Origin: Escherichia coli
GTDB lineage: Bacteria > Pseudomonadota > Gammaproteobacteria > Enterobacterales > Enterobacteriaceae
Length of the DNA stretch: 64,000 nt
Strand: one strand, 5' to 3'
Assembly (NCBI RefSeq): GCF_011045215.1
Contig: NZ_CP049201.1
The notes below the pieces were generated by a model. It made no database searches. It was not told the origin of the DNA and worked only from the letters and a program-made list of their open reading frames with translations. The position numbers were made by a program, and so were the translations under genes. Shown in pieces: positions 1 through 64,000 of this stretch. How positions within the stretch are numbered: the first letter of the stretch is position 1; each line of letters begins with the position of its first letter.

Positions 1-10117: not shown

Positions 10118-10483
10118 TCATTTTCTCTTGTTCAAAATAAGTCGCATTAATGTTTCTATAAGAAACAAATAATATTGTTTTAAGAAATAAACTACGTTGC
10201 AATTTAATCGAAATCTACGCCGCCATTTGTGTGATGTAAAGCGCATTTTTGTCTGGTGTAAGCGTAAACACCACAAATAAGAAACAAAAATGGTTTCTTA
10301 TATAAATAAAAAAGGAAATTATTTCGTACTCTTTCAATGTAAAAAAGAGTAAAGACTTGTTTTGATAAGCGAAATAAATTCTGTTTCTGGACTAAACGTG
10401 AAGCGGTTCCTGATGTGTGCTAAAATGCGTTTCTTTGATAAATCTCAATTTTTAAGAGGTTTACGCCAGGCAGGAAAATTTAA

Positions 10484-10846
10484 ATGAATGAATTTGAGAA
10501 GATTTTTAATGAAATGAATCTGGACCGGGCATTGCTACCGATCCTTTTTCGTTCGAACCGGTCGACAGTGTGGAAGTATTTAAGCGGCGATAGTACGGCT
10601 CCTGCCTCTGCCATGTCGCTGATTATGCTGTTGCAGTTGATACAGAAACGAAACCCCGATCTGTTAGCCGAATGGTTAACGCTTTCTGATTTCACCATTC
10701 CGCCAGAAGTTTACCTGGACCAGCCTGATTACTGGAAAGGGTGGGTGTATACCCAACATAAGGTCAATAAAAACGTCCTGGAATATCTAAAAAAACACTA
10801 TCCGGATGAAGACCAAAAAAGTATGGGTAAAGGCCGGGAAGAGTAA
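10484..10846 (+). CDS. Hypothetical protein with HTH-like N-terminus (120 aa), divergent from the YadA-like gene
   Basis: ORF preceded by a 360-bp AT-rich intergenic region; segment ...RSTVWKYLSGDS... resembles an XRE-type recognition helix. No confident homolog. Confidence 0.45.
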   Translation: MNEFEKIFNEMNLDRALLPILFRSNRSTVWKYLSGDSTAPASAMSLIMLLQLIQKRNPDLLAEWLTLSDFTIPPEVYLDQPDYWKGWVYTQHKVNKNVLEYLKKHYPDEDQKSMGKGREE

Positions 10847-10868
10847 TTTTGCCTCTACTCGGCTATAT

Positions 10869-10953
10869 GCCGGATGCGGCGCAAGCGCCTTATCTGGCCT
10901 ACGATTCGGGCATATTTTGTAGGCATGATAAGACGCGTCAGCGTCGCATCAGG
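10869..10953. repeat. REP (repetitive extragenic palindromic) elements
   Basis: GCCGGATGCGGCG...CTTATC.GGCCTAC-type palindromic units in inverted orientation (BIME-like), overlapping the last codons of ybbJ. Confidence 0.6.
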
Positions 10954-11407
10954 CGATGACCGCACGGATGATCAGCGTTATCCCTTCTATCGCAATGACT
11001 TCAACATGCGTACCTGCGCCGAGATCCTCGCTGGCGCTGACAGGCCATGAACTGTCACCGACGCGCATATGACCGCGCCCGTTGACCAGCGGAGATTCCA
11101 GCACAAAACGTCGGCCAATCAGCTGCTGCCCGCGCTGGTTTAAATGACTGTCGCTGTGCTTTTGTTCGCGCACCCGCCGCGACAACCATTTCCACCACAG
11201 CCAGGCGGCGAGCAGCGTCAGGACGGCAAACATCACCCCTTGCCACTCCCAACCCAGCGGCACCAGCCAGACCACCAGGCCGGTAATCACCGCTGCCACG
11301 CCGCTCCACAACAAATAACCATTTCCGCCCAGCATCTCGGCTGCCAGCAGCAAACCGCCGAGACTGAGCCAGAAAATATGTGGATGAACGACCATTAACT
11401 CCATCAT
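10949..11407 (-). CDS. ybbJ: NfeD-like inner membrane protein YbbJ
   Basis: 152 aa; matches the E. coli YbbJ sequence as recalled; overlaps qmcA stop. Confidence 0.9.
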
Positions 11408-12321
11408 GGCTGAGTCCGCTTGTTGGCGCTGTCTTTCACCAGCTCGGCAATCCCGGCAATCGACCCCATCAGGCTGCTGGCCTCTAATGGCATCATCACT
11501 ACTTTGCTGTTACTGGAGGAACCGATCTGCTGTAACGCTTCGGTGTATTTCTGCGCTACGAAGTAGTTCACCGCCTGAATATCACCGGAGGCGATGGCTT
11601 CAGACACCATTTTGGTGGCGCGGGCTTCTGCTTCTGCGGAACGTTCACGCGCTTCAGCCTGTAAAAACGCCGACTGACGTTCGCCTTCCGCTTTCAGGAT
11701 TTGCGACTGTTTTTCACCTTCGGCTTTGAGGATTTCCGCCTGACGGATCCCTTCCGCTTCGAGGATGTAAGCGCGTTTGGTACGTTCCGCTTTCATCTGC
11801 GCGTTCATTGAAGAGATAAGCTCTGCCGGTGGGCGCACGTCGCGAATTTCAATACGGGTGACTTTAATCCCCCACGGGTTGGTGGCTTCATCGACAATAC
11901 GCAGCAGGCGTGAGTTGATGCTGTCGCGCTGAGAGAGCATTTCGTCAAGTTCCATTGAACCCAACACGGTACGGATGTTAGTCATGGTCAGGTTGATGAT
12001 CGCCAGCTCCAGATTGCTGACTTCATAGGCAGCGCGTGGCGCGTCAATCACCTGAATAAAACAGACTGCGTCGATGGTAACGTTGGCGTTATCTTTCGAG
12101 ATAACTTCCTGGGAAGGGATATCGAGCACTTGCTCCATCATATTGATCTTGCGACCAATGCGATCCATAAACGGCACTACCAGACTGAGCCCCGGCTGTA
12201 ACGTTTTGGTATAGCGACCAAAACGTTCTACCGTCCATTGATAGCCCTGCGGCACGATTTTGACGCCCGCGCCGACAATGACCAGCGCGACAAAAATGAG
12301 AATCGGGATAAAGATAAGCAT
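11404..12321 (-). CDS. qmcA: SPFH/stomatin-family protein QmcA
   Basis: 305 aa; N-terminal TM helix, SPFH domain, C-terminal coiled coil ([18 protein letters not shown]). Confidence 0.92.
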
Positions 12322-12466
12322 CGGAAAAACCTCCTGTTGTACCGTCCATAATCAGCAAAATTGCTGCTTGATTAAACAAATTATACCTGATTACTGAAAG
12401 AGAGTTCCCCCTTATTCCTGCGAAGGATAAACTGTTTTTAGTAAAAATCAGAAAAAGGGAACAGCG

Positions 12467-13144
12467 ATGCAGGAAAATAGTCCTTTGCTTCAGCTACAAA
12501 ACGTAGGATATCTGGCGGGTGATGCGAAGATTCTTAATAACATCAATTTTTCGCTGCGTGCTGGCGAATTTAAGTTAATTACCGGTCCTTCTGGTTGTGG
12601 CAAAAGTACGCTGCTAAAAATAGTTGCTTCATTGATCAGCCCAACCAGCGGAACGTTACTGTTTGAAGGTGAGGATGTCAGCACACTAAAGCCAGAAATC
12701 TACCGCCAGCAAGTCTCTTACTGCGCCCAGACACCGACGCTGTTTGGCGATACGGTATACGATAATCTGATCTTTCCCTGGCAGATCCGTAACCGGCAGC
12801 CTGACCCAGCCATTTTTCTCGATTTTCTCGAACGCTTCGCCTTGCCGGACAGCATTTTGACGAAAAATATCGCCGAGCTATCTGGTGGTGAAAAACAACG
12901 CATCTCACTGATTCGTAACCTGCAATTTATGCCGAAGGTTTTATTGCTGGATGAAATAACCAGTGCGCTGGATGAAAGTAATAAACATAACGTTAATGAG
13001 ATGATCCATCGTTATGTGCGCGAGCAAAATATTGCCGTGCTGTGGGTGACACACGATAAAGACGAAATTAATCATGCGGATAAAGTGATTACACTGCAAC
13101 CGCATGCCGGAGAAATGCAGGAAGCACGCTATGAACTCGCATAA
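12467..13144 (+). CDS. fetA: ABC transporter ATP-binding protein FetA (YbbL)
   Basis: 225 aa; Walker A GPSGCGKST, signature LSGGEKQR. Confidence 0.92.
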   Translation: MQENSPLLQLQNVGYLAGDAKILNNINFSLRAGEFKLITGPSGCGKSTLLKIVASLISPTSGTLLFEGEDVSTLKPEIYRQQVSYCAQTPTLFGDTVYDNLIFPWQIRNRQPDPAIFLDFLERFALPDSILTKNIAELSGGEKQRISLIRNLQFMPKVLLLDEITSALDESNKHNVNEMIHRYVREQNIAVLWVTHDKDEINHADKVITLQPHAGEMQEARYELA

Positions 13145-13910
13145 TATTACTAACGAATCATTAGCACTGGCATTAATGCTGGTAGTGGTGGCAATCTTAA
13201 TTAGCCATAAAGAAAAACTGGCGCTGGAGAAAGATATTCTCTGGAGCGTCGGGCGAGCGATAATTCAGCTGATTATTGTTGGCTATGTGCTGAAGTATAT
13301 TTTCAGCGTGGATGATGCCAGCCTGACATTATTGATGGTGTTATTTATCTGCTTTAATGCGGCGTGGAACGCGCAAAAACGCAGTAAATATATTGCTAAA
13401 GCTTTTATCTCATCGTTTATTGCCATTACGGTCGGGGCGGGAATTACCCTGGCGGTGCTGATTCTCTCAGGGTCGATTGAATTTATCCCGATGCAGGTGA
13501 TCCCTATCGCCGGGATGATTGCCGGTAACGCCATGGTAGCGGTGGGGTTGTGTTACAACAATTTAGGGCAACGGGTCATTAGCGAACAGCAACAGATTCA
13601 GGAGAAACTGAGTCTTGGCGCGACGCCGAAGCAGGCTTCAGCGATATTGATTCGCGACAGTATTCGCGCGGCTTTAATTCCGACGGTCGATTCAGCAAAA
13701 ACGGTTGGCTTAGTGAGTTTACCAGGAATGATGTCCGGGCTGATATTTGCCGGGATTGATCCGGTGAAGGCGATTAAATATCAGATTATGGTGACCTTTA
13801 TGCTGCTCTCAACCGCCAGCTTGTCGACCATTATTGCCTGCTATTTAACCTATCGTAAGTTTTATAATTCGCGCCACCAGTTGGTGGTGACGCAATTGAA
13901 GAAGAAATGA
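13131..13910 (+). CDS. fetB: ABC transporter permease FetB (YbbM)
   Basis: Start placed at MNSHNITNES (259 aa), overlapping the fetA 3' end; multi-TM permease. Confidence 0.9.
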   Translation: MNSHNITNESLALALMLVVVAILISHKEKLALEKDILWSVGRAIIQLIIVGYVLKYIFSVDDASLTLLMVLFICFNAAWNAQKRSKYIAKAFISSFIAITVGAGITLAVLILSGSIEFIPMQVIPIAGMIAGNAMVAVGLCYNNLGQRVISEQQQIQEKLSLGATPKQASAILIRDSIRAALIPTVDSAKTVGLVSLPGMMSGLIFAGIDPVKAIKYQIMVTFMLLSTASLSTIIACYLTYRKFYNSRHQLVVTQLKKK

Positions 13911-13972
13911 TGCGATGCCGGATGCGCAGCATCGCATCCGGCGTTGTGGTTCATGTGCCGATCAACGGAATA

Positions 13973-14869
<897 letters not shown>

Positions 14870-14887
14870 TTAAGCGCGCGCTTCAAC

Positions 14888-15697
14888 TCACCCCTGCAAT
14901 ATTTTGTCCATCACGCGCCCCGGCAGCAGGCGCTTAAGCACCATTACCGCCCAGGTCACCAGCGTCACCGGATAGCGCATCTTCGGCTTCTCGCTAATAA
15001 AAGCATGGCGTACTTTGTCCACCACCGCTTCCGGTCCCAACGTAAAGCGGGCGGCGATGCCGGGATTTTCGACTGGTTTATCACTTTGCGTCTGGTTGAC
15101 GTTGTCGGTGAAGCGAGTACGAATGGGACCGGGTTCGATCAGGCTGACTTTAATTCCGCTGTGGCGTAGCTCCATGCGCAGCGCGTCTGACCACGCCTCC
15201 AGCGCATATTTACTGGCCGCGTAAGCGCCACGACCCGGTGTGGAGATTAATCCCATCACCGATGAGGTCATCACAATACGCCCTTCACCGTGCGGTAACA
15301 TCGCGGGTAACAGGCGCATGGTGAGCTGGTGTGCGCCGAAAAAGTTGGCGGAAAACTGCTGTTCCATCTGCGCACGGCTGATGGTGGAAAGGGGGCCATA
15401 CATGCCGAATCCGGCATTGTTAAAGATCCCATACAGACAATTATCGGTCAGGGCGATCACCTCGTCGGCTGCGCGATCAACACTTTCTGGTGAATCCAGA
15501 TCGATCAACACGCCGGTAAATCCCATGCTGTTCATGCGCTCAACATCATCCGGTTTCCGGCAACCTGCCAGCACATGAAAACCCTGGCGTTTTAATTCGA
15601 GCGCGCTTTCCAGGCCAATTCCACTGGAACATCCGGTAATTAAGACCGATTTTTGCATAACTTTACCTGTCAGGATCTCCGTTGCTTTATGAGTCAT
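14888..15697 (-). CDS. ybbO: Short-chain dehydrogenase/reductase YbbO
   Basis: 269 aa; TGCSSGIG Rossmann motif, catalytic YxxxK (YAASK). Confidence 0.9.
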   Translation of the reverse strand: MTHKATEILTGKVMQKSVLITGCSSGIGLESALELKRQGFHVLAGCRKPDDVERMNSMGFTGVLIDLDSPESVDRAADEVIALTDNCLYGIFNNAGFGMYGPLSTISRAQMEQQFSANFFGAHQLTMRLLPAMLPHGEGRIVMTSSVMGLISTPGRGAYAASKYALEAWSDALRMELRHSGIKVSLIEPGPIRTRFTDNVNQTQSDKPVENPGIAARFTLGPEAVVDKVRHAFISEKPKMRYPVTLVTWAVMVLKRLLPGRVMDKILQG

Positions 15698-16313
15698 GAT
15701 TTACTAAAGGCTGCAACTGCTTCGCCATCCAGTCGGCAATAAACGGCTGGGCGTCGCGGTTGGGATGAATACCGTCATCCTGCATCCATTGTGGCTTGAG
15801 GTAGACCTCTTCCATAAAAAAGGGCAGCAGCGGAACATCAAACTCTTTGGCGAGTTTGGGGTAAATGGCGCTAAAGGCTTCATTATAACGGCGACCATAG
15901 TTTGCAGGCAGACGTATTTGCATTAACAATGGTTCAGCGTTGGCGGCTTTGACATCCTGCAAAATCTGACGCAGCGTTTGCTCGGTTTGCTGTGGCTGAA
16001 AACCACGCAAACCGTCATTGCCGCCCAGTTCAACCAGCACCCAGCGCGGCTGATGCTGTTTCAGCAGAGCCGGAAGGCGCGCCAGCCCTTGTTGCGAGGT
16101 GTCGCCGCTGATGCTGGCATTAACTACCGACGTTTTACTCTGCCACTTATCATTCAACAAGGCAGGCCAGGCCGCGCTGGCAGACATTCGATACCCGGCG
16201 CTCAGGCTATCACCCAGAATCAATAACGTGTCCGCTGCGGCGGCACGGAAGGTTAACAGGACCAGGAACAGGAAGGGCAAATGCCAGCGGAAAACATTGT
16301 TGAAGTTCATCAT
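15687..16313 (-). CDS. tesA: Acyl-CoA thioesterase I / lysophospholipase L1 TesA (SGNH hydrolase)
   Basis: Start placed at MMNFNNVFRW (208 aa); GDSLS motif, signal peptide; 5' end overlaps divergent ybbA. Confidence 0.9.
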   Translation of the reverse strand: MMNFNNVFRWHLPFLFLVLLTFRAAAADTLLILGDSLSAGYRMSASAAWPALLNDKWQSKTSVVNASISGDTSQQGLARLPALLKQHQPRWVLVELGGNDGLRGFQPQQTEQTLRQILQDVKAANAEPLLMQIRLPANYGRRYNEAFSAIYPKLAKEFDVPLLPFFMEEVYLKPQWMQDDGIHPNRDAQPFIADWMAKQLQPLVNHDS

Positions 16314-16967
16314 CTTAAGAAGTCCGTCGGTCAGGGGGAGCATGAACTCTCCATCCTCACCGGAGTTGAGTTGGTTGTCAAACGCGGCGAGACCATCGCG
16401 CTGGTGGGCGAGTCGGGATCGGGTAAGTCAACCTTGCTGGCGATCCTCGCCGGGCTGGATGACGGCAGCAGTGGCGAAGTGAGTTTGGTGGGACAACCGC
16501 TACATAATATGGACGAAGAAGCGCGGGCAAAGTTGCGCGCGAAGCACGTCGGCTTTGTTTTTCAGTCATTTATGTTAATTCCTACCCTTAACGCGCTGGA
16601 AAACGTCGAGCTTCCGGCGCTGCTGCGCGGTGAGAGTAGCGCGGAAAGTCGTAACGGAGCGAAAGCGTTGCTCGAACAGTTAGGGCTGGGTAAACGTCTG
16701 GATCATCTTCCGGCACAGCTTTCCGGCGGTGAACAGCAACGAGTGGCGCTGGCCCGAGCCTTTAACGGTAGACCTGATGTGCTGTTTGCCGACGAACCCA
16801 CCGGCAACCTTGACCGCCAGACCGGCGATAAAATTGCCGACCTGCTGTTTTCCCTCAACCGTGAGCATGGCACCACGTTGATAATGGTGACCCACGACCT
16901 GCAACTGGCGGCACGCTGCGACCGCTGCTTACGGCTGGTGAACGGGCAGTTGCAGGAGGAAGCATGA
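16281..16967 (+). CDS. ybbA: ABC transporter ATP-binding protein YbbA
   Basis: 228 aa; Walker A GESGSGKST, signature LSGGEQQR. Confidence 0.9.
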   Translation: MPAENIVEVHHLKKSVGQGEHELSILTGVELVVKRGETIALVGESGSGKSTLLAILAGLDDGSSGEVSLVGQPLHNMDEEARAKLRAKHVGFVFQSFMLIPTLNALENVELPALLRGESSAESRNGAKALLEQLGLGKRLDHLPAQLSGGEQQRVALARAFNGRPDVLFADEPTGNLDRQTGDKIADLLFSLNREHGTTLIMVTHDLQLAARCDRCLRLVNGQLQEEA

Positions 16968-19378
16968 TTGCACGTTGGTTCTGGCGCGAATGGCGCTCGC
17001 CGTCGCTATTAATTGTCTGGCTGGCGCTAAGCCTGGCGGTGGCCTGCGTGCTGGCGCTGGGCAATATCAGCGATCGCATGGAGAAGGGCTTAAGCCAGCA
17101 AAGCCGTGAGTTTATGGCGGGCGATCGGGCGCTGCGCAGTTCGCGCGAAGTGCCGCAAGCATGGCTGGAGGAAGCGCAAAAGCGCGGCCTGAAAGTCGGC
17201 AAGCAGCTGACTTTCGCCACCATGACATTTGCAGGCGACACACCGCAGCTGGCGAACGTTAAAGCGGTGGATGATATCTACCCGATGTATGGCGATCTGC
17301 AAACCAATCCCCCTGGCCTGAAACCGCAGGCGGGCAGCGTATTGCTGGCCCCACGCCTGATGGCACTGCTTAACCTGAAAACGGGCGACACCATTGACGT
17401 GGGCGATGCCACCTTGCGGATTGCCGGAGAAGTGATTCAGGAACCGGATTCCGGTTTTAACCCCTTCCAGATGGCTCCGCGTCTGATGATGAATCTGGCG
17501 GATGTCGATAAAACCGGAGCCGTGCAGCCGGGGAGTCGGGTCACCTGGCGCTATAAATTCGGCGGCAACGAGAACCAGCTCGACGGCTATGAGAAATGGT
17601 TGTTACCTCAGCTTAAACCCGAACAACGCTGGTACGGTCTGGAACAGGACGAAGGCGCGCTGGGGCGATCGATGGAACGCTCGCAACAGTTCCTGCTGCT
17701 TTCGGCGCTTCTGACCTTGCTGCTGGCAGTGGCAGCAGTGGCGGTAGCGATGAATCATTACTGTCGCAGTCGCTACGATCTGGTGGCGATCCTCAAAACG
17801 CTGGGGGCAGGGCGAGCGCAACTGCGTAAGCTAATCGTCGGTCAGTGGTTGATGGTGCTGGCGCTTTCAGCCATTACCGGTGGGGCGATAGGCCTGTTGT
17901 TCGAAAACGTGTTGATGGTGCTGCTCAAGCCCGTTCTGCCTGCTGCACTACCGCCAGCCAGCCTCTGGCCGTGGCTGTGGGCGCTTGGCACCATGACGGT
18001 CATCTCGCTGCTGGTGGGGCTACGACCATACCGCTTGTTGCTGGCAACGCAGCCTTTACGCGTATTACGTAATGATGTGGTAGCGAACGTCTGGCCGCTG
18101 AAGTTTTATCTGCCGATTGTCAGTGTGGTGGTTGTGCTGCTGCTTGCCGGATTAATGGGCGGCAGTATGCTGCTCTGGGCGGTGCTGGCGGGCGCGGTAG
18201 TACTGGCTTTGCTGTGCGGTGTGCTGGGCTGGATGCTGCTGAATGTACTTCGCCGCATGACGCTGAAATCGCTGCCTCTGCGCCTGGCGGTTAGCCGCCT
18301 GTTACGTCAGCCGTGGTCAACGTTAAGCCAGCTTTCGGCATTTTCGCTCTCCTTTATGCTGCTGGCACTGCTACTGGTGCTGCGTGGCGATCTGCTAGAC
18401 CGCTGGCAGCAGCAGCTACCGCCAGAAAGCCCGAACTACTTTTTAATCAACATCGCCACAGAACAGGTTACGCCGCTAAAAGCGTTCCTCGCGGAACATC
18501 AGATAGTCCCGGAATCGTTTTATCCGGTGGTGCGAGCGCGGCTGACGGCGATTAACGGCAAGCCGACAGAAGGCAATGAAGATGAGGCGCTCAACCGCGA
18601 ACTCAATCTTACCTGGCAAAATACGCGGCCCGATCATAATCCGATTGTCGCCGGTAACTGGCCGCCAAAAGCTGATGAAGTTTCGATGGAAGAGGGGCTG
18701 GCGAAACGCTTAAACGTTACCCTCGGCGATACCGTGACTTTTATGGGCGATACCCAGGAGTTCCGCGCTAAAGTGACCAGCCTGCGCAAAGTGGACTGGG
18801 AAAGTCTGCGGCCTAATTTCTATTTTATTTTCCCTGAAGGGGCATTAGACGGGCAACCGCAGAGCTGGCTTACCAGTTTCCGCTGGGAGAATGGCAACGG
18901 CATGTTGACGCAACTCAACCGCCAGTTCCCTACCATTAGCCTGTTAGACATTGGCGCGATTTTAAAACAGGTCGGTCAGGTGCTGGAGCAGGTAAGTCGG
19001 GCGCTGGAGGTGATGGTGGTGCTGGTCACCGCCTGCGGTATGTTGCTGTTGCTGGCACAGGTGCAGGTGGGAATGCGTCAGCGTCATCAGGAGCTGGTGG
19101 TGTGGCGCACACTCGGTGCGGGGAAAAAACTGCTGCGTACCACGTTGTGGTGTGAGTTCGCCATGCTTGGGTTTGTTTCCGGCCTGGTGGCCGCAATTGG
19201 TGCGGAAACGGCACTGGCAGTGTTGCAGGCGAAAGTGTTTGATTTTCCGTGGGAGCCAGACTGGCGATTGTGGATTGTTCTGCCGTGCAGCGGTGCGCTG
19301 CTGCTGTCGCTTTTCGGCGGCTGGCTGGGCGCGAGACTGGTTAAGGGTAAGGCGCTGTTCAGGCAGTTTGCGGGGTGA
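16964..19378 (+). CDS. ybbP: FtsX-like ABC transporter permease YbbP
   Basis: 804 aa multi-TM protein, ATGA overlap with ybbA. Confidence 0.9.
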   Translation: MIARWFWREWRSPSLLIVWLALSLAVACVLALGNISDRMEKGLSQQSREFMAGDRALRSSREVPQAWLEEAQKRGLKVGKQLTFATMTFAGDTPQLANVKAVDDIYPMYGDLQTNPPGLKPQAGSVLLAPRLMALLNLKTGDTIDVGDATLRIAGEVIQEPDSGFNPFQMAPRLMMNLADVDKTGAVQPGSRVTWRYKFGGNENQLDGYEKWLLPQLKPEQRWYGLEQDEGALGRSMERSQQFLLLSALLTLLLAVAAVAVAMNHYCRSRYDLVAILKTLGAGRAQLRKLIVGQWLMVLALSAITGGAIGLLFENVLMVLLKPVLPAALPPASLWPWLWALGTMTVISLLVGLRPYRLLLATQPLRVLRNDVVANVWPLKFYLPIVSVVVVLLLAGLMGGSMLLWAVLAGAVVLALLCGVLGWMLLNVLRRMTLKSLPLRLAVSRLLRQPWSTLSQLSAFSLSFMLLALLLVLRGDLLDRWQQQLPPESPNYFLINIATEQVTPLKAFLAEHQIVPESFYPVVRARLTAINGKPTEGNEDEALNRELNLTWQNTRPDHNPIVAGNWPPKADEVSMEEGLAKRLNVTLGDTVTFMGDTQEFRAKVTSLRKVDWESLRPNFYFIFPEGALDGQPQSWLTSFRWENGNGMLTQLNRQFPTISLLDIGAILKQVGQVLEQVSRALEVMVVLVTACGMLLLLAQVQVGMRQRHQELVVWRTLGAGKKLLRTTLWCEFAMLGFVSGLVAAIGAETALAVLQAKVFDFPWEPDWRLWIVLPCSGALLLSLFGGWLGARLVKGKALFRQFAG

Positions 19379-19390
19379 TGAGAGGTGTTA

Positions 19391-19494
<104 letters not shown>

Positions 19495-19612
19495 GAACAG
19501 TGTGCATTTTGGCAATAAATCTGAAACCAACTGTCATGTCGGTTTTTTTATATCTGTATTCTGGTGCAACCATTCTGTTCTCACGACAATCGCCGTTTCA
19601 GAATACCGCCCA

Positions 19613-20722
<1,110 letters not shown>

Positions 20723-20775
20723 TCAAATCAGCTTGCGCGCTATTTTACGCGCCAACGCGCAAGGAAACTTGATTT

Positions 20776-21702
20776 TTAACTGCGTGGGTTGCCGAAAATT
20801 TCTAAAAATCCGCTGATTTCCGGCCTGCGCTGGGTAAACAAGGTCACAATATCTTCTACCGCTTTGCCGCTGCCAAATTTGCGCCATGCCAGACTCAATG
20901 GCGAAGGAGGGCGCATCGTTGGGATTACCCGGCTGACTAGTTGTTGATTATCGATCATTGACTGGCAAAGTGATTTTGGCAAAAAACCAATGCCAACGCC
21001 CGCCAGATGGGCGGCGATTTTCGTTTCCATATCGGGAACAATAATCTCTTTTTGCCCTGGCAATCGCCAGGCGACGCGTTTGGTTAAGGTGCGGGCGCTG
21101 TCTTCAATATTGACCGCCGGAAAGCGCCGCAACTGCGCTTCTGTTAGCGGCTCTTCAACGCTCGCCAGCGGATGATCCGCCGCCATGACAAATCGCCATT
21201 GCACCGATCCTAAGGGATCAAGACTAAAGGTATTTGCCAGCGCCTCAGTTCCCGTGACGCCGATAGCCAGCGAAAAACCTTCGTACAATAGCGAGTCCCA
21301 GACGCCCATATAGATTTGTCGGGAGATGTGAAACTGGGTAAAGGGGTAACGCTCATTCAGCCACGCGAGCAACTGGGCGACGGCCTGGGGGTTGTAGAGC
21401 AGGTTGTTGATGACAATATTCACTTGGCGTTCCACGCCATCATTCACCTGTTGCAGCTCGCTTGGCATACTTTCCAGCCAGCTCAGCCAGTCTCTGGCCT
21501 GGGAAAGTAGATGCTCGCCAGCCGCTGTCAACGTCACGCTGCGAGTCGTACGGAAAAACAGCGCTACTCCGGTATTCTCTTCCAGAAGTTTAATGCGATA
21601 ACTGATCGTCGCCGTGGTTTTACATAATCGTTCTGCCGCTTTTGAAAAACTTCCTGTTTCAGCAACCGCAATGAAAGTCCGCAAGGTTTCTGGATCGAAC
21701 AT
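20776..21702 (-). CDS. allS: LysR-family activator of allantoin catabolism AllS
   Basis: 308 aa; LysR HTH N-terminus; divergent from allA. Confidence 0.9.
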
Positions 21703-21931
21703 CTTCAGGTATCCCCTTTTAAATCCGCAAGTTGCGTGATTTTCTTATCCTCTGATTTATCAGTATTTTTACATGATAACCCTGTTCAATTTGTGGACTA
21801 AATCTAGTTTTGGAAAAATATTCCAACTTTTGTATTGATGTTGTTCTCTTAAGGTTTTAGATTGCCTGTTATTGAAACCAAGCTGACCGGTCGGCGCTGG
21901 TTGAACGGAATTATGTTACAAGGACAAAGAG

Positions 21932-22414
21932 ATGAAACTTCAGGTATTACCGTTAAGTCAGGAAGCCTTTAGTGCTTATGGCGACGTAATCGAAACGCAG
22001 CAACGGGATTTTTTCCATATTAACAATGGCCTGGTGGAGCGTTACCACGATTTGGCGCTGGTTGAGATTCTTGAGCAAGACCGTACGCTTATCAGCATTA
22101 ACCGCGCGCAACCGGCGAATCTGCCGCTGACCATTCACGAACTCGAACGTCATCCGCTGGGCACTCAGGCCTTTATCCCGATGAAAGGTGAAGTGTTTGT
22201 GGTGGTCGTGGCGTTAGGCGACGACAAACCAGACCTGTCAACGCTGCGGGCGTTTATCACCAACGGCGAACAGGGAGTGAATTACCATCGTAACGTCTGG
22301 CATCACCCACTTTTCGCCTGGCAGCGCGTCACCGATTTTCTGACCATCGATCGCGGCGGCAGTGACAACTGTGATGTTGAAAGTATTCCTGAACAGGAAC
22401 TCTGTTTTGCGTGA
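21932..22414 (+). CDS. allA: Ureidoglycolate lyase AllA
   Basis: 160 aa, recognised sequence and context. Confidence 0.9.
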
Positions 22415-22491
22415 CGCCTGCAACCGACTTGCATAAGATAAACTAATTGTTCATTGTTTATGCTCACTTGTAGGTCGGAGTTAACGTAGGT

Positions 22492-23307
22492 ATGACGGAA
22501 GTTAGACGGCGCGGCAGGCCAGGACAGGCGGAGCCTGTGGCACAGAAGGGCGCACAGGCATTAGAGCGGGGAATTGCGATTCTGCAATATCTGGAAAAAA
22601 GTGGGGGAAGTTCGTCGGTTAGCGATATTTCTCTCAATCTGGATTTGCCGCTCTCCACGACCTTTCGCTTGCTGAAGGTTTTACAGGCAGCGGATTTTGT
22701 CTATCAGGACAGTCAATTAGGCTGGTGGCATATAGGATTAGGTGTCTTTAACGTCGGTGCAGCGTACATCCATAACCGCGATGTCCTCTCCGTCGCCGGG
22801 CCGTTTATGCGCCGCCTGATGTTACTTTCCGGCGAAACGGTCAATGTCGCGATCCGTAACGGCAATGAAGCGGTATTAATTGGTCAGTTAGAGTGTAAAT
22901 CGATGGTCAGGATGTGTGCGCCACTGGGCAGTCGTCTGCCACTGCATGCTTCCGGTGCGGGCAAAGCGCTGCTTTATCCGCTGGCGGAAGAGGAGTTGAT
23001 GAGCATCATTCTGCAAACCGGTTTGCAGCAGTTTACGCCAACTACGCTTGTGGATATGCCCACCTTACTGAAGGACCTGGAGCAAGCGCGTGAACTGGGC
23101 TATACCGTAGATAAAGAAGAGCATGTTGTAGGCCTGAATTGCATAGCTTCAGCAATTTACGATGATGTAGGTAGTGTTGTTGCCGCTATCTCCATCTCCG
23201 GGCCTTCATCAAGACTGACAGAAGATCGTTTTGTCAGTCAGGGTGAGCTGGTCAGAGACACCGCCCGCGATATCAGCACGGCGTTGGGACTGAAAGCACA
23301 TCCATAA
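22492..23307 (+). CDS. allR: IclR-family repressor of the allantoin regulon AllR
   Basis: 271 aa; IclR-type HTH plus effector domain. Confidence 0.9.
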
Positions 23308-23396
23308 TGTCTGTCGCATCCCGCTCTGCGGAGCGGGTTTTTTTGACAAAATTTGAAAGTTGGAAAATTTTTCCAATTAATAGAGGTAGGAATAAA

Positions 23397-25178
23397 ATGG
23401 CAAAAATGAGAGCCGTTGACGCGGCAATGTATGTGCTGGAGAAAGAAGGTATCACCACCGCCTTCGGTGTTCCGGGAGCTGCAATCAATCCGTTCTACTC
23501 AGCGATGCGTAAGCACGGCGGTATTCGTCACATTCTGGCGCGTCATGTGGAAGGTGCTTCGCACATGGCGGAAGGTTATACCCGCGCAACGGCAGGGAAT
23601 ATCGGCGTATGTCTGGGGACTTCCGGTCCTGCGGGCACGGACATGATCACCGCGCTCTATTCTGCTTCTGCTGATTCCATTCCTATTCTGTGCATTACCG
23701 GCCAGGCTCCGCGCGCCCGTCTGCATAAAGAAGATTTTCAGGCCGTAGATATTGAAGCAATTGCTAAACCGGTCAGCAAAATGGCGGTTACAGTACGTGA
23801 AGCGGCGCTGGTGCCTCGCGTGCTGCAACAGGCATTTCACCTGATGCGTTCTGGTCGTCCGGGTCCGGTACTGGTGGATTTACCGTTCGACGTTCAGGTT
23901 GCGGAAATCGAGTTTGATCCTGACATGTACGAACCGCTGCCGGTCTACAAACCTGCTGCCAGCCGTACGCAGATCGAAAAAGCTGTAGAAATGTTAATCC
24001 AGGCCGAACGTCCGGTGATTGTTGCCGGGGGCGGGGTAATCAATGCTGACGCAGCTGCACTGTTACAACAGTTTGCTGAACTGACCAGCGTTCCGGTGAT
24101 CCCAACGCTGATGGGCTGGGGCTGTATCCCGGACGATCATGAACTGATGGCCGGGATGGTGGGTCTGCAAACCGCGCATCGTTACGGTAACGCAACGTTG
24201 CTGGCGTCCGACATGGTGTTTGGTATCGGCAACCGTTTTGCTAACCGTCATACCGGTTCGGTAGAGAAATACACCGAAGGGCGCAAAATCGTTCATATCG
24301 ATATTGAGCCGACGCAAATTGGCCGCGTGCTGTGTCCGGATCTCGGCATTGTCTCTGATGCTAAAGCGGCGCTGACACTGCTGGTTGAAGTGGCGCAGGA
24401 GATGCAAAAAGCGGGTCGTCTGCCGTGTCGTAAAGAATGGGTCGCCGACTGCCAGCAGCGCAAACGCACTTTGCTGCGCAAAACCCACTTCGACAACGTG
24501 CCGGTGAAACCGCAGCGCGTGTATGAAGAGATGAACAAAGCCTTTGGTCGCGATGTTTGTTATGTCACCACCATCGGTCTGTCACAAATCGCTGCGGCAC
24601 AAATGCTGCATGTCTTTAAAGACCGCCACTGGATCAACTGTGGTCAGGCTGGTCCGTTAGGCTGGACGATTCCGGCTGCGCTGGGGGTTTGTGCCGCTGA
24701 TCCGAAACGCAATGTGGTGGCGATTTCTGGCGACTTTGACTTCCAGTTCCTGATTGAAGAGTTAGCCGTTGGCGCGCAGTTCAACATTCCGTACATCCAT
24801 GTGCTGGTGAATAACGCCTATCTCGGCCTGATTCGTCAGTCACAACGTGCCTTTGACATGGACTACTGCGTGCAACTCGCTTTCGAGAATATCAACTCCA
24901 GCGAAGTGAACGGTTACGGCGTCGACCACGTAAAAGTAGCGGAAGGTTTAGGTTGTAAAGCTATTCGGGTCTTCAAACCGGAAGATATTGCACCAGCCTT
25001 TGAACAGGCGAAAGCCTTAATGGCGCAATATCGGGTACCGGTAGTCGTGGAAGTTATTCTCGAGCGTGTGACCAATATTTCGATGGGCAGCGAACTGGAT
25101 AACGTCATGGAATTTGAAGATATCGCCGATAACGCAGCGGACGCACCGACTGAAACCTGCTTCATGCACTATGAATAA
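23397..25178 (+). CDS. gcl: Glyoxylate carboligase (TPP-dependent)
   Basis: Start at [19 protein letters not shown] with SD GAGGTAGG upstream (the ORF track extends further 5'); 593 aa. Confidence 0.93.
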
Positions 25179-25190
25179 GGGAGATAAATA

Positions 25191-25967
25191 ATGTTACGTT
25201 TCTCTGCTAATTTATCGATGTTATTTGGAGAATATGATTTTCTCGCCCGTTTTGAGAAAGCTGCGCAGTGTGGTTTTCGCGGCGTTGAATTTATGTTTCC
25301 TTATGACTACGACATTGAAGAATTAAAACAGGTGCTGGCGAGTAATAAACTCGAACATACGCTGCACAATTTACCGGCGGGTGACTGGGCGGCGGGGGAG
25401 CGCGGTATTGCCTGTATTCCTGGCCGTGAAGAAGAGTTTCGGGATGGCGTAGCAGCAGCGATTCGTTATGCCCGTGCGCTGGGTAATAAAAAAATTAACT
25501 GTCTGGTCGGTAAAACGCCGGCTGGTTTCAGCAGTGAACAGATTCACGCAACGCTTGTAGAAAACCTGCGTTATGCCGCGAATATGCTGATGAAAGAAGA
25601 TATTTTATTACTGATTGAACCTATTAACCATTTTGATATTCCTGGTTTCCATCTCACCGGAACTCGGCAGGCGCTGAAATTGATTGATGATGTTGGTTGC
25701 TGCAATTTGAAAATTCAGTATGACATTTATCACATGCAGCGGATGGAAGGTGAATTAACCAACACCATGACTCAGTGGGCCGATAAAATTGGTCACCTGC
25801 AAATTGCTGATAATCCGCATCGCGGCGAACCGGGGACCGGAGAAATTAATTATGATTATCTCTTTAAGGTAATCGAAAATTCTGACTACAACGGTTGGGT
25901 TGGGTGTGAATATAAACCCCAAACCACCACGGAAGCCGGTTTACGCTGGATGGATCCGTACCGTTAA
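25191..25967 (+). CDS. hyi: Hydroxypyruvate isomerase
   Basis: 258 aa, TIM-barrel sugar-phosphate isomerase-like. Confidence 0.92.
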   Translation: MLRFSANLSMLFGEYDFLARFEKAAQCGFRGVEFMFPYDYDIEELKQVLASNKLEHTLHNLPAGDWAAGERGIACIPGREEEFRDGVAAAIRYARALGNKKINCLVGKTPAGFSSEQIHATLVENLRYAANMLMKEDILLLIEPINHFDIPGFHLTGTRQALKLIDDVGCCNLKIQYDIYHMQRMEGELTNTMTQWADKIGHLQIADNPHRGEPGTGEINYDYLFKVIENSDYNGWVGCEYKPQTTTEAGLRWMDPYR

Positions 25968-26066
25968 AACGTAACGCTGTTCAGGCAATGCTTTTTTAGG
26001 CCGCTAAGTTGGCAGGGGATCGTGTTGTCTGAATTCAGGAAAAGCGAAATTTAAAAGAGGTTAATT

Positions 26067-26945
26067 ATGAAACTGGGATTTATTGGCTTAGGCATTATGG
26101 GTACACCGATGGCCATTAATCTGGCGCGTGCCGGTCATCAACTGCATGTCACAACCATTGGTCCGGTTGCTGATGAATTACTGTCACTGGGTGCCGTTAG
26201 TGTTGAAACTGCGCGCCAGGTAACGGAAGCATCGGACATCATTTTTATTATGGTGCCGGATACACCACAGGTTGAAGAAGTTCTGTTCGGTGAAAATGGT
26301 TGTACCAAAGCCTCGCTGAAGGGCAAAACCATTGTTGATATGAGCTCCATTTCCCCGATTGAAACTAAACGTTTCGCTCGTCAGGTGAATGAACTGGGCG
26401 GCGATTATCTCGATGCGCCAGTCTCCGGCGGTGAAATCGGCGCGCGTGAAGGGACGTTGTCGATTATGGTTGGCGGCGACGAAGCGGTATTTGAACGTGT
26501 TAAACCGCTGTTTGAATTGCTCGGTAAAAATATCACCCTTGTGGGCGGTAACGGCGACGGTCAAACCTGCAAAGTGGCAAATCAGATTATCGTAGCGCTC
26601 AATATTGAAGCGGTCTCTGAAGCTCTGCTGTTTGCTTCAAAAGCCGGTGCAGACCCGGTACGTGTGCGCCAGGCGCTGATGGGCGGCTTTGCTTCCTCAC
26701 GTATTCTGGAAGTTCACGGTGAGCGCATGATTAAACGCACCTTTAATCCAGGTTTCAAAATTGCGCTGCACCAGAAAGATCTCAACCTGGCACTGCAAAG
26801 TGCGAAGACACTGGCGCTGAATCTGCCAAACACCGCGACCTGCCAGGAGTTATTTAATACCTGTGCGGCAAACGGTGGCAGCCAGTTGGATCACTCTGCG
26901 TTAGTGCAGGCGCTGGAATTAATGGCGAATCATAAACTGGCCTGA
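26067..26945 (+). CDS. glxR: Tartronate semialdehyde reductase (2-hydroxy-3-oxopropionate reductase)
   Basis: 292 aa; NAD-binding GLGIMG motif. Confidence 0.92.
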   Translation: MKLGFIGLGIMGTPMAINLARAGHQLHVTTIGPVADELLSLGAVSVETARQVTEASDIIFIMVPDTPQVEEVLFGENGCTKASLKGKTIVDMSSISPIETKRFARQVNELGGDYLDAPVSGGEIGAREGTLSIMVGGDEAVFERVKPLFELLGKNITLVGGNGDGQTCKVANQIIVALNIEAVSEALLFASKAGADPVRVRQALMGGFASSRILEVHGERMIKRTFNPGFKIALHQKDLNLALQSAKTLALNLPNTATCQELFNTCAANGGSQLDHSALVQALELMANHKLA

Positions 26946-27113
26946 TACCCGCAATAAAAATGGCCGATATCAGAATATGAATCGGCCAGCAATATTAAAA
27001 AAGAAAGCAGCCAAAGATGTTGCTTCAGTATTAAAAATAATATTTTTATTTTATTTGTTCCTCATAGCTAGATTAAAACAACGTTATTCGATACGTGAAA
27101 TTAAGAGGGATTT

Positions 27114-28568
27114 ATGGAACATCAGAGAAAACTATTCCAGCAACGCGGCTATAGCGAAGATCTATTGCCGAAAACGCAAAGCCAGCGGACCTGGAAAACA
27201 TTTAACTATTTTACCTTATGGATGGGTTCGGTTCATAACGTTCCCAATTATGTGATGGTCGGCGGCTTTTTTATTCTCGGCTTGTCTACCTTTAGTATTA
27301 TGTTGGCAATTATCCTCAGCGCCTTTTTCATTGCCGCGGTAATGGTATTAAACGGTGCTGCGGGCAGTAAATACGGCGTACCGTTTGCCATGATCCTGCG
27401 TGCTTCTTACGGCGTACGTGGCGCACTGTTTCCCGGATTATTAAGAGGCGGTATTGCTGCCATTATGTGGTTTGGCCTGCAATGTTATGCGGGGTCACTG
27501 GCCTGCTTGATTCTGATTGGCAAAATCTGGCCGGGATTTTTGACTCTCGGTGGTGATTTCACTCTGTTAGGCCTTTCTCTACCGGGCTTAATTACTTTCT
27601 TACTCTTCTGGCTGGTCAACGTTGGTATAGGTTTTGGCGGTGGCAAAGTTTTAAATAAATTCACTGCCATTCTTAACCCGTGCATCTATATCGTTTTCGG
27701 CGGTATGGCGATTTGGGCGATTTCGCTGGTCGGGCTCGGTCCAATCTTTGACTACATTCCGAGCGGTATTCAGAAAGCAGAAAACAGTGGATTCTTGTTC
27801 CTGGTGGTGATTAACGCGGTAGTTGCGGTCTGGGCGGCACCGGCGGTGAGCGCATCCGACTTTACGCAAAACGCCCACTCGTTTCGTGAGCAAGCGCTGG
27901 GGCAAACGCTGGGTTTAGTTGTGGCCTATATTCTGTTTGCGGTCGCCGGGGTATGTATTATTGCCGGAGCCAGTATTCACTACGGCGCTGACACCTGGAA
28001 CGTGCTGGATATTGTTCAGCGTTGGGACAGCTTGTTCGCCTCGTTCTTTGCGGTACTGGTTATTCTGATGACGACTATCTCCACTAACGCCACCGGTAAT
28101 ATTATTCCGGCCGGTTATCAGATTGCCGCTATTGCACCGACAAAACTGACCTATAAAAACGGCGTACTGATTGCCAGTATTATCAGCCTGCTGATCTGCC
28201 CGTGGAAATTAATGGAAAATCAGGACAGTATTTATCTGTTCCTCGATATCATCGGCGGAATGCTGGGTCCGGTAATTGGTGTCATGATGGCGCATTATTT
28301 TGTGGTGATGCGTGGGCAAATTAATCTTGATGAACTGTACACCGCACCTGGCGATTATAAATATTACGATAACGGTTTTAACCTCACCGCGTTTTCAGTA
28401 ACTCTGGTGGCCGTTATTTTATCTCTTGGCGGTAAGTTTATTCCCTTTATGGAACCGTTATCGCGTGTCTCATGGTTTGTCGGCGTCATCGTCGCCTTTG
28501 CGGCCTACGCCTTATTAAAGAAACGTACAACAGCAGAAAAAACAGGAGAGCAAAAAACCATAGGTTAA
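27114..28568 (+). CDS. ybbW: Allantoin permease (NCS1 family) YbbW/AllW
   Basis: 484 aa, about 12 TM helices. Confidence 0.9.
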   Translation: MEHQRKLFQQRGYSEDLLPKTQSQRTWKTFNYFTLWMGSVHNVPNYVMVGGFFILGLSTFSIMLAIILSAFFIAAVMVLNGAAGSKYGVPFAMILRASYGVRGALFPGLLRGGIAAIMWFGLQCYAGSLACLILIGKIWPGFLTLGGDFTLLGLSLPGLITFLLFWLVNVGIGFGGGKVLNKFTAILNPCIYIVFGGMAIWAISLVGLGPIFDYIPSGIQKAENSGFLFLVVINAVVAVWAAPAVSASDFTQNAHSFREQALGQTLGLVVAYILFAVAGVCIIAGASIHYGADTWNVLDIVQRWDSLFASFFAVLVILMTTISTNATGNIIPAGYQIAAIAPTKLTYKNGVLIASIISLLICPWKLMENQDSIYLFLDIIGGMLGPVIGVMMAHYFVVMRGQINLDELYTAPGDYKYYDNGFNLTAFSVTLVAVILSLGGKFIPFMEPLSRVSWFVGVIVAFAAYALLKKRTTAEKTGEQKTIG

Positions 28569-28627
28569 TTAATCCCGATATTGAACATTAAGTTAAAAAC
28601 CAATCTGTATTTTACAAGGAGTTTGTT

Positions 28628-29989
28628 ATGTCTTTTGATTTAATCATTAAAAACGGCACCGTTATTTTAGAAAACGAAGCTCGCGTTGTAGATATCGCCG
28701 TTAAAGGCGGGAAAATTGCTGCTATCGGTCAGGATCTGGGCGATGCAAAAGAAGTTATGGATGCGTCTGGTCTGGTGGTTTCGCCGGGCATGGTTGATGC
28801 GCACACCCATATTTCTGAACCGGGTCGTAGCCACTGGGAAGGTTATGAAACCGGTACTCGCGCAGCGGCAAAAGGTGGTATCACCACCATGATCGAAATG
28901 CCGCTCAACCAGCTGCCTGCAACGGTTGACCGCGCTTCAATTGAACTGAAGTTCGATGCCGCTAAAGGCAAGCTGACTATCGATGCGGCACAACTCGGTG
29001 GCCTGGTGTCTTACAACATCGACCGTCTGCATGAGCTGGATGAAGTGGGCGTTGTCGGCTTCAAATGCTTCGTTGCGACCTGTGGCGATCGCGGTATCGA
29101 CAACGACTTCCGTGATGTAAACGACTGGCAGTTCTTCAAAGGTGCGCAGAAGCTGGGCGAACTGGGGCAGCCGGTGCTGGTGCACTGCGAAAACGCGCTG
29201 ATCTGTGACGCACTGGGCGAAGAAGCGAAACGTGAAGGTCGCGTAACTGCCCATGACTATGTGGCTTCGCGTCCGGTATTTACCGAAGTGGAAGCGATTC
29301 GCCGCGTGCTGTATCTGGCGAAAGTTGCCGGTTGCCGTCTGCACGTTTGCCATATCAGCAGCCCGGAAGGCGTTGAAGAAGTGACTCGTGCACGTCAGGA
29401 AGGTCAGGACGTTACTTGTGAATCCTGCCCGCATTACTTTGTACTGGATACCGATCAGTTCGAAGAAATCGGTACTCTGGCGAAGTGTTCACCGCCGATC
29501 CGCGATCTGGAAAACCAGAAAGGCATGTGGGAAAAACTGTTTAACGGTGAAATCGACTGCCTGGTTTCCGACCACTCACCATGCCCTCCGGAAATGAAAG
29601 CCGGCAACATCATGGAAGCATGGGGCGGTATTGCCGGTCTGCAAAACTGTATGGACGTGATGTTCGATGAAGCGGTACAGAAACGCGGAATGTCTCTGCC
29701 AATGTTCGGCAAATTAATGGCGACTAACGCAGCAGATATTTTCGGTCTGCAGCAAAAAGGCCGTATCGCCCCAGGAAAAGATGCCGACTTCGTCTTCATT
29801 CAGCCGAATAGCAGCTATGTTCTTACCAATGACGATCTGGAATATCGCCACAAAGTCAGCCCGTATGTTGGCCGTACCATTGGCGCGCGTATCACGAAAA
29901 CCATCTTACGTGGTGATGTGATTTACGACATCGAACAGGGCTTCCCTGTTGCGCCGAAAGGTCAATTTATCCTTAAACATCAGCAGTAA
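28628..29989 (+). CDS. allB: Allantoinase (cyclic amidohydrolase)
   Basis: 453 aa; metal-binding HxH motif (DAHTH). Confidence 0.93.
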
Positions 29990-30045
29990 TCTGGCCCCTG
30001 CAATGCCCGTCCTTGCGGCGGGCATTCTCCGGTTAAGGTGTGTTT

Positions 30046-31347
30046 ATGTTCAATTTTGCAGTCAGCCGCGAAAGCCTGTTATCAGGATTTCAGTGGTTTT
30101 TCTTTATTTTTTGCAACACGGTTGTGGTTCCTCCTACGCTACTTTCTGCTTTTCAGTTGCCGCAAAGTAGCCTGCTTACACTCACACAATATGCTTTTCT
30201 TGCTACCGCACTGGCCTGCTTCGCTCAGGCGTTCTGTGGCCATCGTCGCGCTATTATGGAAGGGCCGGGGGGCCTGTGGTGGGGAACCATCCTAACTATC
30301 ACCCTTGGCGAAGCATCGCGCGGGACACCGATCAACGATATCGCCACCAGCCTGGCAGTGGGGATTGCGCTCTCCGGCGTGCTGACGATGTTGATTGGTT
30401 TTAGCGGATTAGGTCATCGCCTGGCGCGGTTATTTACGCCGTCGGTGATGGTCTTGTTTATGTTGATGCTGGGCGCGCAGCTGACCACTATCTTTTTCAA
30501 AGGTATGCTCGGGCTGCCGTTTGGCATAGCCGATCCGAATTTTAAAATTCAGTTACCGCCGTTCGCGCTCTCGGTGGCGGTGATGTGCCTGGTACTGGCG
30601 ATGATTATTTTCCTGCCGCAACGTTTTGCCCGTTATGGCCTGCTGGTCGGCACCATAACCGGCTGGTTGTTGTGGTACTTTTGCTTTCCTTCTTCGCATT
30701 CGCTCTCCGGTGAGTTGCACTGGCAGTGGTTCCCGCTCGGCAGTGGCGGTGCTTTGTCTCCGGGGATTATTCTGACGGCGGTGATTACAGGTCTGGTGAA
30801 TATCAGCAATACCTACGGTGCGATTCGGGGCACTGATGTTTTTTATCCGCAGCAGGGCGCGGGGAATACGCGTTATCGTCGTAGCTTTGTGGCGACCGGA
30901 TTTATGACACTGATAACCATACCGCTGGCGGTAATTCCATTTTCACCGTTTGTTTCATCCATTGGTTTATTAACCCAGACTGGCGATTACACGCGGCGTT
31001 CGTTTATTTATGGCAGCGTTATTTGCCTGCTGGTGGCGCTGGTTCCTGCACTCACGCGACTGTTTTGCAGTATCCCTTTACCCGTGAGTAGTGCGGTCAT
31101 GCTGGTTTCTTATCTGCCTTTACTCTTTTCCGCGCTGGTGTTTAGCCAGCAAATAACGTTTACCGCTCGCAATATTTATCGACTCGCATTGCCGTTATTT
31201 GTCGGCATATTTTTAATGGCATTACCGCCTGTGTATCTGCAAGACCTTCCATTAACGCTGCGTCCTCTGCTCAGTAACGGCTTATTGGTCGGGATTTTAC
31301 TGGCTGTTCTTATGGATAACCTTATTCCGTGGGAACGCATCGAATAA
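30046..31347 (+). CDS. ybbY: Putative purine/nucleobase permease YbbY
   Basis: Start placed at ATG (MFNFAVSRE); multi-TM NCS2-like. Confidence 0.9.
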   Translation: MFNFAVSRESLLSGFQWFFFIFCNTVVVPPTLLSAFQLPQSSLLTLTQYAFLATALACFAQAFCGHRRAIMEGPGGLWWGTILTITLGEASRGTPINDIATSLAVGIALSGVLTMLIGFSGLGHRLARLFTPSVMVLFMLMLGAQLTTIFFKGMLGLPFGIADPNFKIQLPPFALSVAVMCLVLAMIIFLPQRFARYGLLVGTITGWLLWYFCFPSSHSLSGELHWQWFPLGSGGALSPGIILTAVITGLVNISNTYGAIRGTDVFYPQQGAGNTRYRRSFVATGFMTLITIPLAVIPFSPFVSSIGLLTQTGDYTRRSFIYGSVICLLVALVPALTRLFCSIPLPVSSAVMLVSYLPLLFSALVFSQQITFTARNIYRLALPLFVGIFLMALPPVYLQDLPLTLRPLLSNGLLVGILLAVLMDNLIPWERIE

Positions 31348-31368
31348 TTTGTTGAAAAAGGATTGATA

Positions 31369-32514
31369 ATGAAGATTGTCATTGCGCCAGACTCTTTTAA
31401 AGAGAGCTTAAGTGCAGAAAAATGTTGTCAGGCAATTAAAGCCGGGTTTTCGACCCTCTTTCCCGATGCGAACTATATCTGTTTGCCGATAGCGGATGGC
31501 GGCGAAGGGACGGTGGATGCGATGGTCGCCGCGACGGGCGGCAACATCGTGACGCTTGAAGTCTGCGGGCCGATGGGCGAAAAAGTGAATGCTTTTTATG
31601 GCCTTACCGGCGACGGGAAAACGGCGGTGATTGAGATGGCGGCAGCAAGTGGCCTGATGCTGGTCGCACCTGAAAAGCGTAATCCGTTGCTGGCCTCCAG
31701 TTTTGGTACGGGGGAGTTAATTCGGCATGCGCTGGATAACGACATTCGCCATATTATTCTCGGCATTGGCGGCAGTGCGACGGTCGACGGCGGTATGGGC
31801 ATGGCGCAGGCGCTCGGTGTGCGTTTCCTTGATGCCGACGGTCAGGTGCTGGTGGCTAACGGCGGCAATTTAGCGCGCGTGGCAAGCATTGAGATGGAGG
31901 AATGCGATCCGCGTCTGGCGAACTGCCATATTGAAGTAGCATGTGACGTTGATAACCCGCTGGTAGGGGCACGCGGCGCGGCGGCGGTGTTTGGCCCGCA
32001 AAAAGGGGCAACGCCGGAGATGGTCGAAGAGCTGGAACAGGGGCTGCAAAATTACGCCCGTGTTTTACAACAGCAAACTGAAATTAATGTCTGTCAGATG
32101 GCGGGCGGCGGCGCTGCGGGCGGTATGGGTATTGCGGCGGCGGTATTCCTCAATGCGGATATTAAACCGGGTATTGAGATTGTACTGCGGGCGGTCAACC
32201 TGGAGCAGGCGGTGCAGGGCGCAGCACTGGTGATCACCGGGGAAGGGCGCATCGACTCGCAAACGGCAGGCGGTAAAGCGCCGCTGGGCGTTGCGTCGGT
32301 GGCGAAGCAGTTTAATGTACCGGTGATTGGGATTGCTGGTGTATTGGGTGATGGCGTGGAAGTGGTGCACCAGTACGGCATTGACGCGGTATTCAGCATT
32401 TTGCCTCGTCTGGCACCTTTAGCCGAAGTGCTCGCCAGCGGTGAAACCAATCTCTTCAACAGCGCGCGAAATATTGCCTGCGCCATTAAAATAGGTCAGG
32501 GAATTAAAAACTGA
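31369..32514 (+). CDS. glxK: Glycerate kinase II
   Basis: Start placed at [11 protein letters not shown]; 381 aa. Confidence 0.92.
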
Positions 32515-32560
32515 CCCTTACCTTTAAAGCGGATGCGATTTATATCGCATAAGAGTGCAG

Positions 32561-32665
32561 TACTCATGCCGGATGCGGCATGAGTACCATATCCTTCCTG
32601 AAAATCGCGCAAATTCTATATATTGCAGAGATCATGTAGGCCTGATAAGCGAAGCGCATCAGGCT
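32561..32665. repeat. Palindromic hairpin plus REP unit downstream of glxK
   Basis: Near-perfect inverted repeat GTACTCATGCCGGATGCGGCATGAGTAC followed by a REP-like unit TGTAGGCCTGATAAGCGAAGCGCATCAGGC. Confidence 0.5.
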
Positions 32666-32682
32666 ATATTGCAAAAAAAGCC

Positions 32683-32709
32683 ACGGTATAAACCGTGGCA
32701 AAATCCAAC
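32683..32709 (-). terminator. Rho-independent terminator downstream of allE
   Basis: On the minus strand: GCCACGGTTTATACCGTGGC followed by TTTTTTT. Confidence 0.6.
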
Positions 32710-32741
32710 ATAGCTAAAAATAATCAGGCGAGTGGTATGAC

Positions 32742-33527
32742 TTAAATCTCTACGTCGCGGTTGCAATCTTTCGAGTAAATATAGCTGAACGCTTCACCAC
32801 GCCCTACGCCATAACCAGCCTGTAAAGAATAAGCGCCCATAAAGATGTAATCGCCTTTTTTCACCGGGATCCAGTTATTGTCGAGGTTATAAACCCCCTG
32901 ACCGGAAAGAATATAGGCACCGTGTTCCTGAACGTGTGTTTCGATATAACCATGGCTGGCACCTGGTGCAAAAGAGAGGATATGCATGTTCATATCAAAA
33001 CCTAACTCTTTGGGCAGAAAATCCAGCAGGATCACATCATCCATACCTTCATAGTGAATGCGTTCCAGTTCGCTGGCATTGCCAGAAACAAGCCACGGTG
33101 CATGGCCTTCTACCGGAACATAGCGGCGCTTATATAAAAAGATTTGGCTGTCTTCGGCCTGGGCGTTAACAAACGTCATTAAGGAGCCTGGCGGGCAATA
33201 AAGATAGCCACCTTCGCTTAAGGCAAATGTTTTGCCTTCGGCTTTGGCAGTGATATTTCCAGAGATCACATACAGGAACGTTTCAATGCCTTCGCCACCG
33301 AAGCCCTGTTGGTTGCCACCGTTTTGATGCAGTGTGACCAGATAATCAACAAAAGAGGCACCCAGCTTTGGCGTGGAGAGGATTGTCGCGTCACAATTTT
33401 CAAAGCCCGGAATAATATTTTTTACCAGACCGTCTGGTGTTAACAGTGCGAAATTACCGTGTTTCACAATCGCACGGTTAGCCAGTAAATCATCGCGGTA
33501 ACCGGTGACGTTATTTAAATATCCCAT
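32742..33527 (-). CDS. allE: (S)-ureidoglycine aminohydrolase AllE (YlbA), cupin
   Basis: 261 aa, bicupin. Confidence 0.9.
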   Translation of the reverse strand: MGYLNNVTGYRDDLLANRAIVKHGNFALLTPDGLVKNIIPGFENCDATILSTPKLGASFVDYLVTLHQNGGNQQGFGGEGIETFLYVISGNITAKAEGKTFALSEGGYLYCPPGSLMTFVNAQAEDSQIFLYKRRYVPVEGHAPWLVSGNASELERIHYEGMDDVILLDFLPKELGFDMNMHILSFAPGASHGYIETHVQEHGAYILSGQGVYNLDNNWIPVKKGDYIFMGAYSLQAGYGVGRGEAFSYIYSKDCNRDVEI

Positions 33528-33537
33528 TTATGACTCC

Positions 33538-34773
33538 TTATTTCTGCCAGGCAAGTTGATAAAGCATGAGTGCCAACGTTTTGACCCCTTTGGCAAGGTC
33601 GGTAATATTGGTGCGTTCCGCCGGGTTATGGCTGATCCCGTTGATGCTGGGAATGAAAATCATGCAGGTCGGCACGCGAGGCGCGAAAATTTGTGCGTCG
33701 TGCCCGGCACCACTGTGCATCACCCGGTAATTCAGTTTTTCGCTTTCACACAATTCTGTCAGGGTGGCGACCAGGTCCTTATTCATCGGCACCGGTTCTT
33801 CGTCCATCCATAAATCGATATCAATACCAATGTCCATTTCATCGCAAATCGCCCGCATGTCGTTTTCTAACTGTTGGGTGAAATCACGCAGCACGGCGGC
33901 GTCGGTATGACGACAATCAATGGTGAACGTGGTTTTACCCGGCACCACATTCACCGTATTCGGGCGCGGCTCTACTTTCCCAAAGGTCAGCACCAGCGGG
34001 TCGCCCATCTTTTTCGCTTTTTCGATCGCCTGATGGCAAATGCGACTGAAAGCGTAAACCGTATCACGACGATAACCCATCGGCGTGGTGCCTGCATGGT
34101 TTGATTCGCCGTTCAGCGTCACCGTATAGCGACGTTGCCCGACAATTGCATTCACCACGCCAATTGATTGCCCATTACTTTCCAGCACACAGCCCTGTTC
34201 GATATGCAGTTCGACAAAGGCTTTAATATCCTGACGCGGAGTTAGCGGGGCGTCCGGCAGAGTAAATCCGCAAGCCTTCATCGCATCGACAAAACTATTT
34301 CCTTTGGCATCACAGATATTCCGCACGTCGTCAGGATTCGCCAGCCCAAAGATATTTTTACTGCCCCAGAAAACATACGGGAAGCGGCTGCCTTCTTCTT
34401 CCGCCATCGCCACCACTTCAACCGTACGCAGCGGTGCGCCGTATTGCGTTTTCAGCCAGTCAATTGCCAGCCACGCCGCCAGCGCGCCGAATTGCCCGTC
34501 GAGGTTACCGCCGTTAACCACGGTATCGATATGCGAACCGCTCAGAACCACTTCCTGTGGATATTCGGTGCCATTCAGGCGACCGTATAAATTCCCCACT
34601 TCATCGAAACGTGTTTCCAGCCCGCTTGCTGCCATTCTTTTTTTAAATTGCTGCTGGGTTTCCAGCCATTCCGGCGAATAAAGTAAACGGGTCATCCCAC
34701 CCGTTGGGTCAGCGCCAAATGAGGAAAGCCAGGGCAGCGCTTCTTCTATGGCTTGACGAAAATGTGTAATCAT
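33538..34773 (-). CDS. allC: Allantoate amidohydrolase
   Basis: Start placed at MITHFRQAIEE (411 aa); M20 peptidase fold. Confidence 0.92.
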   Translation of the reverse strand: MITHFRQAIEEALPWLSSFGADPTGGMTRLLYSPEWLETQQQFKKRMAASGLETRFDEVGNLYGRLNGTEYPQEVVLSGSHIDTVVNGGNLDGQFGALAAWLAIDWLKTQYGAPLRTVEVVAMAEEEGSRFPYVFWGSKNIFGLANPDDVRNICDAKGNSFVDAMKACGFTLPDAPLTPRQDIKAFVELHIEQGCVLESNGQSIGVVNAIVGQRRYTVTLNGESNHAGTTPMGYRRDTVYAFSRICHQAIEKAKKMGDPLVLTFGKVEPRPNTVNVVPGKTTFTIDCRHTDAAVLRDFTQQLENDMRAICDEMDIGIDIDLWMDEEPVPMNKDLVATLTELCESEKLNYRVMHSGAGHDAQIFAPRVPTCMIFIPSINGISHNPAERTNITDLAKGVKTLALMLYQLAWQK

Positions 34774-34794
34774 AAGAAAGTCCTGTCTCAATAA

Positions 34795-35844
34795 TTATTG
34801 CGCAAAGGGATTTTTCGTTTCGTATGACGTGTTATAAAGCGCGTCGGAAATTAAATACTGGTAAATATCATCAACAATTTCGATGCCTTCGACGGCGGCT
34901 TTGCGTTGTTTAATATCCTGATCCTGTCCGGGATAATAAACCTGATTAAAACCGGGCGCGGGGGTAATGGCATTTAATTCGCGCATGGTCTGGCTAAGAT
35001 GTTGACGGAATAATTCGCTGGAGGAGAAAAAGTTCGGGTTAATAACTACATGTAATTGCCCCAAATTACGCCCGGCGTGTAAATCGTCATACATCGAACT
35101 AACCTGTCGCCCGAACGGTAAGCCGAGTAAGACGCCTGAGAGGACGTCAATCATCATCATCAGGCCATACCCTTTCGGCCCGGCTGCGGGGAGCAGAGCA
35201 TGTACCGCGAACGGATCGGTTGTTGGTGCACCGTTTTTATCGACCGCCCAGGTATCCGGGATAGACATATTACGCGAGCGGGCGTCGAGCACTTTTCCCC
35301 ATGCCTGTACGGTAGTCGCCATATCAAAGGTAAGGATCTCGTCGCCTTCTCCCGGCGCGGCAAAGGCCAGTGGGTTAGTACCGTAGTAAATTTCCGCGCC
35401 GCCAAACGGCACCACCATTGGATCGGACTGGCACATCGAAATGCCAATTAATCCGGCGCGGGCTGCCTGCTGCACAAAATAAGAGATTGCGCCGCTGTGA
35501 CCCATCCGGCTGATACCGACCACCGCAACGCCATTTTGCTGGGCGGTTTTGATGGCATGTTCCATACCCATTTTCGCCGCGACCTGTCCGGCGGCATTGT
35601 CGGCATGTAAAATTGCCGAGCACGGCCCGGTTTCCTCAAGACGAAACTCCGGTTCGCGGTTGGTGCCGCCTTTTGAAATGCGTTCCGCGTAGTATTCCAC
35701 GCGCACCGCGCCATGAGAGTGGATCCCTCTGGCATCGGCGTAAACCAATACTTCAGCCACGGTTGCAGCGTGCTCACGTTTTAACCCAGCCTGGCAGAGT
35801 TTATTCTCAATTAGCTGGTGGAGTGTTTCCCGACTGATTTTCAT
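34795..35844 (-). CDS. allD: Ureidoglycolate dehydrogenase
   Basis: 349 aa. Confidence 0.92.
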   Translation of the reverse strand: MKISRETLHQLIENKLCQAGLKREHAATVAEVLVYADARGIHSHGAVRVEYYAERISKGGTNREPEFRLEETGPCSAILHADNAAGQVAAKMGMEHAIKTAQQNGVAVVGISRMGHSGAISYFVQQAARAGLIGISMCQSDPMVVPFGGAEIYYGTNPLAFAAPGEGDEILTFDMATTVQAWGKVLDARSRNMSIPDTWAVDKNGAPTTDPFAVHALLPAAGPKGYGLMMMIDVLSGVLLGLPFGRQVSSMYDDLHAGRNLGQLHVVINPNFFSSSELFRQHLSQTMRELNAITPAPGFNQVYYPGQDQDIKQRKAAVEGIEIVDDIYQYLISDALYNTSYETKNPFAQ

Positions 35845-36160
35845 CTGTCTTCCTTTTTAACGACGGTGTGAAGCATGACTGCAATTAACATACAGGGAAA
35901 ATATCTGGATTATGTGATCCAGACAGGCAAAAAAATATAGTTAGAATTTATTTGATAATCCGCTCGCTTTTAACCTGGTTTTTAAAACAACCACGCTTAT
36001 TAAAAAATAACACGTAATAGCATGGCGGTTATTTGAATTCTTTTGTTAATAATCCCTGTGTGATATTCATCACCTTATTTACTCGTTGTCATCGATACCG
36101 TAATCGCCACATTAACACTGCTCGTGCAATTGCCATGGGTGCAATTTTTAAGGAGTTGTT

Positions 36161-37828
36161 ATGATCCACGCCTTTATTAAAAAAGGGTGTTTTCAGGATT
36201 CGGTCAGTTTAATGATTATTTCACGAAAACTCAGCGAATCAGAAAATGTTGATGATGTTTCCGTAATGATGGGTACGCCCGCCAATAAAGCGTTATTAGA
36301 TACCACAGGTTTCTGGCATGACGATTTTAATAACGCCACGCCGAACGATATTTGCGTGGCAATTCGTAGCGAAGTGGCGGATGCGGGGATCGCGCAGGCG
36401 ATTATGCAGCAGCTTGAAGAGGCGCTAAAACAACTGGCGCAGGGGTCAGGCAGCAGCCAGGCGTTGACGCAGGTGCGTCGCTGGGACAGTGCCTGTCAGA
36501 AATTACCCGATGCCAATCTGGCGCTGATTTCAGTGGCTGGCGAGTATGCGGCGGAGCTGGCGAATCAGGCGCTGGATCGCAACCTCAACGTGATGATGTT
36601 CTCCGATAACGTCACGCTGGAAGATGAAATCCAACTTAAAACCCGCGCGCGGGAAAAAGGCTTGCTGGTGATGGGGCCGGACTGCGGTACGTCGATGATT
36701 GCCGGCACGCCGCTGGCTTTTGCTAACGTGATGCCGGAAGGCAACATTGGCGTCATTGGCGCTTCCGGTACCGGGATTCAGGAGCTGTGCTCGCAGATTG
36801 CGCTGGCAGGGGAGGGAATTACTCACGCGATTGGCCTTGGCGGCCGCGACCTCAGCCGTGAAGTGGGCGGCATCAGTGCGCTAACAGCGCTGGAAATGCT
36901 CAGTGCAGACGAGAAAAGCGAAGTGCTGGCATTTGTTTCAAAACCACCTGCCGAAGCGGTGCGTCTGAAAATTGTTAATGCCATGAAAGCAACCGGCAAA
37001 CCGACGGTGGTGCTGTTTTTAGGTTATACCCCGGCGGTGGCCCGCGACGAGAATGTCTGGTTTGCCTCCTCGCTGGATGAGGCCGCACGCCTGGCTTGCC
37101 TGCTTTCACGCGTTACGGCGCGACGTAACGCGATAACGCCTGCCAGCAGCGGATTTATTTGCGGTTTGTATACCGGCGGTACGCTGGCTGCCGAAGCGGC
37201 GGGATTACTTGCCGGACACCTTGGCGTGGAAGCCGATGATGCCCATCATCACGGCATGATGCTCGACGCCGATGGTCACCAGATTATTGACCTCGGCGAT
37301 GATTTCTACACAGTCGGGCGTCCCCATCCGATGATCGACCCAACCTTACGCAACCAGTTAATTGCCGATCTCGGCGCTAAACCGCAAGTGCGTGTGCTGC
37401 TGCTTGATGTCGTGATTGGCTTCGGTGCGACCGCCGATCCTGCCGCCTCGCTGGTAAGCGCCTGGCAAAAAGCCTGTGCTGCGCGTTCAGACAATCAACC
37501 ACTGTATGCCATTGCCACGGTGACAGGCACTGAACGTGACCCGCAATGCCGCTCGCAGCAAATCGCCACGCTGGAAGATGCGGGGATTGCGGTCGTGAGT
37601 TCGCTACCGGAAGCCACCTTGCTGGCGGCAGCGTTAATTCATCCGCTCTCGCCTGCCGCACAGCAACACACACCGTCATTACTGGAAAACGTCGCCGTGA
37701 TTAACATCGGATTACGCAGTTTTGCGCTGGAGCTACAAAGCGCCAGCAAACCGGTTGTGCATTACCAATGGTCGCCAGTCGCCGGCGGCAATAAAAAACT
37801 GGCTCGTTTATTAGAACGTTTGCAATAA
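36161..37828 (+). CDS. fdrA: FdrA (CoA-ligase-like protein)
   Basis: 555 aa; first gene of the fdrA-ylbE-ylbF-ybcF cluster. Confidence 0.9.
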   Translation: MIHAFIKKGCFQDSVSLMIISRKLSESENVDDVSVMMGTPANKALLDTTGFWHDDFNNATPNDICVAIRSEVADAGIAQAIMQQLEEALKQLAQGSGSSQALTQVRRWDSACQKLPDANLALISVAGEYAAELANQALDRNLNVMMFSDNVTLEDEIQLKTRAREKGLLVMGPDCGTSMIAGTPLAFANVMPEGNIGVIGASGTGIQELCSQIALAGEGITHAIGLGGRDLSREVGGISALTALEMLSADEKSEVLAFVSKPPAEAVRLKIVNAMKATGKPTVVLFLGYTPAVARDENVWFASSLDEAARLACLLSRVTARRNAITPASSGFICGLYTGGTLAAEAAGLLAGHLGVEADDAHHHGMMLDADGHQIIDLGDDFYTVGRPHPMIDPTLRNQLIADLGAKPQVRVLLLDVVIGFGATADPAASLVSAWQKACAARSDNQPLYAIATVTGTERDPQCRSQQIATLEDAGIAVVSSLPEATLLAAALIHPLSPAAQQHTPSLLENVAVINIGLRSFALELQSASKPVVHYQWSPVAGGNKKLARLLERLQ

Positions 37829-37837
37829 GGGGTTCCC

Positions 37838-39097
37838 ATGTTTACATCAGTGGCGCAAGCCAATGCTGCGGTTATCGAACAAATTCGTCGCGCTCGTCCA
37901 CACTGGCTGGATGTGCAACCGGCTTCTTCACTTATCAGCGAACTAAACGAGGGCAAAACACTGCTTCACGCCGGGCCGCCAATGCGCTGGCAGGAGATGA
38001 CCGGACCCATGAAAGGGGCGTGCGTGGGCGCATGTCTGTTCGAAGGTTGGGCGAAAGATGAAGCGCAGGCGCTGGCAATACTGGAGCAGGGGGAAGTGAA
38101 CTTCATTCCTTGTCACCATGTGAATGCCGTCGGGCCAATGGGCGGTATTACTTCTGCCAGTATGCCGATGCTGGTGGTCGAGAACGTGACCGACGGCAAC
38201 CGGGCGTACTGCAACCTCAACGAAGGTATCGGCAAAGTGATGCGTTTTGGCGCTTACGGCGAAGATGTCCTGACTCGCCATCGCTGGATGCGCGATGTGT
38301 TAATGCCAGTATTAAGCGCGGCGCTGGGGCGCATGGAGCGCGGTATCGATCTTACCGCGATGATGGCGCAGGGCATTACCATGGGCGATGAGTTCCATCA
38401 ACGCAATATTGCTTCCTCAGCACTGTTAATGCGTGCGCTGGCCCCACAAATTGCTCGCCTCGATCATGATAAACAGCACATCGCGGAAGTGATGGATTTC
38501 CTCAGCGTGACCGATCAGTTCTTCCTCAACCTCGCGATGGCTTACTGCAAGGCGGCGATGGATGCTGGCGCGATGATCCGCGCAGGCAGCATCGTCACGG
38601 CAATGACCCGCAACGGCAATATGTTCGGGATTCGGGTAAGCGGGCTGGGCGAACGCTGGTTTACTGCGCCTGTAAACACTCCGCAAGGTCTGTTTTTCAC
38701 CGGCTTCTCGCAGGAGCAGGCGAACCCGGATATGGGCGATAGCGCGATTACCGAAACCTTTGGTATCGGAGGTGCGGCAATGATCGCAGCGCCTGGCGTA
38801 ACGCGCTTTGTCGGTGCGGGTGGCATGGAAGCGGCCAGGGCGGTATCTGAAGAGATGGCGGAAATTTACCTTGAACGCAATATGCAGTTGCAGATCCCAA
38901 GCTGGGATTTCCAGGGCGCGTGCCTGGGGCTGGATATTCGTCGCGTGGTAGAAACCGGCATTACGCCACTCATCAATACCGGTATCGCCCATAAAGAGGC
39001 GGGGATCGGGCAGATTGGCGCAGGCACTGTGCGGGCACCGCTGGCGTGTTTTGAACAGGCGCTGGAAGCACTGGCTGAAAGCATGGGGATTGGTTGA
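37838..39097 (+). CDS. ylbE: DUF1116-family protein YlbE
   Basis: 419 aa. Confidence 0.9.
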
Positions 39098-39107
39098 GGA
39101 ACGCGCA

Positions 39108-39923
39108 ATGACGATCATCCATCCTCTGCTTGCCAGTAGTAGCGCACCGAATTATCGCCAGTCCTGGCGGTTAGCGGGAGTGTGGCGGCGGGCGATTAAC
39201 CTGATGACGGAAAGCGGCGAACTGTTAACGCTGCATCGTCAGGGTAGTGGTTTCGGCCCCGGAGGATGGGTGCTTCGCCGTGCGCAATTCGATGCGTTAT
39301 GCGGTGGATTATGCGGCAATGAACGACCACAGGTTGTGGCTCAAGGGATTCGCCTCGGGCGTTTCACGGTTAAACAGCCACAGCGTTATTGTTTGCTGCG
39401 TATTACGCCGCCTGCGCATCCTCAACCACTTGCAGCTGCATGGATGCAACGCGCGGAGGAAACCGGGCTTTTCGGGCCACTGGCGTTGGCGGCAAGCGAT
39501 CCGCTGCCTGCTGAGTTACGCCAGTTTCGTCACTGTTTTCAGGCCGCGCTCAATGGCGTTAAGACCGACTGGCGGCACTGGCTGGGTAAAGGCCCCGGAT
39601 TAACGCCGAGTCATGATGACACGCTGAGCGGAATGCTGCTGGCGGCCTGGTATTATGGCGCTTTAGATGCGCGCTCCGGTCGTCCGTTTTTTGCCTGTTC
39701 CGACAATCTGCAACTCGTTACCACAGCGGTGAGCGTCAGTTATTTACGTTATGCCGCGCAAGGATATTTCGCCTCGCCACTCCTGCACTTTGTTCATGCT
39801 CTGAGTTGCCCGAAACGTACCGCTGTTGCGATTGATTCGCTGCTGGCGCTGGGGCATACGTCAGGGGCAGATACGCTGCTGGGGTTTTGGCTTGGCCAAC
39901 AATTATTACAAGGAAAACCATGA
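39108..39923 (+). CDS. ylbF: YlbF (DUF2877-family)
   Basis: Start placed at [11 protein letters not shown] with SD GAGGAA upstream (271 aa). Confidence 0.9.
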
Positions 39924-40813
39924 AAACACTGGTTGTAGCTCTTGGGGGCAACGCCTTACTCCAGCGCGGTGAGGCGCTGACGGCAGAAAATCAATATCGC
40001 AATATCGCCAGTGCTGTACCCGCGCTGGCGCGCCTGGCCCGTTCTTATCGGCTGGCGATTGTTCACGGCAACGGGCCGCAGGTGGGGCTGCTGGCATTGC
40101 AGAATCTGGCGTGGAAAGAGGTAGAACCGTATCCGCTGGATGTGCTGGTGGCAGAAAGTCAGGGGATGATTGGCTATATGCTGGCGCAGAGTTTGAGCGC
40201 ACAGCCGCAGATGCCGCCCGTGACGACGGTGCTGACGCGCATTGAGGTTTCGCCTGATGATCCGGCGTTTTTGCAGCCAGAGAAATTTATTGGTCCGGTT
40301 TATCAGCCAGAAGAACAAGAGGCACTGGAAGCGGCTTACGGCTGGCAGATGAAACGTGATGGTAAATATTTGCGCCGGGTGGTGGCGTCTCCGCAACCGC
40401 GTAAAATTCTCGACAGCGAAGCCATCGAGTTGTTGCTCAAAGAGGGGCATGTGGTGATTTGCAGTGGCGGCGGCGGTGTGCCTGTGACGGAAGATGGGGC
40501 AGGGAGTGAAGCGGTGATTGATAAAGATCTCGCTGCTGCGTTGCTCGCTGAGCAGATTAACGCCGATGGGCTGGTGATCCTCACTGATGCTGATGCGGTA
40601 TATGAAAACTGGGGAACGCCGCAGCAACGCGCCATTCGCCATGCCACACCGGATGAGTTAGCGCCATTTGCCAAAGCCGATGGTTCGATGGGGCCGAAGG
40701 TAACGGCGGTGAGTGGTTATGTCAGAAGCCGTGGTAAACCCGCGTGGATTGGGGCGTTATCGCGAATTGAAGAGACGCTGGCGGGCGAAGCGGGGACCTG
40801 TATTTCGCTGTAG
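39920..40813 (+). CDS. ybcF: Carbamate kinase-like protein YbcF
   Basis: Start at [18 protein letters not shown] overlap with ylbF; amino-acid kinase fold. Confidence 0.9.
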
Positions 40814-40844
40814 TGATGAGAGCATCCAGCAATCGGTGCACCAT

Positions 40845-40934
40845 GCCTGATGCGACGCTTGACGCGTCTTATCAGGCCTACAATGGGTACCGGATCGGTG
40901 TAGGCCGGATAAGGCGTTCACGCCGCATCCGGCA
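40845..40934. repeat. REP elements (inverted pair)
   Basis: GCCTGATGCGACGCTTGACGCGTCTTATCAGGCCTAC and GTAGGCCGGATAAGGCGTTCACGCCGCATCCGGCA. Confidence 0.6.
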
Positions 40935-40951
40935 ATCAAATGAGCACCAGG

Positions 40952-42019
40952 TTAACTGAACTTACTCTGTGCCCACATCACGCCGCTGGCATACTCCGGC
41001 GGCAGCAGCGGGATTAAGGCTTCCAGCGTCGCGGACAGACGCGATGTGTCGCTGTCGGTCAAATTCAGATGCCCCACTTTACGGCCCGGACGGACTTCTT
41101 TGTCGTACCAGTGCAGATGCACCAGCGGCAGTTTCAGCCAGTCATAATTCACATCGCTACCAATCAGATTGATCATCACCGACGGATTATTCACCACTGG
41201 TTGCGGTAACGGCAGATCGGTAATCGCCCGCAGATGTAGCTCAAACTGGCTGATGCTGGCACCGTTTTGTGTCCAGTGACCGCTGTTATGCACACGCGGA
41301 GCCAGTTCGTTGATCAGCAGACCTTGCGGGGTGACAAAACACTCCATCGCCATCACGCCCACATAGCCCAGCTCCTGCATAATCGCCGAAAGCATCTCTT
41401 CGGCTTGCGCTTGCTGCTGTGCATTGGCCTGCGGGAAAGCGACGCTGGTGCGCAAAATACCGTCCTGATGCAGGTTATGCGTCAGCGGATAAAACACGGT
41501 GCTGCCATCAAAGCCGCGCGCGCCAACCAGCGACACTTCACCAGAGAAGTTTATGCCCTGCTCGACTATACATTCGCCGTAGCATTCAGCCGGTAACTGT
41601 TCGGTTTCATCGGCACGTAAACGCCATTGACCGCGTCCGTCATAGCCACCAGTGCGACGCTTAACAATCGCCAGCTCACCTAAACGATCAAACACCGCAG
41701 GCCACTCGCTGCGTTCGGCAAGTAACTGCCACGGTGCAGTCGGCAGGTGGAGCTTATCGAAAAGCTGCTTCTGAGTCAGACGGTCAGCAATAATCGGGAA
41801 CACATCGCGGTTCACAAAGGCCGGATGGCGCGCCAGCTCGCGGGTTAATGCGGTTTCCGGCCAGCGTTCTATCTCAGCGGTAATCACGCTTTGTTGAAAA
41901 GGCACCGCCGCCGGTTCAGCGTCCAGCCCGACTGGCCAGACAGCAATGCCTAACGGTTCGCCTGCCTGACGCAGCATACGGCCTAACTGCCCGTTACCGA
42001 GGACGCAAACCTGTTTCAT
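40952..42019 (-). CDS. purK: N5-carboxyaminoimidazole ribonucleotide synthase
   Basis: 355 aa, ATP-grasp. Confidence 0.93.
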
Positions 42020-42525
42020 GCCGCACCTCGCGGGTCCGGGTTTTCCAGTACTTCGTCGGTCTGGGCTTTGCGCCAGTCATTCAGACGCTGGTGCAGTTCT
42101 TTATCATGAGTCGCAAGAATTTGTGCTGCCAGTAACGCCGCGTTTGCCGCGCCAGCTTTACCAATCGCCAGCGTACCCACCGGAATGCCGCGCGGCATTT
42201 GTACGATAGAATAGAGGCTATCGACACCGCTCAGTGCGGCGCTCTGTACTGGCACGCCCAGCACCGGCACCAGCGTTTTGGCGGCAATCATACCTGGCAG
42301 GTGCGCCGCGCCGCCTGCGCCCGCAATAATCACCTGATAACCGTTCTCTTCGGCGCTTTCGGCGAAGCTGAACAGTTTATCGGGGGTGCGGTGAGCAGAA
42401 ACCACTTCAACGTGGTGCGGGACATTCAGGATTTCGAAGATTTCGGCGGCGAACTGCATGGTAGCCCAGTCGCTTTTGGACCCCATCACGATGGCGACAC
42501 GCGCCGGATTATTGCGGGAAGACAT
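42016..42525 (-). CDS. purE: N5-CAIR mutase
   Basis: Start placed at [16 protein letters not shown] (169 aa). Confidence 0.93.
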
Positions 42526-42641
42526 GCGTCTTAAAACTCCTGTGGTGCACAACTCTCGGCTTTAGAGGGCACAGAGAATAGCACGGAAAGAGAGCAAGGA
42601 AAACGGTTGCGTGGCTGTGAAATCAGCAAAGTTGTGGGTAT

Positions 42642-43364
42642 TTAAAACGGAAAATGAATCAGTTCAACGTCATCCGCCGTGACTTTCACCATCGAACCTT
42701 CCGTATGCCAGGCACCCAGTACCACGCGAAAAGCAGGTTGCTGGTTGGCGATAAGTTCATGTACCGCCGGGCGATGGGTATGCCCGTGGATCAGCCATTG
42801 CACCTGATGTTTTTCCATCGCACTGACCACCGCGTTTTGGTTAACGTCCATGATCGCCAGCGATTTACTGCTGTTGGCTTCTTTACTGTTCGCGCGCATT
42901 CGCGCGGCAATGCGTTTGCGCACAAACAACGGCAGGGCGAGGAATAGCGTTTGCAGCCAGGGTTTGTGGACTTTGGCGCGAAAAGCCTGATAACCCGCGT
43001 CATCGGTGCACAGCATGTCGCCATGCATAATCAACACCCGACGACCATAAAGTTCGAGCACCTTTTCTTCCGGCAATAACGTCATGCCGCTTTCACGGGC
43101 AAAGCGTTTGCCGAGCAGAAAATCACGGTTGCCATGAATGAAATAACAGGGAACGCCGGAATCGGACACCGCTTTGATCGCTGCCGCCATCTGGCGATGG
43201 AGTGGGTTGGGATCGTCGTCGCCAATCCACGCTTCAAACAGATCGCCAAGAATATACAGCGCGTCGGCCTTGCGGGCTTCTCCCGCTAAAAAACGCAGAA
43301 AACCGGCGGTGATCGCCGGTTCTTCCACGCAGAGATGAAGATCTGCAATAAAGAGTGTCGCCAC
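42642..43364 (-). CDS. lpxH: UDP-2,3-diacylglucosamine pyrophosphatase
   Basis: 240 aa; calcineurin-like metallophosphatase motifs (DLHL, GNRD). Confidence 0.92.
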
Positions 43365-43366
43365 GA

Positions 43367-43861
43367 TTACTCGCTAACGGTCACGCTTTCAATGATAACG
43401 TCTTCTTTTGGCACGTCCTGGTGCATACCGCTACGACCGGTTGCAACACCTTTGATTTTGTCTACCACGTCCATGCCTTCAACCACTTCAGCAAATACGC
43501 AGTAGCCCCAACCTTGCAGGCTTTCGCCGGAGAAGTTCAGGAAGTCGTTATCAACCACGTTGATGAAGAACTGTGCAGTTGCAGAGTGCGGAGCCTGAGT
43601 ACGGGCCATTGCCAGCGTACCACGGGTATTTTTCAGGCCGTTATTGGCTTCGTTTTTGATCGGTTCTTTGGTGGCTTTTTGTTTCATGCCCGGTTCAAAA
43701 CCGCCGCCCTGAATCATAAAGCCGTTGATAACACGGTGGAAAATGGTGTTGTTGTAAAAACCTTCGCGGCAGTAGTCCAGGAAGTTTTTAACTGTTTCAG
43801 GTGCTTTATCGTCAAAAGTTTTGATGACAATATCGCCGTGATTGGTGTGGAAAGTAACCAT
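43367..43861 (-). CDS. ppiB: Peptidyl-prolyl cis-trans isomerase B (cyclophilin)
   Basis: 164 aa. Confidence 0.93.
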
Positions 43862-44034
43862 TTTTGCATCCTGTTCCGTTTGATTGGTGCTTCAACCCGG
43901 TTCGGGTCATATATAGGGTGGTGTTATAGCATAACCGCACGATCGGATCATCACGCAATGTATGCTGATTCGCGCGGGAAATATGGGTATTATACGCAAC
44001 TCAATTACCCACACATGTCTAAACGGAATCTTCG

Positions 44035-45420
44035 ATGCTAAAAATCTTCAATACTCTGACACGCCAAAAAGAGGAATTTAAGCCTATTCACGCCGGGGAA
44101 GTCGGCATGTACGTGTGTGGAATCACCGTTTACGATCTCTGTCATATCGGTCACGGGCGTACCTTTGTTGCTTTTGACGTGGTTGCGCGCTATCTGCGTT
44201 TCCTCGGCTATAAGCTGAAGTATGTGCGCAACATTACCGATATCGACGACAAAATCATCAAACGCGCCAATGAAAATGGCGAAAGCTTTGTGGCGCTGGT
44301 GGATCGCATGATCGCCGAAATGCACAAAGATTTTGATGCGTTGAACATTCTGCGCCCGGATATGGAGCCGCGCGCGACGCACCATATCGCAGAAATTATT
44401 GAACTCACTGAACAACTGATCGCCAAAGGTCACGCTTATGTGGCGGACAACGGCGACGTGATGTTCGACGTCCCGACCGATCCGACTTATGGCGTGCTGT
44501 CGCGTCAGGATCTCGACCAGCTGCAGGCAGGCGCGCGCGTTGACGTGGTCGACGACAAACGCAACCCGATGGACTTCGTTCTGTGGAAGATGTCGAAAGA
44601 GGGCGAACCGAGCTGGCCGTCTCCGTGGGGCGCGGGCCGTCCAGGCTGGCACATTGAATGTTCGGCAATGAACTGCAAGCAGCTGGGTAACCACTTTGAT
44701 ATCCACGGCGGCGGTTCAGACCTGATGTTCCCGCACCACGAGAACGAAATCGCGCAGTCCACCTGTGCCCATGATGGTCAGTATGTGAACTACTGGATGC
44801 ACTCCGGGATGGTGATGGTTGATCGCGAGAAGATGTCCAAATCGCTGGGTAACTTCTTCACCGTGCGTGATGTGCTGAAATACTACGACGCGGAAACCGT
44901 GCGTTACTTCCTGATGTCAGGCCACTATCGCAGCCAGCTGAACTACAGCGAAGAGAACCTGAAGCAGGCGCGTGCGGCGCTGGAGCGTCTCTACACTGCG
45001 CTGCGCGGCACAGATAAAATCGTTGCGCCTGCCGGTGGCGAAGCGTTTGAAGCGCGCTTTATTGAAGCGATGGACGACGATTTCAACACCCCGGAAGCCT
45101 ATTCCGTGCTGTTTGATATGGCGCGTGAAGTAAACCGTCTGAAAGCAGAAGATATGGCAGCGGCGAATGCAATGGCATCTCACCTGCGTAAACTTTCCGC
45201 CGTATTGGGCCTGCTGGAGCAAGAACCGGAAGCGTTCCTGCAAAGCGGCGCGCAGGCAGACGACAGCGAAGTGGCTGAGATTGAAGCGTTAATTCAACAG
45301 CGTCTGGATGCCCGTAAAGCGAAAGACTGGGCGGCGGCAGATGCGGCGCGTGACCGTCTTAACGAGATGGGGATCGTGCTGGAAGATGGCCCGCAAGGGA
45401 CCACCTGGCGTCGTAAGTAA
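44035..45420 (+). CDS. cysS: Cysteinyl-tRNA synthetase
   Basis: 461 aa; HIGH (HIGHGRT) and KMSKS motifs. Confidence 0.95.
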
Positions 45421-45455
45421 TTGCGCTATTGCCGGATGCGAGTTTTCGCATCCGG

Positions 45456-45977
45456 TTATCGTCTGCGCCACCACAACATTCCCATCAGTAGCATCCCCGG
45501 CAACCACACCCACATCAATTCAGAAATAATCACCTGATGCCCGTACGCTGTGGTGTAACGAGACAATGCAAACGGCGCGACTTTAATCACCTGCCAGGGA
45601 GCGAAAAAGCGTTCATCTGACCACGGCCACAGCCAGCCAACACCCTTACCGCCAGTGGTTACCGAATCCAGCAAGCTGTGCGATAGCAACGAGACGGTTA
45701 AAAACAGCCAGCAGCGAATCAGCCCAGCCCTGAACCATCGGCGTCCAATCAGCACACATAACAGCGGGACAACAAACGCAAACACCAGCGAATGGGTAAA
45801 CCCGCGATGACCAAAAACATTGCCGTAAGCAAGGCCAAATTTAAACGACAATACGTCTGCGTCGGGCAGCATCGCCAGGATGATTCCGGCAAATAACAGG
45901 CGCGGAGGGATGACTTTCGAACCCAACCCTAAACCAATGCATAGGGGAACGGCGGCGTGCGTAATAACGGTTGGCAT
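45456..45977 (-). CDS. ybcI: Inner membrane metal-dependent hydrolase-like protein YbcI
   Basis: 173 aa, multi-TM. Confidence 0.9.
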   Translation of the reverse strand: MPTVITHAAVPLCIGLGLGSKVIPPRLLFAGIILAMLPDADVLSFKFGLAYGNVFGHRGFTHSLVFAFVVPLLCVLIGRRWFRAGLIRCWLFLTVSLLSHSLLDSVTTGGKGVGWLWPWSDERFFAPWQVIKVAPFALSRYTTAYGHQVIISELMWVWLPGMLLMGMLWWRRR

Positions 45978-46084
45978 GATGGTCGCTTCGGCAAAATGTC
46001 GATGCTATCAGCATGGATGAACGGGGCGTAGAGGGCAAAAGTCTGAAAAGAGAACCGGCCTGTTGATACAGGCCGGGAAAGGGA

Positions 46085-46297
46085 TCAGGCAACAACCTGT
46101 ACGCTGTGACCTGCAAAACTCACTGTCTGCCCGGCGACGATTTTGCAGCGTTTGCGCGTTTCAACCGCGCCGTCGACTTTCACCTGGCCTTCGGCAATCG
46201 CGATTTTCGCCTGCGCGCCGCTTTCGCTCCAGCCTTCCAGTTTCAGCAAGTCGCACAGCTCAACGTGCGGATGTTTACCTAAAGAAAATGTCGCCAT
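46085..46297 (-). CDS. ybcJ: S4-like RNA-binding protein YbcJ
   Basis: Start placed at MATFSLGKHPHVEL (70 aa), overlapping the folD stop. Confidence 0.85.
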   Translation of the reverse strand: MATFSLGKHPHVELCDLLKLEGWSESGAQAKIAIAEGQVKVDGAVETRKRCKIVAGQTVSFAGHSVQVVA

Positions 46298-46298
46298 G

Positions 46299-47165
46299 TT
46301 ACTCACCCTGTGGATCATGATATTCAACGCACGCCTGTAGCGTGTTTTCAATCAGCGTGGCAACCGTCATCGGGCCAACGCCGCCCGGAACAGGCGTAAT
46401 GTATGAGGCGCGTTTAGCCGCGTCTTCAAACACGACGTCGCCCACAACTTTGCCATTTTCCAGACGGTTGATGCCGACATCAATCACAATTGCGCCTTCT
46501 TTGATCCAGTCACCAGGAATAAAGCCCGGCTTGCCGACGGCAACGATCAACAGATCGGCATTTTCTACGTGGTGACGCAGATTTTTAGTGAAACGGTGAG
46601 TCACGGTGGTGGTGCAACCTGCGAGCAACAGTTCCATGCTCATCGGGCGGCCAACGATATTCGATGCGCCAATCACCACGGCGTTGAGGCCGAAGGTATC
46701 AATGTTGTAACGCTCAAGCAGCGTGACAATACCGCGCGGGGTGCAGGGACGCAGACGCGGCGCGCGCTGGCACAGACGACCGACGTTATAAGGATGGAAA
46801 CCGTCTACGTCTTTGTCCGGGTGTATACGTTCCAGCACTTTGACGTTATCAATACCCGCCGGTAACGGCAGTTGAACCAGAATGCCATCGATGGTGTTGT
46901 CGGCATTCAGCGCATCGATAAGCTCCAGCAGCTCCGCTTCGCTGGTGGTTTCCGGGAGGTCATAAGAGCGGGAGACGAACCCGACTTCTTCACAAGCCTT
47001 ACGTTTGCTTGCGACATAAATTTGCGATGCAGGGTTACTACCCACCAGCACAACGGCCAGTCCTGGTGCCCGCAGTCCGGCTGCAATACGCGCCTGAACT
47101 TTTTGAGCAACTTCAGAGCGCACCTGCTGCGCAATCGTTTTACCGTCAATAATCTTTGCTGCCAT
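46299..47165 (-). CDS. folD: Bifunctional methylenetetrahydrofolate dehydrogenase/cyclohydrolase
   Basis: 288 aa. Confidence 0.95.
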
Positions 47166-47645
47166 CAGAGAGAGGATTCCATCTGTTACGTAGGTCGAAG
47201 GGGATGCGCCTATTTTGTCAGAAGCGGGGCGCGCTGTCAGGTTTCGTTTCAGATTTATCGCGTGAAGCGACCTCTTGCGAAGGTTAGGCGCACCGTCGCT
47301 GAGGTCGCTGAGATTGAAAGCTTCATTTTTCGTCCATGATGGCGTTGTAAATCTGGAACTGATTTATTTCCTTGTCTAAGGATTAAGATAATTTAAGAAA
47401 TACCTGACAATATAAAAAGAATTTTCAGCCTGGTAATTTACCGCTTCAGGTCTATATTTGTGTTGAATATATTTTGCGCGGAAATATTCATCTAACGGGG
47501 CTCTCTATTTTTTAGAATAGAGTGCATATTTTCAATTAAGACATTCTTAGAGGATAAAAAGGAATTTTACTACTATCAGTGTCTTAAATAAAGTAATCGG
47601 TTATATACGGATGTGGAGTCGATAAATGAGATTGAAGGAATATAT

Positions 47646-48188
47646 ATGAAATTAAGATTTATTTCGTCTGCGCTGGCTGCCGCACTATTCGCCGTTACGG
47701 GTAGTTATGCTGCCGTTGTAGATGGCGGTACAATTCACTTTGAAGGCGAACTGGTGAATGCTGCCTGTTCAGTGAATACTGACTCGGCAGACCAGGTTGT
47801 CACACTCGGTCAATATCGTACCGATATTTTCAATGCTGTTGGTAATACCTCTGCATTAATTCCATTCACCATTCAGTTGAACGACTGCGATCCTGTTGTT
47901 GCCGCTAATGCTGCCGTTGCATTTTCTGGTCAGGCGGATGCAATCAATGATAATTTATTGGCCATTGCATCCAGTACCAATACAACAACAGCAACGGGTG
48001 TCGGTATTGAAATACTTGATAATACATCCGCAATTCTCAAACCTGATGGGAATAGCTTCTCAACCAACCAGAACTTGATCCCCGGGACCAACGTTCTTCA
48101 TTTTTCTGCACGTTATAAAGGCACCGGTACAAGTGCATCAGCAGGGCAAGCAAATGCTGACGCGACTTTTATTATGAGATACGAATAA
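47646..48188 (+). CDS. sfmA: Type 1-like fimbrial major subunit SfmA
   Basis: Start placed at [17 protein letters not shown] (signal peptide). Confidence 0.9.
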
Positions 48189-48407
48189 TCAAAACCACGT
48201 TGTTTTGAATTATATATCACGTCTTATAACAAAGTAATGTACCGGTTGTCTGAAGCGGTATGGTGGCAATGTAAATCGAAATCATGTTCACTTTGTATCA
48301 TGCCGCTTTATTAAATGAAAAGGGAATGATGTGTTGTAAGAAACCAAAGCAATCATTTCTTTATATTTCTTATTTTTGCCGTCAGGAATACACAAGGCGT
48401 ATTAACT

Positions 48408-49100
48408 ATGATGACTAAAATAAAGTTATTGATGCTCATTATATTTTATTTAATCATTTCGGCCAGCGTCCATGCTGCCGGAGGGATCGCATTAGGTGCC
48501 ACGCGTATTATTTATCCCGCTGATGCTAAACAGACTGCGGTATGGATTAGAAATAGCCATACCAATGAGCGTTTTCTGGTCAATTCGTGGATTGAAAACA
48601 GCAGCGGTGTAAAAGAAAAGTCATTCATCATTACACCGCCACTATTTGTTAGTGAACCCAAAAGCGAAAATACTTTGCGTATTATTTACACCGGTCCACC
48701 GCTGGCAGCAGATCGTGAGTCTCTGTTCTGGATGAATGTTAAGACGATTCCTTCGGTAGATAAAAATGCATTGAACGGCAGGAATGTTTTGCAACTGGCG
48801 ATTTTATCGCGCATGAAGTTATTTCTCCGTCCAATTCAACTACAAGAATTACCCGCAGAAGCGCCGGACACACTCAAGTTTTCGCGATCCGGTAACTATA
48901 TCAATGTTCATAATCCATCACCTTTTTATGTCACCCTGGTTAACTTACAAGTGGGCAGCCAAAAGTTGGGGAATGCTATGGCTGCACCCAGAGTTAATTC
49001 ACAAATACCCTTACCCTCAGGAGTGCAGGGAAAGCTGAAATTTCAGACCGTTAATGATTATGGTTCAGTAACCCCGGTCAGAGAAGTGAACTTAAACTAA
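48408..49100 (+). CDS. sfmC: Periplasmic pilus chaperone SfmC
   Basis: 230 aa, PapD-like. Confidence 0.9.
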
Positions 49101-49130
49101 CCGAATCATCTGACAATATCAGAGCTAATT

Positions 49131-51692
49131 ATGAAAATACCCACTACTACGGATATTCCGCAGAGGTATACCTGGTGTCTGGCCGGAATTTGTTATTCAT
49201 CTCTTGCCATTTTACCCTCCTTTTTAAGCTATGCGGAAAGTTATTTCAACCCGGCATTTTTATTAGAGAATGGCACATCCGTTGCTGATTTATCGCGCTT
49301 TGAGAGAGGTAATCATCAACCTGCGGGCGTGTATCGGGTGGATCTCTGGCGTAATGATGAGTTCATTGGTTCACAGGATATCGTATTTGAATCGACAACA
49401 GAAAATACAGGTGATAAATCAGGTGGGTTAATGCCCTGTTTTAACCAGGTACTCCTTGAACGAATTGGCCTTAATAGCAGTGCATTTCCCGAGTTAGCCC
49501 AGCAGCAAAACAATAAATGCATCAATTTACTGAAAGCTGTACCTGATGCCACAATTAACTTTGATTTTGCAGCGATGCGCCTGAACATCACTATTCCACA
49601 GATAGCGTTGCTGAGTAGCGCTCACGGTTACATTCCGCCTGAAGAGTGGGATGAAGGTATTCCTGCTTTACTCCTGAATTATAATTTCACCGGTAACAGA
49701 GGTAATGGTAACGATAGCTATTTTTTTAGTGAGCTCAGCGGGATTAATATTGGCCCGTGGCGTTTACGCAACAATGGTTCCTGGAACTATTTTCGCGGAA
49801 ATGGATATCATTCAGAACAGTGGAATAATATTGGCACCTGGGTACAGCGCGCCATTATTCCGCTGAAAAGTGAACTGGTAATGGGAGACGGCAATACAGG
49901 AAGTGATATTTTCGATGGTGTTGGATTTCGTGGTGTACGGCTTTATTCTTCCGATAATATGTATCCTGATAGCCAGCAAGGGTTTGCCCCAACGGTACGT
50001 GGGATTGCCCGTACGGCGGCCCAGCTAACGATTCGGCAAAATGGTTTTATTATCTATCAAAGCTATGTTTCCCCCGGCGCTTTTGAAATTACAGATTTGC
50101 ACCCGACATCTTCAAATGGCGATCTGGACGTCACCATCGACGAACGCGATGGCAATCAGCAGAATTACACTATTCCGTATTCAACAGTGCCAATTTTACA
50201 ACGCGAAGGGAGTTTCAAATTTGACCTGACGGCGGGCGATTTTCGTAGCGGTAATAGTCAGCAATCATCGCCTTTCTTTTTTCAGGGCACGGCACTCGGC
50301 GGTTTACCACAGGAATTTACTGCCTACGGCGGGACGCAATTATCTGCCAATTACACCGCCTTTTTATTAGGGCTGGGGCGCAACCTCGGGAACTGGGGCG
50401 CAGTGTCGCTGGATGTGACCCATGCGCGCAGTCAGTTAGCCGACGACAGTCGTCATGAGGGGGATTCCATTCGCTTCCTCTATGCGAAATCGATGAACAC
50501 CTTCGGCACCAATTTTCAGTTAATGGGTTACCGCTATTCGACACAAGGTTTTTATACCCTTGATGATGTTGCGTATCGTCGAATGGAGGGGTACGAATAT
50601 GATTACGATTATGACGGTGAGCATCGGGATGAACCGATAATCGTGAATTACCACAATTTACGCTTTAGCCGTAAAGACCGTTTGCAGTTAAATATTTCAC
50701 AATCACTTAATGACTTTGGCTCGCTTTATATCTCTGGTACCCATCAAAAATACTGGAATACTTCGGATTCAGATACCTGGTATCAGGTGGGGTATACCAG
50801 CAGCTGGGTTGGCATCAGTTATTCACTCTCATTTTCGTGGAATGAATCTGTAGGGATCCCCGATAACGAACGTATTGTCGGACTTAATGTTTCAGTGCCT
50901 TTCAATGTTCTGACCAAACGTCGCTACACCCGGGAAAATGCGCTCGACCGCGCTTATGCCTCCTTTAACGCCAACCGTAACAGCAACGGGCAAAATAGCT
51001 GGCTGGCAGGTGTAGGTGGGACCTTACTGGAAGGCCACAACCTGAGTTATCACGTAAGCCAGGGTGATACCTCGAATAATGGGTATACGGGCAGCGCCAC
51101 GGCAAACTGGCAGGCCGCTTACGGTACGCTGGGGGTCGGGTATAACTACGACCGCGATCAACATGACGTTAACTGGCAGCTGTCTGGCGGTGTGGTCGGA
51201 CATGAAAATGGCATAACGCTGAGCCAGCCTTTAGGGGATACCAATGTCTTGATTAAAGCGCCTGGCGCAGGCGGTGTACGCATTGAAAATCAAACTGGCA
51301 TTTTAACCGACTGGCGCGGCTATGCGGTGATGCCGTATGCCACGGTTTATCGGTATAACCGTATCGCGCTTGATACCAATACGATGGGGAATTCCATCGA
51401 TGTTGAAAAAAATATTAGCAGCGTTGTGCCGACGCAAGGCGCGTTGGTTCGTGCCAATTTTGATACCCGCATAGGCGTGCGGGCGCTCATTACCGTTACC
51501 CAGGGCGGAAAACCGGTGCCGTTTGGATCACTGGTACGGGAAAACAGTACCGGAATAACCAGTATGGTGGGTGATGACGGGCAAGTTTATTTAAGTGGTG
51601 CGCCATTGTCTGGTGAATTACTGGTTCAGTGGGGAGACGGCGCGAACTCACGCTGCATTGCGCACTATGTATTGCCGAAGCAAAGCTTATAG
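49131..51692 (+). CDS. sfmD: Fimbrial outer membrane usher SfmD
   Basis: 853-aa ORF; exact start uncertain. Confidence 0.9.
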
Positions 51693-51752
51693 CAAGCCGT
51701 CACTGTTATTTCGGCAGTTTGCACACATCCTGGCTCATAAAGGAAATTATCA

Positions 51753-52760
51753 ATGAAGATAATCTGCAGATTATTATTGGCGATGGCATGTTTGTGTCTG
51801 GCAAACATATCCTGGGCTACTGTTTGTGCAAATAGTACTGGCGTAGCAGAAGATGAACACTATGATCTCTCAAATGTCTTTAATAGCACCAATAACCAGC
51901 CAGGGCAGATTGTTGTTTTACCGGAAAAATCCGGCTGGGTAGGTGTCTCAGCAATTTGTCCACCCGGCACGCTGGTGAATTATACATACCGTAGTTATGT
52001 CACTAACTTTATTGTTCAGGAAACTATCGATAATTATAAATATATGCAATTAAATGATTATCTATTAGGTGCGATGAGTCTGGTTGATAGTGTGATGGAT
52101 ATTCAATTTCCCCCGCAAAATTATATTCGTATGGGAACAGATCCTAACGTTTCGCAAAACCTTCCGTTCGGGGTGATGGATTCTCGTTTGATATTTCGTT
52201 TAAAGGTTATTCGGCCCTTTATTAACATGGTGGAGATCCCCAGACAGGTGATGTTTACCGTGTATGTGACATCAACGCCTTACGATCCGTTGGTTACACC
52301 TGTTTATACCATTAGTTTTGGTGGCCGGGTTGAAGTACCGCAAAACTGCGAATTAAATGCCGGGCAGATTGTTGAATTTGATTTTGGTGATATCGGCGCA
52401 TCGTTATTTAGTGCGGCAGGGCCGGGTAATCGACCTGCTGGTGTCATGCCGCAAACCAAGAGCATTGCGGTCAAATGTACGAATGTTGCTGCGCAGGCTT
52501 ATTTAACAATGCGTCTGGAAGCCAGTGCCGTTTCTGGTCAGGCGATGGTGTCGGACAATCAGGATTTAGGTTTTATTGTCGCCGATCAGAACGATACGCC
52601 GATCACGCCTAACGATCTCAATAGCGTTATTCCTTTCCGTCTGGATGCAGCTGCGGCAGCCAATGTCACACTTCGCGCCTGGCCTATCAGTATTACCGGT
52701 CAAAAACCGACCGAAGGGCCGTTTAGCGCGCTGGGGTATTTACGCGTCGATTATCAATGA
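51753..52760 (+). CDS. sfmH: Fimbrial adhesin-like subunit SfmH
   Basis: 335-aa ORF with signal peptide. Confidence 0.88.
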   Translation: MKIICRLLLAMACLCLANISWATVCANSTGVAEDEHYDLSNVFNSTNNQPGQIVVLPEKSGWVGVSAICPPGTLVNYTYRSYVTNFIVQETIDNYKYMQLNDYLLGAMSLVDSVMDIQFPPQNYIRMGTDPNVSQNLPFGVMDSRLIFRLKVIRPFINMVEIPRQVMFTVYVTSTPYDPLVTPVYTISFGGRVEVPQNCELNAGQIVEFDFGDIGASLFSAAGPGNRPAGVMPQTKSIAVKCTNVAAQAYLTMRLEASAVSGQAMVSDNQDLGFIVADQNDTPITPNDLNSVIPFRLDAAAAANVTLRAWPISITGQKPTEGPFSALGYLRVDYQ

Positions 52761-52770
52761 GGTACGGAGA

Positions 52771-53286
52771 ATGAGAAGAGTACTCTTTAGCTGTTTCTGC
52801 GGGTTACTGTGGAGTTCCAGTGGATGGGCAGCTGACCCTTTAGGAACGATTAATATCAATTTGCACGGTAACGTGGTTGATTTTTCTTGTACCGTAAACA
52901 CAGCGGATAATGATAAGACGGTAGATTTAGGCAGATGGCCTACGACACAACTACTGACCGCTGGCGATACCACGGCACTCGTCCCTTTTAGCCTGCGGCT
53001 GGAGGGATGTCCTCCGGGTTCAGTTGCGATTTTATTTACGGGAACGCCGGCATCTGATGCCAACCTGCTGGCTCTGGATGATCCCGCAATGGCACAAACC
53101 GTCGCCATCGAATTACGTAATAGCGATCGCTCCCGGCTCGCACTGGGGGAGGCGAGCCCGACTGAGGAAGTAGATGCAAATGGCAATGTCACACTAAACT
53201 TTTTTGCCAATTATCGAGCGTTAGCCAGCGGTGTTCGGCCAGGTGTGGCGAAAGCGGATGCGATATTTATGATCAATTATAATTAA
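52771..53286 (+). CDS. sfmF: Fimbrial minor subunit SfmF
   Basis: Start placed at MRRVLFSCFCGLLW with SD GGAG upstream (171 aa). Confidence 0.88.
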   Translation: MRRVLFSCFCGLLWSSSGWAADPLGTININLHGNVVDFSCTVNTADNDKTVDLGRWPTTQLLTAGDTTALVPFSLRLEGCPPGSVAILFTGTPASDANLLALDDPAMAQTVAIELRNSDRSRLALGEASPTEEVDANGNVTLNFFANYRALASGVRPGVAKADAIFMINYN

Positions 53287-53288
53287 TA

Positions 53289-53921
53289 TTATATTAATTC
53301 GTATAATTTGGCGTAGTCGATAAGCTCTACAATTGAATGCAAACCTAGCTTGCCATAAATATTAGATTTATGCGCACTAACTGTTTTATTGCTAAGTAAT
53401 AACTTATCGGCAATTTCTTTATTAGATAATCCGCTAACCAGATAACGTAATATGGTCACTTCACGATTAGATAGCACAGTGACCGTTGAACTATTCGTAC
53501 TACATTTATTGCTTTTTATATAGTTAAGCGTTTCGCTGGGAAAAAAAGTGTATCCGGAGAGGATCATCTGAACGGCATGAAAAATATCATTCTGATCATT
53601 GCATTTACTGACAAAACCGTTAGCACCAGCTTGTATCGCTCTGCCAGCATAAAAGCATTCTGATTTTGATGATAAAAATAATACTTTCACTGTGCTCTGG
53701 ATTTGTTTGATCCTTTTCAGGAAGGTAAAACCGTCTGTTCCGGGCAAGTCTATATCCATAATGATTAAATCAACAGGACGGGTTCGGAGATAATCGATGG
53801 TTATGCGGTAATCATCCGTTTTCAGGACAATCTGCAATTCACTGTTTTTTTGCAACAGAACTTCAATAGACATTCTGATGATAGGATGAGTATCCATAAT
53901 GATCACCGACGTTGGTTTCAT
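53289..53921 (-). CDS. fimZ: LuxR/NarL-family response regulator FimZ
   Basis: Start placed at MKPTSVIIMDTHPII (210 aa); receiver domain plus LuxR HTH. Confidence 0.9.
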   Translation of the reverse strand: MKPTSVIIMDTHPIIRMSIEVLLQKNSELQIVLKTDDYRITIDYLRTRPVDLIIMDIDLPGTDGFTFLKRIKQIQSTVKVLFLSSKSECFYAGRAIQAGANGFVSKCNDQNDIFHAVQMILSGYTFFPSETLNYIKSNKCSTNSSTVTVLSNREVTILRYLVSGLSNKEIADKLLLSNKTVSAHKSNIYGKLGLHSIVELIDYAKLYELI

Positions 53922-54163
53922 AGTTACCAGTCTCATAGGAGCGGACAATTTTCCGTTAGGGCGGTAAATTGTACTTTGATACATGAAAATACGGGTTTTC
54001 TTGATTCAGACGCGCAGCGGTGTGCGTTTGTTTGCCGCTATAGCGAAATAAATCAGAAAATCAGACGCGGTCGTTCACTTGTTCAGCAACCAGATCAAAA
54101 GCCATTGACTCAGCAAGGGTTGACCGTATAATTCACGCGATTACACCGCATTGCGGTATCAAC

Positions 54164-54240
54164 GCGCCCTTAGCTCAGTTGGATAGAGCAACGACCTTCT
54201 AAGTCGTGGGCCGCAGGTTCGAATCCTGCAGGGCGCGCCA
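54164..54240 (+). tRNA. argU: tRNA-Arg (anticodon UCU), prophage integration target
   Basis: GCGCCCTTAGCTCAGTTGGATAGAGCAACGACCTTCTAAGTCGTGGGCCGCAGGTTCGAATCCTGCAGGGCGCGCCA; cloverleaf with anticodon loop CUUCUAA and encoded CCA. Confidence 0.93.
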
Positions 54241-54255
54241 TTACAATTCAATCAG

Positions 54256-55419
54256 TTACGCCTTCTTTATATCCTCCATAATTCCACAGTGGGACATATT
54301 TGGGACATTATCACCAAAAATGTCGTCTATTTTCCTTGCATGCTCTGTCAAATGATTAGGCGCAAGGTGAGCATACCTACGAACCATTTCTATGGACTCC
54401 CATCCGCCCATTTCCTGAAGCACAGATAATGGGACGCCTGACTGGATCAGCCAGCTTGCCCAGGTGTGTCTGAGGTCATGGAAACGGAAATCTTCAATTC
54501 CTGCACGACGACAAGCTGATAGCCATGATGTCTTGCTGTCGATGCGCATCTTCCTGACCGCAGGCGTTGATGTTCCATCTGCTCGCTTAGCCGCCTTGGT
54601 ATGTACAAACACCCATTTGTGATGCTTGCCTATTTGATCACGCAACACTTTACAGGCGGTATCGTTCAGCGCCACACCAATGGCGCGGTTTGATTTGCTC
54701 TCTTCTGGATTCACCCAGGCAACTCGTCGCTGCATGTCGATTTGTTGCCATTCCAGATTTATGATGTTCGACTTTCTCAGACCAGTTGCCAGCGCAAACT
54801 TGACGACAGATTTCAGTGGTTCGGGGCACTCATCAATAAGGCGTTTTGCTTCCTCCTTTTCCAGCCATCTGACTCGCTTGTTTCTGACCGCTGGTATCTT
54901 GATGACAGGCGCTTTTTCCAGCCACTTCCAGTCGCGTTCTGCAGCACGGAGAATGGCCTTTATCATGGCAAGATGCTTTGCCTTTGTCTGAGTTGATACT
55001 GGCTTTGGTTCATAAACAGGCGGTTCTTTACCTTTCCTGATGGCGGCCTGAACTTTCTGTTTCCATATTTCTTTCGTCTTTCTGTTATGCATTCTGCTTA
55101 CAGCAGAGTAAATCTTTGCCTCCGAGATATCTTTAAGCCTTATACCCTCAAAATGTTCAAGCCAGAACTCAATCCGGCTTTTATCTGAATCGAGAGATTT
55201 TTTATCAGCTTTTTCCTCAAGCCATCTTAGGCAGGCCTCTTCAAAAGTGACATCAGGTAAATCCCCTAGCTTTTCTACTCGCCAGAGTTCTGCTTTTCGC
55301 TTGTCGTGCAACTCCTGAGCTTGCCGCTTGTCCTTTGTGCCAAGAGATTCCTTAATTCGTTTCCCGCCCGGGAGCGAATACGAGGCATACCATATTTCAT
55401 TTCTGCGGAAGAGTGACAT
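54256..55419 (-). CDS. intD: Prophage tyrosine integrase (DLP12 IntD-like)
   Basis: 387 aa beginning [46 protein letters not shown], as recalled for IntD; C-terminal catalytic region with HDLRHT...[15 protein letters not shown]; lies 15 bp from the tRNA 3' end. Confidence 0.9.
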
Positions 55420-55645
55420 TTTCTTTCCTCTGTTATGCCATCACCCGCGCTCACCTGGACAGTATGCAGCGGAGACTGAAGCGCCGCAATGCAAGCTTGC
55501 CGTGTTGTGAGGTAAGGAGATTTTGGCTTGGTTGGATCTTTACGTGTTGCCTGTAGGCGGCCTGTTCGTATCCAGTTGGTGGCGGTTGGTCTGGATATAT
55601 TAAGAAACTGACAGGCCTCATCGAGTGTGAGGCTGTATGGCTCCA

Positions 55646-55646
<1 letters not shown>
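55275..55646 (-). CDS. Putative excisionase (HTH, Xis/AlpA-like); 3' extent uncertain
   Basis: Start [31 protein letters not shown] with SD GAGGTG; TAATG coupling to the upstream gene. The ORF overlaps int by about 145 nt, which is unusually long. Confidence 0.6.
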
Positions 55647-58050
<2,404 letters not shown>

Positions 58051-58262
58051 CAGCCAGCCTTCTCCATTAGCATCAAATAACAGAACACTTTCATTTGCTG
58101 GTGGCAGTTCAGCTGACACTGGTATTATTTTGTTTTCCAGTGCCGCACATTTAGCTTCAAGCGCGTCGAATTTACGTAACAGGTACTCAGCATTTGTTTC
58201 GTTCACTTTCAGATCTCGCGGTACACATTTCCCGCGAAGAAACCCTTCCATTTCGAAAACAT

Positions 58263-58799
58263 TCATGCGCATTTGCGTAACTCCGATAAATCGTTAAAAC
58301 GTTCCATAAACATCCCGTAGGCATGACCCGGTGCCAGTGGAATCACGTTGAACATCTCTGTTGCCGGGATGCCTTCCAGTACAGGCCAGAAAGAGCCATC
58401 ATCAAGCCCGAGATCGCGGCGTTCGGTTGCCAGCATGATGAGATCGGCATATTTCACGGGTGTACTCATAACTGGGGGTAACCCGTATTTCTCACGGATT
58501 ACGGCGTCTATTTTTTCTTCCATCCGTTTATAGTCAGGAAGAAGGCGTTTCAGTGGTGCGGGAATGTCCTGGCAATACGCTTCTGTTGCATCATGCATTA
58601 ACGCTTCAAAAGCAAATTCCTGCGGCACCAGCTGGCTGCAAAGAACCGCATGTTGGGCGACGCTGTAGAAGTGCGAAAGATGACCGGCAAAGCGACAGAT
58701 ATTTGAAAGGGAAACCGCGATATCGTTAATATCGATGTCGTCTTTATTTATCTTGTCATAATAAAAATGCTTCCCGGAAAAAGTTTTAATAAATGACAT
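58263..58799 (-). CDS. HD-domain phosphohydrolase (YfdR-like 5'-deoxynucleotidase)
   Basis: HD motif (AQHAVLCSQL...MHDATEAYCQDIP); start placed at MSFIKTF (178 aa); the ORF could start 4 codons upstream at 58811. Confidence 0.75.
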   Translation of the reverse strand: MSFIKTFSGKHFYYDKINKDDIDINDIAVSLSNICRFAGHLSHFYSVAQHAVLCSQLVPQEFAFEALMHDATEAYCQDIPAPLKRLLPDYKRMEEKIDAVIREKYGLPPVMSTPVKYADLIMLATERRDLGLDDGSFWPVLEGIPATEMFNVIPLAPGHAYGMFMERFNDLSELRKCA

Positions 58800-58926
58800 T
58801 TTGTTCTCCACGTATATGCACTACACCGCGCTGAATTCTGGTAAAAGGAAGCCCTCACCATCCGGTGATTATTGAGTTAATTACGTTTCCATAAATGCCC
58901 CCGCAGGGGCATTTGCAGTAATGAAA

Positions 58927-59751
58927 TCAGGCGGTGAAAGTACCAATAAAGGTTTCTACTTTGCTGTCTTTGAATTTCTCAACAAGCAGATCACGAAATT
59001 CGTTAGCCATTTCTTCCTGCACCGCTTCCAGCTGAATAATGCGCAGAACCAGTACAGGACGATCGCCAGTGATAATGCTGAGGCGTAATTTAAACGGACG
59101 TTCTTTCAGACCTTCAAACGGAACGCATTTAAATTCAAATGCCACTGGCATAATGTCTTTGGTCTTCGCTTCGACAGACTCCATCAGGGAGCGTTTGCCG
59201 CTGAAGTCATTATCTTCAAAATCAGCGGTCTGGTTTGCTTCAATCGTGATTTTACGGACTGCCGCAGCCGCTTTTGTTGCTTGAATGGCGTCACCATTAG
59301 CATCAAAGCCCACAAGGTAGTCGGCCCAGTCTTCGATCCATTCTGCCAGTGACTTCTGGGAGTTACGCTCGCCGTTAACAGACAACAGAGTAGAGAACGG
59401 TGCTGTCTTTTTCAGTTTGAGAGTGGCAGTGTTATCTGCGTGACCTGGCTCATCAATAGTACCCAGGTTAAGCACACTGACGGCACGCATATTATCGGCA
59501 TCGATAAAGCAGCGGGTGCCTTCATCTGCAAGATCTTTAGAATAACGGGTAAAATCATCGATGCTGGCAGTGGAAAGTGCACCACGGAAACGGAAGCGAT
59601 TTAAATTAAATTTTTCCAGATCATGAATGCGGAAATTCTCAGGCAATGCCACAGCATCGGCACCAATCTTACTGATAATTTCATTAACACCCTGAGCAGA
59701 AATAAGGGCATGGATTTGATTAATTGCGGTTGCGTCTAAGTTCTGAGACAT
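58927..59751 (-). CDS. YfdQ-like phage protein (DUF2303-like), 274 aa
   Basis: Length and order match the CPS-53 YfdQ family as recalled; function unknown. Confidence 0.7.
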
Positions 59752-59816
59752 AATAAGTCCTCACTATATAAAGATATTCAGTGATGAGATAAATAATCAG
59801 TTTATTACGAACGATA

Positions 59817-60179
59817 TTAACGACCTGCTGCGCGGAGTTTTCCGTCAGGTTCACCGGCAAGAGTCAGTAATTGTCCCTGGTCTTCCTGCAGAATAGTCAG
59901 GCGACCACCGCGATTGACATACATCGGCGTTTCGGTGGTGTCTTCTTCGGAAATTTTCCCGCGGTTAGTTGGGCGAACATATGAGAGTTTGTGTTTGATT
60001 TTCACACGGTTCTCATCAAACGGTTCGATTTCCAGATTGAGTGAGACCTTCCCTTTGGTTTTCGTGTTCATCACACCGGAAGCGACCTCACTGAGAACTG
60101 CGCCGATTTTGGTTTCAAATACGCCGCCGTCCAGCTCCCCGATAAATGCCTGCACATCAGTACTGCGTTCGCTAGCCAT
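59817..60179 (-). CDS. YfdP-like phage protein, 120 aa
   Basis: Start MASERSTDVQ with SD AGGAG 6 nt upstream (the ORF track extends further 5' into GC-rich sequence, which I reject as coding). Confidence 0.65.
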   Translation of the reverse strand: MASERSTDVQAFIGELDGGVFETKIGAVLSEVASGVMNTKTKGKVSLNLEIEPFDENRVKIKHKLSYVRPTNRGKISEEDTTETPMYVNRGGRLTILQEDQGQLLTLAGEPDGKLRAAGR

Positions 60180-60649
60180 TTTGCTGCTCCTCATCATATC
60201 GACCCTGCAAGGTCGGTTGGTTTCTCCACAAAACAGAGAAGAACACCTGCGGTGGCAGCCGCCCGGATGGATTGGGTTATGAGCCCGTCGTCCGGTGATG
60301 CTCTTCTCTGTTTTGCAAAAAAGGACGGTACCAGCCGGAAGCAAGGGTACAAACTGGTACCGCCAGGACTACACACAGCATAAAGTTGTGGTGCCGGGTG
60401 CCTCCCGGTGCCTGGCGAAGGTTGCACACCAGGCGGGTGGGTATCCACAGAAGGTCGACTGTCAGCCTCAACCTTAACCCGCGTGCGCTGAGCCGCATTC
60501 ACCACAACGCTAAGGATTCTCTCTGGTTGAAAATACTTAGCTGTTATGTGCCTGCTTTTAGCCACATCAGGCGAGGTGGACCTGGTTATTCCCCAACAAC
60601 AAGGATTCGGTTAATCTGGATATCCCCAACAACAATAAGAGTATTCAAT

Positions 60650-61165
60650 GTGATCGCTGAATTAACGGCAGCAATGACGGCTATTCGTGAAACAGCCCAG
60701 ATTGCAAAACTAATGAACGAGGCAAAAACTCAAGCTGAAGTAAATGCGGCTATTGGTGAGCTAAACTCAAAGCTTGCGTCTATTCAGCGCGAATGCGTGT
60801 CTCTCGTTGAACTGGTGGGCTCTTATCAAGAAATAAATGCTTCTCTCAAAGCTAAAATTGCAGAATTCGAAAACTTTGAGGCTCAGACGGAAGGCTATAT
60901 CCTTAACCAACTTGAGTCGGGTACTTTTGTATACTCGAAGGAGGTAATCGTGAACGGTGGCAGCATAACCATGCATCTTTGCCCAAAATGTTTTGGACAA
61001 AAGATAGTATCGATACTTCAACCATTCCCGGTTAGCGAAGATGAGCTTTTTCATAAAAGCAGGTGCCTCCACTGTGAAAATAAGTTTCTGATGAATAAAA
61101 ATCCGGATTACGTATCGCCTCCATCCATTGAGGAGTTGTCCAGAAAACTTAACGGCAATCTGTAG
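60650..61165 (+). CDS. Hypothetical moron protein: N-terminal coiled coil plus C-terminal CxxC...CxxC zinc-ribbon-like motif (about 165-172 aa)
   Basis: Protein-like composition starts near GTG 60650 or ATG 60674; HLCPKC...CLHCENKF; own terminator downstream; convergent with cI and antisense to the early-left operon. Confidence 0.55.
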   Translation: MIAELTAAMTAIRETAQIAKLMNEAKTQAEVNAAIGELNSKLASIQRECVSLVELVGSYQEINASLKAKIAEFENFEAQTEGYILNQLESGTFVYSKEVIVNGGSITMHLCPKCFGQKIVSILQPFPVSEDELFHKSRCLHCENKFLMNKNPDYVSPPSIEELSRKLNGNL

Positions 61166-61203
61166 ATTACTACTGTTGTGGATATCCAGATTGTTAAAGA
61201 GCT

Positions 61204-61228
61204 AAGCGTCCTGTAGGGCGCTTTTTTG
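61204..61228 (+). terminator. Rho-independent terminator of the moron gene
   Basis: AGCGTCCTGTAGGGCGCT hairpin (7-bp stem with one G-U pair) followed by TTTTTTGTT. Confidence 0.6.

Positions 61229-64000: not shown

Follow-up and report, generated by a model that had tools for sequence, protein, structure and literature searches.

The window analyzed here (the whole stretch of 64,000 nucleotides from one strand of Escherichia coli contig NZ_CP049201.1, RefSeq assembly GCF_011045215.1) carries allF, allG, allH, and allK (formerly fdrA, ylbE, ylbF, and ybcF) in this order and in the same direction; the four genes adjoin the divergent allDCE operon and were delimited from the list of open reading frames and a reading of the gene junctions (Table 1). 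Their location beside the allantoin genes, reported in a first-pass annotation of this DNA, is borne out by allD, which lies directly upstream of allF.

Table 1. Features of the allFGHK locus and its surroundings (positions refer to the window).
Feature	Position	Strand	Description
allS; allA, allR, gcl, hyi, glxR, allW, allB, ybbY, glxK; allE, allC, allD	20776-35844	- (allS); + (allA to glxK); - (allE to allD)	Allantoin/glyoxylate cluster feeding the operon, in window order
allD	34795-35844	-	Divergent from allF across a 316-bp intergenic region
allD-allF intergenic region	35845-36160		Divergent regulatory region, 316 bp, A+T-rich; from the sequence and alignment with MG1655
allF (fdrA)	36161-37828	+	555 aa, ATG start; largest oxamic transcarbamylase subunit
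allG (ylbE)	37838-39097	+	419 aa, ATG start; oxamic transcarbamylase subunit
allH (ylbF)	39108-39923	+	271 aa, ATG start; oxamic transcarbamylase subunit
allK (ybcF)	39920-40813	+	297 aa, ATG start; catabolic carbamate kinase
Presumed REP (BIME-type) palindromic unit 1	40845-40882		Between the convergent allK and purK
Presumed REP (BIME-type) palindromic unit 2	40900-40934		Between the convergent allK and purK
purK	40952-42019	-	Convergent on the 3' end of the operon

Gene calls, junctions and flanking sequences

In the mechanically produced list of open reading frames allH and allK were extended to upstream TTG codons (positions 39015 and 39887, respectively); the ATG starts were chosen, which agree with the RefSeq annotation and with K-12. 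The ATGA overlap described earlier for ylbF and ybcF was found at positions 39920–39923, where allK starts on the stop codon of allH. The gap of 10 bp that had been placed between fdrA and ylbE is actually 9 nt long (37829–37837), and it is the ylbE-ylbF gap that measures 10 nt (39098–39107). Each gene is preceded by a purine-rich Shine-Dalgarno-like run (AAGGAG at 36150–36155 for allF, followed by GGGG, GAGGA, and AAGGA), and the shortness of the junctions, one of them a 4-nt overlap, would permit translational coupling of the four genes.

The cluster had been described as intact, and this holds: translation and comparison with K-12 revealed no internal stops or frameshifts in the four operon genes, which encode full-length proteins with 98.6–100% identity to their K-12 counterparts. 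The 13 other all/gcl/glx genes of the window are likewise full length and free of internal stops; 12 of them show 97.8–100% amino acid identity to K-12, and for glxK (97.4% nucleotide identity) a frame of 381 aa was confirmed by translation. The gene order of the cluster and its synteny with allDCE and purK are those of K-12 and other annotated strains. The expectation that ylbE is a frameshifted pseudogene in K-12 was ruled out, as NC_000913.3 contains an intact 419-aa b4572 identical to the window protein; the old frameshift had been put down to a sequencing error by CanOE (PMC3364942). An Rfam search for structured RNAs gave no match inside the operon, and the window as a whole gave matches only to one tRNA and, between glxK and allE, to two sRNA families.

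Downstream of allK, the two palindromic units listed in Table 1 are ones which we take to be REP on the basis of the E. coli REP consensus. Alignment with K-12 shows the same units at this place and one additional unit of 60 nt in K-12. A terminator scan found no canonical intrinsic terminator 3' of allK, and the operon transcript probably ends at the REP units.

Compared with the K-12 allFGHK genes (b0518, b4572, b0520, and b0521), the order, gene lengths, junctions, flanking genes (allD and purK) and the size of the promoter region are the same, and the differences are only allelic, namely eight substitutions in AllF, two in AllK, nine single-nucleotide differences in the promoter region and one REP unit fewer. 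Of 5426 complete E. coli genomes, 5423 carry the operon, and in 5407 at least 80% of its length is covered. Operon losses mediated by insertion sequences do exist and are rare. The segment 36161–40813 is thus very probably an ordinary, intact E. coli allFGHK operon; its function has already been published, and the earlier observation is correct with nothing new in this window.

Protein families and enzymology of the operon products

The first-pass annotation had noted that this cluster was proposed to encode an oxamate transcarbamoylase plus a carbamate kinase. The literature goes further, since both activities have been experimentally demonstrated in K-12 (PMC9843812; PMC11326118), and the gene names whose verification had been recommended are in use, allK in PMC9843812 and allFGH in PMC11326118. 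YbcF was purified and shown to be a catabolic carbamate kinase, its kinetics were measured and its gene was renamed allK (Kim & Kim 2022, PMC9843812); the same study showed by RT-PCR that the four genes are co-transcribed. The purified AllF-AllG-AllH complex is an oxamic transcarbamylase, hence the names allFGH (Kim & Kim 2024, PMC11326118). It was assayed in the synthetic direction, in which carbamoyl phosphate and oxamate yield oxalurate, with Km values of 1.3 mM for carbamoyl phosphate and a high 36.9 mM for oxamate (PMC11326118). Oxamate production from allantoin was abolished by single deletion of allF or allG and by the triple allFGH deletion, and was nearly lost upon deletion of allH (1.2 vs 17.7 mM); full complementation of the triple mutant required all three genes, and the single allG deletion could not be complemented from a plasmid (PMC11326118). 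The functional data on allFGHK all come from one laboratory and all concern K-12; searches of the literature and the PDB found no independent replication and no paper on the structure or mechanism of the AllFGH complex, the structures at hand being 3DMY and 3CLQ.

The proteins encoded in the window fall into the expected families. AllK, with 99.3% amino acid identity to K-12 b0521 (two substitutions), contains an AA_kinase domain (Pfam), exceeds the cut-offs of the NCBIfam carbamate kinase equivalog NF006926 (621 bits, cut-off 416) and of TIGR00746 arcC (427 bits, cut-off 358), and matches solved carbamate kinases (PDB 8CRV, E = 1e-89, as well as 1E19, 2E9Y, and 1B7B). AllG is 100% identical to K-12 b4572, belongs to Pfam PF06545 "AllG," formerly DUF1116 (326.7 bits, cut-off 27), and has a homolog of solved structure, 3CLQ, deposited as an uncharacterized protein. 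AllH, also 100% identical to its K-12 counterpart (b0520), belongs to Pfam PF11392 "AllH," formerly DUF2877 (101.7 bits, cut-off 25); a sequence search of the PDB retrieved no related structure. AllF shows 98.6% amino acid identity to K-12 b0518, scores 1042 bits against the NCBIfam FdrA subfamily NF004760 (cut-off 433) and matches PDB 3DMY, "Protein fdrA."

In the reading preferred here, AllD oxidizes ureidoglycolate to oxalurate, which AllF-AllG-AllH phosphorolyzes to oxamate and carbamoyl phosphate; AllK then transfers the phosphate of carbamoyl phosphate to ADP, giving ATP and carbamate, and the latter decomposes to NH3 and CO2. In anaerobic allantoin catabolism, allFGHK thereby closes the "oxamate branch." On the strength of its sequence, this strain would be expected to behave like K-12 in enzymatic activity, co-transcription and regulation.

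A different role has been put forward for AllF, namely that of an NDP-forming acyl-CoA synthetase, for instance an oxamate:CoA ligase serving to remove oxamate, with only AllG and/or AllH constituting the transcarbamylase (CanOE 2012). The domain content of AllF is in line with this idea, as it shares with succinyl-CoA synthetase alpha chains and the NDP-forming acyl-CoA synthetase superfamily the CoA_binding (PF02629, E = 6e-13) and Ligase_CoA (PF00549, E = 1e-36) domains, and its residues 87–290 align to succinyl-CoA synthetase alpha chains in the PDB (E = 5e-12 to 1e-4). Furthermore, transcarbamylase chemistry is unlike that of a CoA ligase, as CanOE argued (PMC3364942), and PGAP and most RefSeq records name the gene "acyl-CoA synthetase FdrA." Unlike members of that superfamily, however, AllF lacks an ATP-grasp partner subunit, and similarity to SucC was not detectable. 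When AllF and its paralog YahF were aligned to E. coli SucD with MAFFT, the phosphohistidine of the RMGHAGA segment stood opposite alanine in both proteins, neither of which shows a GHAGA motif, in a segment that is weakly and unreliably aligned. The biochemical and genetic data weigh against the ligase: nothing but oxamate, carbamoyl phosphate, Mg2+, and buffer was present in the assay, so that the reported AllFGH activity requires neither CoA nor nucleotide, unlike that of NDP-forming acyl-CoA synthetases; loss of allF alone suffices to abolish oxamate formation; and complementation with allGH alone brings back only about 16% of the oxamate produced (PMC11326118). Oxamate is not consumed further in the wild type, because it accumulates there as a near-stoichiometric end product (17.7 of 19.5 mM; PMC11326118). 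A CoA ligase role for AllF is therefore very improbable, and the assignment of AllF as a subunit of the oxamic transcarbamylase, along with AllG and AllH, is preferred.

The allD-allF promoter region and regulation of the operon

In K-12 the operon is activated by AllS and ArcA, and anaerobic induction depends on both, as supported by EMSA (Kim & Kim 2025, PMC12535856). The fragments bound by AllS (-203/-144) and by phosphorylated ArcA (-142/-83) in that study (PMC12535856) are equivalent to positions 35958–36017 and 36019–36078 of the window, respectively. The activator gene allS lies inside the window; ArcA is encoded outside it. The four genes would be expressed from a single mRNA starting in the A+T-rich allD-allF intergenic region, and expression would need both the LysR-type activator AllS and phosphorylated ArcA; the pathway would therefore be limited to anaerobiosis with allantoin as the nitrogen source.

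The intergenic region matches that of MG1655 at 307 of 316 positions (97%). The nine differences (35966, 35978, 35992, 36011–36013, 36022, 36026, and 36054) all lie between -195 and -107, within the two EMSA fragments, while the rest of the 316 bp, including the final 106 nt before the allF ATG, is identical to K-12. It is because these differences fall in the AllS and ArcA binding fragments that K-12-like regulation in this strain is something we infer rather than read off directly.

It could be argued from this clustering, and from the eight AllF substitutions, that this strain has the operon in a silent or differently controlled form and does not run the oxamate branch; indeed, a single change in AllF, D296Y, is known to alter flux (PMC8550087). 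D296 is unchanged here, which rules out that particular variant; AllG and AllH are those of K-12, and none of the four reading frames is disrupted. The promoter allele, in turn, matches that of O157:H7 strains at 100% identity, and 1900 of 5426 genomes carry it at 99% identity or more. In a set of nine diverse strains the variable sites are polymorphisms common to several phylogroups, and no variation was seen in the ArcA-like core block GGTTATTTGAATTCTTTTGTTAATAAT or in the 106 nt nearest the allF start codon. The idea that the cluster of differences represents an unusual regulatory variant was rejected, since the allele is common and its sites are shared polymorphisms. A silenced or rewired operon is accordingly most improbable, slightly more so than the ligase role of AllF, and an intact operon with regulation resembling that of K-12 remains the favored reading.

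A more speculative view, to which we give little credence, is that the allD-allF promoter exists in E. coli as two or more common haplotypes whose differences are confined to the AllS and ArcA fragments and which might set the expression level of the oxamate branch, or its anaerobic and allantoin thresholds, according to lineage.

Related systems and significance

The operon completes anaerobic allantoin catabolism with a further NH3 and one ATP obtained by substrate-level phosphorylation, a trait that is probably useful in the gut. An intact operon is the norm in E. coli. The importance of the operon in this window is small beyond correct annotation: the labels "acyl-CoA synthetase FdrA," "DUF1116," and "DUF2877" carried by most RefSeq records should read allF, allG, and allH. 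The window adds nothing special on the catalytic mechanism of AllFGH or on the substrate of yahEFG-yahI.

The pathway logic is that of the classical transcarbamylases (the ATCase PyrB, the OTCase ArgI/ArgF, and YgeW) when they work together with a carbamate kinase, the arginine deiminase pathway being an example: a carbamoyl (ureido) compound is phosphorolyzed to carbamoyl phosphate and carbamate kinase then yields ATP, NH3, and CO2. AllFGH differs in needing three different subunits, whereas the classical enzymes are homotrimers, and Pfam and NCBIfam searches of AllF, AllG, and AllH gave no match to the OTCace_N or OTCace domains, in agreement with PMC11326118. AllFGH acts like a catabolic transcarbamylase yet lies outside the classical aspartate/ornithine transcarbamylase family.

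The same four protein families recur in the K-12 yahE-yahF-yahG-(yahH)-yahI cluster, whose co-directional genes encode DUF2877, FdrA-like, DUF1116, and carbamate kinase-like proteins in the order H-like, F-like, G-like, kinase, at another locus and beside the amidohydrolase gene yahJ. These proteins, for which the K-12 record annotates no function, are only distant relatives of the operon products (identities of 37% for YahF-AllF, 45% for YahG-AllG, 25% for YahE-AllH, and 39% for YahI-AllK), and the genes of the window are orthologs of the all cluster, not of yah. The shared family content suggests that the yah cluster may represent a second enzyme of the AllFGH type paired with a carbamate kinase.

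The allFGHK operon and its products

Region 36161-40813 is, on sequence grounds, the known allFGHK operon itself (allF, allG, allH and allK being fdrA, ylbE, ylbF and ybcF), the gene order, full-length orthology and protein families that define it all being found here. The first-pass annotation of this cluster is confirmed apart from one small correction, and its interpretation is supported. The fdrA-ylbE gap, reported as 10 bp, is actually 9 nt (it is the ylbE-ylbF gap that measures 10 nt), and ylbF and ybcF do overlap by ATGA, at 39920-39923. Because the gaps are this short and the overlap is of 4 nt, the four genes would be translationally coupled. All four start codons are preceded by a purine-rich Shine-Dalgarno-like sequence (for allF, AAGGAG at 36150-36155).

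Coordinates of the operon genes and flanking features
Feature	Coordinates	Strand	Product	Basis or remarks
fdrA/allF	36161-37828	+	555 aa	ORF list and junction sequences
ylbE/allG	37838-39097	+	419 aa	ORF list and junction sequences
ylbF/allH	39108-39923	+	271 aa	ORF list and junction sequences
ybcF/allK	39920-40813	+	297 aa	ORF list and junction sequences
allD	34795-35844	-		Divergent from allF, across the 316-bp A+T-rich region upstream of the operon
purK	40952-42019	-		Convergent on the downstream end of the operon
Two REP/BIME palindromic units	40845-40882 and 40900-40934			In the convergent allK-purK spacer (40814-40951)

AllF carries the Pfam domains CoA_binding and Ligase_CoA, matches the FdrA subfamily of NCBIfam (1042 bits) and has its structural counterpart in PDB 3DMY ("Protein fdrA"). 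AllG and AllH match the Pfam families of the same names (PF06545, formerly DUF1116, and PF11392, formerly DUF2877), and neither is matched by a model of NCBIfam release 20. A homologue of AllG has a solved structure (3CLQ, an uncharacterized protein by its PDB title); a sequence search for a solved-structure relative of AllH found none. AllK contains the AA_kinase domain (Pfam), scores 621 bits against the NCBIfam carbamate kinase equivalog (cut-off 416) and matches solved carbamate kinases (e.g., 8CRV, E = 1e-89). AllG and AllH are the same as their MG1655 counterparts (100% identity); AllF has eight substitutions (A72V, A284V, A326T, V328A, T361A, Q363H, S372G, and L443S) and AllK two (D191E and N260K). 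RefSeq naming lags behind: among the matches listed, most records call AllF "acyl-CoA synthetase FdrA", AllG a "DUF1116 domain-containing protein" and AllH a "DUF2877 domain-containing protein"; the newest PGAP runs alone have "YlbE family protein" for AllG and "oxamate carbamoyltransferase subunit AllH family protein" for AllH.

Oxamic transcarbamylase and the allantoin pathway

The first-pass statement that this cluster had been proposed to encode an oxamate transcarbamoylase plus a carbamate kinase proved right, and the role is now experimental rather than proposed (PMC9843812; PMC11326118; PMC12535856). In 2012, CanOE was the first to suggest that the orphan oxamate carbamoyltransferase might be encoded by ylbF, ylbE and fdrA, with ybcF as carbamate kinase, and regarded the old K-12 ylbE frameshift as a probable sequencing error (PMC3364942). 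A D296Y variant subsequently tied fdrA to oxamate formation (Kim et al., 2021; PMC8550087). Using RT-PCR, Kim and Kim (2022) found the four genes to be co-transcribed; they also purified YbcF, which proved to be a catabolic carbamate kinase with Km values of 0.47 mM (carbamoyl phosphate) and 0.43 mM (ADP), and renamed ybcF as allK (PMC9843812). In the study that introduced the allFGH names, formation of oxamate from allantoin was abolished without allF or without allG and nearly abolished by deletion of allH (1.2 vs. 17.7 mM); the triple mutant made no oxamate, and its full rescue took all three genes together. Purified AllF-AllG-AllH carbamoylated oxamate, with Km values of 1.3 mM (carbamoyl phosphate) and 36.9 mM (oxamate), in a mix of oxamate, carbamoyl phosphate, Mg2+ and buffer only (Kim and Kim, 2024; PMC11326118).

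AllF resembles the alpha subunit of succinyl-CoA synthetase, and might be read as a true acyl-CoA synthetase with oxamate as its substrate. This reading is disfavoured, since the allF deletion forms no oxamate, oxamate builds up as an end product and the AllFGH assay is free of CoA. In a MAFFT alignment with SucD, the phosphohistidine position, within a weakly aligned segment, holds no histidine in AllF or its paralogue YahF. As a transcarbamylase subunit, AllF belongs to an enzyme outside the classical transcarbamylase family, and the ATCase/OTCase fold is absent by Pfam from AllF, AllG, and AllH. The pairing of a catabolic transcarbamylase with a carbamate kinase is shared with the arginine deiminase pathway. 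The closest E. coli paralogues are yahE, yahF, yahG, and yahI (25, 37, 45, and 39% identity to AllH, AllF, AllG, and AllK, respectively); the K-12 cluster yahE-yahF-yahG-yahH-yahI (NC_000913.3, 335925-341115) encodes the same four protein families, adjoins the amidohydrolase gene yahJ and the LysR regulator gene yahB, and probably specifies a second enzyme of the oxamic transcarbamylase type, acting on some ureido compound.

According to the literature, AllD produces oxalurate, which AllFGH converts with phosphate to oxamate and carbamoyl phosphate; AllK then transfers the phosphate to ADP, yielding ATP and carbamate, which breaks down to NH3 and CO2, and oxamate is excreted. The rest of the cluster is present and collinear with K-12 (allS, allA, allR, gcl, hyi, glxR, allW, allB, ybbY, glxK, allE, allC, and allD). 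All 13 genes are full length with no internal stops, 12 of them at 97.8–100% amino-acid identity to K-12; for glxK the 97.4% is a nucleotide identity only, its 381-aa frame being intact by translation. At the sequence level, this supports the expectation of a complete pathway in the strain. The convergent glxK-allE spacer contains Rfam matches to two enterobacterial sRNAs, ES036/CssrF (32601-32643; 38.1 bits, barely over the gathering score) and STnc480 (32669-32735; 85.8 bits).

Flanking sequences and natural variation

The operon is already known and ordinary, and the promoter SNPs, REP difference and loss variants described here leave this verdict unchanged. Allantoin under anaerobiosis induces it more than 38-fold, which requires AllS and ArcA, bound to fragments -203/-144 and -142/-83 from the allF ATG, respectively (Kim and Kim, 2025; PMC12535856); the ArcA gene lies outside the window. 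The 316-bp allD-allF intergenic region (35845-36160) differs from K-12 at nine positions, all between -195 and -107 (35966-36054) and thus within the fragments used in the published EMSAs of AllS and ArcA; its other positions are identical. This allele occurs at 100% identity in O157:H7 strains and at 99% or more in 1900 genomes, and when nine diverse strains are aligned, its sites prove to be shared polymorphisms, while an ArcA-like block and the 106 nt nearest the allF ATG do not vary. Since the allele is common and its sites are shared, the differences are regarded as ordinary haplotype variation, and the recurrence of the same polymorphic sites across these strains suggests that E. coli carries distinct allD-allF promoter haplotypes.

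Downstream of allK, a terminator scan detected no canonical intrinsic terminator, and the REP elements probably mark the 3' end of the operon transcript; in K-12 the spacer contains a further REP unit, of 60 nt.

The window is chromosomal DNA of E. coli, and the 4653-bp region is matched in 5423 of the 5426 complete genomes of this species (95–99.8% identity); the intergenic region finds no match in 88 of them, while the operon is missing from only three. Strain STEC2018-553 (NZ_CP075665.1, 5248-8492) is a natural loss variant in which a deletion flanked by two IS1 copies has removed mnmH, the whole stretch from allS to allD and the beginning of fdrA, so that ylbE-ylbF-ybcF lack a promoter.

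Positions 1-16200, beside qmcA, form an accessory adhesin region covered to at least 80% in just 954 of the 5426 genomes. The annotation of matching genomes places here a giant adhesin related to SiiEA/BapA, a YadA-family autotransporter and the permease/ATPase and HlyD adaptor of a type I secretion system. At the other end of the window (54164-64000), a tRNA-Arg gene (54164-54237) is directly followed by an integrase gene (54256-55419, minus strand) and prophage-like genes, and the prophage carries an IS21/IS100-like istA-istB pair (56181-57982). This segment is covered to at least 80% in just 52 of the 5426 genomes, and PapM-32-1, the closest strain for the operon, has envY-ybcH-nfrA in its place.

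Follow-up and report, generated by a model that had tools for sequence, protein, structure and literature searches.

The GC-rich block ahead of the early-left genes in the 64,000-nucleotide stretch of Escherichia coli DNA analysed here (hereafter the window) is a non-coding leader on the minus strand, which contains two conserved folded RNA modules. The analysis settled its strand, its non-coding nature, its family relationship, the anatomy of its terminator and its conserved place behind pL, and its helices and pseudoknot are backed by covariation. The first-pass annotation had proposed a structured ncRNA or a long regulatory leader, and this is what we find: the stems, together with compensatory changes, are kept in phages of Shigella, Salmonella, Klebsiella and Cronobacter.

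The block is non-coding and folded on the minus strand

Between positions 60100 and 60600 the GC content is 0.555-0.58, compared with 0.35-0.49 in the adjoining AT-rich phage DNA, in agreement with the first-pass description. The minus strand of a 421-nt stretch folds with -177.8 kcal/mol, and none of 100 shuffled sequences (-143.8 +/- 6.4 kcal/mol) reached this energy (z -5.28), whereas the plus strand of the same stretch yielded a z of -2.84. The strand had been left open before; given this difference, the RNA is assigned to the minus strand, co-directional with yfdP. All four inverted repeats listed previously are present, some of them 1-10 nt away from the coordinates given. The 13-bp perfect repeat pairs 60229-60241 with 60303-60315 and extends to 24 nt at 83%, CGGTACCAG/CTGGTACCG pairs 60326-60334 with 60354-60362, CCGGG/CCCGG lies at 60394-60408 as reported, and CCTGG/CCAGG is formed by 60411-60415 with 60429-60433 rather than within 60419-60443.

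The only RefSeq annotation in the block is a 'frameshifted hypothetical protein' pseudogene, which would imply a decayed protein-coding gene with incidental hairpins. This reading, which we consider very improbable, draws on the PGAP pseudogene call in IHE3034, on a minus-strand ORF of 123 aa that matches phrog_33599 over residues 82-117, and on small hypothetical ORFs annotated here in several phage records. However, tblastn comparison of all five local ORFs with seven diverged homologous loci gave matches in several frames and on both strands at once, which were broken between frames, and no single frame was conserved across the diverged homologues. Moreover, a 1-nt indel lies inside the conserved core in ST64B as compared with the window, conservation tracks the helices with compensatory changes, and the local ORFs are of low complexity and overlap one another, while the phrog_33599 match is restricted to the stretch of the three-way junction and belongs to a family without known function. 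A coding gene was rejected because of the missing conserved frame and the indel; the earlier statement that the block holds no convincing ORF stands, and the comparison suggested there for recognising a degraded gene argues against one. A plus-strand element, such as the 5' leader or promoter region of the moron gene, is just as improbable. The block is followed immediately by the moron, a plus-strand gene that starts at 60650, and repeats of the form TTGTTGTTGGGGA(A)TA(A/T)CCAG are found at 60590-60638, but the plus-strand fold is much weaker, and the T-run of the terminator and the family match are both on the minus strand. Nor is the proposed coupling to the 60650 gene supported, since ST64B shares the leader but lacks an annotated gene of this kind at that place, and in SfV the position is taken by a different gene.

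At least part of the stretch is carried by 3089 of 5426 complete E. coli genomes. The element is 100% identical in phage PhiR49_1 and is thus present in a live phage. The CPS-53 prophage of K-12 MG1655 has lost the whole leader, and K-12 transcriptomics is therefore of no help; PawZ, considered as a small RNA of CPS-53, proved to be only a 15-nt argW fragment at the attachment site.

A pseudoknotted core related to STnc100 and PasD

The first module comprises a 124-nt core (60385..60508, minus strand), designated variant B of the STnc100/PasD superfamily, and is closed by GUUGUGGUG/CACCACAAC. On the minus strand, helix P0 (60508-60500 with 60393-60385) encloses the P1 hairpin (about 60497-60484), helix P2 (60482-60477 with 60438-60433), helix P4 (60432-60427 with 60417-60412) and the P5 hairpin CCGGG-AGGCA-CCCGG (60408-60394). 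A pseudoknot of 7 bp joins AAGGUUG (60475-60469) to CAACCUU (60424-60418) in the loop of P4. The core is preceded by an upstream hairpin, P(-1) (60509..60552, minus strand; GCUAAG.AUUUUC / GAGAAU.CUUAGC), which is part of the minimum-free-energy fold. The sequence CAUAAC in front of P(-1) is complementary to GUUGUG, the first six bases of the closing helix, and judging from this complementarity the two can form an alternative pairing. Relatives have a hairpin of other sequence at the position of P(-1), namely AUGAAGCGCAUU/AAUGCGCUUCAU in phiES15, GUAAGAGCAUUG/CAGUGCUCUU in variant C and CACAAUCAAAA/UUUUGAUUGUG in lineage L017.

An Rfam scan matched STnc100 (RF02076) to 60538-60315 on the minus strand over model positions 1-206 of 206, with 40.3 bits (E 2.6e-6) and thus below the gathering score of 47 bits. 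Relatives score similarly (SfV 39.5, phiES15 40.6 and ST64B 35.1 bits), and the canonical 933W copy reaches 207.7 bits. A custom covariance model, R1, built from 26 relatives with this lineage excluded, recognised the core architecture (closing helix, GAAU, P1, P4 and the invariant P5) in the window at full length (60505-60388, minus strand) with 69.5 bits and an E of 1.9e-12. The first-pass annotation could not match the block to a familiar RNA family; this is corrected both by the end-to-end, though sub-threshold, Rfam match and by the model of the relatives. R1 found one copy per phage and none in HK022 or the K-12 CPS-53; neither the 45-kb PhiR49_1 nor the window contains another copy, including downstream of pR.

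P0 covaries by exchange of A-U for G-C in 10 of the 26 sequences, and P1 shows compensatory changes at three pairs. Because the variable middle of the domain defeated MAFFT alignment across lineages, custom scripts were used to test P2, P4 and the pseudoknot. The pseudoknot that joins the P4 loop to the strand following P1 is kept across about 17 independent sequence types, with a self helix of >=5.5 in 82% as opposed to 16% of cross pairs (p 2e-8). This pseudoknot, previously undescribed in the superfamily, is absent from the Rfam consensus structure of STnc100 and unmentioned in the 2026 Pas preprint (bioRxiv 10.64898/2026.05.13.724894).

Taken together, the core is a diverged member of the STnc100/PasD superfamily in the wider sense. 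With STnc100 and PasD it shares the closing helix (R)UGGUG/CACCA(Y), the GAAU junction, the P1 hairpin, the invariant P5 hairpin, the order of linker and intrinsic terminator, the full-length model match and the residence in phages of enterobacteria. It differs from STnc100 in its score under the Rfam cut-off, in a P1 of UGCG-GCUCAG-CGCA in place of CCCCC..GGGG, in the extra helix P2 and the upstream hairpin, in having no abutting 5' promoter, and in its place in the early-left leader behind pL, whereas STnc100 occupies the late region, with Q on one side and the lysis or stx genes on the other. For PasD, Northern blot and RIL-seq have verified an Hfq-dependent RNA (PMC8550237), and a relationship to STnc100 is reported (bioRxiv 10.64898/2026.05.13.724894); in EDL933 one of 11 STnc100 copies was Northern-positive (PMC5331693). 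Promoter-like hexamers abut the 5' end of variant A in 5 of 14 clusters, 10 of which carry a terminator, and that of variant B in none of five lineages. The variant-B domain thus appears from its sequence to be embedded in a longer transcript rather than to be an independent gene with an abutting promoter.

Linker and terminator

Between the domain and the terminator lies the single-stranded linker UGCUGUGUGUAGUC (60367..60380, minus strand). Its motif is kept in ST64B (UGCUGUGUGAAGUC), phiES15 (UGCUGUGUGUAGUC) and the lineages L200 and L243 despite differing terminators, and it is a candidate seed or protein-contact site. As a seed against phage mRNAs it was rejected, as the 6 phage sites at <=3 mismatches do not significantly exceed the 3 expected.

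The GGTACCAG stem had been listed as one hairpin among others; it is predicted to be a Rho-independent terminator of the minus strand (60317..60364), with an 11-bp stem GGCGGUACCAG/CUGGUACCGUC, a 19-nt loop, and C plus U6 (60322-60317). The stem was found as an inverted repeat and in the minus-strand fold, the custom scan reports a hairpin plus T-run, and the T-run is present on the minus strand only. An automated scan allows loops of no more than 8 nt and therefore missed it. ST64B and phiES15 have terminators of other sequence at the same place, and three variant-B lineages (L063, L017 and L028) have none after the domain, which indicates that termination is not an obligatory part of the module. 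An RfaH ops site, GGCGGTAC, considered in the terminator arm was discarded, as it matches at only 7 positions and is conserved in neither ST64B nor L243.

A three-way junction with a copy of the initiator-tRNA anticodon arm

The second module is a three-way junction (60229..60315, minus strand) with an outer stem of 19 bp and two arms, arm A with CCGGA..UCCGG around GGG-CUCAUAA-CCC and arm B with GCGG-CUGCCA-CCGC. In alignment A3, 96% of the cells are paired, compared with 44-49% in slid controls, and five pairs show a compensatory change, compared with 1.6 in shuffles (1/500). The tip of arm A, CGGGCUCAUAACCC (60287-60274, minus strand), is identical at 14 of 14 nt to nucleotides 28-41 of E. 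coli tRNA-fMet, the reference sequence of which was verified against RefSeq. The identity spans the CUCAUAA loop and three G-C pairs of the anticodon arm; the exact 13-mer occurs once, and 0.06 occurrences are expected even if one mismatch is allowed. The motif recurs with other flanking stems in lineages L141, L145 and L162, and in L141 and L145 it follows the last tRNA of an array at a distance of 23 nt and has GCCA behind it. The copies in ST64B and Klebsiella read CUCAUUA (A37 to U).

The block had been described as not tRNA-like. This holds for tRNA genes, as ARAGORN detected none in 59900-61500 or at the L141 and L145 copies; it does not hold for the '62-nt GC-rich insert', 14 nt of which copy the anticodon arm. 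Our literature search found no paper on a phage initiator-tRNA anticodon-arm mimic. The E. coli thrS operator is a mimic of a tRNA anticodon arm in an mRNA leader, and it likewise places the hairpin just upstream of the ribosome-binding site. In contrast to thrS, the window copies tRNA-fMet instead of tRNA-Thr, the copy is located in a phage leader inside a three-way junction, and the motif is also found free-standing at the end of phage tRNA arrays.

Probable promoter and start of the early-left operon

Downstream of the junction, sequence and fold indicate a small hairpin (60217-60198), followed by the Shine-Dalgarno sequence GAGGAG (60192-60187) and the annotated start codon (60179-60177) of yfdP, all on the minus strand. 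ST64B has a different hairpin at the same place. The far end of the early-left operon carries recombination functions.

On the upstream side, a probable pL (61380..61430, minus strand) consists of the -35 element TTGCAT (61408-61403), a 17-bp spacer and the -10 element TATCTT (61385-61380), and is overlaid by two operators TTGCGAnATATGCAA (61394-61408 and 61416-61430). The operator repeats are found at pL and in the cI-cro region, and mEp460 and ST64B show the same layout of promoter and operators directly after the cI terminator. Based on this layout, pL is the likely source of the leader transcript. In SfV, ST64B, phiES15 (ahead of kil/gam) and L063 the element lies in the corresponding interval, with the cI side on one flank and the first early-left gene on the other. 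Reading of the sequence from the terminator to yfdP revealed no promoter-like sequence, so that the operon would need read-through. A stringent sigma-70 consensus scan of 59700-62400 returned nothing even at pR and pL and is therefore uninformative.

Discussion

The explanation that we favour, with a confidence somewhat better than even, is that the block is a modular untranslated leader of the early-left operon (yfdP-yfdQ-yfdR...int), which gives either a terminated STnc100/PasD-like RNA or read-through. Transcripts would start at the repressor-controlled pL, about 1 kb upstream, and in this phage would cross the inserted, oppositely oriented moron. The upstream hairpin and the 124-nt pseudoknotted domain would be made next, followed by the conserved single-stranded linker and the strong intrinsic terminator. 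If RNA polymerase stops at this point, a stable structured RNA would be released, and its 3' end, a hairpin plus U-tail, would be the one to which Hfq usually binds in the STnc100/PasD family. Alternatively, RNA polymerase would read through into the operon; with these two outcomes the terminator would double as an attenuator that limits early-left expression. The read-through RNA would present the three-way junction with the initiator-tRNA anticodon arm immediately before the ribosome-binding site of yfdP.

In favour of this leader are the minus-strand fold bias, the STnc100 match, the R1 score, the covariation and the conserved pL with its operators, as well as the verification of related PasD and STnc100 copies as RNAs. 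On the other hand, the support for this particular copy comes from its sequence, its Rfam score lies below the gathering threshold, and, given the lack of a 5' promoter, a discrete small RNA would have to be processed from a precursor of some 0.5-1 kb. Furthermore, no N-like protein or other antiterminator that would carry pL transcripts past the terminator was seen among the ORFs tested, no terminator follows the domain in the three lineages named above, and sites complementary to the linker are not in excess in the phage.

The 6S RNA from lambda pR'-tR' and StxS of Stx phages are short terminated leaders that double as small RNAs. As in these, the promoter-proximal RNA of the window would end at an intrinsic terminator that requires read-through for expression of the operon, and the variant-C relatives share the position from Q to terminator to lysis genes. 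However, 6S and StxS are short, simple and Q-dependent, whereas the window RNA would be long, pseudoknotted and early-left, with no antiterminator found. The window also resembles HK022, where putL and putR are structured RNAs, in that its RNA lies in the pL-operon leader of an N-less lambdoid phage upstream of terminators. In contrast to put with about 70 nt and two stems, the core has 124 nt and five helices; it is present once, with none behind pR, whereas put is located downstream of both pL and pR, and relatives of the core terminate efficiently right after the domain. Neither the Rfam scan nor the covariance models gave a cross-match to put, the core motif is absent from HK022, BLAST of putL against pL leaders yielded E values of 8-33, and the consensus folds differ. 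A suspected resemblance of the conserved CACCGGGAGGCACCCGGCACCA to put proved wrong, as HK022 has no match. Another element, with which the pL transcript begins, contains short put motifs (CGAAC.GGC and GGAUGA), which are at chance level (E 8-33) and of another topology.

A further point against the favoured leader is that a pseudoknotted core of 124 nt far exceeds the complexity required of a small RNA that acts by base-pairing; this hints at some other activity. A rival explanation is cis-acting control of elongation, in which the domain, alone or together with the upstream hairpin, would bind to RNA polymerase during transcription or block Rho, so that pL transcripts would cross leader and terminator like those with HK022 put or the Bacillus EAR RNA, and an N protein would not be needed. 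We regard this as unlikely, yet the variants B and C are promoter-proximal leaders of operons needing read-through, namely early-left genes, lysis genes after Q and untranslated tRNA arrays; the failure to find an N-like protein among the ORFs tested and the terminator between domain and genes, with no promoter in between, would fit as well. The put RNA of HK022, which contains non-trivial tertiary pairing, acts from exactly this position (PMC9378689). Against it stand the lack of sequence or structure similarity to putL or putR and the single copy per phage. Moreover, the variant-A relatives, which share this core, accumulate as separate transcripts with the length expected for them (PMC5331693, PMC8550237), and variant A is located just upstream of lysis genes in lysogens, where an antiterminating core would be lethal. 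Less probable than elongation control is that the junction, perhaps with the whole RNA island, engages a host factor recognising the initiator-tRNA anticodon arm. Candidate partners are a VapC-type anticodon nuclease, with the RNA as decoy or sensor, the 30S P site together with IF3, and MetRS, and such binding would serve to control yfdP translation or to protect the phage. The VapC toxins of Shigella and Salmonella cut tRNA-fMet in this anticodon stem-loop (PMC7180214). The complete 14-nt identity with its three G-C pairs, the constancy of the motif while the flanking stems covary, the copies followed by GCCA behind tRNA arrays, and the position of the motif-bearing junction 36 nt upstream of the yfdP Shine-Dalgarno sequence point in the same direction. 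However, the mimicry was noticed post hoc and is read purely from sequence, the ST64B and Klebsiella copies deviate at A37, the copy in the window lacks CCA and has an outer stem of 19 bp, and the motif is possibly a harmless relic of a phage tRNA-Met gene. More doubtful still is a leader that is a tRNA-mimicry device as a whole, with the junction arm engaging one of these partners and the core serving as a protein- or polymerase-binding platform; if true, a phage 'RNA island' would couple early-gene expression to, or shield it from, host attacks on translation initiation.

STnc100 and PasD belong to the most abundant small RNAs that prophages of pathogenic E. coli produce and have so far been treated as simple Hfq-type riboregulators. 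The core of this family is a conserved pseudoknotted fold, its diverged variants B and C form part of early-left, lysis and tRNA operon leaders in phages of Escherichia, Shigella, Salmonella, Klebsiella and Cronobacter, and the window leader pairs this core with a copy of the initiator-tRNA anticodon arm. The terminated or read-through leader that we favour thereby raises the question of how N-less lambdoid phages pass RNA polymerase over a strong terminator to their early-left genes.

A structured leader downstream of the putative pL promoter

Lying between the yfdP start (60179, minus strand) and a plus-strand gene that begins at 60650, the block contains 55-58% G+C, as compared with 35-49% in its flanks. 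Folding of the minus strand of 60180-60600 as a single strand of 421 nt yielded -177.8 kcal/mol and z = -5.28 relative to dinucleotide shuffles, none of 100 being as stable, whereas the plus strand of the same stretch gave z = -2.84. Thus, the density of structure in the block is real and strand-biased. A plus-strand element is considered highly improbable. All four inverted repeats listed in the first-pass annotation exist, with some coordinates displaced by 1-10 nt. Its statement that the block contains no convincing ORF likewise holds: the ORFs overlap one another, their tblastn matches to seven diverged homologous loci fall in several frames and on both strands simultaneously and are interrupted between frames, and a 1-nt indel sets phage ST64B apart from the window within the most conserved part. 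On these grounds the ORFs were rejected as genes. Their sole protein-family match, to a 62-residue PHROG of uncharacterised function, extends over just one hairpin. RefSeq annotates a 'frameshifted hypothetical protein', which we read as an artefact of nucleotide conservation, and we give very little credence to a decayed gene.

The window carries a lambdoid prophage integrated beside a tRNA (54164-54237), and the sequenced phage PhiR49_1 is 100% identical across the block stretch. The cI gene (62177-61485) reads leftward ahead of the pL region and is followed by a terminator (61465-61448). Just downstream, two operator-like repeats TTGCGAnATATGCAA (61394-61430) overlap a leftward promoter, TTGCAT-17-TATCTT (61408-61380, minus strand), which we take to be pL; operator-related sites lie between cI and cro (62198-62260). 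Phages mEp460 and ST64B show a matching promoter/operator arrangement after cI. In the window, pL and the block are separated by an inserted moron (60650-61165, plus strand; phrog_1244, function uncharacterised), which has a terminator of its own (61204-61223). As no moron-type gene is annotated at this position in ST64B, where the same leader comes straight after pL, sequence comparison identifies the block as the promoter-distal part of the early-left leader, with predicted minus-strand transcription towards yfdP.

Repeats at 60590-60638 and 61167-61192 flank the moron: a 26-nt inverted repeat, AATCTGGATATCCCCAACAACAATAA/TTACTACTGTTGTGGATATCCAGATT (85% complementary), and, 33 nt away, a third copy of TCCCCAACAACAA in direct orientation. 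Two other loci (L243 and L093) carry a similar GGATATCCAG/TTGTTGTTG motif ahead of the unit. The arrangement might be the scar of a recombination event, a site for a regulator or part of a divergent promoter region. In the cryptic K-12 MG1655 prophage CPS-53 (L252, 2473246-2473604), yfdP and its ribosome-binding site are kept, the entire structured leader is lost, and iteron-like GATTTTGACG repeats take its place upstream. Approximately 3 kb rightward of the element, the related phages SfV (L003 5987-6175), ST64B (L004 5732-5920) and mEp460 (L005 5675-5863) encode isrK and the C4 antisense RNA within an annotated 'transcriptional regulator'/antirepressor gene, each RNA exceeding its gathering score in Rfam; the corresponding window stretch, searched up to 64000, gave no match. 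The adjoining host small RNAs ES036/CssrF (38.1 bits) and STnc480 (85.8 bits) at 32601-32735, both above gathering scores, are unrelated to the leader finding.

The core domain is a pseudoknotted relative of STnc100

The Rfam search proposed in the first-pass annotation returned a match over the full length of the STnc100 model (RF02076) at 60538-60315 (minus strand), with a score of 40.3 bits (E 2.6e-6) that falls short of the gathering score, 47. At the equivalent position, scores of 35-41 bits were obtained for the copies of SfV, phiES15, ST64B and one Klebsiella phage, as compared with 207.7 bits for the canonical 933W copy, which lies downstream of stx2B. Viral contigs were searched for exact occurrences of the shared 22-mer CACCGGGAGGCACCCGGCACCA; together with loci fetched earlier, this provided 133 instances in about 22 sequence clusters, and a second scan with TTGTGGTGAATGCG added further lineages. 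A covariance model built from 26 relatives, from which the lineage of the window, SfV and ST64B was excluded, gave the window a score of 69.5 bits (E about 2e-12), detected exactly one copy in the entire phage and found no match in HK022 or K-12 CPS-53. The element belongs to the STnc100/PasD-type family, which is known yet functionally uncharacterised.

All copies collected share the closing helix P0, (R)UGGUG/CACCA(Y), a GAAU junction, the P1 hairpin followed by a short strand, variable hairpins followed by the P4 hairpin, and the P5 hairpin CCGGG-AGGCA-CCCGG. RNAalifold recovered P0, P1 and P5 from 26 diverse members, with compensatory changes in three P1 pairs and exchange of A-U and G-C at the terminal P0 pair (14 G-C, 10 A-U, 2 G-U). 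Moreover, the post-P1 strand and the P4 loop have complementary sequences in nearly all lineages, and these are unrelated from lineage to lineage: AAGGUUG/CAACCUU in the window, AAGGCUGG/UCAGCCUU in phiES15, GAACUGGCA/UGUCAGUUC in L028, GGCAAA/UUUGCC in L063, CUGGUG/UACCAG in 933W and AUCAGCA/UGCUGAU in the largest cluster (c0). In a set of 17 independent sequence types, 82% of the cognate pairs had helix scores of 5.5 or higher, as compared with 16% of the non-cognate ones (Mann-Whitney p = 2e-8). The Rfam consensus structure does not include this pseudoknot, and the word 'pseudoknot' is absent from the 2026 preprint linking PasD to STnc100 (bioRxiv 10.64898/2026.05.13.724894); as far as our literature searches show, it is new.

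Three variants of the family

Variant A, the STnc100/PasD type with P1 CCCCC..GGGG, is mostly located between Q and the lysis genes. It looks like an independent small-RNA gene, since 5 of 14 clusters have promoter-like hexamers that end 4-9 nt before pairing begins, and 10 of 14 have a terminator on the 3' side. Variant B, the type of the window, has P1 UGCG-GCUCAG-CGCA, a 9-bp closing helix and an additional covarying helix P2 (GCGGGU/ACCCGC in the window, GCGGGG/CCCCGU in phiES15, GCGAUGA/UCAUCGC in L063). It occupies early-left leaders ahead of yfdP-type genes or kil/gam, and an abutting promoter was found in none of five lineages. The upstream hairpin P(-1) is present and covaries between lineages. 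As the first six bases of the closing helix, GUUGUG, can alternatively pair with CACAAC (CAUAAC in the window) at the foot of P(-1), the two pairings may be mutually exclusive.

Variant C, found in mEp460 (L005 3200-3328) and many IMG/VR loci (L138, L139, L145, L158, L162, L226 and L246, among others), keeps the closing helix and GAAU and differs in the P1 and P5 hairpins. Their loops (GGCUGAU and AGAUCAGCA) are mutually complementary (GCUGAU/AUCAGC), and this complementarity co-varies in L231 and L226, so that a kissing interaction is likely. This variant is undetected by Rfam and scores only 25.7 bits with the 26-relative covariance model. In mEp460 it takes the place of variant B, the terminator and the leader beyond it being the very same ones. 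At other loci it is found past Q-like genes and before a terminator and lysis genes, or it comes first after a strong promoter, with tRNA arrays following. As far as searches show, variants B and C, embedded in leaders and accompanied by the upstream hairpin, are new. Three loci (L150, L159, L231) carry units in tandem and interleaved with tRNA genes ('RNA islands'), and L150 also contains a stand-alone upstream-hairpin module (CACAUAACAGG...CCGUUGUG) without the domain.

Terminator and three-way junction

A linker UGCUGUGUGUAGUC (60380-60367, minus strand) lies 3' of the domain and is kept in ST64B, phiES15, L200 and L243 despite differing terminators. The window terminator (60364-60317, minus strand) comprises an 11-bp stem GGCGGUACCAG/CUGGUACCGUC with a 19-nt loop, followed by C and U6; its T-run is present on the minus strand only. 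Inspection of the window sequence revealed no promoter-like sequence between the terminator and yfdP, and early-left expression therefore seems to require read-through.

What had been described as a 13-bp stem with a 62-nt insert proved to be a three-element fold, consisting of a 19-bp outer stem, arm A (CCGGA..UCCGG around GGG-CUCAUAA-CCC) and arm B (GCGG-CUGCCA-CCGC). Across 12 distinct sequences, 96% of cells are paired, as compared with only 44-49% in slid controls, and five pairs show two-sided changes (shuffle mean 1.6; at least five in 1 of 500 shuffles). At its tip, arm A carries CGGGCUCAUAACCC, which agrees at every position with nt 28-41 of E. coli tRNA-fMet, as checked against RefSeq; the match takes in the anticodon loop together with the three G-C pairs characteristic of initiator tRNAs. 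The anticodon-arm 13-mer occurs once in the window, where 0.06 occurrences are expected even with one mismatch allowed. The ST64B and Klebsiella copies have the loop CUCAUUA. In the IMG/VR contigs L141 (7733-7747) and L145 (5900-5914), a compact 67-nt junction, every helix of which is different, is located 23 nt past the last tRNA of a phage array; it ends in GCCA and resembles a D-arm-less tRNA-like unit missed by tRNA finders. In L162 the motif is nested in a variant-C unit, within its upstream hairpin. ARAGORN called no tRNA at the window junction or at the L141, L145 or L162 copies. Literature searches returned no paper on a phage initiator-tRNA anticodon-arm mimic, and as far as they show the junction is new.

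Possible functions of the leader

A role of the junction in tRNA mimicry appears quite unlikely; the fMet identity speaks for it. As Shigella and Salmonella VapC toxins cleave tRNA-fMet in the matching anticodon stem-loop (PMC7180214), a decoy or sensor of VapC is conceivable, albeit speculative. A cis-antiterminator resembling the HK022 put RNAs or the Bacillus EAR element is rather unlikely. Its location close to the promoter and before terminators and untranslated tRNA arrays would fit, as would the lack of an N protein among the ORFs tested; however, the element shows no similarity to put and is present in a single copy only, and in lysogens termination is efficient at variant-A copies, which share the core and lie immediately upstream of lysis genes. 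A separate conserved structured element near the pL transcript start, AGCGAACAGGCAGGACGCCCA..GGAUGAUUCGCU (window ~61235-61300, L004 ~3595-3665, both minus strand), has an outer helix (AGCGAA/UUCGCU to AACGAA/UUCGUU) and an inner hairpin that covary across four lineages. In ST64B it begins about at the transcription start, like putL in HK022, although its topology differs and the two short motifs in common with put are not significant. It is a candidate for the missing cis-antiterminator.

We prefer, with moderate confidence, a pL leader in which a pseudoknotted RNA accompanies termination or read-through into the early-left operon. Upon loss of the repressor, pL transcripts would traverse the leader, the leader hairpin and the pseudoknotted domain would fold, and polymerase would either stop at 60317-60322 or read on into yfdP-yfdQ-yfdR...int. 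Termination would generate a structured RNA ending in a hairpin and U-tail, typical of the Hfq-binding RNAs of the family. Among related RNAs with experimental documentation, PasD is Hfq-dependent with RIL-seq targets (PMC8550237), and one STnc100 copy of EDL933 is Northern-positive (PMC5331693). A discrete small RNA would need 5' processing or a weak local promoter, both hypothetical. The terminator itself would serve as an attenuator of early-left expression.

Follow-up and report, generated by a model that had tools for sequence, protein, structure and literature searches.

A putative PsieB-sas-type promoter/antisense module, previously unannotated, in front of an uncharacterised moron of a lambdoid prophage of Escherichia coli

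Why should a gene set backwards in the early-left operon of a prophage carry two tandem repeats immediately before its start codon? The question arises at the right end of a 64,000-nt stretch of Escherichia coli DNA (contig NZ_CP049201.1 of assembly GCF_011045215.1; hereafter the window), where an SfV/SfII/SfIV/ST64B-like lambdoid prophage has its early-left/immunity region; E. coli C7 (NZ_CP010240) carries this prophage as well, at 99.6% identity. The minus strand of this region encodes yfdR-, yfdQ- and yfdP-like genes together with a cI-like repressor (61485-62177), and the plus strand a cro-like gene. Two exact operators TTGCGANATATGCAA are found at 61394-61408 and 61416-61430, with related operators between cI and cro, which places PL just left of cI and reading leftward through the locus. 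On the plus strand, an ORF of 171 amino acids (60650-61165), whose GTG start is kept as GTG or ATG in homologues, opposes this flow and carries its own intrinsic terminator, AAGCGTCCTGTAGGGCGCTT plus a T-run (61204-61229, plus strand), which is kept within the right flank of related loci; the ORF is thus a classical moron. Its position between the early-left genes and PL/repressor, against PL, is also the layout of lambda and P22. The encoded protein has a coiled-coil-like N-terminal half and a C-terminal CxxC...CxxC, and matches phrog_1244, a family of unknown function (E 9e-60); searches of Pfam and PADLOC returned no family match for it. A type III toxin-antitoxin with ToxI-like repeats was considered and rejected, since the protein has no ToxN/AbiQ, PADLOC or Pfam match and there are only two units, one of them in the putative promoter.

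A preliminary description of this DNA had reported two tandem direct repeats of ~34 bp before the start codon, and these are borne out with an offset of one base. The first unit, R1, is CTGGTTATTCCCCAACAACAAGGATTCGGTTAAT (60582-60615) and the second, R2, is CTGGATATCCCCAACAACAATAAGAGTATTCAAT (60616-60649), with the GTG start next, at 60650. Both contain the exact 13-mer TCCCCAACAACAA, at 60590-60602 in R1 and at 60623-60635 in R2, giving a period of 33 nt. The likeness between the units is limited to the first ~21 nt of each, CTGG(T/A)TA(T)TCCCCAACAACAA, with 20 of 21 matches and one indel, and their 3' thirds have hardly any resemblance. As to the statement that no other direct repeats of the kind exist in the window, it stands in so far as TCCCCAACAACAA is the sole exact 13-mer recurring within 14-60 nt over the whole 64 kb, but it overlooked a third copy, inverted and diverged. 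This copy, AATCTGGATATCCACAACAGTAGTAA (61167-61192, minus strand), lies directly after the stop codon, where it opens a conserved right-flank module, and is 85% complementary over 26 nt to 60613-60638. An inverted copy is likewise found 400-960 nt downstream in 44 of 76 loci with a leader of the window's type (type A, see below), embedded in conserved GCTCTTTAACAATCTGGATATCC, and in several loci the SD and ATG of a minus-strand gene come next. A comparable 13-mer repeat occurred in 4 of 100 block-shuffled windows, so that the repeat alone is only marginally beyond chance. The pair is regarded as real not because of these shuffle statistics but because the two-unit arrangement is conserved elsewhere: other phages and prophages yield 46 distinct (R1,R2) pairs of cores, spaced 32-35 nt apart.

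A first answer came from a sensitive search with 60540-60652, which led to lambda 34394-34464, just upstream of sieB, and to P22-like phages; in blastn, the identity to this lambda segment is 76% over 71 nt. The shared part is a 30-nt block, GCCTGYYTTTNNNCCACNTCAGGCNNGGTGG (60550-60579; GCCTGCTTTTAGCCACATCAGGCGAGGTGG in our feature list, with no strand assigned), which is also present in P22 and lambda. This block is the upstream anchor of a module, and its pattern occurs before unrelated genes in more than 120 viral contigs. Record BK000583 of P22 annotates the sieB promoter as TGTACCCC...TAAACT, places the -10 TAAACT between two CCCCTACAG units and starts the sieB RNA at the A just ahead of the second CCCCTACAG. 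This A lies 7 nt past the -10, and the sieB ATG follows 31 nt later. It follows from this annotation that in P22 unit 1 provides the -35 and spacer, that the -10 lies between the units and that unit 2 contains +1 and the beginning of the 5'UTR. The window keeps nearly the same geometry. CCCC and the -10 are 21 nt apart in either phage, and the step between the -10 and the second CCCC measures 6 nt in the window versus 7 nt in P22. Ranade and Poteete, in the Journal of Bacteriology in 1993, are said to have determined the sieB start by RNase protection and to have inactivated the promoter with a two-base change of the -10.

By its P22 position, R1 (plus strand) would therefore supply the -35 and spacer of the moron promoter. 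The putative -35 TTCCCC (60589-60594, plus strand), 17 bp upstream of the -10, is a poor match, and the putative -10 would be TAATCT at the R1/R2 junction (60612-60617, plus strand), in the position homologous to the P22 TAAACT. Transcription would then start at 60623 ± 1 within R2 (plus strand), leaving a C/A-rich 5'UTR of ~27 nt, of which R2 would probably supply the first ~13 nt. P22 contributes the promoter, a mapped RNA start and a documented antisense RNA, sas, together with its sequence; the transcription start and antisense RNA proposed for the window rest on homology to P22, the cores of which differ (CCCCTACAG in P22 versus CCCCAACAAC). A consensus sigma-70 scan of 60100-61600 found nothing; a -10-like hexamer lies between CCCC-core units with the P22 spacings.

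The comparison of leaders, whose homology and architecture were established in this analysis, adds to this. Three leader types occur downstream of the block. In type A, that of the window, two units with the core TCCCCAACA(A/G)C lie 33 nt apart (60 distinct examples); in type B, that of lambda and P22 sieB, two units with the core ACCCCTACAG lie 34 nt apart; type C has one unit, consisting of TATNCT, an inverted repeat around TCTCACACAA and then an SD. The hexamer TAATCT is invariant in the 10 distinct type-A leaders retrieved with a pattern of which it was no part, and is present too in the window, in SfIV and in an O157 cassette, its equivalents being TAAACT or TAAAAT in type-B leaders and TATNCT in those of type C. 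Across the 60 type-A leaders, R1 hardly varies. In several type-A loci (L138, L167, L168, L181, L184 and L206), homology stops right after TAATCTGGAT(A), and another leader and gene follow, as expected if cargo is exchanged at +1. A NarL heptamer, TACCCCT, can be read in the lambda/P22 core; it is missing from the window variant and was set aside as probably due to chance.

The CA-rich tracts had been put forward as SD-independent enhancers of translation, and one alternative reading places both repeats in the 5'UTR, either as C/A-rich enhancers of this sort or as targets of a G/U-rich sRNA such as GcvB. We consider it unlikely. It would account for the C/A-rich cores, for a weak SD followed by a GTG start and for a predicted leader (60622-60655) that is wholly unpaired, and there is an 8-nt match, CAACAACA:UGUUGUUG, to the G/U-rich region of GcvB; the corresponding duplex, however, reaches -12.3 kcal/mol against a shuffle mean of -16.7, and 96.6% of composition-matched shuffles are as good or better. 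Moreover, homology with the mapped P22 promoter puts R1 upstream of the start, where it could not act in translation, and there are loci with R1 but without R2. Homologues of the moron protein (27-30% identity) are also found behind type-B leaders, where the CCCCTACAG cores have no CAA repeats and only CCCC is kept, so that the CAA tract does not go with the gene. The enhancer idea could hold for R2 only, where an unstructured leader, a weak SD and a GTG make such a role plausible, R1 being upstream of the start by P22 homology. As for the reported lack of a canonical SD, the signal is weak but not wholly absent: a conserved GAG (60639-60641, plus strand; AAGAG at 60637-60641) precedes the start by 8 nt. 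A short upstream ORF without usable SD also runs from GTG 60576 to TAA 60612. Two structural candidates for the plus strand were tried and rejected. Hairpins in a long 5'UTR fold no better than shuffles (z +1.0), and pairing of the 5'UTR with the inverted 3'UTR copy is absent from both the MFE and the centroid of the full predicted mRNA, where that copy is folded into a local hairpin with the last part of the ORF.

The other strand offers a different picture of the same bases. In P22, sas is an RNA of 127 nt (sRNA-seq study, 2026, PMC13397905 Table 2). We find it to be the exact reverse complement of a P22 segment which begins 14 nt before the block, takes in unit 1, the -10, unit 2 and the SD, and ends at sieB +5. 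According to a 1993 report (Genes Dev 1993), sas inhibits the synthesis of SieB through pairing to the sieB mRNA. A covariance model trained on 19 type-B (P22/lambda-type) antisense sequences only gave a single match in the 64-kb window, at 60536-60656 on the minus strand, full length (50.3 bits, E 7.9e-13), and 101 matches across 99 sources, type-A and type-C loci included. The window match would correspond to a sas-like antisense RNA, or to a segment of the PL transcript yielding one, and covers the start codon, SD, R2, -10, R1 and block. In Rfam no family matched over the repeats, and the only hit, a sub-threshold STnc100, lies beside them.

The covariation and its strand bias, which were established here, point in the same direction. 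In the alignment of the model matches, where fitting to the model inflates both pairing and strand bias, 89.7% of cells are paired on the minus strand compared with 80.2% in shuffles, both sides have changed in 14 of 20 pairs, the covariation score reaches 0.160 (shuffles 0.067, with 0 of 500 as high; slid controls 0.017-0.043), and the minus strand has 101 G.U cells where the plus strand would have 39, the helix of the R1 complement (R1', helix 2) accounting for 76 and 20 of them, respectively. Within R1', one base pair reads G.U in each of the 60 distinct type-A sequences and would be an A.C mismatch on the plus strand. The block, read on the minus strand, would form the 3' domain of the antisense RNA through the helices GCCUG:CAGGC and CCAC:GUGG; helix 3 is 99.4% paired, and rare variants of the block are compensatory (GCCGGG:CCCGGC and GCCCGG:CCGGGC). 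Compensatory variants are also seen in the outer arms (ATCCT/AGGAT, ATTCT/AGAAT, TCTGG/CCAGA, TTCCTG/CAGGAA), and type C has 26 distinct arm pairs.

A close-up view of R1' shows a hairpin, CCUUGUUGUU-GGGG-AAUAACCAGG (60581-60604, minus strand), predicted in the MFE fold and by RNAalifold, whose GGGG tetraloop is complementary to the CCCC at the predicted mRNA 5' end; P22 sas has the equivalent hairpin UGUA-GGGG-UACA. Applied to type-A leaders, RNAalifold recovered only this inner hairpin of R1' for the minus strand, and gave no convincing structure for the plus strand. A plus-strand version of the R1 hairpin was rejected, as it would carry A.C mismatches and as the P22 start falls inside the inverted repeat; the inverted repeats flanking the cores straddle the mapped start, hence their 5' arms would be absent from the mRNA. 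As single sequences, the antisense segment of the window folds no better than shuffles (z +0.52) and P22 sas only modestly beyond them (z -1.79), and the R2' hairpin of the model is not retained in the window, where its pairs are non-canonical. Altogether, the comparative evidence suggests that the conserved structure belongs to a minus-strand RNA.

The same observations bear on the proposal that the repeats are a protein-binding site, for which we found no evidence. Such a reading would take the cores as tandem sites of a DNA-binding protein, operator- or iteron-like and three helical turns apart, acting on the moron promoter. A spacing of 33 bp with one site at about -34 and another at +1, a palindrome, GGATATCC, within R2 and the concerted change of the cores, as if one factor read both, would fit it. 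We know of no candidate factor, however, the operators TTGCGANATATGCAA of the phage itself are unrelated to the cores, and the same cores are present in phages with different immunity regions. Above all, a protein operator does not predict core flanks that covary like base pairs with a bias to G.U on the minus strand, a feature which argues for an antisense RNA instead, and we hold the protein reading to be very improbable. By comparison, we judge it rather probable that the repeats serve as promoter, transcription start and antisense-RNA template in a portable control module of the sieB type, which prophages set before many unrelated genes expressed in lysogeny, two of these elements, namely the promoter and the antisense RNA, having escaped the preliminary description along with the inverted third copy.

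How such a module might work can be proposed step by step. The plus strand would be the moron's own promoter and leader, with R1 as -35 and spacer, TAATCT as -10 and a start at ~60623 in R2. The mRNA would begin with (U)CCCCAACAACAA (also given as (U)CCCCAACAACAAUAAGAGUAUUCAAUGUG), and have an unstructured leader of ~27 nt, the weak SD GAG and the GTG. Such a promoter would let the moron be expressed while the prophage is repressed, in the sense opposite to that of the early-left operon. Upon induction or infection, leftward transcription from PL would copy the module into a sas-like antisense RNA, the R2' part of which would be fully complementary to the mRNA leader and SD, and once paired, the moron mRNA would no longer be translated during lytic growth. 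No dedicated antisense promoter is recognisable by eye inside the cargo, either in the window or in P22, and the cargo differs between phages, which makes read-through from PL the more economical source of the antisense RNA.

The question remains as to why there are two units. In the proposed mechanism, R1' would provide a second copy of the 13-nt seed UUGUUGUUGGGGA, with its GGGG presented in a loop and matching the single-stranded 5' end of the mRNA, and this dual-seed role would explain why the cores stay identical and change together, since R1' must match that end. Indeed, R1 and R2 cores vary in concert (CAAC/CAAC, CAG/CAG, CAACCA/CAACCA, AGTCA/AGTCA, and CCCCTACAG twice in type B), and the identity of the cores within a locus is 11.1 of 16 positions compared with 10.3 for permuted partners, a value reached in 0 of 5000 permutations. 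On the other hand, some loci retain R1 in front of a cargo whose leader has no R2, which implies that R1 is not conserved solely as a second seed.

The origin of the pair may be read from the R1 tail, which resembles a copy of the SD and start region (in P22, GAGAAATCGGATAAAC versus GAGAATCGCCGATGAAC). This likeness indicates that the two-unit form probably arose by tandem duplication of the leader, the present -10 deriving from the duplicated start-codon region. It could be argued further that R1 is nothing else than a neutral relic of that duplication (5'UTR, SD and start), retained because the module, acting as a recombination linker at a mosaic boundary, spreads. Besides the R1 tail, the breaks of inter-phage homology at the module edges and the swaps of cargo right after the -10 would agree with this idea. 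A neutral relic should drift, though, and no part of the module is better conserved than R1 in phages of E. coli, Salmonella and Klebsiella, the R1 core tracks that of R2 through at least three core variants, and the arms of the R1 hairpin show compensatory changes, all of which makes neutrality quite unlikely.

The distribution of the module, and the diversity of its cargo, which was established here as well, widen the scope of the finding. The limits of inter-phage homology coincide exactly with the edges of the module. In SfV and SfII, the left flank is shared as far as 60579 and the right flank from 61234 on, with other genes and no repeats inside; SfIV shares the flank up to 60633, and hence both repeats, yet has a different gene behind them; and in an O157 Rac-like prophage, 60542-61202 is present in an unrelated context. 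These comparisons identify the locus as a cassette site. At least 26 unrelated protein families, as delimited with a crude ORF caller, are found behind the module. Of 5426 complete E. coli genomes, 3042 (56%) contain the 121-nt module at least in part, with the conserved block as a minimum, and 1312 contain at least 80% of it, corresponding to the full two-unit form. The module is never annotated in those genomes, and in the window it is crossed by a spurious long ORF (60386-61165).

These data allow a broader proposal, which we put forward tentatively and regard as somewhat less than probable in its entirety. Lambdoid prophages would share a portable ~120-bp cassette for expression in lysogeny and silencing on induction, in which a promoter and a structured antisense RNA occupy opposite strands of the same bases. 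At least 26 unrelated genes would have been plugged in exactly at +1, and in the two-unit versions the upstream unit would be kept identical to the mRNA 5' end so as to supply, in a GGGG loop, a second seed with which the PL-derived antisense RNA captures the CCCC-initiated mRNA faster.

What goes beyond the work of 1993 is the breadth of the module, with many cargo families and presence in more than half of the E. coli genomes, and its concerted two-unit architecture. The element of the window is, as far as homology tells, a previously unannotated promoter/antisense module of the PsieB-sas type serving an uncharacterised moron. Such a module explains how a gene set backwards in the early-left operon can be expressed in the lysogen, and suggests how that gene goes off when its own phage turns lytic, a switch-off that matters for exclusion or abortive-infection genes which would otherwise harm their own phage. 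The module also marks a hot spot, and could serve as a search handle for lysogeny-expressed accessory and defence genes, as a means to correct annotation, as for the spurious ORF mentioned above, and as a natural compact part for sense/antisense control.

Among known systems, the closest is that of sieB in P22 and lambda, where this control module was first described (Ranade and Poteete 1993, J Bacteriol 175:4712 and Genes Dev 7:1498) and where esc is nested in sieB. The moron locus has in common with PsieB-sas its place on the opposite strand, between the early-left genes and PL/immunity, the upstream block, the two-unit layout and CCCC cores at the places which in P22 are about -34 and +1, and its minus strand matches the sas model in sequence and structure over the full length. 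The differences concern the core (CCCCAACAAC versus CCCCTACAG), the putative -10 (TAATCT versus TAAACT) and the cargo, a 171-aa phrog_1244 protein unrelated to SieB, for which we know of no second product of the esc type. The prophage further differs in being SfV/SfII/SfIV-like and in having no N gene beside PL. The module would be a member of the PsieB-sas family, but its gene is not.

In the RNA-OUT/RNA-IN system of IS10, the loop of an antisense stem-loop can pair with the very 5' end of the target mRNA, the resulting duplex extends over the ribosome-binding site, and the promoters of both RNAs overlap on opposite strands. The antisense loop facing the mRNA 5' end and the coverage of the ribosome-binding site would be common to the window, which in contrast has two tandem recognition units and no sequence relation to IS10, and whose antisense RNA would probably come from the long PL operon transcript, not from a dedicated promoter such as pOUT. 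C/A-rich translational enhancer elements targeted by GcvB were reportedly described by Sharma and colleagues in 2007. They resemble R2, and R2 only, as a C/A-rich single-stranded tract before a weak ribosome-binding site; R1, on the contrary, is probably not in the mRNA, and the CAA tract is not conserved with the gene. Finally, Juhala and colleagues are said to have defined lambdoid morons in 2000 as units of promoter, gene and terminator. The locus would agree with this definition in its autonomous promoter, single gene and intrinsic terminator, set against the operon flow and expressed in the prophage, and would depart from it in that its promoter is a shared portable module, found before at least 26 unrelated genes, that encodes its own antisense silencer.

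The tail of the first repeat unit resembles the Shine-Dalgarno (SD) and start region of the gene behind it, both in the window (60600-60655) and in P22 (L239, 3700-3765), where GAGAAATCGGATAAAC in the unit 1 tail is to be read versus GAGAATCGCCGATGAAC at the gene start. Because of this resemblance, a duplicated start-codon region appears to be the ancestor of the -10 hexamer. The single-unit (type-C) leaders, such as L001 1931-1990 and L002 1870-1910, carry a textbook extended -10 promoter, with a -35 TTNACC inside the conserved block followed by a 16-bp spacer and then TGGTATNCT. Their expected start site is spanned by an inverted repeat whose arms covary, with 26 distinct arm pairs comprising 351 Watson-Crick, 9 G.U and 6 A.C cells, and in some of these leaders the SD AAGG pairs with CCTT of the 5' arm. 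Two type-B loci of the lambda/P22 kind (L018 3920-3966 and L111 1110-1156) retain the block, unit 1 and the -10 and have a GC-rich hairpin (CCCCCTTACTTTGTCAGGGGG) in place of a gene after the start of unit 2; they are therefore modules without cargo. Other tandem repeats in the window were reported by Tandem Repeats Finder at 385-1375 (a 318-bp unit in 3.1 copies, 72% matches); they probably reflect domain repetition within the gene for a large surface protein, with no connection to R1 and R2.

Within the block (60550-60579), GCCTG is complementary to CAGGC, and the rare variants found in L131, L136 and L195 are compensatory (GCCGGG:CCCGGC and GCCCGG:CCGGGC). A second pairing, CCAC:GTGG, interleaves with this helix and so gives the antisense RNA a putative H-type pseudoknot topology; pseudoknots lie outside what the covariance model of this RNA can hold. 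On the same minus strand, the segment 60315-60538 matches the Rfam sRNA STnc100 at 40.3 bits (E 1.3e-6), which is below the gathering score of 47. The match has its 5' end at 60538, right beside the sas-like segment, whose 3' end is at 60536; one early-left (PL) transcript may therefore bear both structured RNAs, one after the other. Canonical copies of STnc100 have been reported near Pas sRNAs and downstream of stx2.

Within 61234-61430 (minus strand), the operator-promoter region OL/PL is marked by two exact operators, TTGCGA(G/A)ATATGCAA, at 61394 and 61416. A leader segment at 61234-61300, common to SfV, SfII and SfIV, precedes a terminator hairpin that PL transcripts must get past. No N-like gene was found after OL/PL in the window prophage; one idea is that a put-like RNA allows read-through, and the fold is not exceptional (z -0.16). 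Comparison with related loci defined a conserved right-flank module (61167-61229, minus strand), consisting of a terminator hairpin, GCTCTTTAACAATCTGGATATCC and a C/A-rich tract, and starting with an inverted third copy of the repeat. Such a copy occurs 400-960 nt downstream in 44 of the 76 type-A loci, and thus the cargo is bracketed on both sides by inverted TCTGGATATCC sequences. Possible reasons for this arrangement are that the inverted copy belongs to a leader serving the first gene transcribed from PL, that it is a target or decoy of the antisense seeds, or that it is the trace of an inversion. In SfIV, L133, L166, L228 and L235, the inverted copy is followed by the SD and ATG of a minus-strand gene.

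The moron frame stays open for 264 nt further upstream across both repeats, whose 33-nt period preserves it and encodes 'SPTT' twice. A mechanical ORF list therefore yields a 259-aa ORF at 60386-61165, and some genome annotations put a 'hypothetical protein' over the module. Conservation of the start codon argues for initiation at 60650. The cargo family also keeps an in-frame ATG at codon 9 (…AAM…; 60674-60676 in the window), just past the segment spanned by the putative antisense RNA, an arrangement that recalls P22 sieB/esc and that may mean nothing.
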